Virus record (IMG/VR): IMGVR_UViG_3300037297_000066
Location: 62,001 to 126,000 of that record
Direction: 5' to 3' (one strand)
DNA length: 64,000 bases
Numbering within the stretch: the first letter of the stretch is position 1; every line of letters begins with the position of its first letter. The notes below the pieces were generated by a model. It worked only from the letters and a program-made list of their open reading frames with translations. It made no database searches and was not told where the DNA came from. The translations under genes and the position numbers were made by a program. Positions 1 to 64,000 of the stretch are shown here, in pieces.

Positions 1-1321
1 GGTCTAGGAGACCTTGAAGGATCAGGGCGATCCGGTTGTGCTTCTGGATCTCCCCGGCGATGTGTGCAGCAATGTCGTCGTAGTGAACGTTGGACTGGTC
101 GAACGGTTTGTAATCCCGAACGGTTTGTCGCCTGGATCCTTGATATCTCCAACGATCCTTTTGGGGACAGGTCCTGAGCTTACGAAGCCGCTCCGCCTCT
201 TCTCTCTCCTCTTCCTCCAAGAGCCCTTGGCGCTCATCGTCCGTGATGAGCCTATCCACGCGGTCAGCAAACATTCGGGCCCAGAGCTTGCCCCCCAGCT
301 TTTGCCGATCAAGATCTGGGAACAGCTTCTTGTCGAACTCGATAGCGGTAGCCATACGGTAGAGGTTGTCCCCATTCCGCAGGTACAGGAAAGTCTGCTT
401 ATCCGCTTCATAGGCGAACAAGAAGTTGATGAACTCGGACAAGCTCATGTACGGCCGGCCCTGTTGCTTGGAGTTACGACGGACTTTGAAAGCCACCACG
501 CAGCGAGGGAAGGGGAGGATGCGATCCCGGTTTGCAGGGACGGCCAGCCACTGGTCAAACTCCTCGATGTTCTTGAAGGACATCCCTCCAGTCTGATAAG
601 CGAGCAGGCACTCTTCGTCCATGTAGTGTCGTCGTTGCAGCAGATGCACCTTGGCATCGACGGCCGCACAATCCCCCTCGGTAATCTGGACCACCTTCTC
701 TGAGAGCCCAGCGTAGAGCTCGACGTTGAAGATCCGGCCCTGGATGACGTCTATGACCTTTTCCATGCCCCGAGCTTTAGCCTTAAGGGGGATGAGGTCG
801 GCACACATCCATTCGGCCAGCGCTTTGTTGGCCCGTTCGATCTCTTTGAACAGAGCTGGAAGGGTTTTGTCTTTGGCTTTGACCAAAGCCTTCTCGTACC
901 CCTTCAGGTCCCCGCTTCCGGAGTTCAGAGTGGCCAGGGCCTTCGTTTCGGTTCCTGACTGCAGCTCGGGGCTGGGAGCCACCGCCAACTTGGCGGTGAT
1001 TTCGTGAACCCGGGCCATGAGCTTGGCCACCCGTTTTTGGTACTTGGTTCGCTGGTTCTCGATGAAGTCCTGGGGACGGTGCTCCCGTTCACACACGTCC
1101 CAAAACTCATCCAGGTGGACGCGAGCTATGTAGCAGACTCCCTTTAGCTCGGCGTAGTTCGAGCCAACGTGAACTACACACCCAAGCCAACAACCCCCCC
1201 GGTCGAGGGCATCGTCATGCTTGTCCCCCTGGACCCAATACCACTGGCCGACTTCGACTTTCTCGTTGTCGGGAAGTTCCTTCGTGGGAACTACCTTGGG
1301 TTTGGCAATGGATCGGGTCAT
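1..1321 (-). CDS. Large hypothetical phage protein, 5' part only (runs off the window start; missing from the ORF track)
   Basis: Manual translation: ATG at 1321 overlaps the stop of the upstream gene (MTRSIAKPKVV...VHLLQRRHYMDEEC...LPFPRCVVAFKVRR...) and stays open to base 1. From memory it resembles a conserved large-phage hypothetical. Confidence 0.8.
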   Translation of the reverse strand, partial: MTRSIAKPKVVPTKELPDNEKVEVGQWYWVQGDKHDDALDRGGCWLGCVVHVGSNYAELKGVCYIARVHLDEFWDVCEREHRPQDFIENQRTKYQKRVAKLMARVHEITAKLAVAPSPELQSGTETKALATLNSGSGDLKGYEKALVKAKDKTLPALFKEIERANKALAEWMCADLIPLKAKARGMEKVIDVIQGRIFNVELYAGLSEKVVQITEGDCAAVDAKVHLLQRRHYMDEECLLAYQTGGMSFKNIEEFDQWLAVPANRDRILPFPRCVVAFKVRRNSKQQGRPYMSLSEFINFLFAYEADKQTFLYLRNGDNLYRMATAIEFDKKLFPDLDRQKLGGKLWARMFADRVDRLITDDERQGLLEEEEREEAERLRKLRTCPQKDRWRYQGSRRQTVRDYKPFDQSNVHYDDIAAHIAGEIQKHNRIALILQGLLD

Positions 1322-1608
1322 CCGTCGCTTCTCCACCTCATTCGAGTCAACTGTTGTTCACGCTGAGTGTTGAACAAGGGACTGGAACATCCGGCTCCAA
1401 TCGCCAAGCCTTTTCGGGCGGCTTCATGGGCTTTCCCTGTAGTTTCCAAGAGAAGCAAGCAACGGTATCGTCTGGCTCTCTCGTTCCATTGGAGCCCCGC
1501 ACACACCCCTTTCTCATCCAGGCCGTAGATAGACTGTCCGGCAACACATTGCACTTTCTGGCAACAGTAGCCGCAGCCTACACAGGGGTGTACTGGTGCT
1601 TGGGTCAT
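1318..1608 (-). CDS. Cys-rich putative metal/Fe-S-binding protein
   Basis: N-terminal CxxCGxCC (CVGCGYCC) plus further Cys; stop/start overlaps with both neighbours. Confidence 0.6.
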   Translation of the reverse strand: MTQAPVHPCVGCGYCCQKVQCVAGQSIYGLDEKGVCAGLQWNERARRYRCLLLLETTGKAHEAARKGLAIGAGCSSPLFNTQREQQLTRMRWRSDG

Positions 1609-1853
1609 CTATGCTGGAACCTCTTGGAGTCCACTGCCAGGATGAGCTCGTCTCCCTGGTGGAGTAGCATGACGTTGAGGCCCTCGGCATAGAGTTGACC
1701 AGCCAATCTCAAGTAGGCAGCCAAGACGAAAGACTGATTCGACTTGGGGAGCTCTACGGTCTTTCCGTGCTCTAAGTCGAGTTTCCTCAGAGTCTCCTCT
1801 ACCTGGGGGGCTCGGGTCCAGTTGACAACGGTGATCTTGGTTGGTTCAGGCAT
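1605..1853 (-). CDS. Hypothetical protein (likely start MPEPTK at 1853)
   Basis: TGATG overlap with the upstream ORF. Confidence 0.55.
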   Translation of the reverse strand: MPEPTKITVVNWTRAPQVEETLRKLDLEHGKTVELPKSNQSFVLAAYLRLAGQLYAEGLNVMLLHQGDELILAVDSKRFQHR

Positions 1854-2034
1854 CACGATCCTTCTCGGTCGAAGAACTCCTCTAGATCCGTCAGGTAGCA
1901 AGCCAGATGGGGTTCTCTTTTGGGTTTTGAGGCGAAGTGTATCTCCTTACGCACCCGATCGATACTCACTACGTAGACGGGAGTCGGCATACCTTTCTCT
2001 CGGTACCTGTCCCCGACCTTTGGGTACTGCAGTT

Positions 2035-2427
2035 TCACGGGGACCACCCCTTCGGAGGTTTCCACCCCTCGGCAAGAGCCTTCTTGGCCCATTCAGGGAG
2101 GGGCTTGTTCGCCTTGTCCAGGTTCAGCCGGGCGTTGACAGCTCGGAGGGCCTCTCGGGCTACCGAAGTGCTATCGAATCGAAATTCCTGCCCTCTGAGG
2201 GGAAGCTCCAGCCCTTTGTTCTTGCAGAACCCACGAAGAGCATCGATGGCCGTGTCGTTCTCCCAGTTGTTGAGGCGTTCGTTGGCCAGGTAGAGCCCGA
2301 ACTCTCCCTCCACAGGATCGTACCAGGCGATTTGGGTATCATGGGCACGCTCGTCGAGGGCTAGGTACATACCGTCGGGGTCCACGTACCGAGGCACTCT
2401 CTGGGAGGTCTTCTTCTTGGCAGCCAT
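2035..2427 (-). CDS. Hypothetical protein
   Basis: 130 aa ORF in a co-oriented run, with an AGGAG-like RBS upstream. Confidence 0.6.
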   Translation of the reverse strand: MAAKKKTSQRVPRYVDPDGMYLALDERAHDTQIAWYDPVEGEFGLYLANERLNNWENDTAIDALRGFCKNKGLELPLRGQEFRFDSTSVAREALRAVNARLNLDKANKPLPEWAKKALAEGWKPPKGWSP

Positions 2428-2433
2428 GGCTCC

Positions 2434-2679
2434 TCAGGTACAGCTACAGGTGTTACGGGGGCCTGGGCCGGCCCCACAGGTCTCGCAGCAGTAGCGCTTC
2501 AGGTAGAGGCAGGTCTCTCGACACGCCTCTGGGTGGGGGTGCTTCCGTTGCTTGCATAGGACGGTACACCGGAAGCATCGCTTGTGGCATTCCGCCTTCT
2601 GGCTGGGAGTGGGTTCCCGATCTGCTCTGGCCACGGTGGCCACGGTCAAGAGGGCCAAGAAAATCGTGAGGTGTTTCAT
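2434..2679 (-). CDS. Small secreted Cys-rich protein
   Basis: Signal peptide-like N-terminus (MKHLTIFLALLTVATVARA) followed by many Cys in ~60 aa. Confidence 0.65.
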   Translation of the reverse strand: MKHLTIFLALLTVATVARADREPTPSQKAECHKRCFRCTVLCKQRKHPHPEACRETCLYLKRYCCETCGAGPGPRNTCSCT

Positions 2680-2816
2680 GCGTTCACCGACAGCAGCCGT
2701 TCGGCCTCATGTTGGAGGACATCGTCCAGAGCCTCTGCTTCGAAGTCGTAGTCGTAGTCGTCGAATTCGTCTTCGGGGAGAGTTTCGGGTTCGTGCTCTG
2801 AAGTGACGTTTTCCAT
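2676..2816 (-). CDS. Small acidic protein (start MENVT at 2816)
   Basis: ATG 4 nt downstream of the class A promoter-like motif. Confidence 0.5.
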   Translation of the reverse strand: MENVTSEHEPETLPEDEFDDYDYDFEAEALDDVLQHEAERLLSVNA

Positions 2817-2820
2817 ACCA

Positions 2821-2852
2821 TTACTACACGTGAGGGGGTTGGATCTTAACCC
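2821..2852 (-). promoter_or_regulatory. Class A motif GGGTTAAGATC-N7-CTCACGTGTAGTA, copy 1
   Basis: One of four copies with identical spacing, each 4-5 nt before an ATG. Confidence 0.7.
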
Positions 2853-3109
2853 TGCTTCCAACCTTTCTGGTGTCTGAGGTCGAAATCCTTCAGGTCAGGA
2901 GGGGTTTCCTCCCACTTTCGAAAAACTCCGTACCATTGAGAGGTGTCGTAGACGAACTCGCCGTCGGTAGTGTATGAAAGAGTGCCGTCTTTCAGTTGGA
3001 GCGCCTCCAGCATCAACCATCGGGGGTGAGGGGAAGGTTGGCATGTATCTCCGTAGAACAGGTAGGTCCCGGGTTCAGTCGGTAGTTGTGTGGACCACTT
3101 GGACATCAC
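2846..3109 (-). CDS. Hypothetical protein
   Basis: 87 aa ORF abutting the upstream gene. Confidence 0.55.
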   Translation of the reverse strand: MMSKWSTQLPTEPGTYLFYGDTCQPSPHPRWLMLEALQLKDGTLSYTTDGEFVYDTSQWYGVFRKWEETPPDLKDFDLRHQKGWKQG

Positions 3110-3400
3110 TCACTCCTCTTCTTCGTCCAACAAGAGCGCCTTCACCATTTGAGAAGCGTGAACGAAGGGGCCCACCTTCCGAAGGAACTTCTCCAAGGCT
3201 GCTGTCTTGGCCTTTTCCAAGTCGGTGGTGCCAAGAGGGACCTTGTTGTAGAGGGGGTGGCAGTGGCTCACCCACTCATCCCCATGGCGGAGGTGCTTGG
3301 TGATCACGATACGAACCCGCCCCACATAAGTGGCCCAGGTTCGGGGTTCGACCTTCCCACGTTCACCACGACCGTAACTGGTCTCGTCTTTCCATTCCAT
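3110..3400 (-). CDS. Hypothetical protein
   Basis: ATG 4 nt downstream of a class A motif. Confidence 0.65.
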   Translation of the reverse strand: MEWKDETSYGRGERGKVEPRTWATYVGRVRIVITKHLRHGDEWVSHCHPLYNKVPLGTTDLEKAKTAALEKFLRKVGPFVHASQMVKALLLDEEEE

Positions 3401-3404
3401 GCTT

Positions 3405-3436
3405 CTACTACACGTGAGGAGCCCGGATCTTAACCC
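3405..3436 (-). promoter_or_regulatory. Class A motif, copy 2
   Basis: Reverse complement GGGTTAAGATCCGGGCTCCTCACGTGTAGTAG, then AAGC-ATG. Confidence 0.7.
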
Positions 3437-3528
3437 TGGGCCTAGAAAAGTCTCTCCTATACCCTACACCGGGGGTTCCCCTTTTCAGACGAGTCCTAGA
3501 TGCCTGAGGCTAAATTCGGACCTTGGGC

Positions 3529-4188
3529 CTAGCCTTGGAGCTTGGACGCATTGTCCAAGTCGAACTTCTCGTCCAGGTAGAACTTCAGGTAGGTGGGTTC
3601 CCCGCCCTTTGGGGTATGTCGAAACTCCACGAACACTCGTCTACCTTCGAGACCAATAGTGTAACCACCGATTCTGCCTGTTCTTCGATGGTGCTCGATG
3701 GCCATCAGGGCGTGGTAGCCGTTGGCGGAGTGGACTTCTGAACGGGTGATCTTGAGAATGAGATCGTCGGAAAGAGCGTGGATGAAGGATTGTATCTCGG
3801 AAGGAGTGAGTTGCTGACCTTCGAGTACTATCTCGATGAGTCCGGCCAGATTGTTTCCTCGCAGTTCGCCGTACCAGATCTCCATAAAGGAGCGGACCCC
3901 CATAGTCACGATGTCAGTCAATACATCTGACGTGAGGGGTTGATCCTTGTATTTGCTTCCAAAGGTTTCTCGTAGTCGGAAGGCTGCCTTTTCAGCGGCA
4001 AGCATCATGGTACCTTTGACGTTGCTCGCACGTACCCCTGTGGAGAGCAGTATAGGAGACAGCACTCCTAGATCTGCCCACGCTTCTTCCAAGGGCTCTT
4101 CTTCGTCTTCACTCAAAGAAGAAGCAACAGTCGGTTCTTCATCCATTCGGGTAAGGGATCCTTGCTGGTGAAGCCAATGGAGACCCAT
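3529..4188 (-). CDS. Hypothetical protein (start probably internal, MDEEPT)
   Basis: Long ORF co-oriented with neighbours. Confidence 0.6.
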   Translation of the reverse strand: MGLHWLHQQGSLTRMDEEPTVASSLSEDEEEPLEEAWADLGVLSPILLSTGVRASNVKGTMMLAAEKAAFRLRETFGSKYKDQPLTSDVLTDIVTMGVRSFMEIWYGELRGNNLAGLIEIVLEGQQLTPSEIQSFIHALSDDLILKITRSEVHSANGYHALMAIEHHRRTGRIGGYTIGLEGRRVFVEFRHTPKGGEPTYLKFYLDEKFDLDNASKLQG

Positions 4189-4547
4189 GGGACAGGCTCA
4201 TACTCCAGTTGAAGGATTCGGGACTGCAGCATCAAGCAGTGAAACAGACCCTGAATGATCTTGGCCGAAGCTGGGTTCTTACGTCGAGATTTGATCAACT
4301 GTAGAGCAGAGTTCCTCAACTGCTGCACCACTAGATCTTGCTGAGCTTTAGGGACCAACAACGACACTCGGTGCTGACGGTTCTCTGTCAGGTACAAGGC
4401 TAGAGTCAAGGAAGCCTGGAATCCCTCTGAATCCAACTCTCGTAGATCCAACCCTCTGTAGCCTTGCTCGTATGCTTCGTACAAGCTCTGAGCGATCTCA
4501 CTAGGGGGTGTACCGTAAAGTCGTTGATGGAAGTCACCCAAAGCCAT
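4113..4547 (-). CDS. Hypothetical protein
   Basis: 144 aa ORF preceded by GGTG-TATGGT-N5-ATG (class B motif). Confidence 0.65.
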   Translation of the reverse strand: MALGDFHQRLYGTPPSEIAQSLYEAYEQGYRGLDLRELDSEGFQASLTLALYLTENRQHRVSLLVPKAQQDLVVQQLRNSALQLIKSRRKNPASAKIIQGLFHCLMLQSRILQLEYEPVPWVSIGFTSKDPLPEWMKNRLLLLL

Positions 4548-4864
4548 AGCTCACCATACACCAGTTACCGTCCGTTGGGATCGAAAAGACTTGGCAGATG
4601 TTCCCGTCTGTGACTAAGGTGCGCCCCTGCGTTGGACTGGCCCACGAGTCTAAATCGGCCGGCCTTTTTGAGTCTGTAAGTGACCTTAAACATTGAGCTT
4701 TTCAGTATATTTAGAGGCAAGACATACCCCTTCCTGTTCTGCGAGTTTGCAATACCTTTCTATGCGTACAGACAAAGTACACGCAGAAAACCCCGTTGAC
4801 CAAAGGGTAGTGCGGGGACTAGCTACGGGGATAGCTTGGTAACACGCCACCAAGGAAAACAACT

Positions 4865-5617
4865 ATGGACTCAGTCATCGCTTGGATTCTGTCCTTCATC
4901 GTGATGGTAGCTCCCCCGGGACGCACGGTTTATTACCCGGCGGCTCAAGAGACGAAGGAGGAAGCTGTAGTTCGCTACAACTCCATTGCCCAAGACGTGT
5001 TGGAGGTAGTCTACGATCCAGGCACCAAGCCGTTGTTTCGAGGTCCCAACGGAAGGGCTCAAACGGTGGCTTTGGTACTTAGCATCATGCTGCACGAATC
5101 GGGCTTCCGAAAGGATGTCGATTTCGCCTTGGGGAAGTACAGTCGAGGAGACCAGGGCAACTCCTGGTGTTTGATGCAACACAACATCGGCACTGGACGA
5201 ACGCTGCCTTGGAACACCAAGCACAACCGGGCCCCCAAATGGGGGGACCCTCCAGAAGAGATCCATCCGGGGTACACGGGTCCCGAGTTGATTGCCGATC
5301 GAAAGCTGTGCATCAGCGAAGGGGTAAAGGTCCTCCGGCTGTCCATGGGGGTTTGCCGGAAGCTGCCTCTCGACCAGCGTCTCAGATCCTATGCTTCGGG
5401 TACTTGCGAAAAGGGGGGTAAACAGAGTGCGGTACGAATGGGTACGGCTCTCAGATGGTTCTATAGGAGCCGAAGCAAACGAAACTTCGTGGATTCAGAA
5501 GTCACGGCAGCGGTAGCCCAATTGCTGAAGGAAAGTGCTGAACAGGAGGCCATGGAGGCCGAAAAGCAGCGTGAGAAAGCCGATCAGGCGGCAGCCGGCC
5601 CTATCGCCCAGAGATAG
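4865..5617 (+). CDS. Lytic transglycosylase (SLT)-like protein with N-terminal signal/anchor
   Basis: MLHESGF...WCLMQ resembles the ES...GLMQ lysozyme-like motifs; hydrophobic N-terminus; AAGGA RBS. Confidence 0.55.
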   Translation: MDSVIAWILSFIVMVAPPGRTVYYPAAQETKEEAVVRYNSIAQDVLEVVYDPGTKPLFRGPNGRAQTVALVLSIMLHESGFRKDVDFALGKYSRGDQGNSWCLMQHNIGTGRTLPWNTKHNRAPKWGDPPEEIHPGYTGPELIADRKLCISEGVKVLRLSMGVCRKLPLDQRLRSYASGTCEKGGKQSAVRMGTALRWFYRSRSKRNFVDSEVTAAVAQLLKESAEQEAMEAEKQREKADQAAAGPIAQR

Positions 5618-5732
5618 TTTCTGGGTTTCTTGGCTTCTATTTCCTGAGAAATCCAGGGTTTTCGAAGCTAAATCTGCGGTTCAGCCGCAGAGACAATCTT
5701 CTTATGACTTCTTCCTTGGCAAGGAGTCATTC

Positions 5733-6212
5733 ATGTCGAATCCGACCACTCAGGAACTAGCTATTCTCAGGAGTCGTCTTGTCAAGGCGGTCCAAAAGAG
5801 ATACCTCGTCGGTCAGCCCCAGCGATACCTGCAAATGCTCGTGTCTGAGACGGGTCAGGACGTGGTTCCAGAAGGCGTCAAAAAAGGATCTGCTGCACAT
5901 CTTCTGCAGCTAGTTGACGAAGCTCTAGCCATTCGTTCGGGTGCCAAGAAGAAGGTTGCTCCCAAGGTTGCTCCCAAGGTTGCTCCCAAGGTTGCTCCCA
6001 AGGTTGCTGTGGCTCCCCCTCCTGAGCCTGAGCCAGAACCTGAGGAAGAGGAAGAAGAGCTCGACCTTTCCGTTCTCCCCAGTGTGAAAACCTTGGAGAC
6101 CTTGACCAAGGATGAGCTGTACGAGTACGCTCAGCAGGTAGACCTCGATGGCCGCTCGGCCATGAACAAAGAGGAGCTACTGAGCGCTCTGAAGGCTTTG
6201 AAGAAGGGCTAG
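5733..6212 (+). CDS. Protein with C-terminal Rho_N-like domain and KVAP repeats
   Basis: AAGGAG RBS before ATG 5733; LETLTKDELYEYAQQVDLDGRSAMNKEELLSAL fits the Rho N-terminal-like helical motif. Confidence 0.65.
   Translation: MSNPTTQELAILRSRLVKAVQKRYLVGQPQRYLQMLVSETGQDVVPEGVKKGSAAHLLQLVDEALAIRSGAKKKVAPKVAPKVAPKVAPKVAVAPPPEPEPEPEEEEEELDLSVLPSVKTLETLTKDELYEYAQQVDLDGRSAMNKEELLSALKALKKG
5952..6008 (+). repeat. 12-bp tandem repeat AAGGTTGCTCCC x4.75 (encodes KVAP)
   Basis: Directly visible exact repeats. Confidence 0.95.
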
Positions 6213-7321
6213 GTACAGATCCTAGCCCTCCACGCTTCTAGCAACTTGGCCCGGGTCTTGGGTCCAACGGCTTCGTCCTTTTTGAGACCGTTGCGCTCTT
6301 GGAACGTGTAGATGGCTTCTCGGGTCTTTCGGCCCATGACGTCGTCCACACCGTCTCCATTAGGGCCGCTCGACCCGAGGTCGTAGCCCATGTCCACCAA
6401 CTGCTGTTGGATCTCTGCAGTGGTTAGGAACTGGGGTTCCCCGGTTTCAGCTTGGCTCTCAGTGTCGTGTTGAGCCTGCCAATCCTTGAGCTCTTTGGCG
6501 AAGTCCGGAAGGTTCACTCCGTAGAGCTGCTCGATGACCGGTCGAATCTTGTCGTAACGGTGGGGGTAGATGGTAATCTTCGGACCAAAGGTCAGTTCCT
6601 TGAGCACGGAGATACACCAGTCAGAGCTCCACTTCTTGGCTACAGAGGCCCTAACAGCCTTCTGGAGATGCTTTGAGGCGTAGGCAGGGTTGTTGGCTGC
6701 GAAGGATAGAAACGCAGCCCTGAGGGCTCCTGGCCAGCCTGTGTCTGGTGTGGAGTCAAATAGGATGCCTCGGGCTTCCTTGGTAGCAAAAGTACGGACT
6801 CGGGGCACCGTCCAAGCGACCTGGGCCTCCACTGCCTCAGGTTGGGACAGTACGTTGGAAGCCGAGGCCACCCAAAGCTTCACGTGGTCTTTGCTGGCTC
6901 GGTCCCAGGTACCTTTTTGGCCATTGCTGTTGAGGAGGAAGAGCCGCTGCTGGTCTGTTCTTTGCCGGATGGGCTTGAGTTGCCCTTTCCAGAAGAAGTC
7001 TCCTCGGAAGTCTACTCCAGATGCGTCCAGGGCCGGCTGGAGGGGAGCTAGAAGGTCGGGGTTCTTCTTCTGGACGGCGGCCAACAACTTGGAAGAAAGT
7101 CGGTAAATTTCACACCACTGGAAGAAACCCAACGAGATCATGCAACGGTCATAGGCGTTGATGGCATCGGCAGCTCCTCCTTCGGTGCTGGTGATGACGT
7201 TCATCACCAAGTCAGCAGGAGTCGGGTTATCCGGGAGCTTGAACTTGGTCTTGCCCGGGTACCAAGCGCCCTCATACTGCTGGTAGCTTCCCCACTTCGT
7301 ATCGGCTGGAGTGATCATCAC
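6209..7321 (-). CDS. Putative endolysin: lysozyme-like N-domain plus C-terminal PG_binding_1 domain
   Basis: C-terminal EIQQQLVDMGY...DDVMGRKTREAIYTFQERNGL...VGPKT is a typical PG-binding domain; N-terminal EGG..AINAYD..ISLGFFQW is lysozyme-like. Confidence 0.7.
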   Translation of the reverse strand: MMITPADTKWGSYQQYEGAWYPGKTKFKLPDNPTPADLVMNVITSTEGGAADAINAYDRCMISLGFFQWCEIYRLSSKLLAAVQKKNPDLLAPLQPALDASGVDFRGDFFWKGQLKPIRQRTDQQRLFLLNSNGQKGTWDRASKDHVKLWVASASNVLSQPEAVEAQVAWTVPRVRTFATKEARGILFDSTPDTGWPGALRAAFLSFAANNPAYASKHLQKAVRASVAKKWSSDWCISVLKELTFGPKITIYPHRYDKIRPVIEQLYGVNLPDFAKELKDWQAQHDTESQAETGEPQFLTTAEIQQQLVDMGYDLGSSGPNGDGVDDVMGRKTREAIYTFQERNGLKKDEAVGPKTRAKLLEAWRARICT

Positions 7322-7342
7322 CTCAGCTACGATACTAAAACT

Positions 7343-7615
7343 CTAAAGCTCAGACAAGATCCGATCCCACACCGTTGGGGCGGGTTTTGGCTCCTGCTCC
7401 TGCTCCTGTGCCCAACGCTTAGCCACTTTCTCCAACTCCACGAGCGGCTCGTTTGTCCTTTCCAAGTCCCCTGCCGGCTGAAGGGGTGGGTCAGGCGTAC
7501 GCCACTGTCTCCGTCGAGAAGCCACCAGCCTCTTGTGCAGACTTCTCATCACAGAGCCGCAGAGAGCGCCCGCCAGAAACCATCCCCACCAGGGAAGATC
7601 CAACCACCACATCAC
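7343..7615 (-). CDS. Membrane-anchored hypothetical with W-tag (PTVWDRIL)
   Basis: N-terminal TM; C-terminal tag. Confidence 0.65.
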   Translation of the reverse strand: MMWWLDLPWWGWFLAGALCGSVMRSLHKRLVASRRRQWRTPDPPLQPAGDLERTNEPLVELEKVAKRWAQEQEQEPKPAPTVWDRILSEL

Positions 7616-8334
7616 GGATCTCGATCAAGCCGTTCCCAGCAGGTAGGCGTTTGAGCTTGCTGTTTTCGTTCTTCGACTGCATTCAAAGCCTCCATCCTCT
7701 CCAACATGTCTCGCAGACTTTGAAGTGTAGCTTTGTCGGGGACAGCCTGCTCTTCGGAAGGTTTGGAAACCTGCACGATCTCCAACGCTCCTTGTCTACC
7801 TCGAACGAAGTACGTTCCCGTCACCCAAACTAGCTCCATTTCAGGAACATCCCTGTAGCTTCTGACAACGTGCACCAAACCAGGGGCTTCGTCAGCGTCT
7901 ACAGAAACAGATGCGTTGACTCTCACCGTAATCTGAGGGTTCTCGACTCCATCCCACCTGGAACCACGCACGTCTCTCAAAGAGTTCCCGTTCAACGACA
8001 AGCTTTCCAGATGGTCTGCTACCTCGGTGAATTCTTCGAGTTCTTCCGTGTCCAATCGCACATCGTACTGTAGATGGTGCTGATGAGACCAAGCCACCTG
8101 CTCAGCCTTTCGCTTCTGTTTTCGCTTTTCCCACCATTCTAAGGTCCTGACTACGGCACTTATCAGTAGCATCCCCACTACCGCTACTAGCAGCCCTACT
8201 GTGTGATCGGCAGACATCCTAACGGTACTCTTCTCCATGGATGCTGAGATTCCGAACCCACCGGAGATTAACAGCAGCCTGAGGTTGAGGAGACTCCAAC
8301 TCACGGGAGCGACCCAGTATGTAGCTACCAGCAT
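7612..8334 (-). CDS. Membrane-anchored hypothetical with W-tag (PTCWERL); start probably internal
   Basis: TM segment; tag; overlap with the downstream gene. Confidence 0.6.
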   Translation of the reverse strand: MLVATYWVAPVSWSLLNLRLLLISGGFGISASMEKSTVRMSADHTVGLLVAVVGMLLISAVVRTLEWWEKRKQKRKAEQVAWSHQHHLQYDVRLDTEELEEFTEVADHLESLSLNGNSLRDVRGSRWDGVENPQITVRVNASVSVDADEAPGLVHVVRSYRDVPEMELVWVTGTYFVRGRQGALEIVQVSKPSEEQAVPDKATLQSLRDMLERMEALNAVEERKQQAQTPTCWERLDRDP

Positions 8335-8998
8335 CTGAACCGTTTCGGAACCCGTTTAAGGCCACCTCTACTTCCTGATGGATGCTCTGAATGGTCCTAC
8401 GATTTCCGTTGAGGAGAACGGTTACCCTCCAAGGCATCGAATCAAGTGTCACATTCCCGGTCGTCACTCGAACAGCACTAGGACGCAAACACCTCAAGAA
8501 GTTGGTTGCCGCATTGTTCCAAGGGGTGCCCCACAGTTCTTGCAGCACAGGTAGACTGAACCACCCAAAAGAATGGTCTCGGGTTTCGTAATCAACCCCG
8601 TGACTAGAGATGTAAGAGTCGGCTACGTCGGTCGCCTCTCGTTGTGTTCTCAGAGCCGCTAGGTTCTCTGGAGAATCTCTTTCCGCAAGCTCTTCTGGAG
8701 TCCTCTCGTAGAAACGCAACCCTATCGGTTGCCGGACTTCATCCGCAGGCAATACCGTGAGCTCAGTCCGAACCGGAAGTTTGTTGAGGTCCGGAAGCTC
8801 TTCTTGCTTCGGACTTCCCTGTATGATGAGCCCTCCCCCCACCACTTGTTCTTTTGGGAACCGATCTAGGTGAATGAGGGTAGCCTCTTCCTCCATCTCT
8901 TCCAGTGAAGGATTTTCCGGACGAGGATTCACCTCTTCCCAGGCAGCTTCGATGGGTTCACGGCTGTCGTCAGTCATTGACTTCCCATCCTTCTCCAC
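8219..8998 (-). CDS. Hypothetical protein; C-terminal region weakly resembles I13/I78 protease-inhibitor fold
   Basis: VRVTTGNVTLDSMPWRVTVLLNG resembles the V.xG..VT.D....RV.V pattern; weak. Confidence 0.5.
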   Translation of the reverse strand: MEKDGKSMTDDSREPIEAAWEEVNPRPENPSLEEMEEEATLIHLDRFPKEQVVGGGLIIQGSPKQEELPDLNKLPVRTELTVLPADEVRQPIGLRFYERTPEELAERDSPENLAALRTQREATDVADSYISSHGVDYETRDHSFGWFSLPVLQELWGTPWNNAATNFLRCLRPSAVRVTTGNVTLDSMPWRVTVLLNGNRRTIQSIHQEVEVALNGFRNGSDAGSYILGRSRELESPQPQAAVNLRWVRNLSIHGEEYR

Positions 8999-10676
8999 TG
9001 ACGGACTCAGGATCCGCTATCTGGGACAGTACGTTGTCTGGCAGGTAACCTGTACCAACTAAACGCCGAATGAAATTGCGGGTTCGCTTGAGATTCTCGT
9101 CCGGTGGAGCTGCTCGTTTCGGACGAGGCAGTATCCGGGCCAAATAGAATGCTTCATCCATAGCCAGTCGGGAAGCGGGCTTCTGGAAGTAGTGTCTTGC
9201 TGCCGCTCCTATCCCATACAGGTCTGGACCGAACTCGATGACGTTGAGGTACAGCTCCATGATCTGGGCCTTGGACAGACACCCCTCCAACCAGCGAGAC
9301 AAGATCACCTCCCGGGCTTTTCGGTCTAAGGTCCGGAATCTTTGCAGCCAAAGATTCTTGGCCAATTGCATAGTGATGGTGGAGCCCCCACGAACGAAAC
9401 GACCCTGTTCTAAGTTGGACTTAAGAGAGTTGAACAGGGCTTGCTTGAGGTAGCCCCGATGTCGCTTGAACCCAGGGTCCTCTAGGAGGGTGAAAGCGTC
9501 CGGTACATGTACCGGCAAGTCGGCAATCGATACCCAGTTAGCTGTGGTGGGCCCTGATTCTCGTTCGAAGGGGACGTTGTCTCGGTCGTAGGCAAAATAG
9601 GTGAACTTGCCACGCTTCAACTGAGCAATGAGAGGGTCGGAACAATCCAATTTGCACGTGTTATGGATCTTGAGCTTGGGTTTGGGTCGAATGCGGACTT
9701 CGAACCCGAGGGTGCCCGAGATGTTCTCCAGTTGTAGATCTGCAAAGGGTTTCCCAGGGATAGCTTCCCACCAGGCTCTGCAAGAAGCCTCGGCTCCCAC
9801 CAGATGCCAGTCGGAGGGGGTGACCTTGATGGTGACTTCCCCGCCTTGAGTCACCGTTACAGGCAAGGACATCTCCTGCTTCAGAAGGTAGCCCAAGGGA
9901 ACCTCCACCACGAGATCCGGTACCTCAGCAGGGCCTCCCCCTGGTTTCTTGAGCCAAGGGTGGCTGGTGGCAAGCTTCCGAACGGTTACCTGTACGGTCT
10001 TTGGAAGCAGGGACGCTCGCACGGTTTCAAGCCGAACCATGTCGTCCCCGAGCTCTACAACCTCTGCTTCAAGCCACTTCTCCTCGAAGCTGGCTCGCAG
10101 GTTCTCCAAACGAAGGGGTTCCTCGTCCTTCAAACCAGGGATTTGAATAGGGATTGGAACCGTAGTCTCAAGTCGTTCGGTGGTCACGGTCTTCGAGTGC
10201 ACCATGACACAAGCCGAGTGCACGGAGCTCTTCAAGCCCTTGTAGACTAAATCCCCCTTGGAACTACAGGCAAAACCTTCCTTGTAAGACACGTCTTCGA
10301 AGTTCCCGTTGAACCCCTCCTTCGACACTGTCACGTGTAGGCCGTTGACTACGATGCTCCGACCCGAGCTCCCTGTTCCCTTGGACTGAGGACGCTTGAA
10401 GGAATCAAGGTCCACAGTCACAGTTCCCCCTTCAATGAGGACCTGGTCGAAGTCTACCGTGATGCGTGTCAAGGTCGCCAGGAGGCCCTCACGCTCGACA
10501 ATCACCTTCTTGAACAGCAGCCGCCCCCACTCCAGCTCAACCTTATCGATGGATCGAACGTCAGGGTAACGATCTTCGACGTACTTCACGATCAACGAGG
10601 GCGCCAACAGGTAGACTGCCAACGACAAGAGAAACAGCGCTCCTAGTCCCCCAACCAGACGTTTGCACCAAGTCAT
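8970..10676 (-). CDS. Peptidoglycan glycosyltransferase (GT51, MtgA/PBP transglycosylase domain) with long N-terminal region
   Basis: GT51 motifs EDPGFKRHRG, RGGSTITMQLAKNL, RKAREV, IMELYLNVIEFG, GIGAAARHYF; N-terminal TM; no transpeptidase domain. Confidence 0.9.
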   Translation of the reverse strand: MTWCKRLVGGLGALFLLSLAVYLLAPSLIVKYVEDRYPDVRSIDKVELEWGRLLFKKVIVEREGLLATLTRITVDFDQVLIEGGTVTVDLDSFKRPQSKGTGSSGRSIVVNGLHVTVSKEGFNGNFEDVSYKEGFACSSKGDLVYKGLKSSVHSACVMVHSKTVTTERLETTVPIPIQIPGLKDEEPLRLENLRASFEEKWLEAEVVELGDDMVRLETVRASLLPKTVQVTVRKLATSHPWLKKPGGGPAEVPDLVVEVPLGYLLKQEMSLPVTVTQGGEVTIKVTPSDWHLVGAEASCRAWWEAIPGKPFADLQLENISGTLGFEVRIRPKPKLKIHNTCKLDCSDPLIAQLKRGKFTYFAYDRDNVPFERESGPTTANWVSIADLPVHVPDAFTLLEDPGFKRHRGYLKQALFNSLKSNLEQGRFVRGGSTITMQLAKNLWLQRFRTLDRKAREVILSRWLEGCLSKAQIMELYLNVIEFGPDLYGIGAAARHYFQKPASRLAMDEAFYLARILPRPKRAAPPDENLKRTRNFIRRLVGTGYLPDNVLSQIADPESVSGEGWEVND

Positions 10677-11396
10677 TCAGTTCTTGTCCTGTAGAAGGCG
10701 CTCAAACCAAGATTTGCGAGGCTTGGAAGGTTTTTCAAGGGCCGCTGGCTTTGCAGTGTTTTTTGCCGGAGATTTCCGTCGATCAGGAGTCTGGGTTCGA
10801 GGGGACACTCTCGTTACCCTCCTCTCTACGAACGAGGTATTTCCGAATCGAGCTATGGTCTGCATAGCCCTTCGCATCTCTTCTCCAACCCGCTGCATTT
10901 CCCGATGTATGGTTTCTTGGGCACGCCTCAACTCTTCCTGTTCGGTAGAAAGGGGGCTTCTTGTGTGGTTCTCATCGGGATCTTCGTCGTCCTCCTCGTC
11001 TTCGTCCTCCTCGTCTTCGTTCTCCTCGTCTTCGTCCTCTTCTAAGTCGTCTTCGTCCTCGTCCTCCTCGTCTTCGTCCTCCTCGTCTTCGTTCTCCTCG
11101 TCTTCGTTCTCCTCGTCTTCGTCCTCCTCGTCTTCATCGAGGTAATTGTCATCGTCCTCCTCGACCCACACCTCTCCCAAATCGTCCTCCTCGTCATCTT
11201 CTTCACTATCATCATCATGGCTTCGCCTGATGGTGATAGGGGCTCCTCCAGAACTGGAAAGGGACTCCTTCAGTTGGGAAGTTCGTTCTTGAACTCTTAA
11301 CCTCAAGTTTCCCAACCCCTTCAGCATCGCCAGGCTTCCGTAGTAAGAAAGCAAAACGACGGCTACCAAACCAACGATCAGAACCACGTAAATCAT
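10677..11396 (-). CDS. TM protein with long Asp/Glu tract and W-tag (KSWFERLL)
   Basis: N-terminal TM; very long E/D run; tag. Confidence 0.75.
   Translation of the reverse strand: MIYVVLIVGLVAVVLLSYYGSLAMLKGLGNLRLRVQERTSQLKESLSSSGGAPITIRRSHDDDSEEDDEEDDLGEVWVEEDDDNYLDEDEEDEDEENEDEENEDEEDEDEEDEDEDDLEEDEDEENEDEEDEDEEDDEDPDENHTRSPLSTEQEELRRAQETIHREMQRVGEEMRRAMQTIARFGNTSFVERRVTRVSPRTQTPDRRKSPAKNTAKPAALEKPSKPRKSWFERLLQDKN
10978..11220 (-). repeat. Low-complexity degenerate repeat encoding E/D tract
   Basis: Recurrent TCCTCGTCTTCGT units on the + strand. Confidence 0.85.
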
Positions 11397-11956
11397 GTGT
11401 TTCTCTCTTCAGAGTCAGGTTCAACAATGCGTTCTTGCCAGGACCGGGGTTGTGGGGGAGCTGCTGCTGGAGTCCGAGACTCTTCTTCCCAATGTTGTCG
11501 CAGCACCCTAGCCAGATCGGTTTCTCTGGAAGGCTCCCCTGAGGCTCTGGCTTGGGGTTGAGGAGGGGGAGACGGCGCTTGGGGCTGAAGGTTCCTGATA
11601 CCCCGCATAAACTCCGTGATGCCTCCACCGAAGGCAGGAGCAACCCCTGAACCATGCCGAGCCAGATTCCTCAACCTCTCTTGATCTTCTTGGATCTCTT
11701 CAAACCGGCGCAAGGACCGCTGCAGGTCATTTCGCTCCTGTAACAACCCTTCGTTTGCGTTCCTCAGACGCTGATTGTTCTCCGTGTAGTGATCAAAGGT
11801 CTGCTTGTATGTATCAAGTATCCCTTCCATAGCCTTGAGCATGCTTTCATGATCTTGGGCCAGGAATTTCCACTTAAGTCCCCACCGGGTGACCAGGAAC
11901 AAGCCCACACTCAAAATCAGCACCACCACAACCCGAATGATGTCGGCCTGACTCAC
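11393..11956 (-). CDS. TM coiled-coil hypothetical with W-tag (RSWQERIV)
   Basis: TM, coiled coil, tag; overlap with next gene. Confidence 0.7.
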   Translation of the reverse strand: MSQADIIRVVVVLILSVGLFLVTRWGLKWKFLAQDHESMLKAMEGILDTYKQTFDHYTENNQRLRNANEGLLQERNDLQRSLRRFEEIQEDQERLRNLARHGSGVAPAFGGGITEFMRGIRNLQPQAPSPPPQPQARASGEPSRETDLARVLRQHWEEESRTPAAAPPQPRSWQERIVEPDSEERNT

Positions 11957-12000
11957 GGGCTTTCTCCAGACTGTGAATCTATCTGTAGAAACATAGAGAT

Positions 12001-12867
12001 ATGGATGCCCTTGCTCTGCGGGTCCGAGACCGGTTCCTGATTCGGAAGGCCGTAGACCTACAGTACACCGATTCCGTGCGGACAGCCTCCTGGAGTCCCC
12101 CCAAAGAGGAGGTACTGGCTCTGGTAGATGCTTTCTGGGAACCCCGGCTCGCCTCCGACAAGGAAGCCTTCGGGGGGATCATGCGGGCCGTCAGCAAACT
12201 GCTGGGCATGCTCAAACGAGCTCCCAGAGCTTGGCCCGCCATCCAAAGAGCGTTGGGCTTGGAGGAGATGGAAGGCCGAAGCCTTCTGGAAAAGGGAAAG
12301 ATTCTGGGGGCCCGACTCAAGGAATTGGCCAAAGAGGGAAAGCGCTGGCTTGGAAAGGCTCTCAAAGGAGCCTCCGAGAGATTCCCTCTCGCCCTCTTCT
12401 TTGTGTCCAAGAACAAACTCCCGGGCCTGACCGATCTGATGTCCCGCATCTTAGACAAGGTACCGTGGGCCCGGCAAGCCCTCAGCAAGATCCACGCAGG
12501 GTCAGTCAAAGTGGATGACTGGTTCAAGCGGTACTTGCCGAGGCTCCGACGCCCCCTCTACGCTGCCATCTTTGCGTGGGTATGGTTCAATGTTGCGGAG
12601 ATTTCGTGGGATCTCCAAGGGTTACTGGACGGATTCACAGGAAGTATCTCCTTGCCCGAGCTCTTGGCATCCCTTCCGGAGTCAGGTATTGGGTTCATTG
12701 CCGCCAGTTTTGGGCTGGGGTACGGAGCCCTCCCGGTGACATTGATTGCCCGAATCTTGTGGCTCGTGGCCAACCACTATCTGGAATGGATCCCAGGCAA
12801 GGGCCTCCAGGTCAGGTGGGACCTTCTGGGATTCCCGGACCAACGTCCAGAACTTGTGTCCGTCTAG
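12001..12867 (+). CDS. Hypothetical protein with hydrophobic C-terminal half
   Basis: 288 aa ORF; AGAG-ATG start. Confidence 0.7.
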   Translation: MDALALRVRDRFLIRKAVDLQYTDSVRTASWSPPKEEVLALVDAFWEPRLASDKEAFGGIMRAVSKLLGMLKRAPRAWPAIQRALGLEEMEGRSLLEKGKILGARLKELAKEGKRWLGKALKGASERFPLALFFVSKNKLPGLTDLMSRILDKVPWARQALSKIHAGSVKVDDWFKRYLPRLRRPLYAAIFAWVWFNVAEISWDLQGLLDGFTGSISLPELLASLPESGIGFIAASFGLGYGALPVTLIARILWLVANHYLEWIPGKGLQVRWDLLGFPDQRPELVSV

Positions 12868-12900
12868 GTCGAGCCCTGGTGTATAGTAGGTTGTCCTCAA

Positions 12901-13437
12901 ATGTGGGGCCAACAACGACAGCTCTGCGGCTCACAAGCAGAGACAAGGATTCGTCGTCATCGGACTTCTCTTGAGGAGAAACGAATGAGCTCTAAATTCG
13001 AGCAACGGCTAGCACTGGTTTGTCTTCTGTTCGTGCTCTCCGGGGTCCCCGCTGTAGTAGTAGGCTACAACTACGGAGCTCTCTACGGGGTGGGAGTCTT
13101 GGCTTTCGCCACATGGGTGGGGATGGTGTCTTCGATCCTGGTCTTTTCAAAACGGCTAGAAGAATCCCGTGACCAGGTGAAAAGCCTACAAAAACGCCTG
13201 ACAGAGACCCGTACAGATCTTCGACGAAGTCATCTGACTTTGACCCAGGAGTTCCGAGAACACTGTCAACAGACGGTCCCCCCTGCTAGATCCCCCAGTT
13301 TGAGAGAGCATCGAATCGAGGGTACTAGACTTTTGATCAAGATACCCGTCAGAAAGAACCATCGTTTAGAAACCGATGCAGACCCTCCAACTGCTTGGGA
13401 TCGTTTGAATTCTGAGGAATCTGAGACCACGGGTTAA
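12901..13437 (+). CDS. Two-TM coiled-coil protein with W-tag (PTAWDRL)
   Basis: Class B motif at 12878; alternative start MSSKF after GAGGAG. Confidence 0.7.
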   Translation: MWGQQRQLCGSQAETRIRRHRTSLEEKRMSSKFEQRLALVCLLFVLSGVPAVVVGYNYGALYGVGVLAFATWVGMVSSILVFSKRLEESRDQVKSLQKRLTETRTDLRRSHLTLTQEFREHCQQTVPPARSPSLREHRIEGTRLLIKIPVRKNHRLETDADPPTAWDRLNSEESETTG

Positions 13438-13462
13438 GATCTGGGCCCCTCACGTGTAGTAG
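13431..13462 (+). promoter_or_regulatory. Class A motif, copy 3
   Basis: GGGTTAAGATCTGGGCCCCTCACGTGTAGTAG, then AGAAC-ATG (13468). Confidence 0.7.
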
Positions 13463-13467
13463 AGAAC

Positions 13468-14136
13468 ATGACCAACATTGATGCCCAATGGGCAGCTGTA
13501 GAAGCCAAGCGATGTGCTGTCCTCAAAAAGGTTTGTGACAACATCAAAGCCCACGGCTATCCCGTGAAGGAAGGAGAGGGAGGAAGGGCCACTCTCGTGT
13601 ACGAGACGACTGTCATTGCCGCCTTTTCGGTAGATTTGAGAGGCAAGATCACGGTGCAGAATGTGGCGGGAAGAGAACGTACCCGAACCTACCCCCGCCT
13701 CAAGCAGACCGGTGAGTACAACGTCGAGAAGATGACGGAAACCATCCTCGACTGGGTGAAGGATCACAAACGACGGCAGGACCGACTTGAGGAAAGAAAG
13801 AGAGCTCTGGTTCCCTACGAGGAAGCTTTCCGGAAAATGGAAGCCGTTCGGAAAGGCCAGCGTGCTAAGTTTCGGGCCAGTCTGTCGGAAACGGGTGTGC
13901 GAGTTGTCAATGCCTTCAACGAATCAGCATTGCCCGTTCTGCAAGAGCTCATCACGGTCCAAGACGACAACGCCGCCGTTCACTTCGAAGGGGACATTCC
14001 CATCGCAGCCCTCAAAGTACTGCTGCCCTTCCTAGTATCCCCCGATTTCGGGGACGACAACTGTCGCCTCAAATTCGAAGCCAAGCTCAGTGCTGAAGAG
14101 GCCGTCGAGCTGGCTCGGAAGGTGTACGGTAAGTAA
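13468..14136 (+). CDS. Hypothetical protein
   Basis: 222 aa ORF downstream of a class A motif. Confidence 0.75.
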   Translation: MTNIDAQWAAVEAKRCAVLKKVCDNIKAHGYPVKEGEGGRATLVYETTVIAAFSVDLRGKITVQNVAGRERTRTYPRLKQTGEYNVEKMTETILDWVKDHKRRQDRLEERKRALVPYEEAFRKMEAVRKGQRAKFRASLSETGVRVVNAFNESALPVLQELITVQDDNAAVHFEGDIPIAALKVLLPFLVSPDFGDDNCRLKFEAKLSAEEAVELARKVYGK

Positions 14137-14835
14137 GTGGCAAGCAAGAAAAGTGCCCAGAAGTTCGAGAATGCTTCACAGCTCATTCAGCGGGCTGTGG
14201 AGCTCCGATACTTCAGTGAAAAGAGCCCGGCTATCCCTTACCACTGGGTTCGGGGATCGAACCCGTTGATCGTGATCGTGGGGGACAACGCCGGAGGCAA
14301 ATCCTTCGTTCGTAGGATATTCAACGCCCTCTGCCAGAAGAACCACATCGAGTTCATGGGGATCTCGATGGAAGGCCGGCAAGGCGTCTCAATGGCTCCT
14401 TGGCTCGCTTTGGTCTACGGGGACGAGTCCTACCAGAGCACGGGTCAACTCTCCGTGAGCACCGTTCTGGGGGGAATCAAGACCTGTACCAGTCGATGCG
14501 AGGAGAGAAAACCTCACGTCATCTTCTGGGACGAGCCTGACCTGGGCCTGAGTGAATCCTGGGCGGCAGGGGTCGGTGTGGCCATTCGAGATCTGACCCA
14601 ACAGGTGACTTCCTCGACCAGGGCCATTTGTGTGGTGACCCATAGCCGGCCCTTGGTCCGGGAATTGTTGCCAGTCAACCCTCACTACCTGCACGTGGGA
14701 TCGGACAAGGCTCCTGCCACCCTGAAAGAGTGGCTCACTCGAAAGGTACGCCCCCGAAAAATCGAAACTCTGGGGAAGTTGTCTCACCAACGGTTCACCA
14801 AAATCAGGAAGATCCTGAAGGAATGTGAGTCCTGA
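14137..14835 (+). CDS. ABC/AAA-type P-loop ATPase
   Basis: Walker A GDNAGGKS, Walker B IFWDEPDLGLS, H-loop VVTHS. Confidence 0.8.
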   Translation: MASKKSAQKFENASQLIQRAVELRYFSEKSPAIPYHWVRGSNPLIVIVGDNAGGKSFVRRIFNALCQKNHIEFMGISMEGRQGVSMAPWLALVYGDESYQSTGQLSVSTVLGGIKTCTSRCEERKPHVIFWDEPDLGLSESWAAGVGVAIRDLTQQVTSSTRAICVVTHSRPLVRELLPVNPHYLHVGSDKAPATLKEWLTRKVRPRKIETLGKLSHQRFTKIRKILKECES

Positions 14836-15035
14836 TGCCCCGAAAGAAGAAGTCTGAACTCAATCTCAAGCTCCGCCCCATCCTGGATGCTCACGGACCC
14901 TACAGCATCATGTCGGTCCTGGCCGAGTTGCTGCGGGAAGACGCTGCCAAGGCCAGGAAGGAACACGACTACGAGCGAGAAGCGCTTGCCAAGAAGGTGG
15001 CCCACCACGTCGAGCAGGTAAGAGACGTCGAGTAG
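14835..15035 (+). CDS. Small hypothetical protein
   Basis: TGATG-coupled. Confidence 0.55.
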   Translation: MPRKKKSELNLKLRPILDAHGPYSIMSVLAELLREDAAKARKEHDYEREALAKKVAHHVEQVRDVE

Positions 15036-15037
15036 CC

Positions 15038-16243
15038 ATGCGCAACATGCGAATGAGAATCAAGGGAGCGGATGGACGGTTCAAGACCGTTTACGAATCT
15101 CACTTCGATCCTAAAACGGGCAACCTTGTTCGCAGGGTTTGGGAACTTCGCAACAGGGATCGGTTCTCGTTAATCGAAGAGGATGAAGACCTGTGCACCC
15201 AGTTTCGCTCACAATTCCCTCACAGGCATAGGAGTTTTTGCTCCCCCTCCCCGGAGATGGTGGACATCTCCATCACGAACCAATGCAACTTCGAATGCCC
15301 TTACTGCTACCAGTGCAGCACCAAGGATGCTGAGCACGGGGAGCACAACCTGGTAGAGAAGGTGATCAAGGGATTCCAACACCCTCCCTACCAGATTGCC
15401 ATCGGGGGCGGAGAACCTACCCTCCACCCAGATCTGCCAGACATGTTGCGAACCGCCCGGCGACTCAAGGTAGTTCCCAACTACACGACCAATGGCAGCT
15501 TCATGACTAGAGAATTGGTCGAAGCCACCAACAAGTACTGTGGCGGGGTAGCCATGACCTACCACCCCCACAAGGGTATTGCCTGGTTTCGGAAGCACTA
15601 TCTCCGGCTGAAGAACAGTCTCACTTGCCAAGTCAACGTCCACCTCATTCTCAAGCGAGGAATTCTTCGAGATCTTCGAGCCTTGATGGGCCTCCAAAAA
15701 GAAGCGGGTCCCATCTCCCTGGTACTGCTCGCCTACGATCCCCAGGGACGAGGCACGATGAGCCAGCTTCCCAGTCGTAGCGACTTCAACGACCGGCTAC
15801 CCCAACTGCTGATCACTGCCCAAAACCAGGGAATGCGTGTCGCCTTCTCTGAGGGTCTCCTGCCTTACTTCCTCAGCCGCCCCCAAATCGCTGCCAACGC
15901 TGGACTAGGAACCCGGTCAGAGGGTCTGTTCAGCTGCTACGTCAACTCCCAGGGGCAGATGTTCGAAAGCAGCTTCGGGGCTGCTCCATGTGCAGGAGAC
16001 TTCCAAAAACCAACGGTTTTCGAGAATACTTCCCAAGAGCTCTGGGAGAATTTGTATGTGGGGTACAAACCTGACTTTCCTCCATGCTCTACCTGCAAAG
16101 GCAAAAGTCGGTGTGCACCTCGGGCGGTTACCTTTGGCTACCTGCTGTGTGCCCACTCAGAGATCCACAAGCTCCCTCATTGTGAACGCCCTGCCGAGGG
16201 AGTTAAGACCGCCTTCGAGAGACTTTTGGAGGAAGACGACTGA
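15038..16243 (+). CDS. Radical SAM protein with SPASM/twitch-like C-terminus and W-tag variant (KTAFERLL)
   Basis: CNFECPYC (CxxxCxxC), GGGEPTLHP, YTTNG, C-terminal Cys cluster (CSTC...C). Confidence 0.9.
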   Translation: MRNMRMRIKGADGRFKTVYESHFDPKTGNLVRRVWELRNRDRFSLIEEDEDLCTQFRSQFPHRHRSFCSPSPEMVDISITNQCNFECPYCYQCSTKDAEHGEHNLVEKVIKGFQHPPYQIAIGGGEPTLHPDLPDMLRTARRLKVVPNYTTNGSFMTRELVEATNKYCGGVAMTYHPHKGIAWFRKHYLRLKNSLTCQVNVHLILKRGILRDLRALMGLQKEAGPISLVLLAYDPQGRGTMSQLPSRSDFNDRLPQLLITAQNQGMRVAFSEGLLPYFLSRPQIAANAGLGTRSEGLFSCYVNSQGQMFESSFGAAPCAGDFQKPTVFENTSQELWENLYVGYKPDFPPCSTCKGKSRCAPRAVTFGYLLCAHSEIHKLPHCERPAEGVKTAFERLLEEDD

Positions 16244-16647
16244 TGCCCTACCAAGTTAGCGCCACTATTGGGTTCGTGACCAACTCCAGTTCCGCCATCA
16301 TGTTGTTCCCACCGGAACTGCTGAAGCACCCCGAGGTCAAAGCTTTTCTCGAAGCCTTCGAAATTGGGGAAGGTTTCGTAGGGGCCGACCTCTGGCATCG
16401 GGGCAGGTGCGGAACCATAGCCATTAGCCCGGCTCAAAAACGATTGGCCAAGACGCAACTCAAGCCAGACGTGGTTGACGAAGACACCTACACTGACAGC
16501 CGGGTTCCCGACTTCGATCCTGAAAGTGACGAAGTCTTGGTCATTTTCGGGGACGAATACAACACGGCCGCTTCAGAAATCGGAAGGTTTCTTCGTCTAG
16601 TAGCCGAGGAAGCTGGGATACCCTACTCCAGCAACGAGTACAACTAA
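16243..16647 (+). CDS. Hypothetical protein coupled to the radical SAM gene
   Basis: TGATG overlap; GFVTNSSS motif. Confidence 0.7.
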   Translation: MPYQVSATIGFVTNSSSAIMLFPPELLKHPEVKAFLEAFEIGEGFVGADLWHRGRCGTIAISPAQKRLAKTQLKPDVVDEDTYTDSRVPDFDPESDEVLVIFGDEYNTAASEIGRFLRLVAEEAGIPYSSNEYN

Positions 16648-17045
16648 TGGCGGCCATCAAGCGACGAGGAGCAGGCCCTCTCGACAACCAGTCGGGGAAG
16701 GAATGGTTTCGTCAGATCCAGGAAGCTGTCTCCCAACAGATCTACTACGTGGCCACGCATCCTGAGGCTAGCCTGGTCAGTCATGACAAAGCCAGAGCGG
16801 CCATCGCTGTCCTATTCGCCTTGGAGCCGATGGTCGAGTTCCCTCTCACTACCTATGAGGATACGGTTTCGGTCCTTGCCCGGTTGATGCAGCATCCCCA
16901 ATGGCTGGCCCAGTGGCGCCATGAGGACGCTGTTTTGGAAGATCTCAACCGACACATAGACAAGGCTGAACGAGAACGAGATCGCCGGCTCACCGGGAAA
17001 CCAGAACGAGCATTCCCGACGGCCTGGGACAGAATTCGGCGCTGA
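16647..17045 (+). CDS. Hypothetical with W-tag (PTAWDRI)
   Basis: TAATG overlap; tag. Confidence 0.7.
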   Translation: MAAIKRRGAGPLDNQSGKEWFRQIQEAVSQQIYYVATHPEASLVSHDKARAAIAVLFALEPMVEFPLTTYEDTVSVLARLMQHPQWLAQWRHEDAVLEDLNRHIDKAERERDRRLTGKPERAFPTAWDRIRR

Positions 17046-17071
17046 GGTTCTTTTCATGCCCTGGCTAGGGC

Positions 17072-17875
17072 ATGAGGCCCATCGCACTACCGCAAAAACA
17101 CGGAAAAGCCAGAGAACAAGCCCTCATAAACGCTGTTCTCGACGACAATTGTGACCTGCATTGGAGCGAGGTCACATCTGAAGAGGGGGGTCATCGCGGG
17201 GTATTTCGGATTTTCTCCGATGCCCTAGTCGTGAGCGTGTTGAACGGAGACACACCTCAAAACGTAAGGGTGAACGTCACAGCGGAGACTTCCCAGCACA
17301 TTGCGGACATCCTGGGGGCCTGCCTTCCCACAGCCAAACTCCTAGATCTGGCGTGGCTTCAAAGGAAAGCAACCCTGACTCCTTGCACCCGGAAAATCAC
17401 TTCCTCGACCAAGGCCATGATCGAGACAAGTCAGAGGGTGGATGCGCAGCTTCAAGCACTAGGCAACCCCCAGGGATTACTTTCAACGGTCGGCAAGCAC
17501 TGGATCCTGGACACAGCCATCCTGAAAAAGAAGAATCGAGCAGTCAACTATGGCTGGCACTTCGAAGGCTCCAGTTTCCACGATATCAAGGGAGAGGTAG
17601 CCGCCTCTGCCTACAAGGATCCCAATACGGGCCAGTACGGGAGACTCATCCAGGGAAGGGGGTCCGCCCATGACATCCACCACGTGGATTACTCCCAGAT
17701 CTGTCGGCTGGTAGCCCGAGACTGTGAGATCGATGGGGAAGTCAGAGATCTGGCTGACGTACTGAAGGACCCAGAGCTCAGCGTACTGGTCAGCCACCAG
17801 GGCCCTCTCTCCTTTCACCGGCATCCATACGTTGAAGAGAAGTACGTGGGGATGACCATTTTCGGAAGCCCGTAA
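17072..17875 (+). CDS. Hypothetical protein, possibly a catalytic domain
   Basis: 267 aa; conserved-looking KHW, NYGWH and HHVDYSQ motifs. Confidence 0.7.
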   Translation: MRPIALPQKHGKAREQALINAVLDDNCDLHWSEVTSEEGGHRGVFRIFSDALVVSVLNGDTPQNVRVNVTAETSQHIADILGACLPTAKLLDLAWLQRKATLTPCTRKITSSTKAMIETSQRVDAQLQALGNPQGLLSTVGKHWILDTAILKKKNRAVNYGWHFEGSSFHDIKGEVAASAYKDPNTGQYGRLIQGRGSAHDIHHVDYSQICRLVARDCEIDGEVRDLADVLKDPELSVLVSHQGPLSFHRHPYVEEKYVGMTIFGSP

Positions 17876-17877
17876 CC

Positions 17878-19224
17878 ATGCCCGCTCCTTCCTACCCCTA
17901 CCCCACGGACCAGTACGAGCCAACCCGGCCCGAGCTCTGGAGGGATGTGCTGGAGGTGGCAACAGGGAGGCGCCGAGAACTAAGAATCGGAGATCGTACC
18001 ATTCACTCCCCTAATGAGGGGCAGGGATTCGACAACATGCCTCACAACCCCAATGGCATTGCCTGGGCCGTGAAGCAGTACAATGGGTTCATGGGCGGTT
18101 GGCGTAAGAAGGAAGCAACGATGCCAGACACGGACACCTCCGACAACCCGATCAAACAGCCAGAGTTCACGGTCTTCCAACGTCAATCCCTGCAGAGGAT
18201 GGGTTTAGGAGGAGTGGTTGTTACCGATCACTTCGAGACCCATTGCCAAATGCAAGAGCTGCAAGCTCAAAGACTCGTGATGGGGTCAGCCGGCAAGAAG
18301 CCTGGTCAGTATTTCTGGAGTCTAACAGAGGCAGGTCAACGTCGAGTCACAGCAGCCCTCGGGGAAGACCTGAAGAGCCGAGTAGAAACCTTGATGCAGG
18401 CTTCTGACGAAGACGCCAAGAAAATGTCTCGGGACCTGGCCAAGTGGTTCGGAGAGAACTTCCAGCGGGTTCGGTCGGCCAAGACCCCTCGGGGCCAGAA
18501 ACGTGTCAAAGAGGAGGCCCAGCGTCTCTTGGATGTGTTGGAACTGATGGGAAACCCGGGGGGCCGAGTCACTCCAGGGGGAACCCAATCAGTGGTCAAA
18601 CAAGTCTGGGATCGCCTGGAACCCGACTTAGGGAACCTGGTGAAGTTCTTCACCTCGGAAGGGGACTTGTCCCGAGGCAAGCAAGAAGCTGTCACGGAAC
18701 TGAAGCTGTCTCACGCTACCTATCAGAACCGAGCCAACATCAGCGAGGCCAACTTCCGCAAGTACGCCGAAGCCGTGGACAAGGTCTTCGGATCCCTTAA
18801 GGGTTGGAGGAAGAAGGCTCTAGCCGGTAATCTCAAGGTAGCCTTCGTGGGACGAGGCGAAATGAAGCCTCAAGGCAAGTACGTCCGAGCCAAGGACGAA
18901 ATGCTGGTTCGGGCGACCCCCCAAGTCCTGAAGCGCTCTGCCGGCTACGGGAGCTTGGAATACATCCTGATCCACGAGCTGGGACACCGGTACGAGGAAA
19001 AGAACAAGCTCCCCACGGACTTCGACCGAGACGTGACCTGGAGGACCACCCGCTACAGCTGGACGGAGGGGGAAGCCTTTGCCGAGCTCTTTGCCCTCAG
19101 CCAGTTCAAATTGACCGGCAACTGGGATGCCAAGAAGGTCGAGAAGTTCGAGGACCTGATGTCTGGCAAGACCAAAGCAGCAGCTTTTCGAGTCCTCCAG
19201 CGCTACCAGCAGAGGGAAGCATGA
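17878..19224 (+). CDS. Protein with C-terminal zincin-like HExxH metallopeptidase motif
   Basis: ILIHELGHRY followed by EAFAELF. Confidence 0.65.
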   Translation: MPAPSYPYPTDQYEPTRPELWRDVLEVATGRRRELRIGDRTIHSPNEGQGFDNMPHNPNGIAWAVKQYNGFMGGWRKKEATMPDTDTSDNPIKQPEFTVFQRQSLQRMGLGGVVVTDHFETHCQMQELQAQRLVMGSAGKKPGQYFWSLTEAGQRRVTAALGEDLKSRVETLMQASDEDAKKMSRDLAKWFGENFQRVRSAKTPRGQKRVKEEAQRLLDVLELMGNPGGRVTPGGTQSVVKQVWDRLEPDLGNLVKFFTSEGDLSRGKQEAVTELKLSHATYQNRANISEANFRKYAEAVDKVFGSLKGWRKKALAGNLKVAFVGRGEMKPQGKYVRAKDEMLVRATPQVLKRSAGYGSLEYILIHELGHRYEEKNKLPTDFDRDVTWRTTRYSWTEGEAFAELFALSQFKLTGNWDAKKVEKFEDLMSGKTKAAAFRVLQRYQQREA

Positions 19225-19817
19225 CCGTTCTGGTACTCCAGCCTCCACCGAGGGAGGCCCTTCAGTTGCGCCGGCTGAAAGTTCCAGGAGACAGAACCAT
19301 CCCCGGAACCCAGCACATCACCGTGTTCCATTTCGGGAAAGACGTGCCCAAGGGGATGCTGGACAAGATCCTTAAGAGCACCTACGAGGTGGCCGAACAA
19401 GTCCAACCCTTCTCGGTGTCGCTTCGGCAGATCTCCAGCTTACCCCGCCACCCGGACAAGGGAACCATCCCTGTGGTCTGTCCCGTGGAAGGCTCCGAGC
19501 TCCAGGATCTGTGGAAACGGCTCAAGAAGGTCTACGATCGAGACAAGGTGGAGTACAGCGGTAAATTCCCCACCTACAAGCCTCACACGACACTATCCTA
19601 CCTAGGAGAAGATGAAGAGGCGCCCCCTGACAGGCCGCTGCCCGAACCTCTCTCCTGGGACGTTTCCCAGCTCGTGTTATGGGGAGGGGACAAGGAAAAC
19701 GCTATTCTGGAGACCACCTTCCCCTTGGGGAAGAAGATGGCGACGATCCAGAAGGTAGCTACCCGGAGTCTTTGGAGACGATTTCCGAGTGGGGCTTTAC
19801 CTTGGGAATTGGAATAG
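19221..19817 (+). CDS. 2H phosphoesterase (LigT / 2'-5' RNA ligase-like)
   Basis: Two HxT motifs: QHITVFHF and PHTTLSY. Confidence 0.8.
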   Translation: MTVLVLQPPPREALQLRRLKVPGDRTIPGTQHITVFHFGKDVPKGMLDKILKSTYEVAEQVQPFSVSLRQISSLPRHPDKGTIPVVCPVEGSELQDLWKRLKKVYDRDKVEYSGKFPTYKPHTTLSYLGEDEEAPPDRPLPEPLSWDVSQLVLWGGDKENAILETTFPLGKKMATIQKVATRSLWRRFPSGALPWELE

Positions 19818-20031
19818 CCTGCCACACCACTTTCTGGTCCTTGTTGTAGGATGCCCAAGCTTCGTGTCGGCTATCGAGCCACGCCAATCCGTTGCGCACG
19901 TTGCTTTCAGAAATTTTCTCTGCCTTGCACCACAGAGATAGTTCTTCCCAAGTACGAGGAGTGGCCAGGAACAGAACCAGCGGACGAGTTGCCTCGTACC
20001 ACCTCTCGTCTTCTGCTACCCACCAAGCCAT
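19759..20031 (-). CDS. Small hypothetical protein
   Basis: 90 aa ORF convergent with the 2H gene. Confidence 0.5.
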   Translation of the reverse strand: MAWWVAEDERWYEATRPLVLFLATPRTWEELSLWCKAEKISESNVRNGLAWLDSRHEAWASYNKDQKVVWQAIPIPKVKPHSEIVSKDSG

Positions 20032-20109
20032 CTTACCTGTGAACCCCGGGAATGCTAGGGTACACTCCTGGAGAATGATTTGATAGGATTTGCCTCATAG
20101 GGGCTAGAA

Positions 20110-20925
20110 ATGCCTACTGACACAGAACGTTCCCTGCTTGCGTTGCTCGAACAGCATCGTCAGGAAACCAATACACCAGTCGCTGCTCCTCCTTCCCAAC
20201 TTCCTGAGCTGACTCCACAGGTACTCTTGGGAGCGGGGGCCCTGCTGGAGTTTGAAGCGGCTCAACAGATCCAGCCGGGGACCCCCGTGACCCCAGACGG
20301 AAGCCCCCATAGGGTACGAGCGGCTCAACAGGGAGAGCCCGTGGTAGGGTTGGCTCACTCAATGGGAAGACGAGTCGTAGAAGGCCGGGACGTCCAAACG
20401 GTTGTGACGTCCGAACCGTCGGTTCAGGAGTTGTCTCAACTTTTCATGAACTCCGAAGCAGAAGCGGCGTTTCAACTCTCTGGTGGAGACCATACAGTAG
20501 CGGCTGAGGACGCTTTTTCGGTGGAGTTCGACAGCGAGTTTGGAGGAGAGGGCACAACCACTCCCAACCCGGCTGCTCGGTTCCAGGTGGGTAGAGAGAG
20601 CCCTCCTCCAATCAACTTCAACCGAGCTCCAATGTCCGGCCCGTCGGACGGGGTGGTGGTGGCTACCCGAGGGTCCGATGGCAGCTTCAGGCAAGTGCCC
20701 CATAACGCCCCTCAGAGGCCCTCCTACGGCTCCTTCAGAGACGGGGCCCCAGGGTCCGTAGCAAGATCATTGAGGGACCACGTGACTCATGTAGAGGCCC
20801 AGAGGGACCCTATGATGGGCCCCTCCTCCAGACAACCAACGAGTCACCGAACGGTAGCTGCTCCGAACCCCAACCGTCACGTGTACCGACCGACTGCTTG
20901 GGAGCGCCTCATCTCAGACGACTAG
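20110..20925 (+). CDS. Hypothetical with W-tag (PTAWERLI)
   Basis: 271 aa ORF; tag. Confidence 0.7.
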   Translation: MPTDTERSLLALLEQHRQETNTPVAAPPSQLPELTPQVLLGAGALLEFEAAQQIQPGTPVTPDGSPHRVRAAQQGEPVVGLAHSMGRRVVEGRDVQTVVTSEPSVQELSQLFMNSEAEAAFQLSGGDHTVAAEDAFSVEFDSEFGGEGTTTPNPAARFQVGRESPPPINFNRAPMSGPSDGVVVATRGSDGSFRQVPHNAPQRPSYGSFRDGAPGSVARSLRDHVTHVEAQRDPMMGPSSRQPTSHRTVAAPNPNRHVYRPTAWERLISDD

Positions 20926-20957
20926 CCCTATTGGTCACTCTGGTGTAGGTAGTAAGA

Positions 20958-21251
20958 GTGTCTCACGAGATCCCCAAGCACCTAGCCGACCTGTACCAGC
21001 TCATAGAGACGACAGAAGATCCTACGGCTCGGCTCAACCATCTCATGGATCTGGCCAGCAAGTTTGCGGCCAACCACGACTTACTCGACCACACGATGAT
21101 CGAGGAAATCCACGAACTGGTTGAACTGTACGAACGGAGCCGGTTAGACTACCGCCAAACAGCCGTTCGTTTGGGCAGACTTGCCATGACCATCATTCAA
21201 TCGGCCATCGACGAGGGAGACACCCTCGCCCCTAACCCGGAAGCCAACTGA
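20958..21251 (+). CDS. Hypothetical helical protein
   Basis: GTG start after a GGTGTA motif; coupled to the next gene. Confidence 0.6.
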   Translation: MSHEIPKHLADLYQLIETTEDPTARLNHLMDLASKFAANHDLLDHTMIEEIHELVELYERSRLDYRQTAVRLGRLAMTIIQSAIDEGDTLAPNPEAN

Positions 21252-22051
21252 TGCAACTCAAGACCATTCGCTCCGGTTCTCGTGGACCTATCGTCTGTGC
21301 CTGGCAGGAGTTCCTACTAGGTAAAAACTTTTACCTAGGCGAAGCTCACGGAATCTTCGACGAGGCCACAAAGGCATCCACTGAGAGCTACCAACGGTCG
21401 AAATTCCTTGATGACGACGGCGTTGTCGGAGGGATGACGTGGGGAGCGGCCTTGAGCGAGGGGTTTTCCTCCGAAGGTATCATCGAGGACAACCGTACGA
21501 AAGATGGCCCCAACTGGCCTCCGGCGCCCTCTGGCCTCAAGCCCCTCAGCTTGAAGAAGCGAAGTGAACTGTTTGGGTGGATCACGTTCAAGCCCAAGCC
21601 CACCAAAGGCAACCCCGAGGGCATTGTCATCACGAACAACTGGCAGAAGCAGCACCTGGGCAAGGTGGTGGTGCCCCAGCTCAAGGGAGTCGTGGGGGCC
21701 CCAAAGAGTGGCCGGGTATTCTGGCACACCGACGGCATTCCCCAACTCCTAGCGTTGTTTCAAGCCTGGGAGGATGCTGGGCTCAGGGGACTCATCCTGT
21801 CCTGGGCTGGCTCCTGGAGTCCTAGGTTTGTCCGAGGCTCCCGGACTTATCTCAGCAACCATAGTTGGGCGACGGCCTTCGACATCAACGTCCCCTGGAA
21901 TGGTCTCCGCAAAACTCCAGCCCTGGTGGGCAAGAAGGGAAGCGTCCGAGAGCTAGTTCCTATCGCCAATGAACTTGGTTTCTTTTGGGGCGGTCATTTT
22001 AAGCGTAAGGACGGCATGCACTTCGAGATGGCTAAGATCATCAAAGTCTAG
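21251..22051 (+). CDS. Endolysin-like: PG-binding domain plus M15 Zn peptidase
   Basis: N-terminal PG_binding (GIFDEATKASTESYQ...DGVVGGMTW); M15 motifs SNHSWATAFDIN and DGMHFE. Confidence 0.85.
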   Translation: MQLKTIRSGSRGPIVCAWQEFLLGKNFYLGEAHGIFDEATKASTESYQRSKFLDDDGVVGGMTWGAALSEGFSSEGIIEDNRTKDGPNWPPAPSGLKPLSLKKRSELFGWITFKPKPTKGNPEGIVITNNWQKQHLGKVVVPQLKGVVGAPKSGRVFWHTDGIPQLLALFQAWEDAGLRGLILSWAGSWSPRFVRGSRTYLSNHSWATAFDINVPWNGLRKTPALVGKKGSVRELVPIANELGFFWGGHFKRKDGMHFEMAKIIKV

Positions 22052-22411
22052 ATGACTCTCCCCGCTTCCTACTGGGCACAGATTCCAGAAGTACGAGACT
22101 GGCTTCACCGGACCTACTCCCGGGGCCTGGGTCATGGGGCTCAACTCGTCGAGGCATACCGCCGGGCCGACAACGTAGCCACGGTGGACCGTATCCTCAC
22201 CAGCCTGGAAGAGGAGGGGTGGATCAAGAGGCTGAAGTACGTGCCTACTGTAGAGCAGATCTTCTTTGGGGTAGGTGGGAGGCCCCCGGGAAAGAAGGCC
22301 AGCCACGCTACAGGGTACGCTGTAGAGTTCACGTGGGAGGCGGTCTACGATTGTGAGGAACTGATGAAGTTCCTCGGCATAGGCCAATCAGCCCCTCCAG
22401 CCGGTGTATAG
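22052..22411 (+). CDS. Hypothetical protein
   Basis: Abuts the upstream stop. Confidence 0.6.
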   Translation: MTLPASYWAQIPEVRDWLHRTYSRGLGHGAQLVEAYRRADNVATVDRILTSLEEEGWIKRLKYVPTVEQIFFGVGGRPPGKKASHATGYAVEFTWEAVYDCEELMKFLGIGQSAPPAGV

Positions 22412-22422
22412 TACCTGAAAAG

Positions 22423-23016
22423 ATGTCAGACGACTGGCCTGAATTCACGAACCCTCCTTGTCAAGAGAACCTCTTGTTGGAGCCTCCCCCTATCGATGAG
22501 TCGATAGAAGCAGATTGGCTTGCCGTACAAGGGATAGAGATAGAGGAAGAACACAACGATGAGGGGCCTCCTAGGATTTCCAAAAAGGAACTTCGGGAGT
22601 TCATTCAGGCTGTGATCGAAAACAGGGTCTTCCTCTCGGCTCAAATCCAGAATCCTAACTCCAGGTTGGTTGGAAGCATTTTCCTGCCTCTATGTTTGGG
22701 AGGGTTTAGAGGGTGGACAGACAGAGCCATCAACAACATCGGAGTCATCTACGAGTACTACGGGAAAAACCAATCTCCTCGTAGCATCAACGGCTACCCG
22801 ATATTTTTCTCATGTCGTCTCTTGCACAAGGAAGACTGGGCTCTTGCAGATCGAGCTATCCGAAAGGTCACTGAGGCCCAACAACGGGCCCTAGAAGAAG
22901 TGGAGAACCGTGGAACTGAAATTGGACAAACTAGGCGCCAACGAACTGAAAGCACTCTCGACAGCGGTGAAGCAGGAGAGGGACCGGCGAGGCAAGAAAA
23001 ATCCTGCCAACCATGA
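22423..23016 (+). CDS. Hypothetical protein
   Basis: Preceded by GGTG-TATAGT at 22403. Confidence 0.7.
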   Translation: MSDDWPEFTNPPCQENLLLEPPPIDESIEADWLAVQGIEIEEEHNDEGPPRISKKELREFIQAVIENRVFLSAQIQNPNSRLVGSIFLPLCLGGFRGWTDRAINNIGVIYEYYGKNQSPRSINGYPIFFSCRLLHKEDWALADRAIRKVTEAQQRALEEVENRGTEIGQTRRQRTESTLDSGEAGEGPARQEKSCQP

Positions 23017-23105
23017 GCCCCCCACCTGGGTCATTCCGAACAAGGCTGTTGGGAAACCACAAGTAGCTACCCAACAGTGATCTTTTGAAGTATAGCCTAT
23101 AGAGG

Positions 23106-23519
23106 ATGCTAGTAGCCTACGCAGCCTCTCAGGCAGACAACTTCTCCGATGCCCTCAAGGTCATACTGAAGGAAGGGGGCGTGTGGGGCGCCTTCGTCGT
23201 TTTGCTGATCCTGGCCTTGGTGGGAGTCCTAGGGGTCCTATGGAAAGTGGTGAAGGCACTTCTCAAAGCCAAGGATGACCGGCTGAGTGACCAGAAAAGT
23301 ATGACGGCCACCTTGAGCCAACTAAACCTGACTCTTAAGGATCAAGCCGTAGAGAGCAGTGCCCTGGCTAGCCGGTTGAGTGCAGAAACCACCACCAACA
23401 ACACGCAAGTGAAGGAATGTGCTCAGCAGACGGGACAAAAGGTAGAGAAGCTGGAAGCCTCTATCGTACAACTCCAACAGCAACAGGCGATCCTCCTCGT
23501 CAAACTAGGACAAGGATAG
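23106..23519 (+). CDS. Single-TM coiled-coil protein (holin-like candidate)
   Basis: One TM followed by a coiled coil; near the M15 lysin. Function is inferred. Confidence 0.6.
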   Translation: MLVAYAASQADNFSDALKVILKEGGVWGAFVVLLILALVGVLGVLWKVVKALLKAKDDRLSDQKSMTATLSQLNLTLKDQAVESSALASRLSAETTTNNTQVKECAQQTGQKVEKLEASIVQLQQQQAILLVKLGQG

Positions 23520-23728
23520 ACATGCACTGGTTCTGGAGAATGTTGAGCTGGTTCTGGCCTTTCGGGCGGGCTGCCAAAGTCCGACGGGAAAGAGTGGCCC
23601 AAGAAGCGGCTGTGGACTCGGCGTTCAGCAGCAAGCTACAGGAGACTCTGGTCTTGGGTAAAGACCTTCAGAAAGCGGTAGCTCGCATGAGGGAGTCCCG
23701 AGAAGCCAGGCAACGTGCAACACGGTAG
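23520..23728 (+). CDS. Small hypothetical (start MHWFW)
   Basis: ATG immediately after the upstream stop. Confidence 0.5.
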
Positions 23729-23733
23729 TAGTT

Positions 23734-24447
23734 ATGGACTCAAAACTCGAAAACACCATCCAGTCGGCTGACCCCAAAATGATCAAGAAGGTCAGAGAGG
23801 CTGTTGAAAGACACTCTCCTCACCCACCCCCGACCGCGGAACAAGCTCTGTTCGAACCCGAAGAGCAACTCACCAACCCCGGGGGCAGCAACCAGATAGC
23901 GTGTTTTCTCAGGAAGGCTACTCAAAAGCTAGAAGAGGTTGGGGAGACGGCCAACTTCTTCACGGGGGGCCTAGACAAGATCGAAAGAGTGTTGCTGTTG
24001 GTCGTGCATCGCATGGGACGTTTTGGTATGGCCATGGCGTTGCTAGCCTTGTTCTGTGCCATCGCTTGTGTGCTTATGGTGCTGGTGATCCTTCGTCAAG
24101 AAGACATCTTGATGAACTACCAGGAGCTCAAGGCTCAACAAAGCGCATCCCACAAGCAGCAGACCACCCTGGTCGAATCTCAGAAACGAGTCGAAGAGAA
24201 GGTAGAGAAGGCCCAGGACAACATCGCAGAGGCCCAAGAACAGCTCGACGAGATGCCCAAGATCGCTGTCGTGGATGACGAAAAGTCATCGTCTTCAAAG
24301 CCTCGGTTAATCCTGAAGGCCCCCAAGCGAAGGTCCGTGAAGCACATGCCCTTCCCAGACTCAGATCCCCCTATACCTGTGGCGGAGCCCGACGAGCCTG
24401 AGGAAACTGTAGAGATACCTTTAGAACTGCCCCGCAAATCCCGCTAG
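23734..24447 (+). CDS. TM coiled-coil protein (spanin/cell-division-like candidate)
   Basis: Central TM, long coiled coil, Pro-rich tail. Confidence 0.65.
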   Translation: MDSKLENTIQSADPKMIKKVREAVERHSPHPPPTAEQALFEPEEQLTNPGGSNQIACFLRKATQKLEEVGETANFFTGGLDKIERVLLLVVHRMGRFGMAMALLALFCAIACVLMVLVILRQEDILMNYQELKAQQSASHKQQTTLVESQKRVEEKVEKAQDNIAEAQEQLDEMPKIAVVDDEKSSSSKPRLILKAPKRRSVKHMPFPDSDPPIPVAEPDEPEETVEIPLELPRKSR

Positions 24448-24683
24448 GTAGCTTCCAGGATTCTCTGCCAGCAAGTAGGGGGAAGGGTTCGCCCTGCCAA
24501 CGTGATGCTGACGGTGTATTGCAGTTCGTTGAGGTTGTGTTCCTTAGAGCTCACACAAGCCTCAACCAGCCTTCCTTTCTCATCTAGACAGGTAACGGGA
24601 TCCCCTACGTTCAATGTGGACAAGTCCTCGGGTATGTCTGCCGACACTACCATGCCGTTCATGACGAACACCTGGAAAGGCAT
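24444..24683 (-). CDS. Small hypothetical with W-tag (PTCWQRIL)
   Basis: Tag; coupled to the upstream gene. Confidence 0.6.
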   Translation of the reverse strand: MPFQVFVMNGMVVSADIPEDLSTLNVGDPVTCLDEKGRLVEACVSSKEHNLNELQYTVSITLAGRTLPPTCWQRILEAT

Positions 24684-24685
24684 CG

Positions 24686-25279
24686 TCAGTCCTCGTCCTC
24701 ATCTTGCATGAGTCTCTCACCCCAAGTAGGGGCTGCCGTTTCAGCTCGACGCTCTAGGACTCGCAGAAAGGCCGATCTAGCTTCGGGCAGTGTCTTGGGT
24801 TTCCTTACGATCTGGAACACTGCCCCGGGCATTTGGTTATTTTTCCACCAGGTTTCCGAAACACAGTACTCAGGACTACGCACAGAGTCACTAACCTCCC
24901 CCTGTCCAGAGAATACTACTAGATCTCCCCCATAATCAGGGGACCCTTCATGCAACGAGATGTCCCCTCCAACGTGTCTCAGTGACTGAGTTTGTCCCAG
25001 ACGAAGAGAACCGTCTGGGTTGAAGCCCGGGGGAACCGTTGCTATGGGGGGCAACACATCGTGTTCAATGATGTCGAAACGCCTGGTTCGTATGTCAGCG
25101 ATACTGATCGTAGGGTTGGACTGGAGGGGAGCGCCCCAAGGGTTCTCCCAAGAATTTCCGACCCTGATGAGTTCGTGTTCAGGAGGGGTAGGCGAATGGT
25201 GCTCTACCACCTCTTCTGATCCCACCGACCGAATACGCTCTACCTGCTCTCGGGTAGGAGTCTCTGGTTCATCAGGCAT
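24686..25279 (-). CDS. Hypothetical with W-tag variant (PTWGERLM)
   Basis: GAGGTAG RBS-like sequence; tag. Confidence 0.65.
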   Translation of the reverse strand: MPDEPETPTREQVERIRSVGSEEVVEHHSPTPPEHELIRVGNSWENPWGAPLQSNPTISIADIRTRRFDIIEHDVLPPIATVPPGFNPDGSLRLGQTQSLRHVGGDISLHEGSPDYGGDLVVFSGQGEVSDSVRSPEYCVSETWWKNNQMPGAVFQIVRKPKTLPEARSAFLRVLERRAETAAPTWGERLMQDEDED

Positions 25280-25311
25280 AACCTGACTCTACCTCACCTT
25301 GACAGGTTTGC

Positions 25312-25638
25312 CTACGCCTGACCAGTGATGGGACGCCCGAGGAAGGTTCTGTCCCACCCCGTCCGGTACTCATCGGACACAGCCCCCGAAGAGACTTTGG
25401 AGCTACCCTCTTCCAAGAGAGGGGAGACCCTGTAGAGGGGACCAGGGCCTTCATGCTCCAGGTGGACGGCCTCTCCTGAGACAGGCGTTCCCTCTTTGAG
25501 CGGCAGGAGCACCCCTAGCTCCGGCTTTGTATCCGGAGACTTTCTTCTCAGACAGGGTATGGCTTTTCTGTCTCCTAAGGTCTGGGGGGTACCCAACAGA
25601 ACCAGGTCCTTGCTTTTCTCGCTAGTCATCGTGTTCAC
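25312..25638 (-). CDS. Hypothetical protein
   Basis: Divergent class B motif at 25641. Confidence 0.6.
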   Translation of the reverse strand: MNTMTSEKSKDLVLLGTPQTLGDRKAIPCLRRKSPDTKPELGVLLPLKEGTPVSGEAVHLEHEGPGPLYRVSPLLEEGSSKVSSGAVSDEYRTGWDRTFLGRPITGQA

Positions 25639-25640
25639 GA

Positions 25641-25657
25641 TACACCGGTTTGGTGTA
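25641..25657. promoter_or_regulatory. Back-to-back class B motifs TACACC-N5-GGTGTA between divergent genes
   Basis: Same arrangement at 28210-28225 and 58944-58960. Confidence 0.6.
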
Positions 25658-25670
25658 CTGTAGGGTAATC

Positions 25671-26054
25671 ATGGGTATTTTATTTCTGAACGAAGGCGTA
25701 GAGCAGCGAATTTTCGACATTGTGGCACATGCCTCCAACCCCTTGCATTGGTACAGACCTGGCAAGAGCGACTGGGTTCCTGGGGACAAACCGGAGTATG
25801 TACTGCTCTCAGGAGACACGAAAGCCGTCTTCAGTTGGACGGAAACCACGGCTGTTTTCCGCCACCTATCTGTCTCGGTCAGAACCCCTGGAAAGTACCC
25901 CGACCTAACCGTAGTCTGGACGCTTGCTCACAAGTTTGGATTCCAAGGGGCCACTCCAGATAAGGATGGGTTTGTTCACAAGCCTTCACCTACCTGGGGG
26001 TGTGGGTCGAGCCAAGCGCACGAATGCGTAACTCTCATTGAACAGGTTTCTTAA
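25671..26054 (+). CDS. Hypothetical protein (start MGILF)
   Basis: Downstream of GGTG-TACTGT; RHLSVS motif. Confidence 0.65.
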   Translation: MGILFLNEGVEQRIFDIVAHASNPLHWYRPGKSDWVPGDKPEYVLLSGDTKAVFSWTETTAVFRHLSVSVRTPGKYPDLTVVWTLAHKFGFQGATPDKDGFVHKPSPTWGCGSSQAHECVTLIEQVS

Positions 26055-26098
26055 CCTCCTTCCGAAAAGACATCTACATCCCCGTTGGCAGGTGATCC

Positions 26099-26653
26099 AT
26101 GCGTTACTTTTTCGACACCGAATTCATTGAGGATGGCAAGACCATCGAGCTCATCTCCATTGCTCTTGTGGCAGAAGACGGACGTGAGCTCTACTGCATC
26201 AACGACGAATGCAAGCTCGACCGAGCCAACGACTGGGTCAAGCAACACGTGATCCCACATCTACCCAAACACCAGAGTTACGGATGGGCTTCCCCCCATC
26301 CTTGCGGGACGTCGATCCCACCTTGGATGTCTCGGCGAGACATCAAGAAAGCCGTTCTGAAATTCGCTCCTCCGGAAAGCAAGCCACACTTCTGGGCCTA
26401 CTTCGCCGACTACGACTGGGTGGTTTTCTGCCAGCTCTTCGGGAAGATGGTGGACCTGCCCCAGGGCTACCCTATGTTTTGCAGAGACTTGAAGCAGCTC
26501 ATGTGGCACTTGGGAGTTAGCAAGAAGGACACCCCTCCCAAACCGGCAAACGCTCACGATGCCTTGGCCGATGCTCGCTGGAACCTAGCCCTCTTCAAGC
26601 ACCTTGAAGAGCATGGAAAGCTCCACGGGATCACCAGCTACATCACCCTCTAG
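26099..26653 (+). CDS. DEDDh 3'-5' exonuclease (Rv2179c/RNase AS-like)
   Basis: YFFDTEFIE...IELISIALV...YDWVVF...HDALADARW. Confidence 0.85.
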   Translation: MRYFFDTEFIEDGKTIELISIALVAEDGRELYCINDECKLDRANDWVKQHVIPHLPKHQSYGWASPHPCGTSIPPWMSRRDIKKAVLKFAPPESKPHFWAYFADYDWVVFCQLFGKMVDLPQGYPMFCRDLKQLMWHLGVSKKDTPPKPANAHDALADARWNLALFKHLEEHGKLHGITSYITL

Positions 26654-27189
26654 TCCTCTTCCAGACGCTCCCAGAGGGTTTTAGGCTTTGGCTTAACTAA
26701 AACAGATCGCAGGTCATCCAAGGCCCCTCGCAGTCTACGACTAGCCTCGGAAGTGCTGGTTCCATCCATACGACTGGATCCATTGCTCATGTGAACCTGG
26801 ATTCTCCAGTTTCTGACTCGCTCGGGGATCTCTCCATCTGGGGGCATCCAATCCAGGATAGGAGCTTCCAAGTTCAAGCGGAAACGATCACGTCTAGCCT
26901 CCATGAAGGGAGCCAGTCGAGGGTCACTCGCCACCAGGTCTTCTACGAACGTAGAGGTAATCTGTCGTATGTTTTGGGTAGGAACAATTACCTCTAAGTG
27001 ATCTGAGTAGTACACCCATAATCTAGGGCTTCTGACGGCCAAACGTATCAAGGCCACTGCCCAAGCAAAGGTTCGTCCGGTAGCTCTGGGGCCGTTTCCC
27101 AAGCTTTCTTCAGCAAGGTTTACCTGACCTCGATCAAACAACCAGTCGAGGACTTCAACAGCTCTGAGTTGGGCGTCTGACAGGGGCAT
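26650..27189 (-). CDS. Hypothetical, paralog A, W-tag (KTLWERL)
   Basis: N-terminus closely similar to the next gene. Confidence 0.75.
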   Translation of the reverse strand: MPLSDAQLRAVEVLDWLFDRGQVNLAEESLGNGPRATGRTFAWAVALIRLAVRSPRLWVYYSDHLEVIVPTQNIRQITSTFVEDLVASDPRLAPFMEARRDRFRLNLEAPILDWMPPDGEIPERVRNWRIQVHMSNGSSRMDGTSTSEASRRLRGALDDLRSVLVKPKPKTLWERLEED

Positions 27190-27191
27190 CG

Positions 27192-27770
27192 CTAATCCTC
27201 AGGAATGTCTTCTTGCAGGCGCTCCCAGACGGTCTTGGGGACCTTGGGGGGCTCAGCTGCCCGAATTTTCCAACCAACCTGTCGAGTTTCCTTGTCCTGA
27301 AGCCTGATCTCCTCCACCGGCATACTGGAGTCCAGCCTGATTGCCGGAAACTCCTCAGACCGCTCTTGTGCTTGTTGACGAGCATACTCTGAGGCCCAAG
27401 TCACGATATCTCTGTTCGTCACTTGTGGAGGAGGGTTATGGTCCAGGACGGGCAACCAGTTGTCGATAGGCTCCGGAAGGCTTAGCCGAAAGTGGTGCTG
27501 GTCTATTTCTAAGTTACCATCTAGCCGAAAGTCACGACTCACGAGCTCTCGAAGGATACTTTGGGTACCTTCGTGAAGGTGACGGTGGAGATGCGTGTAC
27601 TGTTCGGCATGATCCGAGATCTCCACCCATTGACCAGGGTGACGAGCTGCTTCCCGTATAAGGGCCACAACCCAAACCAAAGAGCGTCCGGTTTGACGGA
27701 GGCTGTCGTCGGAACGGAACAGCCAATCCAAGACTTCCAAGGCTCGAAGTTGGTTTTCTGATAGGGGCAC
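27192..27770 (-). CDS. Hypothetical, paralog B, W-tag (KTVWERL)
   Basis: MPLSENQLRALEVLDWLF versus MPLSDAQLRAVEVLDWLF. Confidence 0.75.
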   Translation of the reverse strand: MPLSENQLRALEVLDWLFRSDDSLRQTGRSLVWVVALIREAARHPGQWVEISDHAEQYTHLHRHLHEGTQSILRELVSRDFRLDGNLEIDQHHFRLSLPEPIDNWLPVLDHNPPPQVTNRDIVTWASEYARQQAQERSEEFPAIRLDSSMPVEEIRLQDKETRQVGWKIRAAEPPKVPKTVWERLQEDIPED

Positions 27771-27779
27771 GCTCTCAGG

Positions 27780-28199
27780 CTACTCCCCGAACAGGTCTTC
27801 GTCTAGAAGGTCCCAAGCCGTAGGGGGGTCCTTCTCCCAGTTGGGCCACTCGAACAGAATGCTCGTGCCCCCCAGAAGCTTGCGGTTGTAGCTGGTGCTC
27901 TGGATGTAGGGGATGTAGTCTAGGAGGGCCCGAGGGTGTATCTTCACGTCCACATCGTTCAAGGGAAGCCCCAGGAGAGCTCGGGCCCGCTTACCCGTGA
28001 ATACAACCCGGTCCGAACGCCGGACCAGGACCACTTCTTTGGTCCCTTGGACCAATTCTCGTTTAGTCAACTCGTAGAAGCAGCGGCCTGGAGCAAACTT
28101 GATGCTCTTCAAGGCGCAGAAATCCCGGATGGCCATGTTCTGGGGAACCTCGAAAGTCCCGAACCGTCTAGGGGGTACCTCAATCAAGTCATTCGGCAT
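27780..28199 (-). CDS. Hypothetical with W-tag (PTAWDLL); start MPNDL
   Basis: ATG 6 nt after GGTG-TATCCT. Confidence 0.7.
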   Translation of the reverse strand: MPNDLIEVPPRRFGTFEVPQNMAIRDFCALKSIKFAPGRCFYELTKRELVQGTKEVVLVRRSDRVVFTGKRARALLGLPLNDVDVKIHPRALLDYIPYIQSTSYNRKLLGGTSILFEWPNWEKDPPTAWDLLDEDLFGE

Positions 28200-28235
28200 A
28201 CCCTGAGGATACACCATTTGGTGTATGGGTAGAAC

Positions 28236-28463
28236 ATGGACTCGTTTGACATCATCACCGGAGCGACTCTGGTTGTCGTTGTGGTATTTGTCTCAATCTT
28301 CCAGCTGCTGCTCCCTTGGCTCCATTTCCGAAAGGTGGAGCGTCAAAACCAGCTCAAGTTCGAGAAGATCCTGAAAAAGCTCGAAACTAGAGACCCGGAC
28401 CAGGTAAGAGAAGCCTCAAAGGAAGCCATCGACTTGATTTCCAAGGGCCCCTACGGATGCTAG
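28236..28463 (+). CDS. Small TM protein
   Basis: Class B motif directly upstream. Confidence 0.6.
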   Translation: MDSFDIITGATLVVVVVFVSIFQLLLPWLHFRKVERQNQLKFEKILKKLETRDPDQVREASKEAIDLISKGPYGC

Positions 28464-28762
28464 CTGCCGTCATCAAAAGCGTCGAACCTCACCCCACCCG
28501 AAGGGAACGGGTGGTGATAACGGGAACCTGGAGCGACGGCCTTCCCAATCCGGATAAGTGCCCCCGCCGGCTGGAGCAAGTCCGGGAGGGCCGAACGGTG
28601 GGGGTATGGGTGCTGAAGACTGCCGACTACAAATCCCAAGAAGTCGTTCTGTGGAGGGAAAGCGGCAAGACACCTCTTCAAGCCGGAGACCAGTTGCAGT
28701 GGCGGGCCTCTTCCAGCAGAATTCCCCTCTACAGCCAGCCTCCCCCCAAGCCCTCCGCATGA
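28457..28762 (+). CDS. Hypothetical protein
   Basis: Overlaps both neighbours. Confidence 0.5.
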   Translation: MLAAVIKSVEPHPTRRERVVITGTWSDGLPNPDKCPRRLEQVREGRTVGVWVLKTADYKSQEVVLWRESGKTPLQAGDQLQWRASSSRIPLYSQPPPKPSA

Positions 28763-29169
28763 TTGCCTACCTCCCCAATTGTGACCTTCACACCACTACA
28801 CACAGCAACACCCGACCGTTTGTTTACGTGATCTCAATCACGGACTGCGTAACCTGTCAGACCAATAGTTCCAGCTTCCAAATCCCTTTCATTGCCAATG
28901 CTGATAGGGGATCGTGCCCAGAAGACCTACCGTGGGGGGTACCGAGAAGTCGGGAAAAAGAGCGGCTCAAGCGGTTGGCTGAGTTGGCTGCTTGGACACA
29001 CCAGGCTATCGAGGAGTTTCGTAAGGCAGTACTCCAAAGTAGAGCACTCCCAACCGCTCCCATCCAAAAGCAGCCCAGGCCCGTAGAGCACAAGCACCTT
29101 CACGTTCGCAAGCTCAGCAAGCGACGAGTGTGCTCAGGGGCAAGTCGCTATCGAGTGATGGCCAACTAG
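28759..29169 (+). CDS. Hypothetical protein (start MIAYL)
   Basis: ATGA overlap with the upstream stop. Confidence 0.5.
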   Translation: MIAYLPNCDLHTTTHSNTRPFVYVISITDCVTCQTNSSSFQIPFIANADRGSCPEDLPWGVPRSREKERLKRLAELAAWTHQAIEEFRKAVLQSRALPTAPIQKQPRPVEHKHLHVRKLSKRRVCSGASRYRVMAN

Positions 29170-30407
29170 CGACTCTCTTCCCAAGAGTCGTGTAGAGCCG
29201 AGAAGATCATCCCCATCTGGGACCAATCTACGAGTCTCTGTCGGATGATCTTAGACATCGGAACAACTTCTACGTAGGTACGTTCCGAATCCCCCTCAAC
29301 CCCATGGGCACTTGAGTCCGATCGCAGCTGCTCCAACTGTTCGGGAGTCAACTCTGTCCGAAACAGGTTGCAATGGTAGGAGGCCCCTGTAGCGTTGATC
29401 TGCCTGGAACCCAAGGGCCGGACCTCGGTTACTGATAACCTGAGTCCCGTTTCCTCGAAAACCTCTTCTACGGCCACCTCTCTGGGGTCCTCATTGGGAT
29501 CCTTGGAGGAGCCCCCTGGAAGTTCGTAAACGAAACCCTCCTCGTTTCTGACAGAGCTCCGAAACTCTTTGACCAAAACCACCTCTGCTTCAGCCCCATA
29601 CCCGTACATCACAACGGCAGATATGTCCGGACGGAAGGAAACCACTTCGTTGGTCTTGTTGCGATCCTCGGCCTCGATGTGGACATTGACGTGGAGGACG
29701 TACGAGAACAACCCGCTCCTGGGCCTACCTTTGGCCGGCTCGAAGGTCCCTCTAGGGATTCGGAAGGTCCATTCGACCCGGCAACCATCGAGACGATTGC
29801 CTACAGCCTTCTGGGCGCTCAGCCACGCCTGGAAGTCGTTTCGATTCCAGATCTCCAAGGGTACCTCGCACTCCCCGCCCATCCTCAGAGCCCCCTCAGC
29901 GGTTCGGGAAAGGGCACATTGAAGGGTAGCCTCCAAAGCCTCCCTGATGGGCACCCCCAGATGGCGGGCCCACCACAGTTGGTAGCCCACTTTCTCGGCC
30001 TCGGGAGGAGCTCCGAAAACGCATTTCCCGGAGTGCTTCCAGGTGCCCCACTCATCATTCGTCGTCAGGGCCGCCATGGGCTGGGGGAAGAGCTTGCCCC
30101 CATAGATGTCCCGGGGGACCCAGAACACGATGCAGTCGCACCGGTTCATGGCCTCCTCTTCCCACTCGATCTGGGTATCGTAGTCAATCCCTGGATTTTT
30201 ATTCTCCCGGTACTCCGGATTGTAGACCACTCCATCGTAGCCTAGCCGCTCCAAGATCTCCAAAGCGGTGGTCCTCCAGGACTCCCCCTTTACTCGTGGA
30301 GACGGCCCGGCCAGGAAGATGGCTCGGGTAAAGGTCTCGGGAACAGGTTCTCCGGTGTAGACTACCTGCATGGCTTGACCCCTCTTCCAATGTCCGGCAT
30401 CGTGCAT
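29166..30407 (-). CDS. Nucleoside 2-deoxyribosyltransferase-like domain fused to a NUDIX hydrolase
   Basis: N-terminal IFLAGP...WR...YNPE...QIEWE...CDCIVFW...TTNDEWG; C-terminal NUDIX box GGSSKDPNEDPREVAVEEVFEETGL. Confidence 0.85.
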   Translation of the reverse strand: MHDAGHWKRGQAMQVVYTGEPVPETFTRAIFLAGPSPRVKGESWRTTALEILERLGYDGVVYNPEYRENKNPGIDYDTQIEWEEEAMNRCDCIVFWVPRDIYGGKLFPQPMAALTTNDEWGTWKHSGKCVFGAPPEAEKVGYQLWWARHLGVPIREALEATLQCALSRTAEGALRMGGECEVPLEIWNRNDFQAWLSAQKAVGNRLDGCRVEWTFRIPRGTFEPAKGRPRSGLFSYVLHVNVHIEAEDRNKTNEVVSFRPDISAVVMYGYGAEAEVVLVKEFRSSVRNEEGFVYELPGGSSKDPNEDPREVAVEEVFEETGLRLSVTEVRPLGSRQINATGASYHCNLFRTELTPEQLEQLRSDSSAHGVEGDSERTYVEVVPMSKIIRQRLVDWSQMGMIFSALHDSWEESR

Positions 30408-30442
30408 GACTACCTCTTACCCCACAAGGGTCTAGAAAAGCA

Positions 30443-30895
30443 ATGGCGATAGAAGAAGGTGAGACCAGTGCTGGAGAACGTTGCCTGAGCATCGGCCGCA
30501 ATCATGAAGAAGATGGTGGAGGAGCCTACTTCACAAGCGAAGACAGGCTGCTAAGGATGACCATCCCTTTGGTGTACAGGAACTTTCTGCGCATCGATCC
30601 TTCTGTTGCCACTGACATGATAGAGGTTCTCCAGTACTACTTGCGTCATCAGGCGCTAGGAAAAGGCGAGGTGTTCCAAGTAGGTGATTGGGTTAGAGGG
30701 ATCAACGGAGTCAAGGGAGAGGTAGGGGTTATCAAAAAGCTGGACGAAGAAAGAGCTGTCATTCTGTGTCCGGGTCCCCCTGAACAAGAATGGTTCTCTT
30801 CTCAGCCTATTGGAGTCAGCTGGATCAGGTGTGATCCTCCTTCTACCCACAACTCAGCGCCCACGGCCTGGGATCGAATCCAAGAGGACGACTGA
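30443..30895 (+). CDS. Hypothetical with SH3/KOW-like region and W-tag (PTAWDRI)
   Basis: FQVGDWVRGINGVKGEVGVI; tag. Confidence 0.65.
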   Translation: MAIEEGETSAGERCLSIGRNHEEDGGGAYFTSEDRLLRMTIPLVYRNFLRIDPSVATDMIEVLQYYLRHQALGKGEVFQVGDWVRGINGVKGEVGVIKKLDEERAVILCPGPPEQEWFSSQPIGVSWIRCDPPSTHNSAPTAWDRIQEDD

Positions 30896-31182
30896 TGCCA
30901 CGAGAAGACGATCTGAACATGCTCCGAACGCTCCTAGCGAGCACCAACATCGAACGTCACGACAAGGAAGCGTTCGAGAACATGTACGACTGGCTATTCC
31001 GGGGACGCCGTACATTGACCCCCAAACAGCGAGCCTGGGTGGAGAAGGTCTATCACAAGCTTGGAACCAACCGGCCGAAGCTCCAAAGGCATCGAGCGGC
31101 CGTCAATCCCAAGATGAGCCCCGAGGAACGCAAGCTCATGGAATCTCTTCGATCCCGAAAAAGGGTCAAGGGCGGTGTATAG
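30895..31182 (+). CDS. Hypothetical protein
   Basis: TGATG coupling; LTPKQRAW motif. Confidence 0.6.
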   Translation: MPREDDLNMLRTLLASTNIERHDKEAFENMYDWLFRGRRTLTPKQRAWVEKVYHKLGTNRPKLQRHRAAVNPKMSPEERKLMESLRSRKRVKGGV

Positions 31183-31191
31183 TAGGGCACG

Positions 31192-31500
31192 ATGCCCGAG
31201 CTCTCTGTCACGCCCGAGGTGCTCTGCCCATTCTGTAGGAGGCCCATCATCAGGATGATGCGTCACCACACGGTGCCCAAGTCCCTAGGGGGAAAGGAGA
31301 AGATGGACTCCTGTAGGGACTGCCACCGGGCTATCCACCTCTGCTTCACGAACAAAGAACTGGAGAAGGAGTTCAACACTGTCAAGAAGCTCTTGTCCCG
31401 AGCTAAGTTTCGTAGGATGGTGGAGTTCATCAAGGGGCAAGATCCCTACCACAAGGTTCGGATGCTACGCCCTCAAGGAGCCCGACGGAAGCGATGGTGA
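31192..31500 (+). CDS. HNH endonuclease-like protein
   Basis: CPFC...HHTVPKSLGG...CRDCHRAIH. Confidence 0.8.
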   Translation: MPELSVTPEVLCPFCRRPIIRMMRHHTVPKSLGGKEKMDSCRDCHRAIHLCFTNKELEKEFNTVKKLLSRAKFRRMVEFIKGQDPYHKVRMLRPQGARRKRW

Positions 31501-31760
31501 GGTCAAAGCATCCAACCGTGGAGGAAGCTCGGGTGCTTGCCTTACGGAAGCTGCTCGACCAATGGCCTACTGGCTCAACCTGTTCCAGAGAGCATTTGCA
31601 GAAAGCGTTGGATAAAGCCCAAGCAGAGCTCGAAGGTGAACTGAATTTTCAGGGCGTTGCATGTGACCATCAGCGGATGATCGAGTGTCATCCAGGCTGT
31701 GGCCACTTTTACTGCCCCGATTGTGGTCTCACCTGGGACGATGGGTGCGATTTCCCCTGA
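31494..31760 (+). CDS. Small Zn-finger hypothetical
   Basis: C-terminal CHPGC...CPDC. Confidence 0.55.
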   Translation: MVRSKHPTVEEARVLALRKLLDQWPTGSTCSREHLQKALDKAQAELEGELNFQGVACDHQRMIECHPGCGHFYCPDCGLTWDDGCDFP

Positions 31761-32130
31761 AGGGTGAGCTGTCAATGACCGAACCTGAAAAGCAACAGAC
31801 TTCTCTAAGAGAGCGCCTCTGGCTACTTAGGTACGGAATCGACGCCTTGGTTGCCACCGGTATGATCTCAGTGGATGCCGCTGCAATCTACATCAAACGG
31901 AAACGAGCCAAGGAACTGGCAACCAAAGCCCAGAAACGAGACGTGTAAAACGGTACTAGTCATGTGCGACATCGAACGAATCTTCGGACTGTGCAAGGAC
32001 ACCTTGGTCCTAAGGAAGGGTAAAGAGGACCCCGAAGTGCATGTTTGCGAGTTGCCAAAGTACCATAGAGGGCCCCACCAAGTATGTTTCACAAACAAGG
32101 GCATACACGTCACCACCCAATGGGAAAACG

Positions 32131-32541
32131 ATGGAACCAAAAAACTCTCCTGAACCCGAATGTTGGCAAGAAGTCCCTTCCGAGGATCATCGGATTCATC
32201 CTAGCCGAGCCCTGATCGCCTACTCCGACGACGCCGAAGTGAGTATCGTTTTGGAATACGTGGGAGACACCCTCGAAGAGGAGATCGAGAACCTCGACAG
32301 CCGGCAAACTTGCGACTTGGGACTGAACGTCCCCGAAGGTCAAGAAGATCCTCCCCTTCCAACTTCTGGGTTGTGCATCTGGGAAGGTGAGTTCGTGTCC
32401 AAGTCCGTCTCTTCCCCTGAAACGGGCTACGATTACGACACTGAGGCCCGAGGATCCTTTCGTCCCCTGACGGACGAGGAATGGGAGAAGGTGAAACGAG
32501 GGGAAGCTCTTTTCATTGTGGATCCCCCACCCGGCTCATGA
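32131..32541 (+). CDS. Acidic hypothetical protein (start MEPKN)
   Basis: Co-oriented, coupled run. Confidence 0.55.
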   Translation: MEPKNSPEPECWQEVPSEDHRIHPSRALIAYSDDAEVSIVLEYVGDTLEEEIENLDSRQTCDLGLNVPEGQEDPPLPTSGLCIWEGEFVSKSVSSPETGYDYDTEARGSFRPLTDEEWEKVKRGEALFIVDPPPGS

Positions 32542-33058
32542 AACTCACTGATGCACAAGTTCTGAAGCTTCGAGAAGCTGTTGAACATGGTCAGACGTGT
32601 GAGTACCATCCCACTCAGCGCAGGACCCTCAAGCGTCTAGTAGTGTTGGGGATGCTACGACGGAATCCAGATCCACCTTGGGGCAAGGTGCTATTTCCTC
32701 TTCACTACCCCACCGCTCGGGGCCGAGCCTACATGCGTTGGTGGAGCTGCAAGTACGATAAGCCCATCAAGCCTTTCCGTTGCCTTCCAGGGGGACAGAT
32801 CCTGCCTTTCCACCGACTCTAAAAGGCTAGACTCCCAGAAAAAGGTAGCAAGGACGGCATCTGTGAAGAACGGTAATCTCTGGCTGCGAGAGGTGTTCGA
32901 TGTTTTGGACACTAAAGGAGAAGTGTGCCAGACCCTCTGCCCCGAGGAGTCGGATTGTCACCCTTACGAGCCGAACGATGCTTGTGGGGGCTGCGACAAC
33001 TGCCTGTTGGCCCAAGCAATCCACTACAAATACGAAGTGAAACGAAGGGTGGAAACCT

Positions 33059-33661
33059 ATGCCCGGTGAAGTGAGTCGATCTAACCCTGGCCCCTCTGAC
33101 GAGAGTCCCTACTGTCCAGACTACTGTTACCCCAATGGGCCGAGAATGTGCCCATGTGGGCATCACGAGGGCTACCACAACGACCAGGGCGAGTGCCTAC
33201 TGGCCCACCAATGCCAGTGTAAGGGACTCCCCCTCACGTGTCGGACCCCGACCCCAAATGAAGAAGGTCAGGGAATACGGGAAATACAACAGCGCATCGG
33301 AGACTGGGTTCGTTCCACCCTTGGGGAAAAGTCCCTCAATAACCCCTTAGAACGGTGCCTACGCTTGATGGAAGAAGCAGCCGAGCTCTCTCAAGCAGTG
33401 GGGGTGAATGCCGAAACCTTGCATCGGTTGATTGACTATGTCTACGCCCGACCCAAAGGGAAAGCACCTCAGGAGATAGCCGGTTGCATGGTCACAATCT
33501 GTGCTGCCGCCTTCTCTCTCAAGGTCGATCTGCTCGCCGTGACCCTGAAAGAGATCCGGCGCATCCACACCTCCGAGGTCATAGCCAGGGTCCGCAGACG
33601 ACAACACGAGAAACGAGAGGCCGGCCTTGAGGGAAAAGGTCTCAAAGGGACCGGGAGATAA
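33059..33661 (+). CDS. Cys-rich N-terminus plus MazG/NTP-pyrophosphatase-like helical domain
   Basis: ERCLRLMEEAAELSQA...QEIAG fits the EExxE pattern of all-alpha NTP-PPases; weak. Confidence 0.5.
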   Translation: MPGEVSRSNPGPSDESPYCPDYCYPNGPRMCPCGHHEGYHNDQGECLLAHQCQCKGLPLTCRTPTPNEEGQGIREIQQRIGDWVRSTLGEKSLNNPLERCLRLMEEAAELSQAVGVNAETLHRLIDYVYARPKGKAPQEIAGCMVTICAAAFSLKVDLLAVTLKEIRRIHTSEVIARVRRRQHEKREAGLEGKGLKGTGR

Positions 33662-33792
33662 AGGAGGCCCTGGCCGCTCTGGAAGAGGGAGACTTCATTG
33701 AGTTGAGCGACTTGTTCTGGGAGTGGGCCGATGGCTACCCCAACTCTTGCAAACCCCACAAAAAATGAGCGTCTTTACCCCTCACTTTTTTC

Positions 33793-33821
33793 TTGACACC
33801 TGTGAACGGGGGGACTAAACA
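33793..33821 (+). promoter_or_regulatory. Sigma70-like promoter TTGACA-N17-TAAACA
   Basis: Perfect -35, imperfect -10, 10 nt before ATG 33832; preceded by an A6/T6 imperfect inverted repeat. Confidence 0.5.
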
Positions 33822-33831
33822 CTACACACCG

Positions 33832-34164
33832 ATGTTTGGTGACTACGCAAGGGCCCGTCGAGAGGCCAAAGGGATAGGTTTGAGAGAGATAGCCAAGGCT
33901 CTCAAAAAGTCCCCCACGTTCATCTCACGGGTAGAGTTAGGTCACGAGGTCAGAGTAGGAGAAGAGACTTTGGTCAAATGGGCCCACGTTCTTGGAGAGG
34001 ACCCTGACCTGTTCCTAGCCCGAGCCGGAAAACTTCAAACAGACATTCGGGAGGCCATTATGGCCAATCCGGAGATCTTTCTGGAGCTCATCCGGAGGGT
34101 TCGAGCACTTCCTAGGAAGCGTCAAGCAGAGGTGGTTCGCAAGGTCAAAGACGGAGATTGGTAA
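33832..34164 (+). CDS. XRE-family helix-turn-helix regulator
   Basis: FGDYARARREAKGIGLREIAKALKKSPTFISRVELG. Confidence 0.85.
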   Translation: MFGDYARARREAKGIGLREIAKALKKSPTFISRVELGHEVRVGEETLVKWAHVLGEDPDLFLARAGKLQTDIREAIMANPEIFLELIRRVRALPRKRQAEVVRKVKDGDW

Positions 34165-34165
34165 G

Positions 34166-35362
34166 ATGACGATCAAATTGGAACAAGACAAGCTGAGTTT
34201 CTCATTCCCCGAGGTGCACACGGACGCCAAGTTCTCGTTGGATTTCCAACGCACGCTGCGTCTCCCCGACGACGGCAAGACCTACCCGCTTCCGCCTGGC
34301 CTGGGTCGTTTTCCCATCCGGCACATCGAGGACTATGCCGACCGAGTCCCTGCTGAGTGGCTCAAGCGGCTCGGCGTGATGACGCCCCTCTACCAGTCCG
34401 AGGCTCTGTGGATCAACTTCCACCCGAGCACCGGAAGCTGTCGCCCGTCGGCCTACCCGTTTGCCATCAAGATCGCCGCCGGCAAGCGGTGTGCTCTGAC
34501 CGGCAACGCCTGGTGGCCCAAGCTCCGCAACCGCCCTGGTGAGGACCAGGACTACGTGGTCATCCCCGGCCAGCCGTGGCTCGATGGGTTCGTGGTCGAG
34601 AAGGGAAAGGTCCGGCAGTTCGTGGCCGTCCCCCTCGGGATGGGGCTTACGGTCGAGGGCCAGATGGATGGCAAGGAGGAGTTTGGAGGCATCCAGATCC
34701 AGGTCTACCCCATGAAGGCCGAGGTCTACGAGCGCAAGTTCCCCCAACGAAAGATGGAAGCACGTTTGGGGGTGTGTCGTGGGATGAGCGCTACTTTTGA
34801 CAGCCTCAGCCTAGACTGCAAAAGCCTCGGGGCCGCTCCAGCCGGGGCTGACATGGGTCTCGGCATGGGAGGTTCGATGAAGCAAGAGGTATTCCAAGAC
34901 CGCTTCGACTTCGACGACTGGGATCACGAGCACTCTAGCCGGCTATATGTTCACCTGGCCAACAGCCTGGCTTGGAAAGCCATCACACAACAGGATCCCC
35001 CCTCGGCTCCTCAAACGGCAGCTCTGTACGCCCGGTACGGCCTTCCTTGGTTCGACTACTACGACGACAGCCTCAAGGCTCTGGAAGGCAGTGGGAAACT
35101 CGCCGCTCTCAAGAGCATCCTGGAGCTGGGTTTCCAGAAGGGACTCACCGGAGTCCTGCCAGAGAACGAGTCCCCGAGCCCGGGAGGCGCCCAGACGCTC
35201 TACGGAATCCCAATGGGCAGTGGCCGGGAAGTGGCGACCGCTTGTAGTGGCACCCGGTACGGTATCCCCATCAAGGAGCCCCAGAGCGACAGTCCCATCC
35301 CCAGTGACCAGATCCACGTCATCAAGGGACAGCACGGAACCGTCAGAAACGGGAAGTGGTGA
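34166..35362 (+). CDS. Conserved protein of unknown function
   Basis: FQRTLRLPDDGKTYPLPPGLG, PLYQSEALWINF, QPWLDG and RQFVAVPLG resemble, from memory, a family found in bacteria and fungi. Confidence 0.8.
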   Translation: MTIKLEQDKLSFSFPEVHTDAKFSLDFQRTLRLPDDGKTYPLPPGLGRFPIRHIEDYADRVPAEWLKRLGVMTPLYQSEALWINFHPSTGSCRPSAYPFAIKIAAGKRCALTGNAWWPKLRNRPGEDQDYVVIPGQPWLDGFVVEKGKVRQFVAVPLGMGLTVEGQMDGKEEFGGIQIQVYPMKAEVYERKFPQRKMEARLGVCRGMSATFDSLSLDCKSLGAAPAGADMGLGMGGSMKQEVFQDRFDFDDWDHEHSSRLYVHLANSLAWKAITQQDPPSAPQTAALYARYGLPWFDYYDDSLKALEGSGKLAALKSILELGFQKGLTGVLPENESPSPGGAQTLYGIPMGSGREVATACSGTRYGIPIKEPQSDSPIPSDQIHVIKGQHGTVRNGKW

Positions 35363-35371
35363 AAGCTCAGA

Positions 35372-35407
35372 TTTCCGGGAATTGAGTTAACCCTTGATTC
35401 CCGGAAA
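35372..35407. terminator. Inverted repeat between convergent genes (likely terminator)
   Basis: TTTCCGGGAAT...ATTCCCGGAAA, 11-bp stem extendable by G-U pairs. Confidence 0.6.
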
Positions 35408-35944
35408 CTCATTGCCCACCAGCAAGCGTTCCCAAGCCGAGGGGAGTCTCTCGTAACGGTTTCGGCGAGACCGTTCCTTGGACTCCTCCTTGGCTTTGGC
35501 TCTTTTGGCCGTCTTCTTCCAAGCTCTGGGGTCCACCCATTCTTGGACGAAACCCTTGGTCCACACGCCCTTGAGCTTGAAGAGAATGGTTGTGCCTGCA
35601 GGAAGCTTCTCTAGCCTACGAAGGGTGTACTTCCCTATCTCCTGGCCTCGAAGAGGGGAAGGTTCGTTGCTAGAGGGAGGGTTCGAACCCCACCGTCTCC
35701 AATCAAAACAACCCCGAACCTGCCCCTTCATCAGGGAATGGGACCACCTGACTGTCCTGTAGCTAGGATTTGACCATCGAGAACGATCTACCTGGAAGTG
35801 TTGGTCAGGTACCTGATTGTCCTTCACTACCAGGACTACTTCGTCCCGCCCAAAGTAGTGGGTGTCCCACTCATCCTCGGAGCGTGAAGATCCTGGTCGC
35901 CGGACCTTCACCCCGATGGGCTTCTGTCGAGTAGAACCAGGCAT
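35387..35944 (-). CDS. Hypothetical with W-tag (PSAWERLL)
   Basis: 185 aa ORF; tag. Confidence 0.65.
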   Translation of the reverse strand: MPGSTRQKPIGVKVRRPGSSRSEDEWDTHYFGRDEVVLVVKDNQVPDQHFQVDRSRWSNPSYRTVRWSHSLMKGQVRGCFDWRRWGSNPPSSNEPSPLRGQEIGKYTLRRLEKLPAGTTILFKLKGVWTKGFVQEWVDPRAWKKTAKRAKAKEESKERSRRNRYERLPSAWERLLVGNEFPGIKG

Positions 35945-36016
35945 TAAACACCTTCACGCCCCAAGGATGGCAAAAACTACTGCCCAAAACAAGCTCTCTG
36001 TTGTAGTCTCCGGGTC

Positions 36017-36673
36017 ATGAGCCTTAGCCGACGCCTTCAGCGCAAGAAGCAGCAACGTGAGGAGAAAGAGGCCCAGGGGCCAAAAGGGCAAGACCACCGG
36101 AAGCTCCCAGTGGGAAAGCTCATCTCCCCACCTGTGAAGGGGGACTTCCTCTGTCTTCCCTTGTTCGGTTGGGTAGCAATCCGGGAAAAGGCGGATACAC
36201 CTCTGGTGATGTTGGTGGTGACCCTCATCCGGAGCACAGAGGATCCAACTCCCCGGGGGACCCTACAAATCGAACTGCCTGTCTGGCCAGAGACCGAGAG
36301 AGCCACGGTAGCGGCCTTGGCTCGATTCGGGTGGGACGGCAGGATTTGGCCCAAAGAGGACGGTTGGCCGGAAGGGGACGAGACAGATTCCCAGAATCTG
36401 ATCGAGCTCATGAGCCAGGCCAAGCTTCGAAACACGATGACGTTTCCCCCGGACGATCGGGGAGTTGCCTGCCAGTCCGTAACGGTAGCCAGAGCTCGTG
36501 GGCCCTTCTTGATGCCTCCTCTAGAGGTGCCTGAGGGGGATGTGGACCCGTTCTTGCTGGAGAGGCTCCAAGCCCTTTGCGAAGATCCAAAGCCGTTCTA
36601 CCCCATCATGCAAGCCCGGAGACCTATGCCTGCGGCTATCGAGCGTCTGGATCCGGACGCTGGTGTACAGTAG
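36017..36673 (+). CDS. Hypothetical protein
   Basis: 218 aa ORF. Confidence 0.7.
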   Translation: MSLSRRLQRKKQQREEKEAQGPKGQDHRKLPVGKLISPPVKGDFLCLPLFGWVAIREKADTPLVMLVVTLIRSTEDPTPRGTLQIELPVWPETERATVAALARFGWDGRIWPKEDGWPEGDETDSQNLIELMSQAKLRNTMTFPPDDRGVACQSVTVARARGPFLMPPLEVPEGDVDPFLLERLQALCEDPKPFYPIMQARRPMPAAIERLDPDAGVQ

Positions 36674-36676
36674 GGC

Positions 36677-37417
36677 ATGGGAAAAGACAGTTCCTCCGAA
36701 ACCAGCTACTGGGATCTCCTTGATGAAGGGGATCAACTCTTCCGGGAAGGGCCCGTCCCCAAACCCATGGTGGAACGAGAGTCCCGGCCTTTAGACCGTG
36801 CAGAAGTAGCCGTTTTCAACGCCATCGGATGTTGTTCCGGGGACGCTGAGGGAGCCCTGGGACTAATCAACAAGCTTTCTGCTGAGCGAGCCTCAGGGGA
36901 TGAATCTCTTCCAGTTGAGGGCAGCGACCACGAAGCCTTCCAGCTCATGGGGTTCGAACTGGGGGAAGTCCGAAAACAGAGCACGCTGTTTCGAAACGTC
37001 AAATACCCCGAGGGGTGGACTAAGATCTCGGATCCAGAGGACCCTGAAGGCCGAATGACAGCCATCCTAGACACGAAGGGCCGGTGGAGGGTCAGCATCA
37101 CACATCTGGGGCAGTTCTGGGACGACTACGCCAGCTGTACTCCACTCTCTCTGTACAGGGCCAGAAGTCAGAGCAATGTCCCTGGCAAGGTGGTTTGGGA
37201 ATGCCTCGAAGGGGGCACCACCGTGATCCACACCTGGGAGGAGGAAGTCTCAGGCAGGGCCTACTCCGAGAAGTGGTGGGCCGCCTACAAGGAGGGGAAG
37301 GCCGAGTGTGAGCGGTGGCTCACAGAGCATTACCCAGACTGGCGTAACTGCCTGGCCTACTGGGACGACTACCCCAAGACGGCCCTGGAGAGAGTCTCCG
37401 ACGACTCAGAATCCTGA
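36677..37417 (+). CDS. Hypothetical with tag variant (KTALERV)
   Basis: GGTG-TACAGT-N5-ATG start. Confidence 0.75.
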   Translation: MGKDSSSETSYWDLLDEGDQLFREGPVPKPMVERESRPLDRAEVAVFNAIGCCSGDAEGALGLINKLSAERASGDESLPVEGSDHEAFQLMGFELGEVRKQSTLFRNVKYPEGWTKISDPEDPEGRMTAILDTKGRWRVSITHLGQFWDDYASCTPLSLYRARSQSNVPGKVVWECLEGGTTVIHTWEEEVSGRAYSEKWWAAYKEGKAECERWLTEHYPDWRNCLAYWDDYPKTALERVSDDSES

Positions 37418-37435
37418 CCGACTTTTTCAGATTCC

Positions 37436-37642
37436 GGTGTACAGTAGGGGAGCGAAGCCATTTGCGAGAGGTTCAGTGGCAAGAGTTTCCTAGGGACCGC
37501 TCGAAAGTGTGTGTTCCTTGATAGTTAAACCCTGTTTCCTGCTGGTCAGAGTCTGGTGATATAGGGTCAGAAGACCAGAACTGGACAACCTATCGCAGAG
37601 TCCTGTCCAAAGGTCTGATCTGACACCCCCATTTAGGGGTGG
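37436..37642 (+). promoter_or_regulatory. CRISPR leader 1 with class B promoter motif
   Basis: Near-identical to 46955-47161; starts with GGTGTACAGT; abuts the first repeat. Confidence 0.8.
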
Positions 37643-39603
37643 GTCGAGGGAGGAAAATCCTCTCTCGGGAGTTCCAACCTCAGCATGCCTTAGCCGGCGA
37701 GGAAGACCAACACCAGGTCGAGGGAGGAAAATCCTCTCTCGGGAGTTCCAACTCGTCCCTGCCTCTCGTGAGTTGGGATGCACTGTGCGTCGAGGGAGGA
37801 AAATCCTCTCTCGGGAGTTCCAACGCACTAGCGTACGTGTCCTCGGTGGAGCAGGCGGAGGTCGAGGGAGGAAAATCCTCTCTCGGGAGTTCCAACACGA
37901 GGCTTCGGGCTCGCTGGTCCGGGCTGACGTTCGTCGAGGGAGGGTGATCCTCCCTCGGGAGTTCCAACACCGTTCCATCCCCCTGGTGAACCCAACACGG
38001 AACACGTCGAGGGAGAAAAATCCTCTCTCGGGAGTTCCAACGCACTCGTCCACTGCACCGATAGGGGGCTACCCGTATAGTCGAGGGAGGAAAATCCTCC
38101 CTCGGGAGTTCCAACGGCGAGGTCGAGGATCGCCCCCTGCACTACATCCGGGTCGAGGGAGGGGGATCCTCCCTCGGGAGTTCCAACGATGATCGAGATA
38201 TCCCGGGCCACCCTCAGACCAGCTGTCGAGGGAGGGGTTTCCTCCCTCGGGAGTTTCAAGCCACCATGGGTAGACGCGCCAAGCACGCAAGTCGAGGGAG
38301 GGGGATCCTCCCTCGGGAGTTCCAAGCACGTGCCCGGCACTGGCGACGATTCCCGCTTCGATGTCGAGGGAGGGCAATCCTCTCTCGGGAGTTCCAACAA
38401 TGCACCAGTCGTTGACGACGTTCGCTCCAGGTCGAGGGAGGGGGATCCTCCCTCGGGAGTTCCAACTCCTCCCAGCCCCTGAACTGGGCCTCCACTGCCT
38501 GCAGGTCGAGGGAGGGTCCTCCTCCCTCGGGAGTTCCAACCCGTCACCGCTCGGAGAGACGACCATCACCCAAAGGGTCGAGGGAGGGTGATCCTCCCTC
38601 GGGTGTTCCAAGTGGACGCTCCACCGAATCCACGCCACGAGCGAGTGAAGTCGAGGGAGGGGGATCCTCCCTCGGGAGTTCCAACTGCGGGATCTTTGAG
38701 AATGCGGGGGGTCTGTAGTCTGGTCGAGGGAGGGAAATCCTCTCTCGGGAGTTCCAACATCTCCATTCTTTCGGGTTTCGGATGTGAATCTCTTGGGTCG
38801 AGGGAGGGAAATCCTCTCTCGGGAGTTCCAACCTCACCTTGCGATGCCTGTCGGCCGTCACGAGGGCCATGTCGAGGGAGGGAAATCCTCTCTCGGGAGT
38901 TCCAAGATCTGGCTCTTCGCCCCGGACTTCCTGGTACTGAGCGGTCGAGGGAGGGTTTTCCTTCCTCGGGAGTTCCAAGCAGAAGCTCGTGGACGCTGCC
39001 GTGCCTGCCGATCCCGTGTCGAGGGAGGGGGATCCTCCCTCGGGAGTTTCAATCAGACGGATGACGGTCGCGAGGCCCAGTCGAGGGAGGGTCCTCCTCC
39101 CTCGGGAGTTCTAAGAATCGGACGCTAGGGCCATCGCCCCCATAGCCTGTCGAGGGAGGGGTTTCCTCCCTCGGGAGTTTCAAGCCGGATGATGAGGCGA
39201 GGCTCATCAGCGATGTCGAGGGAGGGAGATCCTCCCTCGGGAGTTTCAACCGATCCCACCACCTCTGAGCGAGGCCGATGGCCATGTCGAGGGAGGGGTT
39301 TCCTCTTTCAGGAGTTCCAAGGCCGGGCCCGACGATCGCTTCGTGCAGCCCGACGACGGGTCGAGGGAGGGAAATCCTCTCTCGGGAGTTCCAAGCGAGA
39401 ACAACCGCATGTGGGTACCTGCCGCACCAGGGGTCGAGGGAGGGTCCTCCTCCCTCGGGAGTTCTAACGGGAGTTCAAAATCCACGGCCGGACGTTGTGA
39501 ATCGGTTGTCTGGTGCGTCGAGGGAGGGTGATCCTCCCTCGGGAGTTTCAATCAAGGCTTTTCGCTAATCGAGAGGGATCATTTCCCTCTCGGGAGTTTC
39601 AAT
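37643..39603 (+). CRISPR. CRISPR array 1: about 28 repeats (27 plus 1 degenerate terminal), ~36 nt, unique spacers mostly ~35-38 nt
   Basis: Consensus GTCGAGGGAGG-N5-CCTC(C/T)CTCGGGAGTT(C/T)CAA(C/G); ~73 nt period; degenerate repeat at the right end defines the trailer. Confidence 0.97.
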
Positions 39604-39709
39604 AAGCGATGCTGTCTCGTAAGTTGCTGAAATAACTAGACTACCCAAAAAAGTGTACGTTTAGAGAAAACCCTTGGAAGAATTCGTTCTAGTTGGTGTA
39701 CGGTAGGGC

Positions 39710-40393
39710 ATGCCTACCCCCCCACTAAAACGAGTCTACGTCAGAGCCTGGGCTGAGCTGGGTTGTTGGAACACTCTTTCCCAGCAAGCCGAGCGCATCT
39801 CCAACATCGTACCCACTCATTCGGCCGTTCGAGGTTTTCTACGATCCATCCTTGGGAAATGGGAAACCGACTACCAGGTCCACGAATGTTGGTTGCTCCG
39901 GGAGCCGGAGTTGACCTCCCATGTCGTTAGCGAGGTCAACTTCAAGCCTACGGTCAACCCGCAAAAGCCCGTTCACATTGAAGGGGCTCGCATCATGCGC
40001 ACGAACACGTGCTTGAGAAACCCGGACTATATGTTCGTGTTCACCCCCATGCGTAGTTGGTGGGGAGACAAGGTCTTCCAAAAGGATCCCACCGAGACTC
40101 ACGAAAAGAACTGGAACATGTCAGTGAGGCGGTTGAAGCACGGTAAGCAACACCGACCGCCCTACTTTGGGATGAGCGACTACCCCGCCTCCTATGAATA
40201 CGTTGACAAGCCTCAACTCAAGCCTGTTCCTGTCAACCGAAACCTCGGCATCATGTACTGGGGGATCGACTACGCAGATCCTCAAGAACCCAGCTACTAC
40301 ACCGCCCTGAGCGTTGTGGACGGTGTAGTCCGTTACCCAACGGTAGAAGAAGTCCGGAAGAACGGCCTCAAATTGACGGATAGGCGATCATGA
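39710..40393 (+). CDS. cas5: Type I-C Cas5 (Cas5d/Cas5c)
   Basis: ERISNIVPTHSAVRGFLRSILGK, SEV, RTNTCLRNPDY, RRLKHG...PYFG, NLGIMYWGIDY, VVDGVVRYP match the Cas5c pattern. Confidence 0.9.
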   Translation: MPTPPLKRVYVRAWAELGCWNTLSQQAERISNIVPTHSAVRGFLRSILGKWETDYQVHECWLLREPELTSHVVSEVNFKPTVNPQKPVHIEGARIMRTNTCLRNPDYMFVFTPMRSWWGDKVFQKDPTETHEKNWNMSVRRLKHGKQHRPPYFGMSDYPASYEYVDKPQLKPVPVNRNLGIMYWGIDYADPQEPSYYTALSVVDGVVRYPTVEEVRKNGLKLTDRRS

Positions 40394-42246
40394 TCACAGC
40401 TCTCTACTCGTTTGGTAAGAACCGGGGGCTGGGATTCGATCCCTACTTCCCCCTGAAGCCCCACTACTACCTTCGACTATCTTCTTCGGGATCCGTGCGA
40501 ATCGAACCCATCAAGGAACCTGAGATCCGCCTCCCAGAGAAGTCCGGACGAAGCAGCAACATCGAGGCCAACTTCCTGTACGACACGGCCATGTACGCTC
40601 TGGCCTTCAACGCCATCCGCAAAGAGCGCTTGCTGACTCAGTTCCTGACTTTTTGGGGCAAGACCCTGGAACATCTGACCAACTGCGAAGACGTGGAAGC
40701 ACTGAAAGCCGTGAAGGCATTCTGCGACCAACTGGCCTTGTCAGAAATCTGCTCCGCCGTGAGTCAATGGGAAAAGAGCTCCAAGAAGCGGCTAGTGAGC
40801 CTTAAAGGCCCGAACCGTATCTCGGGTCTTGCTGAGATCCGGAAGGGACTCTCCGAGGTGGCTTTGGAGACCTTCGAAAGTCTAGCCAGTGGAAAACCCC
40901 CGGCCCCCATTCAAAAGGCCATAGGAGATCTGGCTATAGAAGGAGAGCAGTGGGTCATACTGACTTTGGAGGATGACAACACGCCCCTAGCGCTCAGGCC
41001 CAAGCCTTCTGAGCTGTGGGTTCAGCTCCAAAAGCCTACTGACGACAAGCCCACCAGCACCTGCTTGCTCACAGGGAAACCTTGTAAACCAGTCCGACTA
41101 CACCGGGCTCTCAAGGGTGTACCTGGTGGGGACAAAGGGATTCCTCTCATCTCGTTCGAGCAAGAAGTGACCCGCTACAAGGGCCGCAAGAAGGAAGACA
41201 ACTTCCCCATCAGTCGAGAAGCTCACGACACGTATGTAGCGGCCTTCCGGCACATTGTAGATCAGGGGAATGTCTTCGTGAGCATCAACTCCTGCCTCTT
41301 GGTATGGGTAGATGAGGCCGAGCATGACGAGCTCCTAACCCCCCTGCTGACGGTCCTACGATCCAAGGAAAAGGAGGAGGTCAAAGCAGCCTGGGACGAA
41401 GTAGAACGTCTAGACAGCGACGTCACGGTGCATCTGGCCATGCTTCGTAGCTCCAAGGGCCGCATCTCCATCCTAGGCTATCACACGCTTTCCGTGAATC
41501 AGTTGAGGGCCAACCTTCTCCGATTCCACGAAGAGTTCTCCGAGTTCCCAGAGTACACCCCAAGAGGGTTATTTTCCTGGATGCTCAAGAAGAACATCAA
41601 GGGCAAGGACAAGGAAACAGCCAAGCTCTACACCATGGTGACTTTGGCCGTAGTACTAGGGACTCCTTACCCGTTACAGATCTTCCCTAGCCTCATCCAG
41701 TGGATCAAGAACACGGACAGTGCCCTGGACTTGTTCTTGCATCTTACCTGGCTGCGAGCCTACGTCTGCAGGGACTACGGTATTAACCCGCCTCCTATCA
41801 AAAACCCCTTTCAAAAGGAGCCCCTCGTGTGCGAACCACGCATTGAAGAGAACGTCAACCTCAACGAAACCGACATCGGATACAACCTTGGAAGACTGGT
41901 CGCCTTAGACTGCCATCTGCGCAGAATGACCGGCATCAGTGTCAGTGAGATTTCCGAGGTACGTTCAGCCACCAACAACCCTCACATGTACATCAGCCGG
42001 AGCTACCGGATGCTCCCCACGCTGGAGAAGCTGGAGAAGAAGGGATGGGGGAAGCCTCTCAGGGAGATGCGTGAAGAGGTCAAGGCCAAACTTGCTCCTC
42101 TCGTGGCTACTCCCATTCGTCTAACTCTCCTTGAAGAGTCCAGCTTTCAGATGGCCTTCACGTACCAGAAGACCTACCTTCGCCGCTACAACGCTTGGAG
42201 GAAGCAGCAGTACAAGGCCGCCAAGGCTGCTGAGGAAGAGAACTGA
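40390..42246 (+). CDS. cas8c: Type I-C large subunit Cas8c (Csd1)
   Basis: RSSNIEANFLYD, CLLTGK...RLHRALKGV...LISFE...NFPIS, KGRISI, GYNLGRLVAL; ATGA-coupled to cas5. Confidence 0.88.
   Translation: MITALYSFGKNRGLGFDPYFPLKPHYYLRLSSSGSVRIEPIKEPEIRLPEKSGRSSNIEANFLYDTAMYALAFNAIRKERLLTQFLTFWGKTLEHLTNCEDVEALKAVKAFCDQLALSEICSAVSQWEKSSKKRLVSLKGPNRISGLAEIRKGLSEVALETFESLASGKPPAPIQKAIGDLAIEGEQWVILTLEDDNTPLALRPKPSELWVQLQKPTDDKPTSTCLLTGKPCKPVRLHRALKGVPGGDKGIPLISFEQEVTRYKGRKKEDNFPISREAHDTYVAAFRHIVDQGNVFVSINSCLLVWVDEAEHDELLTPLLTVLRSKEKEEVKAAWDEVERLDSDVTVHLAMLRSSKGRISILGYHTLSVNQLRANLLRFHEEFSEFPEYTPRGLFSWMLKKNIKGKDKETAKLYTMVTLAVVLGTPYPLQIFPSLIQWIKNTDSALDLFLHLTWLRAYVCRDYGINPPPIKNPFQKEPLVCEPRIEENVNLNETDIGYNLGRLVALDCHLRRMTGISVSEISEVRSATNNPHMYISRSYRMLPTLEKLEKKGWGKPLREMREEVKAKLAPLVATPIRLTLLEESSFQMAFTYQKTYLRRYNAWRKQQYKAAKAAEEEN
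41827..42246 (+). CDS. cas11: Putative internally translated Cas11c (139 aa)
   Basis: In-frame GTG with AAGGAG 6 nt upstream, shortly before the GYNLGRL helix. Confidence 0.55.
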   Translation: MCEPRIEENVNLNETDIGYNLGRLVALDCHLRRMTGISVSEISEVRSATNNPHMYISRSYRMLPTLEKLEKKGWGKPLREMREEVKAKLAPLVATPIRLTLLEESSFQMAFTYQKTYLRRYNAWRKQQYKAAKAAEEEN

Positions 42247-42378
42247 TCGTTCAGACAACGGAACGCAGACTTTTGCCGAAAAGTACCGCTACAAGGGTTG
42301 ATTAACCCTCAGGTACTTCAGGTATCAGGAGGTATCTCCTGGGAGTCATCTAGATCGAAATCAAAACAGGAGGGCCTC

Positions 42379-43386
42379 ATGGCTCATTCATCGTATCCAA
42401 AAAACAATGACACCAACGTTTCTATCGTCCCCAACCGAATGGAGATCGTGACTCTCACGGAATATCGGGACGGCACTCCCCAACTGGCGCCTGACGAAAA
42501 CGGCACTCGTCAGGATCCCTTCTCTGGTCAAGGCTTGATCACGGGAGTGGGTACCAAGCGCAAGATTCGGGACTTCGCAGCCCTGCTCGGCCAGTCTCTC
42601 TACGTGGCCCGTCGAGCCGTCTTGAGCCACGCCGTCAACGAAGCAGCTCAAGCCCTGGGGGTGGAAGCCGATGCCAACCAGGAGGAAGAAAGCCCTCCCA
42701 TCGACGAGGACAAGGAAACCGAGCCCGAGCCCAAGAGCAAGGGCAAGAGCAAGGGCAAGAGCAAGGCCAAGGGCAAGGCCAAGAAGGAAAAGAACAAGGA
42801 GCTCGATTACGAAGTTGCCCTGAAGGTCAGGGATGAACTGTGCCGACGGTACTGGGACATCCGGGCATTTGGGGCCGTTCTGTGCAGCCCCGTGAACATC
42901 CCCGTTCGAGGGCCTCTCCAAGTTGGGATGGCCAGGTCTGTGGATCCGATCAACCCCCTCACGCTCTCTATCACCCGGGTCGCTGTGGCTACGGACCGAG
43001 AAGCGGAGGAGCAGAAAGGGCGCAACCACACGATGGGCACCCAGACGGTCGTTCCCTACGGGGTCTACCAGCAACACCACTACTACAACCCCCACGACGC
43101 CGAGGTCACGGGCTTCTCCCAGGAAGACTTTGAGATCTACCTCAGGGCTCTCAGGGAGATGCATGACCACACCAGGTCATGCATGCGGACTGAGGTGGTT
43201 CCTAGGAAGATCGTCATCTTCCGGCACAGCTGCCCTTTGGGCAACGCTCCCAGCCACAAGCTGTTCGAGTTGGTCAAGTTGACCAAGAAGCCGGGGGTTC
43301 CTACCCCCACCTGTTGGGAGGACTACGAGTTCAGCGTGGACGTAGAAAATCTACCTGAAGGGGTGGAAATCGAAGTCATCGGCTGA
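42379..43386 (+). CDS. cas7: Type I-C Cas7 (Csd2)
   Basis: ITGVGTKRKIRD, YWDIRAFGAV, VRGPLQV, SITRVAV, TMG...VPYGVY, TGFSQED, LGNAPSHKLF; GGAGG RBS before ATG 42379. Confidence 0.92.
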   Translation: MAHSSYPKNNDTNVSIVPNRMEIVTLTEYRDGTPQLAPDENGTRQDPFSGQGLITGVGTKRKIRDFAALLGQSLYVARRAVLSHAVNEAAQALGVEADANQEEESPPIDEDKETEPEPKSKGKSKGKSKAKGKAKKEKNKELDYEVALKVRDELCRRYWDIRAFGAVLCSPVNIPVRGPLQVGMARSVDPINPLTLSITRVAVATDREAEEQKGRNHTMGTQTVVPYGVYQQHHYYNPHDAEVTGFSQEDFEIYLRALREMHDHTRSCMRTEVVPRKIVIFRHSCPLGNAPSHKLFELVKLTKKPGVPTPTCWEDYEFSVDVENLPEGVEIEVIG

Positions 43387-43395
43387 CCCCGTGGT

Positions 43396-43433
43396 GTATG
43401 GTGGGAGAGACGAGAAAGCCTCTCCCACCATAC
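43396..43433. other. Perfect 14-bp inverted repeat between cas7 and the helicase
   Basis: GTATGGTGGGAGAG-N10-CTCTCCCACCATAC; no U-tract. Confidence 0.85.
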
Positions 43434-43445
43434 CAGGTCCTAGAA

Positions 43446-45470
43446 ATGCCTAGAAGAATCACTCTCCACAACTTCCAGAGCAGAGACGCTAACCGCCTCT
43501 GCCCTCGGTTCGTTGACCACAAGGTCTTCGCTATCATCTACGCTACTGGAGCAGGCAAGACCTTGGAGATAAGGGCCATCGTTTCTAGGCTGTACCACCA
43601 CCGATACGATCCTGAATACAAGGGGTTCAGTTTCACTCACTGTATTTTTGCGGCCCCCCAACGAGTCATCCGAGACAACTTCATTGAGGACATCTCCGAA
43701 CTGGTGGACGGAAACCTAGTCTACCCCTGTCTCAATGTCGTCACCAACGTAAGTCGAGAGGACCTGGAAAGGTTCCTGGGGCAACGCTGGACCGTAGACC
43801 GTATGTGTATGGCGGTCACCCACAGTATCATCGTAAGGCTGATCCCATGGTTGGAAGAGGCCCTGCGTCAAGACCCTAGCTTTCTCGTGGGAAAAATCCT
43901 GGTTATAGACGAAGCTCACCACATTCCGGCCAAGAGGCTGGCCCAACTGTGTCGGTTATGGAAAGACCACGGTGGACATCTGGTACTCCTGACCGCCACC
44001 CCCAGCCATCCTGACATCGAAAAAGTCATCCCTGACAATGCCATCGTAGCTTGCAGAACTCTGCCGGAGCAGATGGAAGGCGGAAAGTACGCCCCCCAGA
44101 TCCTTGAGACCGGTATCATCAACGTCACCGGAGAGGGGTACTCGGACAAGGAGATGTGTGGGATCCCCGTAGACGCAGACACCGCCATTCAGGAGATTGT
44201 AGACGACTACGAAAAGCAATGCCTGGAAGCCAAATGCAAGCCTCGGGCCCTGGTAATCATCCGACCTCGTAAGACCAGAGAAGAGAACCGGAAGATCATT
44301 GAGCGCTTCCTAGAGTGCTTTGAAGCGAAGGGGGACCTGAACGGTCTCGGGAAGATCCGGCCCGTAGTTGGAGTAGGGGCACACAAGTCGGTTATAGGGG
44401 ATGTGTCTGACTGCATCGCTCACGACAAAGCGATTCATTCAGGGGAGCAATGCACCTGCTCGAAGTGCCGAGGGCTCCCGTACCGGAGACTGACCTTCAA
44501 AGACTCCAACTACGATGTCCTGATTCTGATTGGCCGAGGACGAGAAGGGCTGGATACCGTTCTAGCCAGTCACATGTACCTGTTCGGCCTATGCCACTTC
44601 TTGCCTTCGGTGGGGCAGCTTCTGGGACGCATTATGCGTTGGCGTAAAGAGGTTCTCGACTACCCTGACAAGTGGCGGAACAGATCCTACCTCCGCATCA
44701 TCACGGCCGGAGTCAAAAATCTGGCAGCCCACAGTCAGCAGGTACTGTTGACTATGCACTACCTCAACCTCCTAGGCTTGCAACAGTGGAGTGTCCTGAG
44801 CCTAGTCAGCCGAATTGTTGACAAGATGGCTTCAAAGGCAGGCCACCCTCGACTCGGTGGAAAGCGTATTCCCTACATCACCTTGGAGAAGCGAGCCGCC
44901 ATTCTCACCTACCATAGTGAGATGATGAAGTGGTACAACGAAGGCTCTTCTCAGAATGAGCGAAATCACGGGGCCCCCCTCAACAAAGTACTGACTCGTA
45001 ATGAGCAGGCTAAGCTCACACTCAGTAGGATAGAGTTGGGTTGCCTCAGGCTAAAAGGAGCCCCTAAGGACAAGATCACCGAAGCAGAGATCCTCTTGGT
45101 CCTCACTGACCTTGAAGCCTCCTTCCACCGTGAGCAAAAAGAGGCCCTCCAAAGAGAGTTGTGGAAAGCCTTGGAAGAGCTGTTGCCCGAGGAAGGGGTG
45201 ATGAGTGCCGTCAACAGAGCTCTGGTTCAAGTGGCCTCCTCATTCCGAGAAGCCACTCTAAGCTACTCCCTGCTTGCCAGCCGGGTTCAACAGGAAATCC
45301 TGAGCTTGACTACTGAGCATATTGAAGACTTCTCAGCCCGCTTGGACGAGGCCCTCAAGAACAGCACGGCTCAAGCAGAAAAGAAACTGGAGACCCGCTA
45401 CGGGTACTCCCCCGGAACCTTGGAGACGTTCCGAAGAACCATAGCCAACCACCCGCCGGGTGTAAGATGA
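43446..45470 (+). CDS. SF2 DEAH helicase, restriction-enzyme/RadD-like rather than Cas3; no HD domain
   Basis: YATGAGKT ~30 aa from the start, IDEAHH, LTATP, GREGLD, QLLGRIMR; Cys-rich insert CTCSKC. The alternative start 43398 lies inside the hairpin. Confidence 0.85.
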   Translation: MPRRITLHNFQSRDANRLCPRFVDHKVFAIIYATGAGKTLEIRAIVSRLYHHRYDPEYKGFSFTHCIFAAPQRVIRDNFIEDISELVDGNLVYPCLNVVTNVSREDLERFLGQRWTVDRMCMAVTHSIIVRLIPWLEEALRQDPSFLVGKILVIDEAHHIPAKRLAQLCRLWKDHGGHLVLLTATPSHPDIEKVIPDNAIVACRTLPEQMEGGKYAPQILETGIINVTGEGYSDKEMCGIPVDADTAIQEIVDDYEKQCLEAKCKPRALVIIRPRKTREENRKIIERFLECFEAKGDLNGLGKIRPVVGVGAHKSVIGDVSDCIAHDKAIHSGEQCTCSKCRGLPYRRLTFKDSNYDVLILIGRGREGLDTVLASHMYLFGLCHFLPSVGQLLGRIMRWRKEVLDYPDKWRNRSYLRIITAGVKNLAAHSQQVLLTMHYLNLLGLQQWSVLSLVSRIVDKMASKAGHPRLGGKRIPYITLEKRAAILTYHSEMMKWYNEGSSQNERNHGAPLNKVLTRNEQAKLTLSRIELGCLRLKGAPKDKITEAEILLVLTDLEASFHREQKEALQRELWKALEELLPEEGVMSAVNRALVQVASSFREATLSYSLLASRVQQEILSLTTEHIEDFSARLDEALKNSTAQAEKKLETRYGYSPGTLETFRRTIANHPPGVR

Positions 45471-46183
45471 ACCTTGTAAAATTCAACAAACAGCCCTGGA
45501 GGTTGCGAACCTTTCAGAGCATGCGTAGTGAAAGCAGATTGTGGGATGGGTTTAAGCTGCGAGGGATCTACGCAGAGATGACAGCTCTTTCTGGCCACGA
45601 AATGTACCTCATCCTAAAAGAACACAAGGCTCTTGAAAAGCCTTACTACTTCGTAGGCTCTGATCTCAATGTGAAAGTCTACGTAGAACTCAGGGAAGAC
45701 AAGGAACGTGGGAAAATCCCGTGGACGGTAGCCTTCGGGGACATCATTCAAGTAGTCCAACAGATCATCCACAACAAGGATGGCCTCCCTGTTGCCGTTC
45801 TGAACATGGATGGGTTTGATCAGGTAGGGGGAAGCAAGTGGTGGAGTGAGACGGCCTCCCCCCTCGTAGAGATTGTCGAGGATTCCGTCAGGCGTCTAGG
45901 CAGTTTCATGTTGATTCTCAACAAGACCCTCGACACCCGAACCAAGAGTGATCCACTAGAGGCTTTGAGAACCCAGACGGCCCTCCTTTGCAAGGTCTTC
46001 GGCAAACGTTGGCCCTTGAGTCATAGCGACATCGTAACAGACATCCCCCCAGAAGTAGCCAACCGCAGCTTCGTAGGAGACGTGGGCGCCTTCCAGATCT
46101 ACAAGAGCAAAGGACGCCAGCTTCGAATGGCTACCTTGAGACTGGCTTTTCAACCCAGAAGAATTGTGGCCAAGCTTAGCTAG
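45467..46183 (+). CDS. Hypothetical, possible class I SAM-dependent methyltransferase-like fold
   Basis: Strand order YAEMTALSG / FVGSDLN / AFGDI / VLNMDGF mirrors motifs I-IV; ATGA-coupled to the helicase. Confidence 0.5.
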   Translation: MNLVKFNKQPWRLRTFQSMRSESRLWDGFKLRGIYAEMTALSGHEMYLILKEHKALEKPYYFVGSDLNVKVYVELREDKERGKIPWTVAFGDIIQVVQQIIHNKDGLPVAVLNMDGFDQVGGSKWWSETASPLVEIVEDSVRRLGSFMLILNKTLDTRTKSDPLEALRTQTALLCKVFGKRWPLSHSDIVTDIPPEVANRSFVGDVGAFQIYKSKGRQLRMATLRLAFQPRRIVAKLS

Positions 46184-46211
46184 TAACCCAACCCATAACC
46201 AGAGGAATCCG

Positions 46212-46421
46212 ATGTCCAAATCCAAAGACAGCTTCAACTCCGACGTCGTTCTCACGTTCGCCCAAAAGGCCAAGCGCTTCACGACTCAAGGTGTAGCAGG
46301 ACGCTTCAAGGTCCCCAAGCAGAGGGCCGCAGCGTGTATCGCCATCCTTCGTATCAAGGAAGTGGTCGAGTCCGACGGCAAGACCAGAGACGGCGACAGC
46401 AAGTGGGTCTACTGCGGGTAA
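46212..46421 (+). CDS. Small winged-helix DNA-binding-like protein
   Basis: AGAGGA RBS; FTTQGVAGRFKVPKQRAAACIAILRIKEVV plus a C-terminal beta hairpin. Confidence 0.55.
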   Translation: MSKSKDSFNSDVVLTFAQKAKRFTTQGVAGRFKVPKQRAAACIAILRIKEVVESDGKTRDGDSKWVYCG

Positions 46422-46714
46422 TTAGGCTCCACCATCGAAAACCTGTCCCGATCTTGATGGGGCATGACGCCCAAAAGGCGTTCCCAAGCTGTACGGGGAA
46501 CCTCTGGCTTCTTAGGTAAAGGCGTAGGAGCCGGAGGGAGCCCCGCTGATAGCCTTTTGTTCCGGTGGTACTCGTTGTCCACCCAGGACACGAAACGCCT
46601 TAGGGAGGGCTCCAGACGGTGTTCTCGGAGCTTTTCTCGGGCTTCGAACAAGAGACAGACGATGTCCTTCTGTTCTCGAAGGGTCAGTTGGCTAAACATG
46701 TAGGATAACGACAT
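46409..46714 (-). CDS. Hypothetical with W-tag (RTAWERLL)
   Basis: GTG-TAGGTA-N5-ATG start. Confidence 0.6.
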   Translation of the reverse strand: MSLSYMFSQLTLREQKDIVCLLFEAREKLREHRLEPSLRRFVSWVDNEYHRNKRLSAGLPPAPTPLPKKPEVPRTAWERLLGVMPHQDRDRFSMVEPNYPQ

Positions 46715-46773
46715 ACCCTTACCTACACTGGCCTACACTTAGTGTCAAGTCCTACTTGTGGTACTCTCAGGGC

Positions 46774-46947
46774 ATGAAGATAGACGGCAAACAGCTATGT
46801 CTGGCCTGCGGGACGAACGTGGCCACCCGGATGGACGGGACAGTCCCCCTCTGTGACTCGTGTGCAAGTCACGTCACAGACCGACGAGGGGTCCGATTCG
46901 ACAACCCTCGCCTCACGAAGGACGAAATTCCTCCAAACGTTCACTAG
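46774..46947 (+). CDS. Small Zn-finger protein
   Basis: CLAC...CDSC; TG-G-TACTCT-N6-ATG. Confidence 0.55.
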   Translation: MKIDGKQLCLACGTNVATRMDGTVPLCDSCASHVTDRRGVRFDNPRLTKDEIPPNVH

Positions 46948-46954
46948 GTGGTTT

Positions 46955-47161
46955 GGTGTACAGTAGGGGAGCGAAGCCATTTGCGAGAGGTTCAGTGCTA
47001 CCCGTAGCCTAGGGACCGCTCGAAAGTGTGTGTTCCTTGATAGTTAAACCCTGTTTCCTGCTGGTCAGAGCCTGGTGATACAGGGTCAGAAGATCAGAGC
47101 TGGACAACCTATCGCAGAGTTCTGTCCAAAGGTCTGATCTGACACCCCTATTTAGGGGTGA
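46955..47161 (+). promoter_or_regulatory. CRISPR leader 2 (duplicate of leader 1)
   Basis: Same sequence apart from one 11-nt block and about 7 scattered substitutions. Confidence 0.8.
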
Positions 47162-49116
47162 GTCGAGGGAGGGCAATCCTCTCTCGGGAGTTTCAACGAG
47201 CGACAACATCGTGCGGACCGTCGCCAGCTGCAACGTCGAGGGAGGGGGATCCTCCCTCGGGAGTTTCAACCGGGGCAGCTACCTTCCTTTCGAGCGGTAC
47301 ACGTTGGGTCGAGGGAGGGGATCCTCCCTCGGGAGTTTCAACGTAGCTCACGTAGGCGTTCTCGGAATCGCCGGTACCTCGTCGAGGGAGGGTCCTCCTC
47401 CCTCGGGAGTTCCAAGCAGCTACTCGACGCTTTGGGCAAGCCGAATGACATCAAGTCGAGGGAGGAAAATCTTCCCTCGGGAGTTCCAAGGAGCTCGGGT
47501 CCAGGTGACTCAGACTGGTACATCTGGGTCGAGGGAGGGGATCCTCCCTCGGGAGTTCCAAGTAGGTAGTGCTCGACTGGCGTGGTCATTCGGCCTCTAC
47601 GTCGAGGGAGGGGATCCTCCCTCGGGAGTTCCAAGTGGACCACCTCGGGTGGCAGTCGCCCCGATACTAGGGTCGAGGGAGGAAAATCTTCCCTCGGGAG
47701 TTCCAAGAGATCGTCGGACATCACACCACCTCCAGCAGCTGCGAGGTCGAGGGAGGAAAATCTTCCCTCGGGAGTTCCAAGGAACGAAACTGACGGATAC
47801 TCAGCCAGCGCGTTAACGGTCGAGGGAGGGGGATCCTCCCTCGGGTGTTTCAACGAAGGACGGACACAGCAAGCCACGGACAGAGGTCGAGGGAAGGAAA
47901 TCCTCCCTCGGGAGTTCCAACTGACCCGCCTTTCGGGCAAGAGCCGCCTGGCTCGTCGAGGGAGGGTGATCCTCCCTCGGGAGTTTCAACCCGAACGCGG
48001 TAGTGGCAGCCGTGCCCCACCCCACGTCGAGGGAGGGTCCTCCTCCCTCGGGAGTTCCAACACCATATCGAAGGGAGCAGAAGCCATGAAGCAGAGTCGA
48101 GGGAGGAAAATCTTCCCTCGGGAGTTCCAAGGTACGCGAGCCTCGCGACGGTTCTGACCACAGGTGTCGAGGGAGGAAAATCTTCCCTCGGGAGTTCCAA
48201 GTCGGGGTAACGCCGTTGGCCTTGCGGCGAGTCGAGGGAGGGGTTTCCTCCCTCGGGAGTTCCAAGAGTTTGCTCAGCCGGGGTGGGTGCGTCGGAGTGC
48301 GTAGTCGAGGGAGGGGTTTCCTCCCTCGGGAGTTCCAAGATCAGCGTTCAGCGCCCATGAGATTTGATCGTGATGAGTCGAGGGAGGGTCCTCCTCCCTC
48401 GGGAGTTCCAAGTCGGGACCAGTGCCCCAGACCGCGCTGAAGTTGATGTCGAGGGAGGAAAATCTTCCCTCGGGAGTTCCAAGAGAAGCCTCGTCCCCCT
48501 TCTCCCTTTCTTCTTCCAGCGTCGAGGGAGGGGGATCCTCCCTCGGGAGTTTCAACTAAAGACCGCCGCGTCTTCCAGTTCCGCCACGAGCGGTCGAGGT
48601 AGGGGGATCCTCCCTCGGGAGTTTCAAGTTGTACACGGTGGTCGTCCCCACCTTGAGGGCACGGTCGAGGGAGGAAAATCTTCCCTCGGGAGTTCCAAGG
48701 AGGACTACCAGGCGAGGCAGGCCAAGGACGTGTTCAAGGTCGAGGGAGGGGGATCCTCCCTCGGGAGTTCCAAGACGCCCGGACCTGACGAGCCCGTAGT
48801 CCCTCCAGAAGTCGAGGGAGGGAAATACTCCCTCGGGAGTTCCAAGAGCGCCCTGATGCGTCTGGATGAAAGCTTCGCTGCCGTCGAGGGAGGAAAATCC
48901 TCCCTCGGGAGTTCCAAGAGGACGGACGACGGACGCCATTCTGTCGCTTGCTTCTTGTCGAGGGAGGGTCCTCCTCCCTCGGGAGTTCCAAGAGCTAGTC
49001 ATCCCACGGGCGTTCCGTTCGACTCGAAGTCGAGGGAGGGGGATCCTCCCTCGGGAGTTCCAAGAATGTCAGGAAGCAGTGTCGAGGGAGGGAGATCCTT
49101 CCTCGGGAATTTCAAT
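47162..49116 (+). CRISPR. CRISPR array 2: about 28 repeats, same repeat family as array 1
   Basis: Counted by eye; last spacer is only ~16 nt and the last repeat is degenerate (GAATTTCAAT). Confidence 0.97.
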
Positions 49117-50093
49117 CAATCAATCAACAACGACTCGATCAGAAGTCTCTCGTGCCAGGTCTTTCTGGGATCCGAGACCTGTTTCCACACGGACTCGAAG
49201 GACTTGTTCACGAGACGGCTCCAGTAAATGCGTTCCCCCGTGTCCAACCGCATCAAACTGACGACAGTGGCATCAATCAAGAGCACCCGGTGAACCAACC
49301 CGATGTCTCTCCGGGCCACCCAAGCACCAAGAGTGCACCACTCGGGAAGAGCACACCCCCGCACTGAAGTAGAGACAGGGTAGTGCCCCCTCAAAGGACT
49401 GTTAGAGGAGTGGCGCAGGAGCGAAGGTCCATTTGAGGAAACGAAGCTGACTTCAGTGAAGGTGATCCCAGTCTGGTCAGGGCCTCTGCCAGGGTCCACG
49501 CCCATCACTCTTCTAGAGGGATCAAAAGGCACGTTCGCTCCCATGGATACTGCCACATCTCCCCCGGCCCTCAAAATTGGTTGTACACCGGCAGGAATTA
49601 CCGTCTCTGCCTCTGGGAGAGCTCTTTCTACTATCGGGAGAGCTCCTTCTGGCAGTTCCTCAACCGAGAAGACCCTCCTCCCTATCGAAGTGTAGTCCAA
49701 CCTTTGGCGTAGAGGAGGGATCAAGGCTTGGAGACTTGTCCCCATCCCGCTCCAATCCCGTCTGCCTTCTCGGATGTAGTTTTCTACGATGTTCCGAAAG
49801 TCATCCCGGTTCTGGTTGGGACCAGACCTCCGGAAGGTTTCCCCAAAGGTCAACGGAAACGGATTAGCACCTCTGCGGTGTTCTTCTAGGAGCTTAAGTA
49901 GCCTGGAATCCTGGGGTCCCTCACACCCCTCACGAAAAGTTACCCGAACCTCGATTTCTCTGGTAGAAGGGATCACCGCAGGAACTTCTACCCGTTCCAC
50001 GTGAGGATCCGATTGGAGCGTAACCACATCTCCCCGGAGATTGATCCTATCGTCCAAAGAACGCAGGAAATAAACCAAGATCCAGGTTTCCAC
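49116..50093 (-). CDS. Hypothetical with W-tag variant (KTWHERLL)
   Basis: 325 aa ORF whose stop abuts the terminal repeat. Confidence 0.65.
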   Translation of the reverse strand: METWILVYFLRSLDDRINLRGDVVTLQSDPHVERVEVPAVIPSTREIEVRVTFREGCEGPQDSRLLKLLEEHRRGANPFPLTFGETFRRSGPNQNRDDFRNIVENYIREGRRDWSGMGTSLQALIPPLRQRLDYTSIGRRVFSVEELPEGALPIVERALPEAETVIPAGVQPILRAGGDVAVSMGANVPFDPSRRVMGVDPGRGPDQTGITFTEVSFVSSNGPSLLRHSSNSPLRGHYPVSTSVRGCALPEWCTLGAWVARRDIGLVHRVLLIDATVVSLMRLDTGERIYWSRLVNKSFESVWKQVSDPRKTWHERLLIESLLID

Positions 50094-50132
50094 GAGATGG
50101 GCAGTCTACCTGGTGTATTGTGGGGCATCAAC

Positions 50133-50432
50133 ATGACTCTTCGAATTCTGCTATTCTCCGCAATCGCTATCTTCTGCATGATCTTCCTCACCCAGGTGAT
50201 CATCCCCGCCTGGCACAACCGAAGACTCTTCCCTGCGTTCCGAAAGGACCGAAGGAAGGCACGTGTCAGGCTCGAAGAGGCCAAGGGCAAAAACCTGGCC
50301 CAGCAAGACATTCTGGAAGCCGCCCAAACCGATGTTCATACGGCTAGGATGGCTGCGGAAATCGAAGCCTGTATCGAAACCGCCTACGATGAAGCGATGG
50401 ACCCCTCAAAGTCCCGTAGAGAAAACAAGTAA
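50133..50432 (+). CDS. TM protein (start MTLRI)
   Basis: GGTG-TATTGT at 50112; TM segment; upstream partner of the SPFH gene. Confidence 0.6.
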   Translation: MTLRILLFSAIAIFCMIFLTQVIIPAWHNRRLFPAFRKDRRKARVRLEEAKGKNLAQQDILEAAQTDVHTARMAAEIEACIETAYDEAMDPSKSRRENK

Positions 50433-50455
50433 ACCCAATCCGAAAAGGAACCCAA

Positions 50456-51772
50456 ATGACACCCAAACGAATTGCACTCTTGGTCACCTCTCTCATCGTG
50501 ATGGGGGTGGTAACGATCTTGGGCTTCAAGGTCGTATGCAACGTGGACGACACCGAGATCGTCGTCCTGCAAGAACTCGACGGCGACATGGAAGTATGGA
50601 GTACTGCCGGTTGGCGCTACCAGGGATTTGGGAAGGTCACCCGTTACCCCAAGTCTCAGGAGTACACCTTCCAGCATCAAGAAGACGACCAAGGCACCAT
50701 CACCAGCACGAAGGAATGCTTGCCCATCCGCTTCAACGACAAGGGCAAGGCGGTGATTTCCGGCAACCTGTCTTGGGACATGCCGACAGATCCCGAACAG
50801 GTATTGGCCTTGCACAGCAAATACCGAAACTCTGAGGGTATCGAGAATCGGCTCGTGAAACCCGCCGTGAATCGAGCCATCTACCACTCCGGCCCCCTGA
50901 TGTCATCCAAGGAATCAGCAGGACAACGTCGTGGTGAGTTGATTCGGTTCATCCAAGATCAAGCCATCCAGGGCGTCTACAAGACCGTTTCCCGAGAGGT
51001 CGAGGAAATCGACCATCTGGCTCCTCCCGTGGAAGTAGTCGAAAAGGTCAGGGAAGCGAAGCTCGACGACAAGGGTGACCCAATGCTCGACGACAAGGGC
51101 GATCCCATCATGATCGAGGTCCCCAAGAAGGTGAAGAAGCCGGCCACCAAGAAGATCACCGTCTACGAGCCTGAAATGAAGGACGGTCAACCCTTAGTGG
51201 AAGAGGAAAGCAACGCCACGAAGTTCGGAGTTCTCCTCCACAACATCACGATCAAGAGCATCATCTACGAGCCCAAGGTTCAGGAACAGATCAACGCTCA
51301 ACGTGACATGGAGATGTCTGTCCAGACCAAGATCGCTGAAGCCAGCAAGGCCAAGCAAGATGCTGTGACGGCTGAGGAAAAAGGGAAGGCTGAAGCTGCC
51401 AAGGCCAAGTGGGAGCAGGAAGTCAAGAAGGCCCAGGCCCTCACGGCTGCCGAACAAAAGCAGGAAGTGGCCAAGAAAGACCTAGAGGCCGCCAAACTTG
51501 AACGTGAGGCTGCGATCGAACGAGCCAAAGGCGAGTCCGAGGCCAAACGACTCGTGATGCAAGCTGACGGGGCCCTTCAGCAGAAGTTGGCAGCCTGGGT
51601 CGAAGTGCAAAAGGCATACGCTGCTCAGATGGGCAAACAACGATGGGTGCCGACTATCCAGATGGGAGAAGGTTCGAGTGGAGGGGGAGCTGCTGCCGGT
51701 TTCATGCAACTCATGCAGGCTCAAGCTGCACGTCAGCTCAACCTCGACATGCAGATGGGTAGAAAGAGATAA
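50456..51772 (+). CDS. SPFH/band 7 domain protein
   Basis: N-terminal TM, IRFNDKGKA...SWDMP...LVKPAV, coiled-coil AEA/AKA tail; AAGGA RBS. Confidence 0.85.
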   Translation: MTPKRIALLVTSLIVMGVVTILGFKVVCNVDDTEIVVLQELDGDMEVWSTAGWRYQGFGKVTRYPKSQEYTFQHQEDDQGTITSTKECLPIRFNDKGKAVISGNLSWDMPTDPEQVLALHSKYRNSEGIENRLVKPAVNRAIYHSGPLMSSKESAGQRRGELIRFIQDQAIQGVYKTVSREVEEIDHLAPPVEVVEKVREAKLDDKGDPMLDDKGDPIMIEVPKKVKKPATKKITVYEPEMKDGQPLVEEESNATKFGVLLHNITIKSIIYEPKVQEQINAQRDMEMSVQTKIAEASKAKQDAVTAEEKGKAEAAKAKWEQEVKKAQALTAAEQKQEVAKKDLEAAKLEREAAIERAKGESEAKRLVMQADGALQQKLAAWVEVQKAYAAQMGKQRWVPTIQMGEGSSGGGAAAGFMQLMQAQAARQLNLDMQMGRKR

Positions 51773-51788
51773 GCTGCGCCCAGCTTTG

Positions 51789-51822
51789 GAGAGAAGGCTC
51801 CCGAACCCCGGGGGCCTTCTCT
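51789..51822 (+). terminator. Probable intrinsic terminator after SPFH
   Basis: GAGAGAAGGCTCC...GGGGCCTTCTCTC stem followed by ATTT. Confidence 0.6.
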
Positions 51823-51891
51823 CATTTGAGCGTTGTGCATCTTGTAAGATCCCGAAGAAAAAGCTATTACTTACAAGTCACCTATACCAAC

Positions 51892-52230
51892 ATGCCTCCC
51901 TCCAAACAGCAAAAACGTAAGGCCACCAACCGCCGAGAAGTACTGGTCATACGCAACCAGATAGGGCCTCTGCAGCTACCCAAAAGGAAAGAAGAGTTCC
52001 TCCGGAAGATGCTGCAGTACCGATTCAAAAACCTCTACACGAAGCTCCGAACCGACCATCCAGAAGTCTTTGAAGATCGTCGGCAGGACTACAACGGAGA
52101 GGCTCGCAACTACTGGCACTACGGGTATCTAGCGGCTCTCAAAGACTTCCTGCATCTAGTCCAACGGGGGGTATGGCCCCTTGATGCCTACAACCCCAAC
52201 CACCCCCTAGACTTGCCCGAGGACGACTGA
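51892..52230 (+). CDS. Hypothetical protein (start MPPSK)
   Basis: TGATG-coupled to the next gene. Confidence 0.55.
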   Translation: MPPSKQQKRKATNRREVLVIRNQIGPLQLPKRKEEFLRKMLQYRFKNLYTKLRTDHPEVFEDRRQDYNGEARNYWHYGYLAALKDFLHLVQRGVWPLDAYNPNHPLDLPEDD

Positions 52231-52838
52231 TGACTGCACACCTGGTAGGGGAAGACCGAACCAGAACCTTGTGTGGGATATACGTGTCAGTCCTTCCCGA
52301 GGGGGACACCTGGGCTTTTCAGTCTTCAGCCACCTACTCCAGCTGTGCTGCCTGTATCAACGCTAACAACGCCCCCGTCACAGTCCGAAGAGAGGGGTTT
52401 ACTGTACATCGAGAAGGGAACCCCCGAGTTTCAAACGAAGAGCACGGGAGTTGGGCCACGCTGCTTGGATCTGCTTTTGACTACCATCAAGAGTGCACCA
52501 AAGAACTCCAAATCAAAGTGGCCCAACTCGAAGAGGATGTCTCCGTACTGACACTGGTGTTGGCGACCTTTCTGCCTCATCTGAACTCAGAGTGCAGGGA
52601 GACTGTGATGAGCCTTCTGAAGTCGAGGCCCCTCCCCTCATGTCGCCCCGAGCTGGAGACGTCCGACGATGGCGGTGTATGGTTCAAGCCAGAGATCCTT
52701 CGAACCACCCAGGATCCCCCCACGGTGCTCACCATTTGGGAACGACTCTTAGAGGATGCGTCTCCTCCCCAACCCGTCCCGACCGTACGGCTGACTCATG
52801 GATCCGATACTGCTGAGACTGGCAAAGAAGGCGATTGA
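52230..52838 (+). CDS. Hypothetical with W-tag (LTIWERLL)
   Basis: N-terminal small Cys motif; tag. Confidence 0.6.
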   Translation: MTAHLVGEDRTRTLCGIYVSVLPEGDTWAFQSSATYSSCAACINANNAPVTVRREGFTVHREGNPRVSNEEHGSWATLLGSAFDYHQECTKELQIKVAQLEEDVSVLTLVLATFLPHLNSECRETVMSLLKSRPLPSCRPELETSDDGGVWFKPEILRTTQDPPTVLTIWERLLEDASPPQPVPTVRLTHGSDTAETGKEGD

Positions 52839-53003
52839 AGAGCACCCCCACGAGTGGGAGAATCATCGCAAGGGGAAGGCTAACGTCACCTACCTAGCAG
52901 GGTGGCTCCTGTCCGCTCTGAGAACTCAGAACCCAGACACCCAGGCCACCCTAGCCGAAGCTCGAAAAGCCATTGTAGGGGCACTTAGCCAGGATACAGA
53001 GGG

Positions 53004-53411
53004 TTGATTCCCAAAGTCGGCTCCTGGTGGCGAACCAAGAGCGCCCAGTGGCCCAGTACGGCTTTTTTACTCACAGGCTTCAGGGACGTCTTCCACGAGG
53101 TGGTTTCCATCACTGAAGAGGACGTCTGCCTGATCCAAAACGGAGCGGACCGGCCCTACTTCATCCCCAAAGACGAATTCGACCAAGGAAAGTTCAAGCC
53201 TTTCCGGCCCCGAGGCTCAATACCTTCGTGGGTGAGACCGGGGGTCCTTTTTCGTAGACCCCGGGGAAAAACCTGGACAGTCACGACGGTTCGAGGAAGG
53301 TTCTTCACCGCCGAGATCAGGTACGGCACCTTTCGGTTCTTCAGTCCTGACGAGATTTCGAACTTACGGCCGTACCTGACGTGGCACGAGCGACTTCTAT
53401 CTACAGATTGA
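53004..53411 (+). CDS. Hypothetical with W-tag variant (LTWHERLL)
   Basis: Two SH3-like repeats; tag. Confidence 0.6.
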   Translation: MIPKVGSWWRTKSAQWPSTAFLLTGFRDVFHEVVSITEEDVCLIQNGADRPYFIPKDEFDQGKFKPFRPRGSIPSWVRPGVLFRRPRGKTWTVTTVRGRFFTAEIRYGTFRFFSPDEISNLRPYLTWHERLLSTD

Positions 53412-54240
53412 GGAACTGCGAGCTTCCCTCGTTCGGCCGAGCGTGGAGATAGCGGCTAGTAGTCGCCACGTTGGCGTGCCCGAGGGTTGCTTGCACGAGG
53501 TGTATGGGGGCCCCGTTGTCCAGGGCATGGCTAGCATGAGCGTGACGCAGCCAGTGAGGGGAAGCCTTCTCGCCGATGGCATCAGCGGTCTCGTAGATGA
53601 TCTGCCGAGCTTCTCGGACACACAGAGGGTTGCCTCGCCGGCTCTTGAACACGAGGCTATGGTCGGTGTCGTTCTTCCAACGAAGTTTTCGGAGCTCGTT
53701 GACGAACTGGGCAGAGAGCTTGACGGTTCGGGTCTTACCGCCCTTCCCGTGGAAGGTGACCCTGTCGATGCTCAGGTCCGCCCATGTAAGGTTCACGGTT
53801 TCGGTGATACGGGATCCCGCCGCATATAGCAGCTTGATGAGCAGGTAGTTGCGGCCAGGCTCTGCTGCGGCCAGCAATCCCTGAACGGTTTCCTCGTTCA
53901 GGATTCTCTCGTGGAGAGTGTCTCTCACTGAGGGGGCCTTCAGGATGAGGGCCACGTTGAACACCGTGTAGCCGGTCTGGTGAGCGTACTTCATGAGGCT
54001 CTTGACCGAGCGGATCCGGCGGGCCTTCGTCGCTGGGGAGCCCACCAGGGATTCAGCATAGCGAACCACGTGGTCCACCTTGGCTTCCTGAAGACCTACA
54101 TTCTCCGACTCTAGGAACTCCAAGAACATCTGGGCATCCCGGGAGTACGCTATGGCTGTATTTTCAGGACGACCCGACAGCCAAAGTTGAACCAAATGCT
54201 TGTCGGAAGTAGCGCCGGAGTAGTTTTCAGGAAGCCGCAT
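53401..54240 (-). CDS. Tyrosine recombinase, XerC/XerD-like
   Basis: GSRITE (R), GKGGK (K), PHWLRHAHASH, LGHANVATTSRY (HxxR, H, Y). Confidence 0.95.
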   Translation of the reverse strand: MRLPENYSGATSDKHLVQLWLSGRPENTAIAYSRDAQMFLEFLESENVGLQEAKVDHVVRYAESLVGSPATKARRIRSVKSLMKYAHQTGYTVFNVALILKAPSVRDTLHERILNEETVQGLLAAAEPGRNYLLIKLLYAAGSRITETVNLTWADLSIDRVTFHGKGGKTRTVKLSAQFVNELRKLRWKNDTDHSLVFKSRRGNPLCVREARQIIYETADAIGEKASPHWLRHAHASHALDNGAPIHLVQATLGHANVATTSRYLHARPNEGSSQFLNL

Positions 54241-54244
54241 ACCT

Positions 54245-54276
54245 CAATTACACTTGAGACTCACGGATCTTAACCC
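54245..54276 (-). promoter_or_regulatory. Class A motif, copy 4 (upstream of the recombinase)
   Basis: GGGTTAAGATCCGTGAGTCTCAAGTGTAATTG, then AGGT-ATG. Confidence 0.65.
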
Positions 54277-54594
54277 GGCTTGTTGATCAAATTTGAGACC
54301 TTGCTCTAGTACTTACAAAGCGCATCCATTCAACTTTGAAAGGAAGGGCTTAGGTAGGCGAATTCCTTGATATATCTGCAGAGGGGAGGGTAAGATGGCA
54401 GTATCCGACGAATTCCGGGACGTCAGTGAATCTCTGCTGCAGGAACTTCCGGAAGTGCTGCGAAGCCTTCCAGGGTTCGAAAAGCTACCCTCCAAATGTC
54501 ACCTCAAACACCACCAAGAAACCGAGCTAAGAAAAGCGGTTGAGGGCTTGCATTTAGCCCTCAAACACATGCATCATTTCCTAGACGGAGACTA

Positions 54595-54921
54595 ATGGAC
54601 CTCAGAGACTTTGCAGAGCGGCATGAAGACCGGATTTCCCGGGCTTGGGCCACCACGTTTGCCCAGACGGGGTCTCTAGATTTGGCGGTGGTGCTGCTGG
54701 AAGTAGACCGAGACACGATCGCCATAGGGTGTGGCCTTCGAGAGAAGTTCCTGGAGCGTTTAGGCCCCGAGTTTGCCGAGTTCCAAACGCACATGCGACA
54801 ACCTGCTTACGAGATGGGGGACCCGGGCCCCTTCCATTACTGGGTGTTAGCCCTGGCCAATCAACAGGCTGCTTGTTGGCCAGTCACTCGTTGGGTCCTC
54901 TCTCCTGGAGGCTCCTGCTAG
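54595..54921 (+). CDS. Hypothetical protein
   Basis: TAATG-coupled to 54395-54595. Confidence 0.6.
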   Translation: MDLRDFAERHEDRISRAWATTFAQTGSLDLAVVLLEVDRDTIAIGCGLREKFLERLGPEFAEFQTHMRQPAYEMGDPGPFHYWVLALANQQAACWPVTRWVLSPGGSC

Positions 54922-55461
54922 TGCATGATCTTGTGGGTCAGATACAGCACCATCACGACCCCGAGGGCTCCTAAGAAGGCTCCTGTCCACTGGTAATACC
55001 AGTAGCCTACTCCTACGAAAGACACGCTGAACAAAGCCTGGATCAGGCCCCCCAAGAAGTGGTCCTCGGGAGGAGGCACGGACTTTCTAGTCCAAACGAT
55101 TTCGGGATCGGAGACCATCGGTGTACTGTAGGGGTAGCTATGGGTAAATCCTGGAAAGAAAAGACCCGATGATGTGCCAACAGACGCCACTCGACACTAG
55201 AAGGTGTCTCCCCAACAACGAGGTGGGACAGTTGATGGGGTCAATCCTCGACCATGCAGAACGGGTCGAGGGAAGGATCTTCAAGCCGGAAGAGATCAAC
55301 ATCACCAAGCGTCCCCGCCTACTGGGCATCCCCGGAGGGCTGACTTGGGAGTGGAGAGCTACGATTGGCAAATCGAGCACCCACTGGGCTTACGGATCCG
55401 GAGAAAAGCTCATACTAGAAGCGCTGTTGGGGGTCCTGGGCTCACTGCCTAGCCACAACGA

Positions 55462-56145
55462 ATGACTACACTTCCACGAGCCATCTGGGTAGCCCTTTTT
55501 AGGGGACGGAAAGAGCTTTTCGAGAGCCGCATTCGGGTCAACCTACCTTGCCAAAGGATCAACCTTCAATGGCCTCAAGAGGCCGGGGTGGCCACCAAAC
55601 TAGCCGTCTACTCTGCCAATGATCAAGAACGGGAACTCTACCAAGAGACAGTCCAGCTCAACTCAAGGGTTGATTTCAACTCGGGAGAGCGCCTCTATTG
55701 GGTTTGCTTCGAACCCAACATCCCTAGGATCTACCACATCCTAGGCACGGAGATCCCAAAGCCCGGGGAAGTCTGGAAATGGGAGGACTCTAGGGGACTG
55801 GTGCTTTCCAGCGACGGGACTCTCACCAAGGTTGCTCTCAGAGACGGAACTCACCAAGAAGTACCGACTGAGAGCCTGCTCCAGGGGGGTAGAGCAGAAA
55901 GTGTCCAGCAACCCGTCGTCGATGGTGTATGGATTGGTAGAGACGACGACATCTCCTACAAGATAGTTAGCTTTGAAGGAAACCAAATCGTGCTCTGTTC
56001 CGAAAACCTTGTCTATGACGCCACTGAGAAACGTCACGTGACAGAGACGGTTTGGGTCACACGAGAACAACTCTACCTGGACTACCGTCCCCTAGAGAAA
56101 CTAAGTGCCTGGGAGCGCCTGACTCTCTCAGACGAGGAAACATGA
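55462..56145 (+). CDS. Hypothetical with W-tag (LSAWERL)
   Basis: 227 aa ORF; coupled; tag. Confidence 0.65.
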   Translation: MTTLPRAIWVALFRGRKELFESRIRVNLPCQRINLQWPQEAGVATKLAVYSANDQERELYQETVQLNSRVDFNSGERLYWVCFEPNIPRIYHILGTEIPKPGEVWKWEDSRGLVLSSDGTLTKVALRDGTHQEVPTESLLQGGRAESVQQPVVDGVWIGRDDDISYKIVSFEGNQIVLCSENLVYDATEKRHVTETVWVTREQLYLDYRPLEKLSAWERLTLSDEET

Positions 56146-56473
56146 ACAACAATCACTATCGGGGCCCCCGCCGCCCCCCACTGTCCACTTTCGTTCCCCC
56201 CCTGACTGAGGACCAGCTAGAACTGCTACTGGCTTTCTATGACGAGGCCAACAAGACCTCTCCCGCTGTGTCAGCCGAGGAAGAGCAAGACATCTTGCGG
56301 TTGGTGGAAATGGGACTTCTGGATGTGTACTCCAAACAGGGCCGGAAGGATCACTACAGCATCAACCAGAACGGCAAGGATCGTTTGCTCGACCCTATCG
56401 GCCTAGCCAAGCGCAGGGCCAGGGAAGCAGGCTTCTCCCGAAAGCCCTACCAGAGCCGCCCTCATCACCCCTG

Positions 56474-56734
56474 ATGGCGCAGCTCATCAGACGCACCAAA
56501 CAAGGAAAAGTACTCTCCACCCGAGAGGTATCCTTCGGAGTCTTTCCTGAAGACCCCCCATACCTTGGTGTGAGGACGGTACCTGAAGGCATCGCTAACT
56601 ACGAGATTGTACTCAAGCTAACTCCTGGAGAAGCCTTCATCCTCTCCCGAAACCTGGTGCGGGTCCTCGACGAGACGCACCAGAAACGACAAGGGCGCCT
56701 CAGGACTCTTTGGGAACGATTGATGGACTTCTGA
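56474..56734 (+). CDS. Hypothetical with W-tag (RTLWERLM)
   Basis: TGATG-coupled; tag. Confidence 0.6.
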   Translation: MAQLIRRTKQGKVLSTREVSFGVFPEDPPYLGVRTVPEGIANYEIVLKLTPGEAFILSRNLVRVLDETHQKRQGRLRTLWERLMDF

Positions 56735-57491
56735 GGAACTTGTAGACGGTCCCGTAGGGTTCTTGCTTCGAGAGGGCTATGCGAAGGGCCGCCTCTAGAA
56801 CCTTCATAGCCTTAGTCTGGCTCCACAGCATGAAGAGGTAGCCGGAGCCCGTGAAAATAGGAGCCAAAGTCTCGGCCGTCAGAGCTCCCCCCTTCCACTG
56901 AGCGATGGCCAGATTCATGGCGTATCCCCTAGCCTCCCAACGAGTCCGCCAGGTGGAGGGCCAAGGCACCATGAACAAGGCTGCCATCAAGAGCCAAAGG
57001 GCACCCCATTCAGCCGCCAGACTAAGGTAGCCGGCAGACCCTATAGAGGCAGCAAGAATCACGTAGAAGAGCGATACGTGTAGCCGAGCCAGCACACAGC
57101 CCAGCAGGTAGCCCCCCAAAGGAATGAGCAGGATCCCGCTTAAGTTGAACTGAAAGATGGCGAACATCAGCAAAGGGAATACGATCAAGAGCTGGGGCAA
57201 GAAGTAGCTCAAGGAAAACCATACTCCATGCTTCTTCCGATCGTGTATGTGCACAAACTCGTGAGCTAAGGTCACGAAAGTCAACACAGCGTCCTTTTGA
57301 TAGAGCTTCCGGGGGAAGTACACGGTAGTTCCCAGAGTCGTGGTGAATTCTGTCATGAACGAGGGACAGAAGGGGTACACCAAGAACCCCACCAGCCGCA
57401 TGAGCCACGACTGCTCTTTCCACTTCACTTGGAAGGAAGGGTACTTCTTCCGGACTACGCTCTCGAAAAAGGCAATCGTTTCTCTATCCAT
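56700..57491 (-). CDS. Membrane protein with HExxH metalloprotease-like motif
   Basis: LAHEFVHIHD, several TMs, RWEARGY. Confidence 0.65.
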   Translation of the reverse strand: MDRETIAFFESVVRKKYPSFQVKWKEQSWLMRLVGFLVYPFCPSFMTEFTTTLGTTVYFPRKLYQKDAVLTFVTLAHEFVHIHDRKKHGVWFSLSYFLPQLLIVFPLLMFAIFQFNLSGILLIPLGGYLLGCVLARLHVSLFYVILAASIGSAGYLSLAAEWGALWLLMAALFMVPWPSTWRTRWEARGYAMNLAIAQWKGGALTAETLAPIFTGSGYLFMLWSQTKAMKVLEAALRIALSKQEPYGTVYKFLRSPSIVPKES

Positions 57492-57551
57492 TGCTTTCCC
57501 CTACGTGGTAGGCTGCTTCACCATCTATACCAAGTCACAAGAGATTTCGGA

Positions 57552-58106
57552 ATGCCGTGTTACGACCATACCCTGATACAGACCCTTGTCCTAGACAAGA
57601 GTGGCAGTTTGTCCAACCACTATGAGTGCAATCCCTTGGGCAGTCACTACATGCTGCGATCCAAAAAGATACACTTACTATGGGGCAACCTGCAGATCAA
57701 TGTGTCTCCGATCCGATGGCCCAATGAGGACATGCTAAACCAACACTTGGTCCGGGCCTACCGTCGGGTTTCCAGAGACTGTTCCAACGGAATCGACCAT
57801 CAAGCCATCTGGGCCCACATGAAGAAACACCCCGAGTTCCTGGGAGCCACTGAAGGAACTCGAAAGGTTCAGATCATCTGCAAACCCGCAGATGGGGAAC
57901 GGCTGGCCGAAGCTTGGCATTTCCTGAGTCCCATCATCTACACCACCAAGTTCATGGGGGAAGCCCCCTACAAGGATCTCGGGGGTTACCTACTCATGCC
58001 TCCCCCTGAGCTCTTGGGTTTCTCTCCAGTGCGAGGGGATGAGTACGGGTTTTTCGTACGGGAATCCAGAAAAGTCCTGTGTGTTCACTCACTTGGTGTA
58101 CGATAA
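57552..58106 (+). CDS. Hypothetical protein (start MPCYD)
   Basis: 3' part of ORF 57297-58106; the 5' extension overlaps the opposite-strand gene. Confidence 0.55.
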   Translation: MPCYDHTLIQTLVLDKSGSLSNHYECNPLGSHYMLRSKKIHLLWGNLQINVSPIRWPNEDMLNQHLVRAYRRVSRDCSNGIDHQAIWAHMKKHPEFLGATEGTRKVQIICKPADGERLAEAWHFLSPIIYTTKFMGEAPYKDLGGYLLMPPPELLGFSPVRGDEYGFFVRESRKVLCVHSLGVR

Positions 58107-58109
58107 CAC

Positions 58110-58709
58110 ATGTCGGCTGAGCTCATTCAGCAAGCTGTCCGGGAAAGACTGTTCAAGAGCCTCGTGTTCGATCTCGTAGGTGAGGGGGAGCCTCTTTACG
58201 AGATGCCCAACCCCAAAGGGATCTGGTACCTGTCCTGGGCCACCAGACCTGATGCTGAGATCCGATGGAGGAAAGCCAAGATCCACAGGAAGGACAACTT
58301 GTTTCGACCCCCTTACACTAGGCTTGGTTTACTGAATCGGCTACAGGGGACGATCGAGCAGGGACTTGCTAGCGGAGAGCGTTTGACCAAAGCCCTTCAG
58401 AAAATCCCCAAACTCAACAACGCGCACATCGTGGTCTACTACAAACGTGAATCGGCTCCTCCACCGACCACAGTGGCCTTCGGGGTAGTGGCTACCCCAC
58501 GAAAAGTAAAGCTCGCCAAGCTCCGAGACAACGCCATCCAGAAAGCCTGCACAGGTGCCGAGCTCGAACTGAACATCCCTGGCTGGGCCAATCCCTTGGA
58601 GCTTTGGATCAGAGAACTCCTAAGTGTTGCCAAAAAGACCAGCGCTTGGGACCTCATCTTAGAGGATTCGCTGTTCACTCCCCCCACTCGGGAAACCTCA
58701 CTGGCTTAG
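58110..58709 (+). CDS. Hypothetical with W-tag (TSAWDLIL)
   Basis: GGTG-TACGAT-N5-ATG. Confidence 0.7.
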   Translation: MSAELIQQAVRERLFKSLVFDLVGEGEPLYEMPNPKGIWYLSWATRPDAEIRWRKAKIHRKDNLFRPPYTRLGLLNRLQGTIEQGLASGERLTKALQKIPKLNNAHIVVYYKRESAPPPTTVAFGVVATPRKVKLAKLRDNAIQKACTGAELELNIPGWANPLELWIRELLSVAKKTSAWDLILEDSLFTPPTRETSLA

Positions 58710-58932
58710 CTCGGCCTTGCTTGACCCATTTGAGGCTGGAGTCAGGGTTGTCATCCTGTTGATGCATGAGAGCATCGTAAAACCGGACGCAATACCGAAC
58801 GATCTCAGCTTTGCTCTTGGCCCCCGTTCGCCGCATCAAGCTTTCCAGCTGAGCTACCTCTTTAGCCGTGAGGTCAATCGAGAAGCGGGTTCCCCGGCCT
58901 AGACGAGGCGGACGCTTGAAAGGTTCAGCCAT
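58675..58932 (-). CDS. Ribbon-helix-helix (CopG-like) regulator
   Basis: RFSIDLTAKEVAQLESLMRRTGAKSKAEIVR. Confidence 0.6.
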   Translation of the reverse strand: MAEPFKRPPRLGRGTRFSIDLTAKEVAQLESLMRRTGAKSKAEIVRYCVRFYDALMHQQDDNPDSSLKWVKQGRAKPVRFPEWGE

Positions 58933-58973
58933 ATGTACCGATATACACCAAACCGGTGTATCTTTCTAGAGCG

Positions 58974-59441
58974 ATGCCTTCCGACGACATCAGGAATAGA
59001 TCCAAGCGGTACCGCCATAATGTACCAGAAGGCTACTGCCCCTGGTGCTGTCTGCCCAAGGAATACGATCCCGGCCACACACCCCCTGGCTATTTCAGGA
59101 ACCAAAGCTTTAACACAAGCTCCTCCGAGTTTCGGCAATTCATGAAAGCCAGAAGGGAACAGTACCAAAGGGCCATCGATCTGCTGCCCGTGGCCGAACT
59201 GCTGAAAATGCCTGAACCGGTCAACTCTTCTTGGAGACTGACCATCTACCAACGAGCTTTTGCAAAAGCTTCCTCCAAACCTGCCAAGACTGCTTGGGAC
59301 CATCTCATGGAACGGGAGCCCGAATTCGACCTCTCGCCTGACGAGTTCCAGACTCAAGTCCAGAAGCTCATCAACACAGCCCGAAAGGCTGGTCTGTCAG
59401 TGGGCCTGATCCGAACCATCCTGGATGGGATGATCCTCTAG
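58974..59441 (+). CDS. Hypothetical with internal W-tag (KTAWDHLM)
   Basis: Divergent class B motif; CPWC. Confidence 0.6.
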   Translation: MPSDDIRNRSKRYRHNVPEGYCPWCCLPKEYDPGHTPPGYFRNQSFNTSSSEFRQFMKARREQYQRAIDLLPVAELLKMPEPVNSSWRLTIYQRAFAKASSKPAKTAWDHLMEREPEFDLSPDEFQTQVQKLINTARKAGLSVGLIRTILDGMIL

Positions 59442-59803
59442 TCATCCGCCAGGAGACGGTCCCAAACCGAAGGCTTACGAAGGTAGGCAGCCTTGGCCCT
59501 ACTCCGACGTTTCTCTTGCTTCCTGAGCGTCTTGAGGGCCTGGACCTCCTCAGGGTCGTCTTCCCACTCCTCGGGCTCAGGGAGGGCCTCCTCGGGCTCG
59601 GGAAGGGACTCCTCGGGCTCGTCAGAGGGGGCCGGGGGCACCCATCCTTTGGGTTTACGGATCACCCGGGTGACGACCCGATGCGTGGACGCAAAATCCT
59701 CGGAAGCGTCCTGGCACTCCTTTTGTTTGAAGGAGGCCAAAGACGGAAGGTCTGTCCAACCCCTAGCCCGGTGACAGTACTGGACCACGTAGTAACGGGG
59801 CAT
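59438..59803 (-). CDS. Hypothetical with W-tag (PSVWDRLL)
   Basis: GGTG-TATGGT-N5-ATG; tag. Confidence 0.7.
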   Translation of the reverse strand: MPRYYVVQYCHRARGWTDLPSLASFKQKECQDASEDFASTHRVVTRVIRKPKGWVPPAPSDEPEESLPEPEEALPEPEEWEDDPEEVQALKTLRKQEKRRSRAKAAYLRKPSVWDRLLADD

Positions 59804-59926
59804 GCCTCACCATACACCGTAGAAAGATCAGGATCTCTTGATTTTACCAGAAAAAGAAAAGGACTCTTCGACCTGAAAAACGGCTCCTCTGGTGTACTGT
59901 CTTAAGAGATCTCTCCGGAGGGACGT

Positions 59927-60436
59927 ATGGCTACAAGACGGGGCAAAAAACAACGTGTTTCATTCAAGAAGGTAAAAGGCGGAAGCTGGAACCTTCTGGA
60001 TGTGGCCGCATTCATTGTCCAGGTCCACGAAGAGGTCACTGGGAATCCTCAGATCACCTCGATCAAACTACATCGGCTGCTCTACTACGTTCAAGCGGCA
60101 AGTTTCGTTTGGGACGGCCGTCCGCTATTTGACGAGTCCATCCAAGCCTGGGCAAACGGCCCCGTGGTACCCGCCATCTACCGACTCCACAACGGCAGCT
60201 TCAAGCTCACGGAACCATGGCCTGAAGAGGGCCAGCCAGATCGGCTCGACAAAGACGCTATCGGGGTCATTGACGGAGTGGTGCGGTGGTACGGCCGAAT
60301 GAGCACTTACGAGTTGAGTAAACGGGTACAAAGCCAGAAGCCCTGGCTAGACGCACGCTCCCGAGGGCAACGCTGCGAGGAAATCATCACGACCGACGCT
60401 ATTTTGGAGTTCCATAGAAGTGTCGGGTTCGAGTAG
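59927..60436 (+). CDS. Panacea (DUF4065/SocA/GepA-like) antitoxin-domain protein
   Basis: ITSIKLHRLLYYVQ...LFDESIQAWANGPVVPAIY...PW. Confidence 0.85.
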   Translation: MATRRGKKQRVSFKKVKGGSWNLLDVAAFIVQVHEEVTGNPQITSIKLHRLLYYVQAASFVWDGRPLFDESIQAWANGPVVPAIYRLHNGSFKLTEPWPEEGQPDRLDKDAIGVIDGVVRWYGRMSTYELSKRVQSQKPWLDARSRGQRCEEIITTDAILEFHRSVGFE

Positions 60437-60447
60437 ACTCCCCTTCC

Positions 60448-60639
60448 ATGTCAATGCGAAAAGCCCGGTGCCCCAAGTGCCGGGCCTTCAAGGTCAAGAT
60501 CCTTCGAGCCAACCTGAAGTCTCTGGCCAACACGACTCAAGCCACTGTTCAGTGTGAGGAGTGTGGCCACGAGTGGGAGATGACGGTTCTAACCGAGAGG
60601 GGTAAAGAGCGTCGAGCCCAAGGACGGTTGAGAGTCTGA
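60448..60639 (+). CDS. Zn-ribbon protein
   Basis: CPKC...CEECGHEW. Confidence 0.65.
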   Translation: MSMRKARCPKCRAFKVKILRANLKSLANTTQATVQCEECGHEWEMTVLTERGKERRAQGRLRV

Positions 60640-60641
60640 AG

Positions 60642-60944
60642 GTGTCGAAGCCCCCCACCACACTCGAAGAAGCCTACAAGGCTCTCGATGAGATGCTCAA
60701 TTCAGAGGATCTGGAGTACATCGATAGTTCCCCTGAAGCCAAGGCAATGGGGCGTTTTCACAACAACTTAGGCAGGCATCTGAGAAACGAGTGGGGGCTC
60801 TGGAACGGTTCACTTCTGAAGGAGAAACTTCGTCAGGAATTTGGAGTCAACCATCCAGATGACCTTAGCCACCACCTGCTAATAGGCTACTGGCACTACC
60901 GTCACCAAGGAAAGACCATGTGGGAACGGCTCCAGGAAGGGTAG
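60642..60944 (+). CDS. Hypothetical with W-tag (KTMWERL)
   Basis: LGRHLRNEWGLW...HPDDLS; tag. Confidence 0.65.
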   Translation: MSKPPTTLEEAYKALDEMLNSEDLEYIDSSPEAKAMGRFHNNLGRHLRNEWGLWNGSLLKEKLRQEFGVNHPDDLSHHLLIGYWHYRHQGKTMWERLQEG

Positions 60945-60958
60945 AGTAGGTACCTTCG

Positions 60959-61339
60959 ATGGAAGGATCGGTTCTACACAACAAGCACCTGGACTTGGAT
61001 ACGTGGGCGGATTTCTTGGATCGATGCTCTTCGAGGTACGTTTCAAGACGACCTCATCTGACGTGCCCCCGAGGCTGCAAGCCCATTGAGATAGTGTCGG
61101 AGCCAGGCCACGCTGATGCGGGATACTGTCCCCGCTGCATGATTCGTTTTCAAATCCCTCTCACCTGGCATGAACGCCTTTTGGAACTGAAACCCAAGTA
61201 TGCCCCTGGCCAGGTTAGCCACTGGACAACGCTCTCCTATAGCGACGCCACCGTCACCAACGCACCTGTCATCTGGCAAAGCTCCACCCTTACCATCAGC
61301 ACTATTTACAGTACCTCCTCAAGAAACACCTTCCTATGA
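60959..61339 (+). CDS. Zn-finger hypothetical with internal tag (LTWHERLL)
   Basis: CPRGC...CPRC. Confidence 0.55.
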   Translation: MEGSVLHNKHLDLDTWADFLDRCSSRYVSRRPHLTCPRGCKPIEIVSEPGHADAGYCPRCMIRFQIPLTWHERLLELKPKYAPGQVSHWTTLSYSDATVTNAPVIWQSSTLTISTIYSTSSRNTFL

Positions 61340-62133
61340 TCATTGGAATTACAGGCTTGAGCCAAACTCCGGACAGACGAAACAGATGGTGCATGGGTAG
61401 CGGCAAGGATACTGTTGCAGACCTTGTTCTTTCCCGAGAAGGGTGGGTCAAGGTAGCCTTGGCAGACGCCATGAAGCGATTTGTCCGAGACCTTTACTCC
61501 TTTACGGACGAGCAGTTGTGGGGGCCCTCCGAAATGAGAAATGCTCCCGACAAACGCTACCCCAGAGAGAAACACCACTGGTACGAATGGGACGAACATC
61601 ACCCAGAGATCTACTGCACAGATTGTGGGATGCTTCTGAAGGACTACAAGAACAGCAAGGAAACCCCTTGCTACCTGAGTCCTAGACTGGTGTTGCTTTC
61701 CTTGGGTAACTGGGGTCGCAAACTGTACCCTAGAACTTGGGCTCCTAAGGTACTGGACATTGCCCAAGCGCTACTAAAGTCGCAGATTTACCAAAACGGC
61801 GAACTGTACGCCCAAAACAGGTTCTTGCCTGGTTGGCACGGATACTCAGCCCAGCTGGGTCTTCTGCCAGTAGGACTTGGGCCCCCTAACAAGGGCGTTC
61901 TCATTTCGGACGTTCGCTATCGGGAGGAGTGTCTAGCCATCCAAGAAGCTGGGGGCAAGATCATACGAGTCAAAAGAATCCAAACGGAACCCCCTAAAGT
62001 CGGTGTATTGTCAGACAGTACGGAAAGAGATCTCCTCACCTGGGGGGATGACAAGTTCGACTACATCCTCCCCAACAACCGGTTGGAGGATCTTCCTGCC
62101 CAGGTAGCCCGGATGCTTGAACAACTAGCGTGA
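61336..62133 (+). CDS. Phage-type deoxynucleoside monophosphate kinase
   Basis: MIIGITG...GSGKDTVAD, ALADAMKR, LISDVRYREE, GGKIIRVKR. Confidence 0.85.
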   Translation: MIIGITGLSQTPDRRNRWCMGSGKDTVADLVLSREGWVKVALADAMKRFVRDLYSFTDEQLWGPSEMRNAPDKRYPREKHHWYEWDEHHPEIYCTDCGMLLKDYKNSKETPCYLSPRLVLLSLGNWGRKLYPRTWAPKVLDIAQALLKSQIYQNGELYAQNRFLPGWHGYSAQLGLLPVGLGPPNKGVLISDVRYREECLAIQEAGGKIIRVKRIQTEPPKVGVLSDSTERDLLTWGDDKFDYILPNNRLEDLPAQVARMLEQLA

Positions 62134-62783
62134 ATGACAGCTGTCAAACAGGTAGATGATGTCGGAGTACATCGACAAGAGAACGAAAATCACAGACGAT
62201 AACGCTGCCGAGTGCGCAATGGCGTTGCGTTCGATGGAAAAGGATCGAGACAGCCTTGTCGAAAAACTGAGACACTACCCGATCGAGATGTGCTTCGGAG
62301 GTCTGCGTTATGTGTTCTCTCAGGCAAACGAGTTGGATTCCCTTATTTCCCGACTTGACGTCTTGCTCACGGCCTACTGCGCTAAGAAGAGCAAGTCGAG
62401 AGGTTAGTTGTCAAACAGGGTGATGGTGATGGAATATAAGCTCTACTTGACTGAGGTGACTGTTGCAGGAAGCGAAGAATGGATTCCCTGCGGCGAACAC
62501 CCAACGCAGGATCGTCAACTTGCGGAACGCCGGCATGAAGAATGGGCCCGTGGAAATCCGCATCTAGTGTTTCGGATAGCGTCGTTCTCTCGTGACGAGC
62601 CGTCTAAGTAACCGTCAGAAAGGGAGACTGATGAAGACAGACGGAATACTGGGGCTCATCATCGTCCTGGCCGCGGCTGGACTGATGGTGACTACCTGCA
62701 CAGCCGCCAACCGGATTGTGTGGAGCATCGAGGATGCTGCACGAATCTGTGCGCCCAAGTAACTGTCAGACAGACGCAGGACC

Positions 62784-63116
62784 ATGAACCACTGGAAGTT
62801 AGCTACCAACGAGTTCAAGCTGCCGTGGTACGTACAAGAACCCTACAACGGTTGTAATGGTGGACGGATGCAACACTCAGTCGTCGATGACGACGGGTGC
62901 CTTGTGTGCGAGTGTGATGGTGAAGACGAAGGTCTACAGGTAGCCGTCGCCATCGTGACTGCAGCCAACCGCTCGGGGCCTCGTATCTGCCATCACTGCG
63001 GGAAGCCGGCAACGTGCTTCGGCTCTTATGAAGACAACCTGCATCCAGCCTTCGCCTGTGATGAGTGCTGTGGTCACGGCAACGAGGATGGTTGGTGTGA
63101 GCCAGTAGAGGAATAG
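62784..63116 (+). CDS. Cys-rich hypothetical
   Basis: CHHCGK...CDECCGH. Confidence 0.55.
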   Translation: MNHWKLATNEFKLPWYVQEPYNGCNGGRMQHSVVDDDGCLVCECDGEDEGLQVAVAIVTAANRSGPRICHHCGKPATCFGSYEDNLHPAFACDECCGHGNEDGWCEPVEE

Positions 63117-63124
63117 GAACTGTC

Positions 63125-63412
63125 GTGACGACTCCCGACCCAGAACGACCGTTTGAACCTGATTGGGCAAGCCCCCCAGGAGCCACCATCACTGATCTTA
63201 TGTTTGTACGTGGCGTGACACGAGCTAAGTTGGCTTCCCAGTTGGGGATCAACCTGCCAGAAGTAGACAAGCTGTTGTCGGGTGAACGCCATATGACGGC
63301 TTGTGACGCTTTGGGGTTGGAGGAAGTGTTTACGGTACCCGTGAGCTTCTGGTGCCGGCTTGAGGTTCAGTATCGCAAGACTCTTAAACGGCTTGAACAC
63401 AAGGCCGAGTGA
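63125..63412 (+). CDS. HigA-like HTH antitoxin
   Basis: SPPGATITDLM...RAKLASQLG...ALGLEEVFTVPVSFWCRLEVQY. Confidence 0.85.
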   Translation: MTTPDPERPFEPDWASPPGATITDLMFVRGVTRAKLASQLGINLPEVDKLLSGERHMTACDALGLEEVFTVPVSFWCRLEVQYRKTLKRLEHKAE

Positions 63413-63414
63413 CA

Positions 63415-64000
63415 ATGAGTGAAGCAGTTGACACTTCAGTGACGTCTGAGAATCTGAGTGAACTCTTCGAAGAGCCCTCAATCGAAGACGCTGTTCAAGC
63501 ACGCAGGGGCTGGTACTACTCCCAAAAAGGTTTCGTGGATGAGTGGGATGAGTGGCACTCCAGTGACTACTGGGAGGCCGAACGAGTTCTGTGGGAAACC
63601 CCCTTACGAGGCATTCGTTCAAACCTCCGACAACACTACTACGGACTCCCTTGGTCAGCCCAGCTCAAATACAGGCTTACGATCTACGGTAAACGTGACA
63701 AGAACCGAAGACTTCGTCCTGTGAGGTTCACCCCTGAGCTCCGCTTCGGTCAAACTCGGATCTACCTACCCTCGGTCAACTGTGCCTCTTTGAAGACGGC
63801 GTTTCGAAGAGCCGACGCTCACCCTGAGTTGAAAGCCCGGGTCCGAGAGTTGATGAAAAAGGTCTATAGCAAGAGAGAAGCCGCCTGTGTCTTTCGAAGA
63901 GTGGGTGGGCACAAAGACACCCCCATACGTACAGCTTGGGAACGAGTACTGACAGGACCTCCAGAGTGGTGTCCCTGGGCTACCTTGTTTCACGCCTATG
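63415..64000 (+). CDS. Hypothetical protein, partial (runs off the window end; missing from the ORF track); contains RTAWERVL
   Basis: Manual translation from ATG 63415 (MSEAVDTS...) is open to the end of the window. Confidence 0.7.
   Translation, partial: MSEAVDTSVTSENLSELFEEPSIEDAVQARRGWYYSQKGFVDEWDEWHSSDYWEAERVLWETPLRGIRSNLRQHYYGLPWSAQLKYRLTIYGKRDKNRRLRPVRFTPELRFGQTRIYLPSVNCASLKTAFRRADAHPELKARVRELMKKVYSKREAACVFRRVGGHKDTPIRTAWERVLTGPPEWCPWATLFHAY

What the first reader, a model, noticed from the sequence alone, without database searches (positions are those of the whole stretch)
37643..49116. CRISPR repeats are hypervariable in the loop but structurally invariant, with variants interleaved in both arrays
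Seen: the loop varies among AAAAT, GAAAT, GGGAT, GTGAT, GTCCT, GGTTT, GCAAT, GAGAT, GTTTT and a 4-nt GGAT. Most stem changes are tolerated as G-U pairs (CCTCTCTC, CTTCCCTC). The tail varies TTCCAA/TTTCAA, and the next base is C or G (T in a few trailer-end repeats) but never A. The same variants recur non-adjacently and in both arrays. The geometry GU + 9-bp stem + 11-nt tail matches the known Cas5c cleavage giving an 11-nt 5' handle. Established: Cas1-Cas2 copies the leader-proximal repeat, which normally gives near-identical repeats. Inference: arrays built or shuffled by recombination between repeat-spacer units, or selected for repeat diversity to resist deletion in a recombinogenic phage.
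Basis: partly seen in the sequence, partly recalled or inferred. Interest (0 to 1): 0.7.

Follow-up and report, generated by a model that had tools for sequence, protein, structure and literature searches.

The report
Patchwork repeats in phage CRISPR arrays
A complete 437-kb phage carries two CRISPR arrays whose repeats, unlike normal near-identical ones, come in 26 versions that keep the same RNA hairpin, and sibling sequences show the arrays being reshuffled by recombination in a phage with no spacer-adding genes.

Summary
Two co-oriented arrays (27+1 and 28 repeats) flank a cas5c-cas8c-cas7-helicase operon in a complete 437-kb phage genome. The 55 repeats fall into 26 variants. Internal repeats differ from consensus at 75-81 sites per 1000 nt, against about 4 per 1000 published for type I-C. 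Loop positions 12-15 hold about 57% of the differences. The 9-bp stem stays paired in 98% of cells, and recurrent stem changes are all C-to-U giving G-U. Independent contigs from other runs and samples reproduce the variants, so they are not artefacts. Order is not leader-to-trailer drift. Sibling contigs show 2- and 3-unit indels, the same spacers flanked by a different repeat variant, a hybrid leader joining array-1 content to the array-2 position, and an array-1 spacer joined to array-2 units. Best reading: without leader-end re-copying, RNA-level selection keeps the Cas5c-type hairpin and 11-nt handle, the unread loop drifts, and recombination between repeats, leaders and arrays mixes the variants. 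Selection for diversity as deletion protection is possible but not supported by the arrangement. The system is the known huge-phage type I-C variant; the repeat mosaic is new.

The parts
37436..37642 (+). Leader of array 1
   Evidence: About 207 bp is 93% identical to the stretch upstream of array 2, and the similarity ends upstream of it.
37643..39552 (+). CRISPR array 1: 27 repeats of 36 nt in 16 variants, with 26 unique spacers (mostly 35-38 nt)
   Evidence: The four leader-proximal repeats are identical.
39469..39481 (+). Degenerate second copy of the repeat tail at the start of a 48-nt 'spacer', leaving a normal 36-nt spacer behind it
   Evidence: Seen directly in the sequence. Also present in sibling L021.
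39568..39603 (+). Vestigial terminal repeat with a different stem sequence but the same 9-bp hairpin and tail
   Evidence: Three compensatory base-pair changes relative to the main repeat.
39710..40393 (+). cas5c-like gene (227 aa)
   Evidence: Pfam Cas_Cas5d 36 bits. PADLOC Cas5c 80 bits. Aligns over its full length to the D. vulgaris Cas5c structure 8dex. Only the catalytic Lys is conserved.
40390..42246 (+). cas8c/csd1 (618 aa), very divergent
   Evidence: Pfam Cas_Csd1 172 bits. Only three clusters of this clade exist among 1.84 billion representatives.
42298..43386 (+). cas7/csd2 (362 aa from the TTG start; JGI aa)
   Evidence: NCBIfam TIGR02589 225 bits, above the cut-off.
43398..45470 (+). 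SF2 helicase (690 aa) in the place of Cas3, without an HD nuclease domain
   Evidence: Pfam ResIII/DEAD starts at residue 24. No Cas3_HD anywhere in the genome. No PDB relative by sequence.
45467..46183 (+). 238-aa protein of unknown function with a methyltransferase-like fold, overlapping the helicase stop
   Evidence: ESM Atlas structure matches to class I methyltransferases, TM 0.55-0.6. 29% identical to the gene at the same position in L025.
46955..47161 (+). Leader of array 2
47162..49116 (+). CRISPR array 2: 28 repeats (three of 35 nt) in 15 variants, with 27 unique spacers; the last spacer is only 16 nt and the last repeat is degenerate

Best explanation
These are two paralogous CRISPR arrays of an adaptation-less, phage-borne type I-C variant system.

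How the RNA is probably used (inferred, not shown). Each array is transcribed rightward from a conserved leader. Each repeat folds into a 9-bp hairpin. [quoted passage not shown] Cas5c, Cas8c and Cas7 are expected to assemble on the guide, with an SF2 helicase standing where Cas3 normally does.

Why the repeats differ. Selection on the RNA keeps the stem (G-U pairs allowed) and the handle. The loop, which Cas5c enzymes do not read, is free to change. The phage has no Cas1-Cas2-Cas4, so the arrays are rarely rebuilt from the leader end and lack the constant re-copying of one repeat that keeps ordinary arrays uniform. In age they behave like one long 'trailer end'.

Why the variants are interleaved. 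What does change the arrays is homologous recombination, gene conversion or slippage. It acts between repeats, between the two 93%-identical leaders, between the two arrays, and between co-infecting relatives. It deletes or inserts blocks of 2-3 units, moves units between arrays, and swaps a repeat's variant in place. Loop variants are therefore mostly neutral tags that expose a mosaic history.

Short runs of identical repeats (four, three and several pairs) are footprints of occasional ordinary spacer integration. That integration was presumably done by a host Cas1-Cas2 acting in trans; this step is inferred.
For: Shown:
- Anatomy and gene content.
- No Cas1, Cas2, Cas4, Cas3_HD or reverse transcriptase in the complete genome, which has direct terminal repeats and is rated 100% complete.
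- A RecA-family gene is present.
- The hairpin is kept in all variants and 98.4% of stem cells pair.
- Recurrent stem changes are only C-to-U on the 3' arm. These would be A-C mismatches on the opposite strand, so selection acts on + strand RNA.
- The vestigial repeat carries three compensatory pairs.
- Loop sites vary about tenfold more than other sites (0.42 against 0.04 per site).
- Published work states that Cas5c processing tolerates pentaloop mutations but not changes at the stem base or 3' overhang (PMC8524198).
- Loop and 3'-arm variants are tightly linked (p<5e-5) and identical neighbours are enriched (p=0.004). Variants are therefore lineages by descent, not convergent mutations.
- Four-gamete failures occur at 15 of 55 site pairs.
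- There is no leader-to-trailer gradient in array 2.
- Mean Hamming distance within arrays (about 4.0-4.1) is close to that between arrays (4.26).

Population evidence:
- L021 is 99.77% identical across the cas operon but has three extra units and a different tail on the same spacer.
- An X3 contig lacks two units, with the junction in a 23-nt shared stretch.
- L029 has a clean hybrid leader, with the crossover in a 63-nt identical stretch, followed by array-1 units. Its eighth repeat has loop GGTTT instead of GGGAT between unchanged spacers.
- An X3 contig joins array-1 spacer 38541 to array-2 units at 47818-47990.
- X3 holds a third, mosaic leader haplotype.
- The indel sizes of 2-3 units match the published mean deletion block of 2.7 spacers (PMC11472070).
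Against: - A Cas1-less type I-C array on a plasmid-like contig (L031) still has 23 of 31 identical repeats. Lack of adaptation genes alone therefore does not force heterogeneity.
- Active gene conversion should homogenise repeats over time. Persistence of ten loop types needs great age, outside donors or selection.
- No transcript or processing data were available, and the Cas5 catalytic residues are not conserved.
- The hybrid-leader contig is short (1.4 kb) and a graph chimera through the 63-nt shared stretch cannot be fully excluded.
- No host adaptation module or host array with this repeat was found.
- No relative's array could be read for comparison. L025 and L035 both stop in their first repeat.
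Confidence: 0.55

Rival explanations
1. Repeat diversity is itself selected. In a phage that cannot re-acquire spacers and replicates with its own recombinase, arrays whose repeats share only short identical runs lose fewer spacers to slippage or recombination. Lineages with diversified loops and wobble positions therefore survive, as a natural counterpart of engineered non-repetitive arrays.
For: - The mean longest identical run between two repeats of one array is 17-19 nt instead of 36. Only 8-10% of pairs share 30 nt or more.
- Variable sites (12-15, 18, 21, 32, 36) are spread so that they break up the repeat.
- The phage has RecA and no Cas1-Cas2.
- The arrays are long for a phage, at 27-28 repeats against a published median of six (PMC7162821).
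- The literature already proposes that mutated repeats lower deletion of adjacent spacers (PMC12839519; PMC11472070).
- Diversity persists despite ongoing conversion.
Against: - Neighbouring repeats are more similar than chance, and repeats 2-6 units apart are no less similar than chance.
- The indels seen in siblings join non-identical repeats, using 12-23 nt of shared sequence.
- The varying sites are exactly those expected to be functionally free, so no extra selection is needed to explain where variation lies.
Confidence: 0.25
2. The arrays were assembled by capturing ready-made repeat-spacer blocks from several other arrays (host strains or related phages), each uniform for its own loop variant. 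Capture was by recombination rather than by spacer integration in the phage.
For: - Runs of identical repeats look like multi-unit blocks.
- Run X3 holds extra spacers absent from the window, flanked on both sides by the same variant (C-C and E-E).
- Position-36 T repeats, otherwise terminal, occur inside array 1 at 39018 and twice in L021. This is as expected if former array ends were joined.
- Related type I-C repeats of different species typically differ by a few bases (PMC8524198).
Against: - No array with this stem and tail was found in 185,579 species genomes, IMG/VR or JGI metagenomes. Near-identical records are masked in these scans.
- About 44 variant switches across 53 neighbour steps would need very many capture events.
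- The in-place loop change between unchanged spacers in L029 is not a capture event.
Confidence: 0.12
3. The variants are assembly or sequencing artefacts, or the order is ordinary leader-to-trailer drift.
For: Metagenome assemblies can be chimeric, and the population is heterogeneous. Array 1 shows a weak distance decay (Mantel r=0.22).
Against: - Independent contigs from other runs and another JGI sample reproduce the variants with their flanking spacers, with zero differences.
- Any word of 33 nt or more that covers the loop also covers a spacer or lies inside a single variant, so different variants cannot be joined through shared words.
- Multi-base linked variants recur at non-adjacent places and in both arrays.
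- Array 2 shows no gradient.
Confidence: 0.03
4. A targeted hypermutation process, such as a diversity-generating retroelement acting on adenines of an AAAAT template loop, diversifies the loops.
For: All loops can be written as changes at the A positions of AAAAT, with the final T invariant.
Against: - No reverse transcriptase is encoded in the complete genome.
- There are only ten loop states, mostly one step apart and linked to stem variants by descent.
- The other variable sites are C/T or C/G/T, not A.
- The sibling change produced an already existing variant rather than a random one.
Confidence: 0.02

Closest known systems
Huge-phage 'type I-C variant' CRISPR-Cas lacking Cas1/Cas2, with a helicase instead of Cas3 (Al-Shayeb et al. 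2020, PMC7162821)
   Same: It sits in a phage genome over 200 kb. It has Cas5d-like, Cas8c and Cas7 genes, no Cas6, no Cas1/Cas2/Cas4, a non-Cas3 helicase, and Cas5 active-site residues that depart from the canonical ones.
   Different: The published description does not mention heterogeneous repeats, and reports that phage arrays are small (median six repeats). Here there are two arrays of 27-28 repeats. A methyltransferase-fold gene follows the helicase. Direct sequence relatedness to the published phages was not tested, and a co-resident Cas12j was not looked for.
Canonical type I-C (Dvulg) CRISPR-Cas and its Cas5c-processed repeat
   Same: The repeat layout is a 2-nt 5' overhang, hairpin, 5-nt loop and 11-nt 3' overhang. 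The tail resembles the canonical handle and ends in AAC in many copies. Cas5c, Cas8c and Cas7 homologues are present.
   Different: The stem is 9 bp rather than 7, giving a 36-nt repeat rather than 32. There is no Cas3 HD, Cas4, Cas1 or Cas2. The gene order is cas5-cas8-cas7-helicase. Repeat variation is about 20 times the type I-C internal average.
Trailer-end repeat degeneration and repeat-misalignment deletions in ordinary arrays (PMC12839519; SpacerPlacer, PMC11472070)
   Same: The mutation density of these repeats (75-81 per 1000 nt) is like that of terminal type I-C repeats (55 per 1000). The block indels of 2-3 units match the published mean of 2.7.
   Different: Here the whole array, not just the last repeat, is in this state. 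The hairpin and handle remain intact. The variants recur as linked haplotypes in both arrays rather than as private decay.
Engineered non-repetitive guide arrays used to avoid recombination (my own knowledge, not checked here)
   Same: Repeats are kept functional but made non-identical, which shortens the homology available for deletion.
   Different: Those are designed. Here no selection for the property has been shown, and the arrangement does not minimise neighbour similarity.

Membership tests
CRISPR array | Regularly spaced direct repeats separated by unique spacers of similar length | tested here: met
   There are 55 repeats of 35-36 nt. Spacers are mostly 35-38 nt, all unique, with none matching the phage's own genome.
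CRISPR array | Conserved leader on one side, degenerate repeat on the other, and adjacent cas genes | tested here: met
   The two leaders are 93% identical over about 207 bp. Terminal repeats are degenerate. The cas operon lies between the arrays.
Type I-C CRISPR-Cas (canonical) | Cas5c, Cas8c and Cas7 effector genes | tested here: met
   Cas7 scores 225 bits, above the NCBIfam cut-off. Cas8c and Cas5 are above the Pfam cut-offs but below the NCBIfam equivalog cut-offs. PADLOC Cas5c scores 80 bits.
Type I-C CRISPR-Cas (canonical) | Cas3 with an HD nuclease plus helicase | tested here: not met
   The helicase core starts at residue 24. There is no Cas3_HD in the genome, and only a marginal partial Cas3e match (E 0.0098, 12.4 bits, no stretch passing) in PADLOC.
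Type I-C CRISPR-Cas (canonical) | Adaptation module Cas4-Cas1-Cas2 | tested here: not met
   None of the three families is found in the complete 437-kb genome, while the control genomes give hits.
Type I-C CRISPR-Cas (canonical) | Repeat with a 2-nt overhang, hairpin, pentaloop and 11-nt 3' overhang, cut by Cas5c at the stem base | tested here: inconclusive
   The geometry is met, with a 9-bp rather than 7-bp stem. Cleavage itself was not testable. Of the published Tyr-Lys-His triad only Lys aligns, although two canonical homologues fetched here also lack the Tyr and His.
Huge-phage type I-C variant (Al-Shayeb 2020) | Phage-borne; lacks Cas1/Cas2; helicase in place of Cas3; Cas5d-like protein as the presumed processing enzyme | tested here: met
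   The record is a virus with terminal repeats rated 100% complete. Phage genes are present in the window.
Huge-phage type I-C variant (Al-Shayeb 2020) | Sequence relatedness to the published phages' proteins, and a co-resident Cas12j system | not tested
The only relatives of this Cas8c found are L025 and L035.
Diversity-generating retroelement target | Reverse transcriptase and a template repeat with adenine-specific changes | tested here: not met
   No RVT_1 family hit in the genome.

The most novel reading that the evidence does not exclude
A phage that cannot add spacers keeps its immune memory by holding its CRISPR repeats in a deliberately non-identical but functionally equivalent state. 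Diversifying selection on the loop and on wobble positions would shorten the homology available for slippage and recombination. Exchange of units with the sister array and with co-infecting relatives would replace Cas1-Cas2 as the way arrays are renewed. This would be a natural counterpart of engineered non-repetitive arrays and a second, recombination-based mode of CRISPR array evolution.
Probability: 0.2. Interest if true: 0.75.

Novelty: new variant of a known kind. Interest (0 to 1): 0.55.

Why it matters
- Natural mutational scan. The arrays show which repeat positions a Cas5c-type system tolerates: the loop, G-U wobbles, and handle positions 7 and 11. Each variant sits in a presumably working guide.
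- Test case for a current hypothesis. It has been proposed that mutated repeats protect neighbouring spacers from deletion. Here that can be examined across whole arrays rather than only at the last repeat.
- Direct population evidence. The arrays of an adaptation-less phage system change by recombination between repeats, leaders and the two arrays. This bears on how phage-borne CRISPR systems without Cas1-Cas2 keep or renew their spacers.
- Practical use. The set of 26 interchangeable repeats could guide the design of stable multiplex type I-C arrays.

Tried and rejected
- crRNA unit as the unit of inheritance (tail of repeat i + spacer + hairpin of repeat i+1), which would hint at copying through RNA. 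Rejected. Position 32 is linked to the loop of its own repeat (p=0.002), not to the next repeat's loop (p=0.73).
- Shared backbone order of variants between the two arrays, as after an old array duplication. Rejected. The longest common subsequence of loop order is 13, against 12.8 by chance.
- Retroelement hypermutation. Rejected, because there is no reverse transcriptase.
- Spacer duplicates, self-targets or near-self targets. None beyond a shuffled null.
- Protospacers, wanted to read the PAM and test whether position 36 is PAM-derived. None in GenBank phages for either whole array. None in IMG/VR for the first spacer of each array.
- Other arrays with this repeat. None in IMG/VR, JGI metagenomes or GTDB species genomes; only single chance hits. 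Near-identical records are masked in those scans.
- Relatives of the Cas8c. Only two (L025, L035). Both contigs end inside their first repeat, so their arrays could not be read. Protein-pattern scans of viral and metagenome contigs found nothing.
- Three contigs of JGI sample 3300042731. They extend by about 1.6 kb, 2.0 kb and 0.7 kb into or towards the arrays, but the tool could not deliver their DNA.
- Cas5-repeat RNA complex prediction. Not folded by the tool, so it gives no evidence either way.
- Rfam. No CRISPR repeat family matched.
- Sigma-70 promoter scan of the leaders. Nothing found, and uninformative for a phage.
- Association of the TTT tail with shorter following spacers (33.6 against 36.4 nt, p=0.013). 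Noted but left unexplained.

Full report
**1. What is there**

The window is bases 62001-126000 of a single 437,331-bp virus record with direct terminal repeats, rated 100% complete. It comes from a wetland metagenome. The window holds phage genes such as an endolysin-like protein and an integrase.

Two CRISPR arrays lie on the + strand:
- Array 1: 37643-39552, 27 repeats, plus a vestigial repeat at 39568-39603.
- Array 2: 47162-49116, 28 repeats.

Between them lies an operon:
- cas5c-like (39710-40393)
- cas8c (40390-42246)
- cas7 (42298-43386)
- an SF2 helicase with no HD domain (43398-45470)
- a 238-aa protein with a methyltransferase-like fold (45467-46183)

Each array is preceded by about 207 bp of leader, and the two leaders are 93% identical to each other. 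No other array and no other copy of the repeat exists in the genome.

**2. Check of the observation**

There are 26 distinct 35-nt repeat cores among 55 repeats, and five variants occur in both arrays.

The layout is 2 nt, a 9-bp stem, a 5-nt loop and an 11-nt tail.
- Every variant folds into this hairpin.
- Among 34 distinct sequences (33 distinct repeats plus the vestigial repeat), 98.4% of stem cells pair.
- The stem variants that recur are all C-to-T on the 3' arm (positions 18, 20, 21, 22; 22 repeats), which give G-U in + strand RNA.
- The five changes that break a pair are singletons.
- On the opposite strand the same changes would be A-C mismatches, and the predicted energy drops more there. 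Selection therefore acts on the + strand transcript.
- The vestigial terminal repeat has three fully compensated pair changes.

Position 36 is never A (P about 6e-6), while the first spacer base is unbiased. It therefore behaves as a constrained repeat position.

Loop positions 12-15 carry about 57% of all differences, at 0.42 per site against 0.04 elsewhere.

No repeat equals the consensus. Internal repeats deviate at 75-81 per 1000 nt. Published means are 4.12 for internal and 55 for terminal type I-C repeats (PMC12839519). Two type I-C arrays fetched as controls were uniform apart from the trailer end. One of them also lacks Cas1-Cas2 and sits on a plasmid-like contig.

**3. Not an artefact**

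Logan contigs of four wetland runs reproduce stretches spanning two to four repeats with no difference. A JGI contig from another sample reproduces seven repeats of array 1 with their spacers.

A repeat is only 36 nt. Any assembly word of 33 nt or more that covers a loop therefore also covers spacer sequence or stays within one variant. Different variants cannot be stitched together by the assembler (my inference). Only contigs, not raw reads, were available for these runs.

**4. Order of variants**

The order is not a leader-to-trailer gradient. The Mantel correlation between sequence distance and position is 0.03 in array 2. It is 0.22 in array 1, where it is driven by four identical leader-end repeats. 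Repeats differ as much within an array as between arrays.

Variants are lineages, not convergent mutations. The loop and the 3'-arm variant are tightly linked, and identical neighbours are enriched (9 against 3.7 expected). These short runs are what ordinary duplicative spacer integration would leave.

Fifteen of 55 pairs of variable sites inside the repeat show all four combinations. This needs exchange within the repeat or recurrent mutation.

**5. Evidence from sibling sequences**

- L021 (another JGI sample) is 99.77% identical over 6.9 kb of the cas operon. It has three extra units before the last repeat of array 1. On the shared 48-nt spacer, the upstream repeat ends TTTCAAC instead of TTCTAAC.
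- A contig in run X3 lacks two units near the end of array 2. The junction lies in 23 nt shared by two different variants.
- L029 (a third JGI sample) starts in the sequence upstream of array 2. It then carries a leader that is array-2 type up to one point and array-1 type after a 63-nt identical stretch, and continues with array-1 units. Its eighth repeat has loop GGTTT where the window has GGGAT, between unchanged spacers.
- Another X3 contig joins array-1 spacer 38541 to array-2 units at 47818-47990.
- X3 also holds a third, mosaic leader haplotype.

The last three items are the kinds of product expected from exchange between the two directly oriented arrays.

The in-place changes produce variants that already exist elsewhere in the arrays. 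This points to conversion rather than point mutation (inference).

The indel sizes fit the published mean deletion block of 2.7 spacers (PMC11472070).

**6. Missing adaptation genes**

The complete genome has no Cas1, Cas2, Cas4 or Cas3 HD domain. It also has no reverse transcriptase, and it does encode a RecA-family protein.

This is the 'type I-C variant lacking Cas1 and Cas2 with a helicase instead of Cas3' already reported in huge phages (PMC7162821).

The Cas8c is very isolated. An exhaustive search of 1.84 billion representatives found only two related clusters. Both are in operons with the same gene order, and both contigs stop in their first repeat.

**7. Mechanism**

[quoted passage not shown] Processing is sensitive to the stem base and 3' overhang but not to the pentaloop (PMC8524198). 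The pattern of conservation here fits that exactly.

I infer three things:
- The loop is close to neutral.
- The arrays are old and seldom rebuilt from the leader.
- Recombination among repeats, leaders and arrays mixes the variants.

Cleavage by this Cas5 is not shown, because only the catalytic lysine aligns.

**8. The anti-deletion idea**

Heterogeneity does cut the mean longest identical run between repeats to 17-19 nt, and the idea has precedent for terminal repeats. Against it, near neighbours are not less alike than chance, and the observed indels join unlike repeats. It remains possible but unsupported.

**9. Verdict**

- The recombination reading is supported.
- The selection reading is open.
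- The system type is known.
- The pervasive, hairpin-preserving repeat mosaic was not found described in the literature I searched.

Noticed in passing
window 45467-46183: A 238-aa protein overlaps the helicase stop codon and has no Pfam, NCBIfam, PHROG or PADLOC hit. Its Atlas model resembles class I SAM methyltransferases (TM 0.55-0.6). A 29%-identical gene sits at the same place in the only two related operons (L025, L035). It may be a conserved extra component of this type I-C variant.
   Followed up: partly
window 39568-39603: A vestigial repeat lies 15 nt after array 1. It keeps the 9-bp hairpin and the tail but has three compensatory stem changes, so it looks like an older repeat lineage. 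The common CCTCTCTC arm variant shares one of its changes as a G-U intermediate.
   Followed up: partly
window 39469-39481; L021 1-25: A degenerate second copy of the 12-nt repeat tail sits in front of a normal 36-nt spacer, which makes an apparent 48-nt spacer. It is shared with the sibling contig and looks like the footprint of an aberrant join.
   Followed up: no
window 39018, 39517, 49081; L021 207 and 278: Repeats ending in T at position 36 are followed by CA or CAA, and by CAAGGC twice in L021. They mark array ends, yet one lies inside array 1, followed by the shortest internal spacer (26 nt). This suggests former array ends that were joined or duplicated.
   Followed up: partly
window arrays, position 32: Repeats with the TTTCAA tail are followed by shorter spacers than those with TTCCAA (mean 33.6 against 36.4 nt, p=0.013). 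This is unexplained.
   Followed up: no
G000:C1:322168-322980 (outside the window): The phage encodes a RecA-family recombinase (151 bits, 480-aa open frame).
   Followed up: no
window 53401-54240 (- strand): A tyrosine integrase gene lies about 4 kb downstream of array 2 in a 437-kb phage with terminal repeats.
   Followed up: no
window 42731-42784: A 6/12-nt tandem repeat (CAAGGG-like, about 9 copies) lies inside the cas7 reading frame. The cas7 start is called differently in different assemblies (315, 335 or 362 aa).
   Followed up: no
L031 11256-13400: A plasmid-like contig with TraC/TraG-type genes carries a Cas1-less type I-C locus with a Cas3-like helicase lacking an HD hit. Its 31-repeat array is uniform except at the trailer end. 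It served here as a control.
   Followed up: partly

Follow-up and report, generated by a model that had tools for sequence, protein, structure and literature searches.

A conserved protein with a predicted methyltransferase fold is encoded beside the helicase of a phage CRISPR system

We found that, in a huge-phage CRISPR system with no DNA-cutting Cas3, the gene following the helicase encodes a conserved protein predicted to have a methyltransferase fold, which is itself followed by a small predicted winged-helix protein, and this system may therefore act on its targets without cutting them. The window analysed was the 64,000-nucleotide stretch at positions 62,001 to 126,000 of IMG/VR record IMGVR_UViG_3300037297_000066 (a 437 kb UViG), and all features below are on the plus strand. 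An earlier note, made from the sequence alone, had placed a methyltransferase-like ORF and a winged-helix-like ORF at 45467-46421, coupled to a CRISPR-adjacent helicase, and our analysis confirmed this observation, including its range. The first ORF (45467-46183, 238 aa, pI 9.7) starts at an ATG overlapping the TGA of the 690-aa helicase ORF (ATGA at 45467-45470), while the second (46212-46421, 69 aa, pI 9.9) is preceded by GAGGAA. Both are real genes and not chance ORFs, as an exhaustive HMMER search found a family of 87 representative homologues of matching length for the 238-aa protein, 10 homologue clusters were found for the 69-aa protein, and both gave confident structural models.

The two ORFs lie at the end of an operon flanked by two CRISPR arrays. 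The first gene is cas5 (39710-40393, 227 aa, Cas5d/Cas5c-like; PF09704, 7e-09; PADLOC Cas5c, 6.5e-23), followed by cas8c/csd1 (40390-42246, 618 aa; PF09709, 2e-50) and a Csd2-like cas7 (42298-43386; PF05107, 1.5e-59; TIGR02589, 1e-66). The start of cas7 is uncertain (TTG at 42298, ATG at 42379, or ATG at 42439 as in the JGI call), and the protein carries a charged Lys/Gly/Ser-rich insertion at about residues 128-168. Only Cas7 passed its NCBIfam cut-off, while Cas5 and Cas8c scored below theirs. Array 1 (37643-39551) contains 27 repeats of about 35-36 nt (GTCGAGGGAGG-loop-TCCTCCCTCGGGAGTTCCAA) with spacers of 27-49 nt and a degenerate terminal copy near 39568-39602, and array 2 (47162-49115) contains 28 repeats of the same family. 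The leader of array 1 (37436-37642) belongs to a 243-nt direct repeat that is 93% identical to 46955-47197, i.e. the leader of array 2 (46955-47161) plus its first repeat, so that one leader is a duplicate of the other. No protospacer was found in the window or in the related loci examined, two spacer seeds matched only the window's own contig in IMG/VR, and the repeat pattern was found nowhere else in the genome or viral collections, giving no clue to the host. A promoter and terminator scan remained at background level.

The helicase (43398-45470) occupies the position of Cas3 and is an SF2 helicase/translocase with Walker A (TGAGKT), DEAH, TATP and QxxGRxxR motifs, which were invariant in 7 lineages. 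ResIII was its best Pfam hit, with DEAD also matched, and its closest solved relative in a PDB profile search was the type I restriction-modification HsdR motor 3h1t (4.5e-10), with LlaGI and LlaBIII also appearing and no Cas3 among the 60 matches listed. A single marginal PADLOC Cas3e hit was observed (E 0.0098 over about 40 residues). The protein has no HD region, its motor motifs start at about residue 50, leaving no room for an N-terminal nuclease, and nothing is invariant after residue 426. No nuclease domain was recognised, although this rests on sequence only. Precomputed Pfam hits on the called genes showed no Cas3, Cas1, Cas2 or Cas4 within 10 kb on either side of the operon.

Sequence searches did not place either small protein in a known family. 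Pfam, NCBIfam, PHROGs, PADLOC and phmmer searches of PDB sequences gave nothing for either ORF, and a word-indexed homologue search found only the 238-aa protein itself. Pfam run on all 68 aligned members of its family gave no methyltransferase hit, a profile of the family against PDB sequences gave only spurious coiled-coil hits, and hhalign against a canonical methyltransferase encoded in one of the related loci (L020, below) showed no relation. Locus scans with a back-translated pattern from a 5-sequence alignment found only the window's own contig among viral contigs, nothing in genomes and 2 loci in metagenomes, while tblastn against GenBank phages and PLSDB plasmids returned no match.

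In contrast, the AlphaFold2 model of the 238-aa protein (pLDDT 94.5, pTM 0.91) is a class I SAM-methyltransferase fold with the order β1-αA-β2-αB-β3-αC-β4-αD-β5-αE-β6-β7, a seven-stranded sheet in which β7 is antiparallel and forms a hairpin with β6. A reading of this ORF as an HD, Cas3'' or nuclease protein was rejected because of this fold. The top 50 Foldseek PDB hits were SAM methyltransferases or close kin such as spermidine synthase (E about 1e-5; 255 hits had E <= 0.001), and VIA re-alignment gave Z 10.4-11.9 over 159-188 residues (METTL16, Trm1, spermidine synthase, MtfA). A search independent of Foldseek over 48,161 chains gave only class I methyltransferases and their kin in its top 50 (Z 10.1-11.6), while a BFVD fold search gave only generic methyltransferase folds (TM <= 0.54). 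These matches are generic (Z about 11, about 10% identity) and do not point to a substrate class. The top neighbours include RNA methyltransferases (METTL16, Trm1, TrmK, Trm5, RlmO), protein and small-molecule methyltransferases, and spermidine or spermine synthases, all at the same Z, which leaves a remote possibility that the enzyme modifies something other than the target, such as the crRNA or pre-crRNA, a Cas protein or the helicase (by protein methylation), or a small molecule or polyamine (by aminopropyl transfer, as in spermidine synthase). Nothing specific speaks against this reading; the basic pI (family median 9.1) and the conserved K8, R12, R220, R225 and W125/W126 favour a nucleic-acid substrate but do not say which one.

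The four motifs listed in the earlier note were all present, with YAEMTALSG at 35-43, FVGSDLN at 62-68, FGDI at 90-93 and VLNMDGF at 111-117, and in the model they lie at the C-terminal ends of strands β1 (34-38), β2 (62-66), β3 (87-90) and β4 (109-119). Across the 68 aligned members, with a mean column identity of only 22%, E37 was observed in 62 (plus 4 with Asp), G40 in 66, S/T42 in 60, G43 in 59, an acidic residue (D or E) at position 66 in 68, D92 in 54 (plus 9 with Asn and 3 with Glu), N113 in 50, D115 in 68 and N152 in 66. The window's protein has D66 and G91-D92, but Ala at position 40, the best-conserved motif I glycine. The earlier note had called the glycine-rich motif I degenerate and suggested that the protein may be inactive or only bind SAM; the Gly-poor motif is peculiar to this copy, as the family keeps E-h-h-G-x-S/T-G, the same length as the canonical E/DxGxGxG with the glycines shifted, and the acidic β2 residue, the β3 Asp and the post-β4 Asp are all kept, and an inactive protein is therefore less likely than was feared. 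Motif IV is N113-h-D115-[T/G]-[T/Y], with no prolines, and not the (D/N/S)PP(Y/F/W) of DNA or RNA amino-methyltransferases (N6-A, N4-C, N2-G).

The absence of a canonical motif IV, the shifted motif I, the lack of any Pfam methyltransferase hit and the G40A change in the window's copy could instead indicate a pseudoenzyme or adaptor, in which the fold is kept as a scaffold, perhaps still binding SAM as a sensor, and couples the motor to Cascade or regulates its ATPase, with interference by a roadblock of Cascade plus helicase, as in type IV-A with DinG, and no methyl transfer. The gene overlap with the helicase, which suggests a stoichiometric partner, is also in keeping with this. However, all four cofactor-contact positions are kept at 80-100% and an invariant Asp sits exactly at the catalytic post-β4 position, the pattern expected of an active enzyme, whereas pseudo-methyltransferases usually lose these residues, and we consider this reading unlikely. 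A complex prediction of the helicase, SAM and the 238-aa protein, in which ligands are not scored, gave a score of 0.00, neither for nor against binding.

The 69-aa protein modeled as a winged helix (pLDDT 89.5), with helices at 10-20, 25-32 and 36-48 and strands at 22-24, 52-57 and 63-67, i.e. the α1-β1-α2-α3-β2-β3 topology with a β-hairpin wing. Foldseek gave TM about 0.7 and rmsd 1.7-2.2 Å to MarR-type regulators, the FtsK gamma domain, Zα and ribosomal S25e, but all E-values were above 0.001. The protein is conserved next to the methyltransferase-fold gene in several lineages.

Genomic contexts were sampled for only about 10 of the 87 representatives. The order cas5-cas8c-cas7-helicase-methyltransferase fold was observed in the window and in the related loci designated L005, L006-L009, L012, L017/L018 and L019, while a further contig (P0037) showed cas8c-cas7-helicase-methyltransferase fold with its cas5 cut off by the contig end. 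An array is usually present in these seven lineages, following the operon in L006, L012 and L017/L018. An eighth, short contig (L010) holds the helicase-methyltransferase fold pair with only a weak Cas7-like fragment upstream. Among the six lineages compared, the four proteins were only 24-47% identical (methyltransferase fold 24-38%); these distances are saturated, and identity correlations between the methyltransferase-fold protein and Cas proteins were uninformative. The flanking ORFs of the window were not conserved in the other loci. The earlier note had named a structure that is not Rossmann-like, or homologues never near cas genes, as grounds for refutation, and neither was found.

One further lineage (L020-L022) carries a homologous helicase (hhalign probability 99.9%, E 1.8e-36) and a methyltransferase-fold protein (30% identity) with no Cascade genes or array within 10 kb upstream and 4.5 kb downstream, and the most distant member (P0090) sits among IS elements with no recognisable cas gene. 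The pair therefore does not need Cascade and is the core unit, and Cascade may be a later or optional partner. Together with the restriction-enzyme motor as the helicase's nearest solved relative, this raises the possibility of an autonomous phage module with restriction-modification-like or anti-defence logic, independent of crRNA, which could for example methylate the phage's own DNA or an RNA and would merely be co-located, or loosely co-regulated, with Cas3-less Cascade operons. We consider this improbable, since in the seven lineages above, which have diverged to about 25-38% identity where compared, the pair sits between cas7 and the array (where present), where cas3 would be, with no other interference gene, and since a bare catalytic core of 238 aa needs a partner for target choice.

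The explanation we favor, as somewhat more likely than not, is that ORF 45467-46183 encodes a signature subunit of a phage-borne CRISPR-Cas system derived from type I-C. In this view, the Cas3 nuclease-helicase is replaced by two genes that are always adjacent and usually overlap, an HsdR-like SF2 ATPase and a bare class I SAM-methyltransferase-fold protein, with a small winged-helix protein often added. Cas5, Cas8c and Cas7 with crRNA would form Cascade and open an R-loop on a DNA target, as established for type I-C, and the motor would be recruited there in place of Cas3, as inferred from its position in the operon. The methyltransferase-fold protein, which has no target-recognition domain of its own, is proposed to work as the motor's partner and to use SAM to methylate the exposed or translocated target nucleic acid, leading to marking or silencing and not cutting. 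Our analysis establishes the predicted fold, the conservation of the cofactor-site positions, the strict synteny with the helicase, the frequent synteny with Cascade and CRISPR arrays and, from sequence, the absence of any recognisable nuclease domain, whereas SAM binding, methyl transfer, the substrate and physical contact with the helicase or Cascade remain inferences. The earlier note's interpretation was thus partly supported: the methyltransferase and winged-helix folds and the linkage to cas genes held, while its speculation that, with Cascade and the helicase, these proteins form an RNA-guided DNA/RNA modification or silencing module instead of a nuclease was not shown.

Known class 1 CRISPR systems act through nucleases, signalling, transposases or a helicase roadblock. 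The replacement of Cas3 by a restriction-type motor plus a methyltransferase-fold protein with an intact-looking cofactor site raises the possibility of naturally programmable nucleic-acid methylation, or at least of a new non-cutting mode of interference used by huge phages against hosts or rival elements. In its boldest form, which is doubtful but not excluded, this would be a natural RNA-guided methyltransferase system in which Cascade directs the translocase and the bare methyltransferase to crRNA-specified DNA, which is methylated as a mark or for silencing instead of being cut, a CRISPR effector chemistry not described so far and carried by huge phages. If the protein is active, a compact RNA-guided methyltransferase would also be of interest as a tool. 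The analysis also defines two unannotated protein families as candidate cas-associated genes (87 representatives for the methyltransferase-fold protein and about 10 clusters for the winged-helix protein).

The closest known system is the type I-C variant of huge phages reported in 2020 (Al-Shayeb et al. 2020, PMC7162821), which shares the Cas5d-like, Cas8c and Cas7 proteins, the lack of Cas1 and Cas2 and an unidentified SF2 helicase in place of Cas3, on a very large phage contig. We found no report of the methyltransferase-fold subunit, and the text of that paper that we could read, its figures excepted, mentions neither a methyltransferase-fold nor a winged-helix gene, whereas here the two genes are shown to be conserved parts of the operon across many more lineages than the two phages reported, turning the unexplained helicase into part of a testable six-gene system. 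Canonical type I-C (Cas3-Cas5c-Cas8c-Cas7-Cas4-Cas1-Cas2) shares the Cascade genes and a repeat formed by a hairpin followed by an 11-nt tail, with related loci keeping the ATTGAAAC tail, but here the interference genes are replaced, with no HD-nuclease Cas3 and no adaptation genes within 10 kb. Type IV-A (Csf complex plus DinG) is likewise a class 1 effector complex on a mobile element with a helicase instead of a nuclease and no adaptation module, and is the precedent for interference without cleavage (PMC11519345), but its effector proteins are Csf and not I-C Cascade, its helicase is a different kind of SF2 (DinG, not HsdR-like), and it has no methyltransferase-fold partner. Type I, type ISP and type III restriction-modification enzymes also pair an SF2 translocase with a SAM-methyltransferase fold, but in our system there is no PD-(D/E)xK nuclease region and no HsdS or target-recognition domain, and the methyltransferase-fold protein lacks the NPPF/DPPY motif and matches no N6/N4 methyltransferase profile. 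Finally, class I SAM-dependent methyltransferases (e.g. Trm1 3axt, METTL16 9u48, MtfA 3g2p) share the predicted seven-strand Rossmann-like fold with a β6-β7 hairpin, acidic or Gly residues at the motif I, II and III positions and an invariant Asp after β4, while our family shows no closest subfamily, a motif I shifted by one residue, a non-canonical motif IV, and its own conserved residues in the N-terminal helix (K8, W11, R12, N15) and a WW pair at the start of αD.

The plus strand of 39710-46421 was found to hold six tightly packed genes, comprising cas5 (39710-40393), cas8c (40390-42246), cas7 (42298-43386), a 690-aa SF2 helicase (43398-45470), a 238-aa ORF (45467-46183) and a 69-aa ORF (46212-46421). 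The ATG of the 238-aa ORF overlaps the TGA of the helicase, giving ATGA at 45467-45470, and the 69-aa ORF has a GAGGAA ribosome-binding site. The earlier note had placed a methyltransferase-like ORF and a winged-helix protein behind the helicase, and its coordinates and the four motifs it picked out were found to be correct. Cas7 carries a highly charged low-complexity insertion (about 42680-42800), in which an acidic stretch is followed by KSKGKSKGKSKAKGKAKKEK, encoded by 12-nt tandem repeats, and a shorter Lys-rich stretch lies in Cas8c (41586-41625). On the minus strand, a 101-aa ORF (46409-46714) converges on the 69-aa gene and overlaps its end by 13 nt. This ORF is called as a gene by JGI, but it matches no family and is not conserved in the related loci.

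Two CRISPR arrays flank the operon, with 27 repeats at 37643-39551 and 28 repeats at 47162-49115. Each is preceded by a copy of the same leader of about 200 nt, within a 243-nt direct repeat (37436-37678 and 46955-47197, 93% identical) that consists of the leader plus the first repeat, and both arrays face the same way as the cas genes. Repeats within a single array differ in the loop and upper stem of the hairpin (for example GGAGG-AAAA-TCCTCTC, GGAGGG-GGA-TCCTCCC and GGAGGG-TCC-TCCTCCC), while the changes preserve the stem and the 3' tail is constant. The same pattern was observed in the arrays of a distant lineage (loci L017:9368-10290 and L018:7716-8640). This much repeat heterogeneity is unusual and may reflect arrays that are maintained without Cas1 and Cas2.

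The same genes lie on a 437-kb contig, JGI 3300037297, which is also IMG/VR UViG_3300037297_000066. The surrounding genes are small and mostly unknown, and include a 568-aa protein with a peptidoglycan transglycosylase domain (8970-10676, minus strand), a radical-SAM protein (15038-16243, plus strand), a fusion of a nucleoside 2-deoxyribosyltransferase-like domain and NUDIX (29166-30407, minus strand) and a tyrosine recombinase (53401-54240, minus strand). This content fits a huge phage.

Searches of the 238-aa protein against sequence libraries (Pfam, NCBIfam, PHROGs, PADLOC and PDB sequences) returned nothing, and a word-based homologue search found only the protein itself. An exhaustive HMMER search over 1.84 billion representatives found 87 proteins at E <= 1e-3 and 41 at E <= 1e-10, nearly all of which are 200-276 aa long. 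Using a 68-sequence alignment of this family, AlphaFold2 gave a model with pLDDT 94.5 and pTM 0.91, in which the order of elements is β1(34-38)-α-β2(62-66)-α-β3(87-90)-α-β4(109-119)-α-β5(147-154)-α-β6(209-213)-β7(220-229). The structure searches with this model agreed with one another. The 50 Foldseek PDB hits listed are SAM-dependent methyltransferases or close kin such as spermidine synthase (E about 1e-5, with 255 hits at E <= 0.001), and VIA re-alignment gave Z 10.4-11.9 over 159-188 residues. An independent scan of 48,161 representative chains placed only class I methyltransferases and their kin (spermidine or spermine synthase) in the top 50, with Trm1 first at Z 11.6 and 188 residues aligned. 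The fold assignment is therefore solid, although no subfamily stands out, identity is about 10%, and the matches leave the substrate class open. A substrate other than the target, such as crRNA, a protein or a small molecule, is thus one of the rival explanations.

We next examined whether the cofactor site is kept. The four motifs picked out in the earlier note lie exactly at the C-terminal ends of β1-β4, which is where class I methyltransferases place the SAM-contacting and catalytic residues. Among the 68 aligned members, the motif I positions are E37 in 62 (plus 4 with Asp), G40 in 66, S/T42 in 60 and G43 in 59. Position 66 at the end of β2 is D or E in all 68, and D92 after β3 is found in 54, with an additional 9 Asn and 3 Glu. 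N113 in motif IV is found in 50, D115 after β4 is invariant in the 68, and N152 in β5 is found in 66. The mean column identity of this alignment is 22%. Also conserved are W125/W126, D156, G207, Y212, R220, M221 and R225, as well as K8, W11, R12 and N15 in the N-terminal helix. The window's copy keeps all of these except G40, which is Ala. The family is basic, with a median pI of 9.1 and 9.7 for the window copy. We read this as a probably active, SAM-using, nucleic-acid-directed enzyme, a reading that is inferred from sequence and model alone. Motif IV is not the (D/N)PP(Y/F/W) of amino-methyltransferases, and at 238 aa the protein is a bare catalytic core with no separate target-recognition domain. 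A rival possibility is a pseudoenzyme or SAM-sensing adaptor in a roadblock system like type IV-A.

The family of the 69-aa protein has about 10 clusters, and its conserved core reads KRFTT...AAA.VAILRIK...DGK..DGTS.W. The model (pLDDT 89.5) has the winged-helix order α1-β1-α2-α3-β2-β3. Foldseek gave TM about 0.7 and rmsd about 2 Å to MarR-type regulators, the FtsK gamma domain, Zα and S25e, with no E-value below 0.001, which is not unusual for so small a domain. The position of the gene varies by lineage. It follows the methyltransferase-fold gene directly in the window and in loci L005, L017/L018 and L019, lies beyond the array in L012, and was not found in the L006 lineage.

Gene neighbourhoods were compared across ten lineages carrying the methyltransferase-fold family. 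The order cas5-cas8c-cas7-helicase-methyltransferase fold was observed in the window (L001), with its two arrays, and in L005, L006-L009, L012, L017/L018 and L019, with an array downstream in L006-L009, L012 and L017/L018. A seventh lineage, the contig of family member P0037, shows cas8c-cas7-helicase-methyltransferase fold, with cas5 cut off by the contig end. The eighth, L010, is a short contig with helicase-methyltransferase fold and only a weak Cas7-like fragment upstream. Two further short contigs, those of P0071 and P0077, were uninformative. Among the six lineages compared, Cas8c, Cas7, the helicase and the methyltransferase-fold protein are each only 24-47% identical, with the methyltransferase-fold protein at 24-38%, and the arrangement is therefore old. 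The window's flanking ORFs are not shared with the other loci. In L017 a canonical N6/N4 DNA methyltransferase gene (908-2032) lies two genes upstream of cas5, while in L019 a cluster of tRNA-like repeats (2640-3030) lies just upstream of cas5.

The remaining two lineages lack recognisable cas genes in the regions examined. In L020-L022 (L020:7572-10696) the 810-aa helicase is homologous (hhalign probability 99.9%, E 1.8e-36), and the methyltransferase-fold protein is 30% identical to the window's and overlaps the helicase gene by 4 nt. No cas5, cas7 or cas8 gene and no array lie within 10 kb upstream or 4.5 kb downstream, and the neighbours are NAD-salvage genes (NAMPT, an NMNAT-like gene and a NUDIX-NrtR-like gene) and purA. 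This pair may be the ancestral, free-standing form of the module. In the tenth lineage, the 28-kb contig of P0090 (ENA ERZ25039489), the most distant member of the methyltransferase-fold family (E 8.5e-4) follows a 371-aa ORF with a 4-nt overlap, in a region rich in IS elements and with no recognisable cas gene, and may be a decayed or very divergent version of the module. The invariant unit is therefore the helicase-methyltransferase pair, and Cascade is its usual partner but not an obligatory one. An autonomous phage helicase-methyltransferase module that is only co-located with Cascade is accordingly a further rival.

Within the helicase, Walker A, DEAH, TATP and QxxGRxxR are invariant in seven lineages. 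The motor motifs begin near residue 50, so there is no N-terminal HD or PD-(D/E)xK domain, and nothing is invariant after residue 426. The best solved relative of the family profile is a type I restriction HsdR motor (3h1t, 4.5e-10), followed by generic SF2 proteins and the type ISP enzymes LlaGI and LlaBIII, and no Cas3 appears among the 60 matches shown.

In the best-supported reading, Cascade would find the target, the HsdR-like motor would take the place of Cas3, and its obligate partner, a bare SAM-methyltransferase, would act on the exposed nucleic acid, with an outcome other than cleavage. A complex prediction gave no verdict and counts for nothing either way. The predicted fold and the linkage of the genes are what our analysis shows, while SAM binding, methyl transfer and any action on an RNA-guided target are inferred. 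The observation made in the earlier note is confirmed. Its interpretation is partly supported, in that both fold calls are right, while its idea of an RNA-guided modification or silencing module in place of a nuclease remains an inference. The two conditions it had named as refuting, a structure that is not Rossmann-like and homologues that are never near cas genes, were both examined, and neither was observed.

A motor of this kind next to a methyltransferase fold recalls restriction-modification enzymes that have lost the nuclease and the specificity subunit, and Cascade could supply the specificity, although this is an analogy and not a membership. The system as such, a Cas3-less I-C variant of huge phages with a helicase protein instead of Cas3, is already known (Al-Shayeb et al. 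2020, PMC7162821). A methyltransferase-like or winged-helix gene is not mentioned in the text of that paper, in the 2023 survey of rare systems (PMC10910872) or in the 2025 classification (PMC12669027), a comparison that leaves aside a 2022 Cell paper on virus-encoded CRISPR systems. Relative to the known I-C variant, what appears to be new is the recognition of a conserved subunit with a predicted methyltransferase fold, and of a predicted winged-helix companion, as part of it, together with the helicase-methyltransferase pair as the core module.

What the first reader, a model, noticed from the sequence alone, without database searches (positions are those of the whole stretch)
43446..45470. 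Non-Cas3 SF2 helicase sitting in the Cas3 position
Seen: Walker A lies ~30 aa from the N-terminus, leaving no room for an HD domain. Motifs ATGAGKT / DEAH / TATP / REGLD / QLLGRIMR resemble restriction-enzyme (HsdR/Res)- and RadD-type helicases more than Cas3 (typically SAT, QR.GR..R). It has a Cys-rich insert (CIAH...CTCSKC) and a ~200 aa helical C-terminal extension. Inference: a recruited translocase that could load at Cascade R-loops, conceptually like CasDinG in type IV-A. Caveat: a 14-bp hairpin separates it from cas7, so the linkage could be incidental.
Basis: partly seen in the sequence, partly recalled or inferred. Interest (0 to 1): 0.75.

Follow-up and report, generated by a model that had tools for sequence, protein, structure and literature searches.

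The report
Non-Cas3 helicase–methyltransferase pair on phage Cascade
A 437-kb wetland phage carries a type I-C CRISPR system in which Cas3 is replaced by an unrelated motor protein and a small methyltransferase-like partner; the helicase swap was noted in one sentence in 2020, but its mechanism is still unknown.

Summary
Window 43446-45470 encodes an intact SF2 ATPase with no HD domain and no Cas3 signature. It follows cas5c-cas8c-cas7c, and the operon lies between two CRISPR arrays of about 27-28 repeats each. The host record is a complete 437-kb phage with no Cas1, Cas2, Cas4 or Cas3. The linkage is not incidental. In all nine homologous lineages (24-30% identity) that have upstream sequence, the helicase directly follows cas7. 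This "helicase instead of Cas3" type I-C variant of huge phages is already published (Al-Shayeb 2020), and others have suggested it is nuclease-free. Four points are new in the literature I could search. (1) The next gene (45467-46183) is a conserved partner with a class I SAM-methyltransferase fold and invariant cofactor-binding motifs. (2) The helicase-partner pair also occurs without any cas genes, and once as a single fused protein. (3) The Cascade-linked helicases fall on one side of a well-supported split and are the short forms, lacking the roughly 300-aa C-terminal extension of most stand-alone forms. (4) Modelling places the partner on the helicase's helical C-terminal domain (score 0.76, best control 0.00). 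Most likely this is a nuclease-free, Cascade-recruited translocase-methyltransferase effector. The mechanism is inferred, not shown.

The parts
37436..37642 (+). Leader of CRISPR array 1, one of two copies
   Evidence: A 243-nt direct repeat, 37436-37678 versus 46955-47197, is 93% identical and runs into the first repeat of each array.
37643..39609 (+). CRISPR array 1: 27 repeats of about 36 nt, a degenerate terminal repeat, and spacers mostly 31-39 nt
   Evidence: Repeat consensus is GTCGAGGGAGGGGGATCCTCCCTCGGGAGTTCCAA(C/G).
39710..40393 (+). cas5c (227 aa)
   Evidence: Pfam Cas_Cas5d 7e-9; PADLOC Cas5c 6.5e-23; below the NCBIfam cut-off.
40390..42246 (+). cas8c/csd1 (618 aa)
   Evidence: Pfam Cas_Csd1 2e-50; PADLOC Cas8c 5e-45.
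42298..43386 (+). cas7c/csd2 (362 aa)
   Evidence: TIGR02589 1e-66, above its cut-off; Pfam Cas_Cas7 1.5e-59.
43396..43433 (+). 14-bp intercistronic hairpin between cas7c and the helicase gene
   Evidence: -34.7 kcal/mol, z -4.9. No T-tract. Similar hairpins follow cas7 in L011 and L014.
43446..45470 (+). SF2 DEAH-type ATPase/translocase (674 aa from this start), not Cas3
   Evidence: Pfam ResIII 1.3e-8 and DEAD 6.7e-7 only. Motif positions. AF2 model. Fold and profile neighbours. Residues 512-549 (44931-45044) form the predicted partner interface.
45467..46183 (+). Conserved 238-aa partner with a class I SAM-methyltransferase fold; its start overlaps the helicase stop by 4 nt
   Evidence: AF2 model pLDDT 86.6, pTM 0.87. 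All fold hits are methyltransferases. Present after the helicase in every Cascade-linked locus with downstream sequence. E37, G43, D66, D115, N152, Y212 and R225 are invariant or nearly invariant in 124 family members.
46212..46421 (+). Small conserved ORF (69 aa from its ATG; the open frame begins at 46164) found in a subset of these loci
   Evidence: Homologous to ORFs that follow the partner gene in L004, L010 and L017 (HMM E 5e-34 to 1e-58). No Pfam hit.
46955..47161 (+). Leader of CRISPR array 2, the second copy
   Evidence: repeat family D7.
47162..49115 (+). CRISPR array 2: 28 repeats

Best explanation
This is the effector module of a phage-borne type I-C CRISPR-Cas variant that lacks both Cas3 and adaptation genes. 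Cas5c, Cas8c and Cas7c would build a crRNA-guided Cascade from the two flanking arrays. Cas3 is replaced by a two-subunit machine. One subunit is an SF2 ATPase whose core resembles duplex-tracking translocases (HsdR, RadD, RIG-I, FANCM, Snf2). The other is a small class I methyltransferase-fold protein predicted to sit on the ATPase's helical C-terminal domain. The pair is an older, self-standing module that also occurs with no cas genes nearby, in loci that look phage-like. Partner-family members also occur in Planctomycetota metagenome-assembled genomes, where the helicase link was not checked. One helicase lineage, made up of short forms without the roughly 300-aa C-terminal extension typical of stand-alone forms, became attached to Cascade. 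Inferred mechanism: Cascade forms an R-loop on a competitor's or the host's DNA and recruits or activates the motor. The motor then translocates using ATP. No nuclease domain is detectable, so interference would come from blocking or stripping transcription and replication complexes, as in type IV-A CasDinG. The methyltransferase-fold subunit would either modify the tracked nucleic acid or act as a SAM-binding regulatory subunit. What is shown: gene content, conserved synteny, folds, motif conservation, and a gene fusion. What is modelled: the helicase-partner contact. What is inferred: recruitment by Cascade, translocation, the nuclease-free outcome, and any methyl transfer.
For: Cas5c, Cas8c and Cas7c are identified. 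Two arrays with duplicated leaders flank the operon. The complete 437-kb phage has no Cas1, Cas2, Cas4, Cas3 core or Cas3 HD. The order cas7-helicase-partner holds in the window and in L001/2/3/18, L004, L010, L011, L012, L014, L015 and L017, at only 24-30% helicase identity. Arrays follow the partner gene in L001 and L012. All ATPase motifs are intact and conserved. The nearest profile and fold neighbours are HsdR, XPB, RadD, RIG-I/MDA5, FANCM, Mfd and Snf2 enzymes, not Cas3 or DinG. The partner has a methyltransferase fold, with motif I (E37..G40..G43), motif II (D66) and motif IV (D115) invariant or nearly so. A homologous partner follows non-CRISPR helicases in L013 (hhalign 97.9%, E 6e-13), L025 (E 1e-37) and L020, and is fused to the C-terminus of P0022 (residues 967-1132). 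All Cascade-linked helicases lie on one side of a split with 99% SH-aLRT support. Complex model: ipSAE 0.76 against a best control of 0.00. That mark was reached by 58 of 80 solved complexes and 2 of 110 mismatched pairs. The interface involves helicase residues 512-549.
Against: Nothing here tests contact between the helicase and Cascade. One of the three complex runs placed the partner elsewhere. No protospacer was found, so the targets are unknown. The partner lacks the DPPY, NPPY or PCQ catalytic motifs of DNA methyltransferases and matches no Pfam family, so it may not methylate DNA, or may not be an enzyme at all. Failure to detect a nuclease domain is negative evidence. The helical C-terminal domain and the small sixth ORF have unknown functions, and the host could supply Cas3 in trans. 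Fold similarity between two-lobe RecA cores is generic and cannot assign translocation polarity or substrate.
Confidence: 0.55

Rival explanations
1. RNA-guided epigenetic marking is the main output. Cascade loads the translocase-methyltransferase pair, which methylates DNA along the track away from the protospacer. This would mark the target for a modification-dependent nuclease, or silence or protect it.
For: The partner has a methyltransferase fold with invariant cofactor-binding motifs. Conserved basic residues (K8, R12, R220, R225) are compatible with a nucleic-acid substrate. Adjacency, a gene fusion and a predicted physical complex tie the motor to the methyltransferase-fold protein. 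A Type ISP restriction-modification enzyme that combines a motor and a methyltransferase is the top Foldseek hit for the helicase.
Against: No DNA-methyltransferase catalytic motif is present and no Pfam methyltransferase family matches. Structural matches are to small-molecule, peptide and RNA methyltransferases at modest scores (Z about 12, TM 0.4-0.5). SAM binding was not scored in the complex run.
Confidence: 0.2
2. Interference is still degradative. The phage Cascade, or the helicase pair, works with a nuclease supplied in trans: a host Cas3 or another phage or host nuclease. The helicase only assists.
For: The phage also lacks Cas1, Cas2 and Cas4 yet holds about 53 spacers, which suggests it depends on host Cas proteins. 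No nuclease is detected in the operon.
Against: The helicase-partner pair takes the effector's place in every one of about ten diverged lineages, and none of the fetched flanks (up to 10 kb) carries cas3 or an HD gene. A stand-alone version of the pair exists without Cascade.
Confidence: 0.15
3. The linkage has no functional meaning. The helicase and partner are phage replication, recombination or anti-restriction genes that merely sit beside cas7c.
For: Relatives occur in phage-like, non-CRISPR contexts. The only PHROG hit is a generic 'DNA helicase' family. A hairpin separates the gene from cas7.
Against: The gene order is conserved in 9 of 9 lineages at 24-30% identity, with cas7-helicase gaps of 3-13 nt in most loci, overlapping helicase and partner genes, and arrays directly downstream. 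The Cascade-linked forms group together on the tree.
Confidence: 0.05
4. It is a highly diverged Cas3' (helicase-only Cas3), with its HD partner lost or unrecognised.
For: It has a DEAH-type SF2 core and sits in a type I locus. There are weak matches to Cas3 chains (E 1.5e-4) and to PADLOC Cas3e (E 0.0098, covering only the DEAH region).
Against: Many unrelated SF2 groups score far better than Cas3. No Cas3 appears in the top 50 fold hits. There is no match to TIGR01587 or Cas3_HD anywhere in the genome. The family has a non-CRISPR branch with the same methyltransferase-fold partner.
Confidence: 0.03

Closest known systems
[quoted passage not shown] 2020, PMC7162821)
   Same: The paper's description fits this locus: phage-encoded, Cas5d-like Cas5, lacking Cas1 and Cas2, and 'a helicase protein instead of Cas3'. 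A later preprint lists it among presumed nuclease-free systems of mobile elements.
   Different: The two published phages also carry a CasPhi system. This genome has only the two arrays of one repeat type. The text of that paper never mentions a methyltransferase; its figures could not be seen. I found no description of the partner gene, the stand-alone module or the fusion in the searchable literature.
Type IV-A CRISPR-Cas with CasDinG
   Same: Both are carried on mobile elements, lack adaptation genes, and pair a Cascade-like complex with an SF2 helicase instead of a nuclease. They are presumed to interfere without cutting DNA.
   Different: This helicase is not DinG/XPD-like. No DinG chain reaches E 1e-3 against the family profile, and Pfam matches are ResIII and DEAD only. 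The Cascade here is type I-C, not Csf. Type IV-A has no methyltransferase-fold subunit.
Type I and Type ISP restriction-modification motors (HsdR with HsdM; LlaBIII/LlaGI)
   Same: The best sequence-profile match is an HsdR (3h1t, 6e-11), and the top Foldseek hit is LlaBIII. In both, an SF2 motor is physically coupled to a methyltransferase-fold subunit or domain.
   Different: There is no room for an N-terminal nuclease domain, because Walker A lies about 33 aa from the start. No HsdM-type or other Pfam methyltransferase family matches the partner, and no HsdS is recognised among the neighbouring genes scanned. Targeting would come from crRNA rather than a specificity subunit.
Canonical type I-C Cascade-Cas3
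   Same: Cas5c, Cas8c and Cas7c are present with hairpin repeats, and there is no Cas6. Related loci have repeats ending in ATTGAAAT.
   Different: There is no Cas3 or HD domain and no cas4-cas1-cas2. Cas5c and Cas8c score below the NCBIfam cut-offs.
RadD (E. coli accessory SF2 repair helicase)
   Same: It gives the highest structural Z-score (19.4 over about 340 residues).
   Different: Identity is only 12-14%. The Cys cluster in the window protein is not conserved in the family. The C-terminal domain differs, and the genomic context is unrelated.

Membership tests
Cas3 (type I signature helicase-nuclease) | Cas3-type SF2 core recognised by Cas3 family models (TIGR01587 cas3_core, PADLOC Cas3) | tested here: not met
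   No NCBIfam hit. PADLOC Cas3e scores only E 0.0098 over about 40 residues at the DEAH motif. TIGR01587 finds nothing in the whole genome. Cas3 chains rank far below HsdR, XPB and RIG-I.
Cas3 (type I signature helicase-nuclease) | HD nuclease domain, fused or encoded as a separate Cas3'' | tested here: not met
   Walker A begins about 33 aa from the start. PF18019 Cas3_HD finds nothing in the 437-kb genome.
Type I-C CRISPR-Cas | Cas5c + Cas8c + Cas7c effector genes next to a CRISPR array | tested here: met
   for the genes; for the arrays.
Type I-C CRISPR-Cas | Cas3 effector and a cas4-cas1-cas2 adaptation module | tested here: not met
   Searches find none in the complete phage genome. It is therefore a variant, not a canonical member.
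Type IV-A / CasDinG | DinG/XPD-type SF2 helicase with Csf-type effector proteins | tested here: not met
   Pfam matches are ResIII and DEAD only. No DinG or XPD chain appears among the 61 PDB sequences at E<=1e-3. The effector genes are type I-C.
HsdR (type I restriction motor subunit) | N-terminal PD-(D/E)xK nuclease, ResIII motor, and assembly with HsdM/HsdS | tested here: not met
   The motor similarity is real (ResIII 1.3e-8; 3h1t 6e-11). There is no N-terminal domain. The partner matches no HsdM or other Pfam methyltransferase family.
Class I SAM-dependent methyltransferases (the partner, 45467-46183) | Seven-stranded Rossmann-like methyltransferase fold | tested here: met
   AF2 model pLDDT 86.6. 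All of the top Foldseek and VIA-align matches are methyltransferases, with Z up to 12.3. An AFDB family member reaches TM 0.76.
Class I SAM-dependent methyltransferases (the partner, 45467-46183) | Cofactor-binding motifs: motif I acidic residue plus Gly-rich loop, motif II acidic residue, motif IV residue | tested here: met
   E37 and D115 are invariant. G40 is G in 123 of 124 members (A in the window protein), G43 in 122 of 124, and D66 is D or E in 124 of 124.
Class I SAM-dependent methyltransferases (the partner, 45467-46183) | SAM binding and methyl transfer to a defined substrate | not testable with these tools
   SAM was included in the complex run but not scored. Motif IV reads D-T-T or D-G-F, not DPPY, NPPY or PCQ. 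No Pfam family matches.

The most novel reading that the evidence does not exclude
A phage uses a crRNA-guided Cascade to load a translocase-methyltransferase pair onto chosen DNA. The pair then writes a base modification processively along the target. This would be natural RNA-programmed epigenetic marking, used for silencing, decoying or sensitising a competitor's or the host's DNA, and derived from a stand-alone motor-methyltransferase module also found without cas genes in phage-like loci.
Probability: 0.15. Interest if true: 0.9.

Novelty: new member of a known kind. Interest (0 to 1): 0.6.

Why it matters
Type I systems are defined by Cas3, so a conserved lineage that swaps Cas3 for an unrelated motor is one of the few natural cases of Cascade re-tooling. 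The others are the CRISPR-associated transposons, the HNH fusions and the type IV systems. The swap was reported in a single sentence in 2020 and has no known mechanism. This work shows that the replacement is a two-protein unit, a motor plus a methyltransferase-fold subunit, with its own evolutionary history outside CRISPR. That turns "an unidentified helicase" into a concrete, testable effector hypothesis. If the effector is nuclease-free or writes a modification, it would be a compact, programmable, non-cutting DNA-targeting machine. It would also give a view of how huge phages fight competitors or reprogram hosts.

Tried and rejected
- **Cas3 membership:** rejected.
- **DinG-like helicase:** rejected.
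- **Known defence systems in PADLOC:** the helicase gave only trivial DEAH-region hits and the partner gave none.
- **Zinc finger from the Cys-rich insert:** rejected as a family feature, because the cysteines occur only in the window protein.
- **Hairpin as a terminator or operon boundary:** rejected. It has no T-tract, and similar hairpins recur after cas7 in L011 and L014.
- **Helical C-terminal domain as a Cascade-specific dock:** not supported. The domain is shared by non-CRISPR relatives.
- **Spacer targets:** no self-targets and no match in 50,697 phage records.
- **Second CRISPR system in the genome:** no other array found. A CasPhi gene was not searched for directly.
- **Pattern scans with the partner alignment or the 25-sequence helicase alignment:** these failed because no stretch was conserved enough.
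- **Scan of 185,579 species genomes:** only one weak hit, but the scan relied on a single peptide pattern.
- **C-terminal extension of the long stand-alone forms:** no informative match.
- **RNA-seq evidence:** only wetland DNA runs hold the sequence.
Full report
**What is in the window.**
The window is bases 62001-126000 of a complete 437,331-bp virus record with direct terminal repeats. DNA runs from wetland metagenomes hold the sequence.

Around the finding lies one compact CRISPR-Cas locus on the + strand:
- a 207-nt leader (37436-37642);
- array 1 (37643-39609, 27 repeats plus a degenerate terminal one);
- cas5c (39710-40393), cas8c (40390-42246) and cas7c (42298-43386);
- the helicase gene (43446-45470);
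- a 238-aa ORF whose start overlaps the helicase stop by 4 nt (45467-46183);
- a small ORF (46212-46421);
- a second copy of the leader (93% identical over 243 nt);
- array 2 (47162-49115, 28 repeats).

The whole phage genome has no match to Cas1, Cas2, Cas4, the Cas3 core or the Cas3 HD domain. It has no other CRISPR array. No spacer matches the phage itself or any of 50,697 deposited phage records.

**Checking the observation.**
- Q-motif;
- Walker A (ATGAGKT), 33 residues after the ATG at 43446;
- DEAHH, TATP, REGLD and QLLGRIMR.

All of these are conserved across homologues, so the ATPase is probably active. There is no room for an HD domain and none is detected.

The AF2 model (pLDDT 78.4, pTM 0.73) shows two RecA-like lobes followed by an all-helical region from about residue 440 to the end.

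The Cys cluster (C339, C352, C354, C357) is specific to this protein and is absent from all homologues, so it is not a family feature.

The longest ORF begins at 43398. Homologues, and the database copy of the protein, begin at the 43446 ATG. This places the perfect 14-bp hairpin (43396-43433; -34.7 kcal/mol, z -4.9) in the 59-nt gap after cas7.

One wording point rests on my own knowledge of the usual operon order. In canonical I-C operons cas3 precedes cas5. The gene therefore sits where cas4-cas1-cas2 would be, not literally in the Cas3 position.

**It is not Cas3 and not DinG.**
Pfam finds only ResIII (1.3e-8) and DEAD (6.7e-7) in the N-terminal lobe. NCBIfam finds nothing. PADLOC gives only trivial hits at the DEAH motif.

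A profile of 25 family members was searched against all PDB sequences:

| Match | E-value |
|---|---|
| HsdR (3h1t) | 6e-11 |
| XPB | 5e-9 |
| MDA5 | 5e-8 |
| RadD | 4e-7 |
| Brr2 | 5e-7 |
| Cas3 | 1.5e-4 |
| DinG | no hit at E<=1e-3 |

Foldseek puts Type ISP LlaBIII, Chd1/ISWI, HsdR, XPB and RadD on top. VIA-align gives RadD (Z 19.4), Mfd, FANCM, RIG-I/MDA5 and INO80/Snf2h. No Cas3 chain is in either top 50.

The caveat is that similarity between two-lobe SF2 cores is generic.

**The linkage to Cascade is conserved, not incidental.**
The family is small. An exhaustive phmmer search of 1.84 billion cluster representatives gave 227 hits at E<=1e-3, and only 8 at E<=1e-30. I fetched genomic context for the nearest relatives, which are 24-30% identical. 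The loci fall into three groups:
- **Full set of genes.** L001/L002/L018 (one lineage), L004, L012, L014 and L017 show cas5, cas8c, cas7, helicase and the 210-270-aa ORF, in that order.
- **Partial, cut by contig ends.** L003 (the L001 lineage again), L010, L011 and L015 are cut upstream but still show cas7 immediately before the helicase.
- **No upstream sequence.** L005 has no upstream sequence to check.

This makes 9 of 9 informative lineages, counting the window. The cas7-helicase gaps are only 3-13 nt in most loci. L001 and L012 have CRISPR arrays directly after the partner gene, with repeats ending in ATTGAAAT. None of the fetched flanks contains cas1, cas3 or an HD gene.

The only two other loci with a cas7-helicase gap longer than 50 nt (L011, L014) also carry a strong 13-bp hairpin there (z -4.5 and -5.6). 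None of these hairpins is followed by a T-tract. I read them as intercistronic elements that may set the ratio of abundant Cascade subunits to effector. That reading is an inference.

**A second, overlooked component.**
The 238-aa ORF after the helicase is conserved in every one of these loci at 24-32% identity. It matches no Pfam, NCBIfam, PHROG or PADLOC family.

Its AF2 model is confident (pLDDT 86.6, pTM 0.87). All structural neighbours are class I SAM-dependent methyltransferases:
- one AFDB cluster representative at TM 0.76 and 26% identity;
- PDB methyltransferases at Z up to 12.3 over 160-180 residues.

The cofactor-site positions are invariant or nearly so across 124 family members:
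- E37 at the end of beta-1, followed by a Gly-rich loop (G40, G43);
- D66 at the end of beta-2;
- D115 at the end of beta-4.

So are K8, R12, N152, D156, Y212, R220 and R225. The window protein alone has A at position 40.

The catalytic motifs of DNA N- or C5-methyltransferases are absent. The fold and a preserved cofactor pocket are supported. The substrate, and whether the protein has any activity, remain unknown.

**The pair predates its association with CRISPR.**
An HMM of the partner finds a homologue directly after more distant, longer helicases that have no cas genes nearby:
- L013, after P0015 of 960 aa (hhalign 97.9%, E 6e-13);
- L025, after P0023 of 958 aa (E 1e-37);
- L020 (E 1e-11);
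- more weakly, a 427-kb phage record, L007.

In P0022 (1160 aa) the partner domain is fused to the helicase C-terminus, at residues 967-1132. L022 is an exception with no detectable partner.

The partner family has at least 123 clusters at 90% identity. Most members are 237 aa. The few carrying NCBI names come from Planctomycetota or Gemmataceae metagenome-assembled genomes.

A maximum-likelihood tree of 76 helicases places all eight Cascade-linked ones with known context, plus the window, on one side of a split with 99% SH-aLRT support. That side holds 35 rows, 28 of them short forms of 570-735 aa. The long forms lie almost entirely on the other side. The window protein sits on a long branch, so its exact position within that side is unsure.

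The helical region after the RecA lobes is shared by the whole family. The long forms add about 300 further residues of unknown function. A plausible reading is that Cascade took over the targeting role of that lost extension. This is inference only.

**Predicted physical contact.**
I co-folded the helicase, the partner and SAM, with controls. The tool's verdict was that the model supports binding but does not show it:
- median ipSAE 0.76 against a best control of 0.00;
- that mark was reached by 58 of 80 solved complexes and 2 of 110 mismatched pairs in the tool's calibration, which holds only roughly here because my own alignments and a ligand were used;
- two of three runs agree (72% shared contacts) and one differs;
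- the interface joins helicase residues 512-549, inside the helical C-terminal domain, to partner residues 60-107.

Together with adjacency, overlapping genes and the natural fusion, this makes a heterodimer likely.

**How it most likely works.**
These points are shown:
- a Cascade gene set with arrays;
- an intact SF2 ATPase and a methyltransferase-fold partner fixed in the effector position across diverged lineages;
- no detectable nuclease or adaptation genes.

These steps are inferred. Cas5c processes the repeats and Cascade forms R-loops on target DNA. The R-loop complex recruits or activates the motor-partner pair. ATP-driven translocation then interferes with transcription or replication without cutting, by analogy with type IV-A CasDinG. 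The partner either modifies the tracked nucleic acid or acts as a SAM-binding regulatory subunit.

I put about 0.55 on this general picture and about 0.15-0.2 on methylation being the actual output. The rivals are a nuclease supplied in trans (0.15), an incidental linkage (0.05) and a diverged Cas3' (0.03). They are set out with their tests in the Rival explanations section.

**Relation to what is known.**
Al-Shayeb et al. [quoted passage not shown] They also show a helicase tree with "the unidentified helicase". [quoted passage not shown]

The core finding and the CasDinG analogy are therefore already in print, and this window is a further member of that kind. Unlike the published phages, it shows no second array that a CasPhi system would need.

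I found no mention of the methyltransferase-fold partner, the stand-alone or fused module, or the small sixth ORF in the literature I could search. Figures and the 2022 Cell paper on virus-encoded CRISPR systems were not readable, so priority cannot be excluded.

**Verdict.**
The kind of system is known but mechanistically unexplored, and the analysis adds a concrete second subunit and an evolutionary origin. Interest 0.6.

Noticed in passing
window 46212-46421 (open frame from 46164): A small ORF after the partner gene is conserved in L004 (6308-6625), L010 (4442-4768) and L017 (9311-9688). It shares a C-terminal KRF(S/T)T..V...F......AA..AILRIK..(V/I)E.DGK motif with the L004 and L010 copies (L017 was not aligned) and may be a sixth component of a subset of these systems. 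It has no Pfam hit, and no homologue was detected in L001, L012 or L014.
   Followed up: partly
window 43396-43433; L011:2698-2735; L014:6507-6544: Strong GC-rich hairpins without T-tracts follow the cas7 stop in the three lineages whose cas7-helicase gap exceeds 50 nt. The L011 hairpin and its tail (CGAGGGG...CCCCTCGGGTTTCAAT) resemble the window's CRISPR repeat, so it might be a solo repeat or a Cas5c site. No L011 array was available to check, and the window's own hairpin does not resemble its repeat.
   Followed up: partly
window 37643-39609 and 47162-49115: The repeats are unusually heterogeneous. At least eight variants are interspersed within both arrays. They differ mainly in the hairpin loop (GGGA, AAAA, GTGA, GTCC, GTTT, GAAA, GCAA, GAGA) and by C/T changes in the 3' stem arm. 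The last repeat base alternates between C and G. Spacer lengths range from 17 to 49 nt. This is odd for arrays in a genome without Cas1-Cas2.
   Followed up: no
window 37490-39128 and 47211-50093: Several long ORFs listed mechanically across the arrays, on both strands, are artefacts of the repeat periodicity and not genes. Examples are 37828-38547 and 48364-49227. The 3' end of 49116-50093 (-) abuts the last repeat of array 2; the ORF has no Pfam hit.
   Followed up: partly
window 42731-42784 (in cas7c) and 41586-41625 (in cas8c): Lys/Gly-rich low-complexity tracts lie inside Cas7c and Cas8c. The Cas7c tract is a 6/12-nt tandem repeat (CAAGGG). Their effect on Cascade is unknown.
   Followed up: no
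L012:5155-6953: In this 197-kb contig, cas8c is split into a 438-aa Csd1 gene and a separate 159-aa gene before cas7. This may be a stand-alone Cas11-like small subunit.
   Followed up: no
window 53401-54240 (-), 50456-51772 (+): A tyrosine recombinase/integrase (Phage_integrase 1.3e-31) and an SPFH/Band-7 protein lie just downstream of array 2 in this 437-kb phage.
   Followed up: no
window 15038-16243 (+), 6209-7321 (-), 10984-11135: Elsewhere in the window there is a radical-SAM protein and an ORF with an endolysin-like C-terminal domain. There is also a 15-nt tandem repeat of 10 copies (TCGTCCTCCTCGTCT) inside an ORF.
   Followed up: no
L013:16825-18820 (-): A second, apparently broken copy of the helicase family (phmmer E 1e-21 and 2e-4 in two adjacent ORFs) lies about 6 kb from the stand-alone helicase-partner pair on the same contig.
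   Followed up: no
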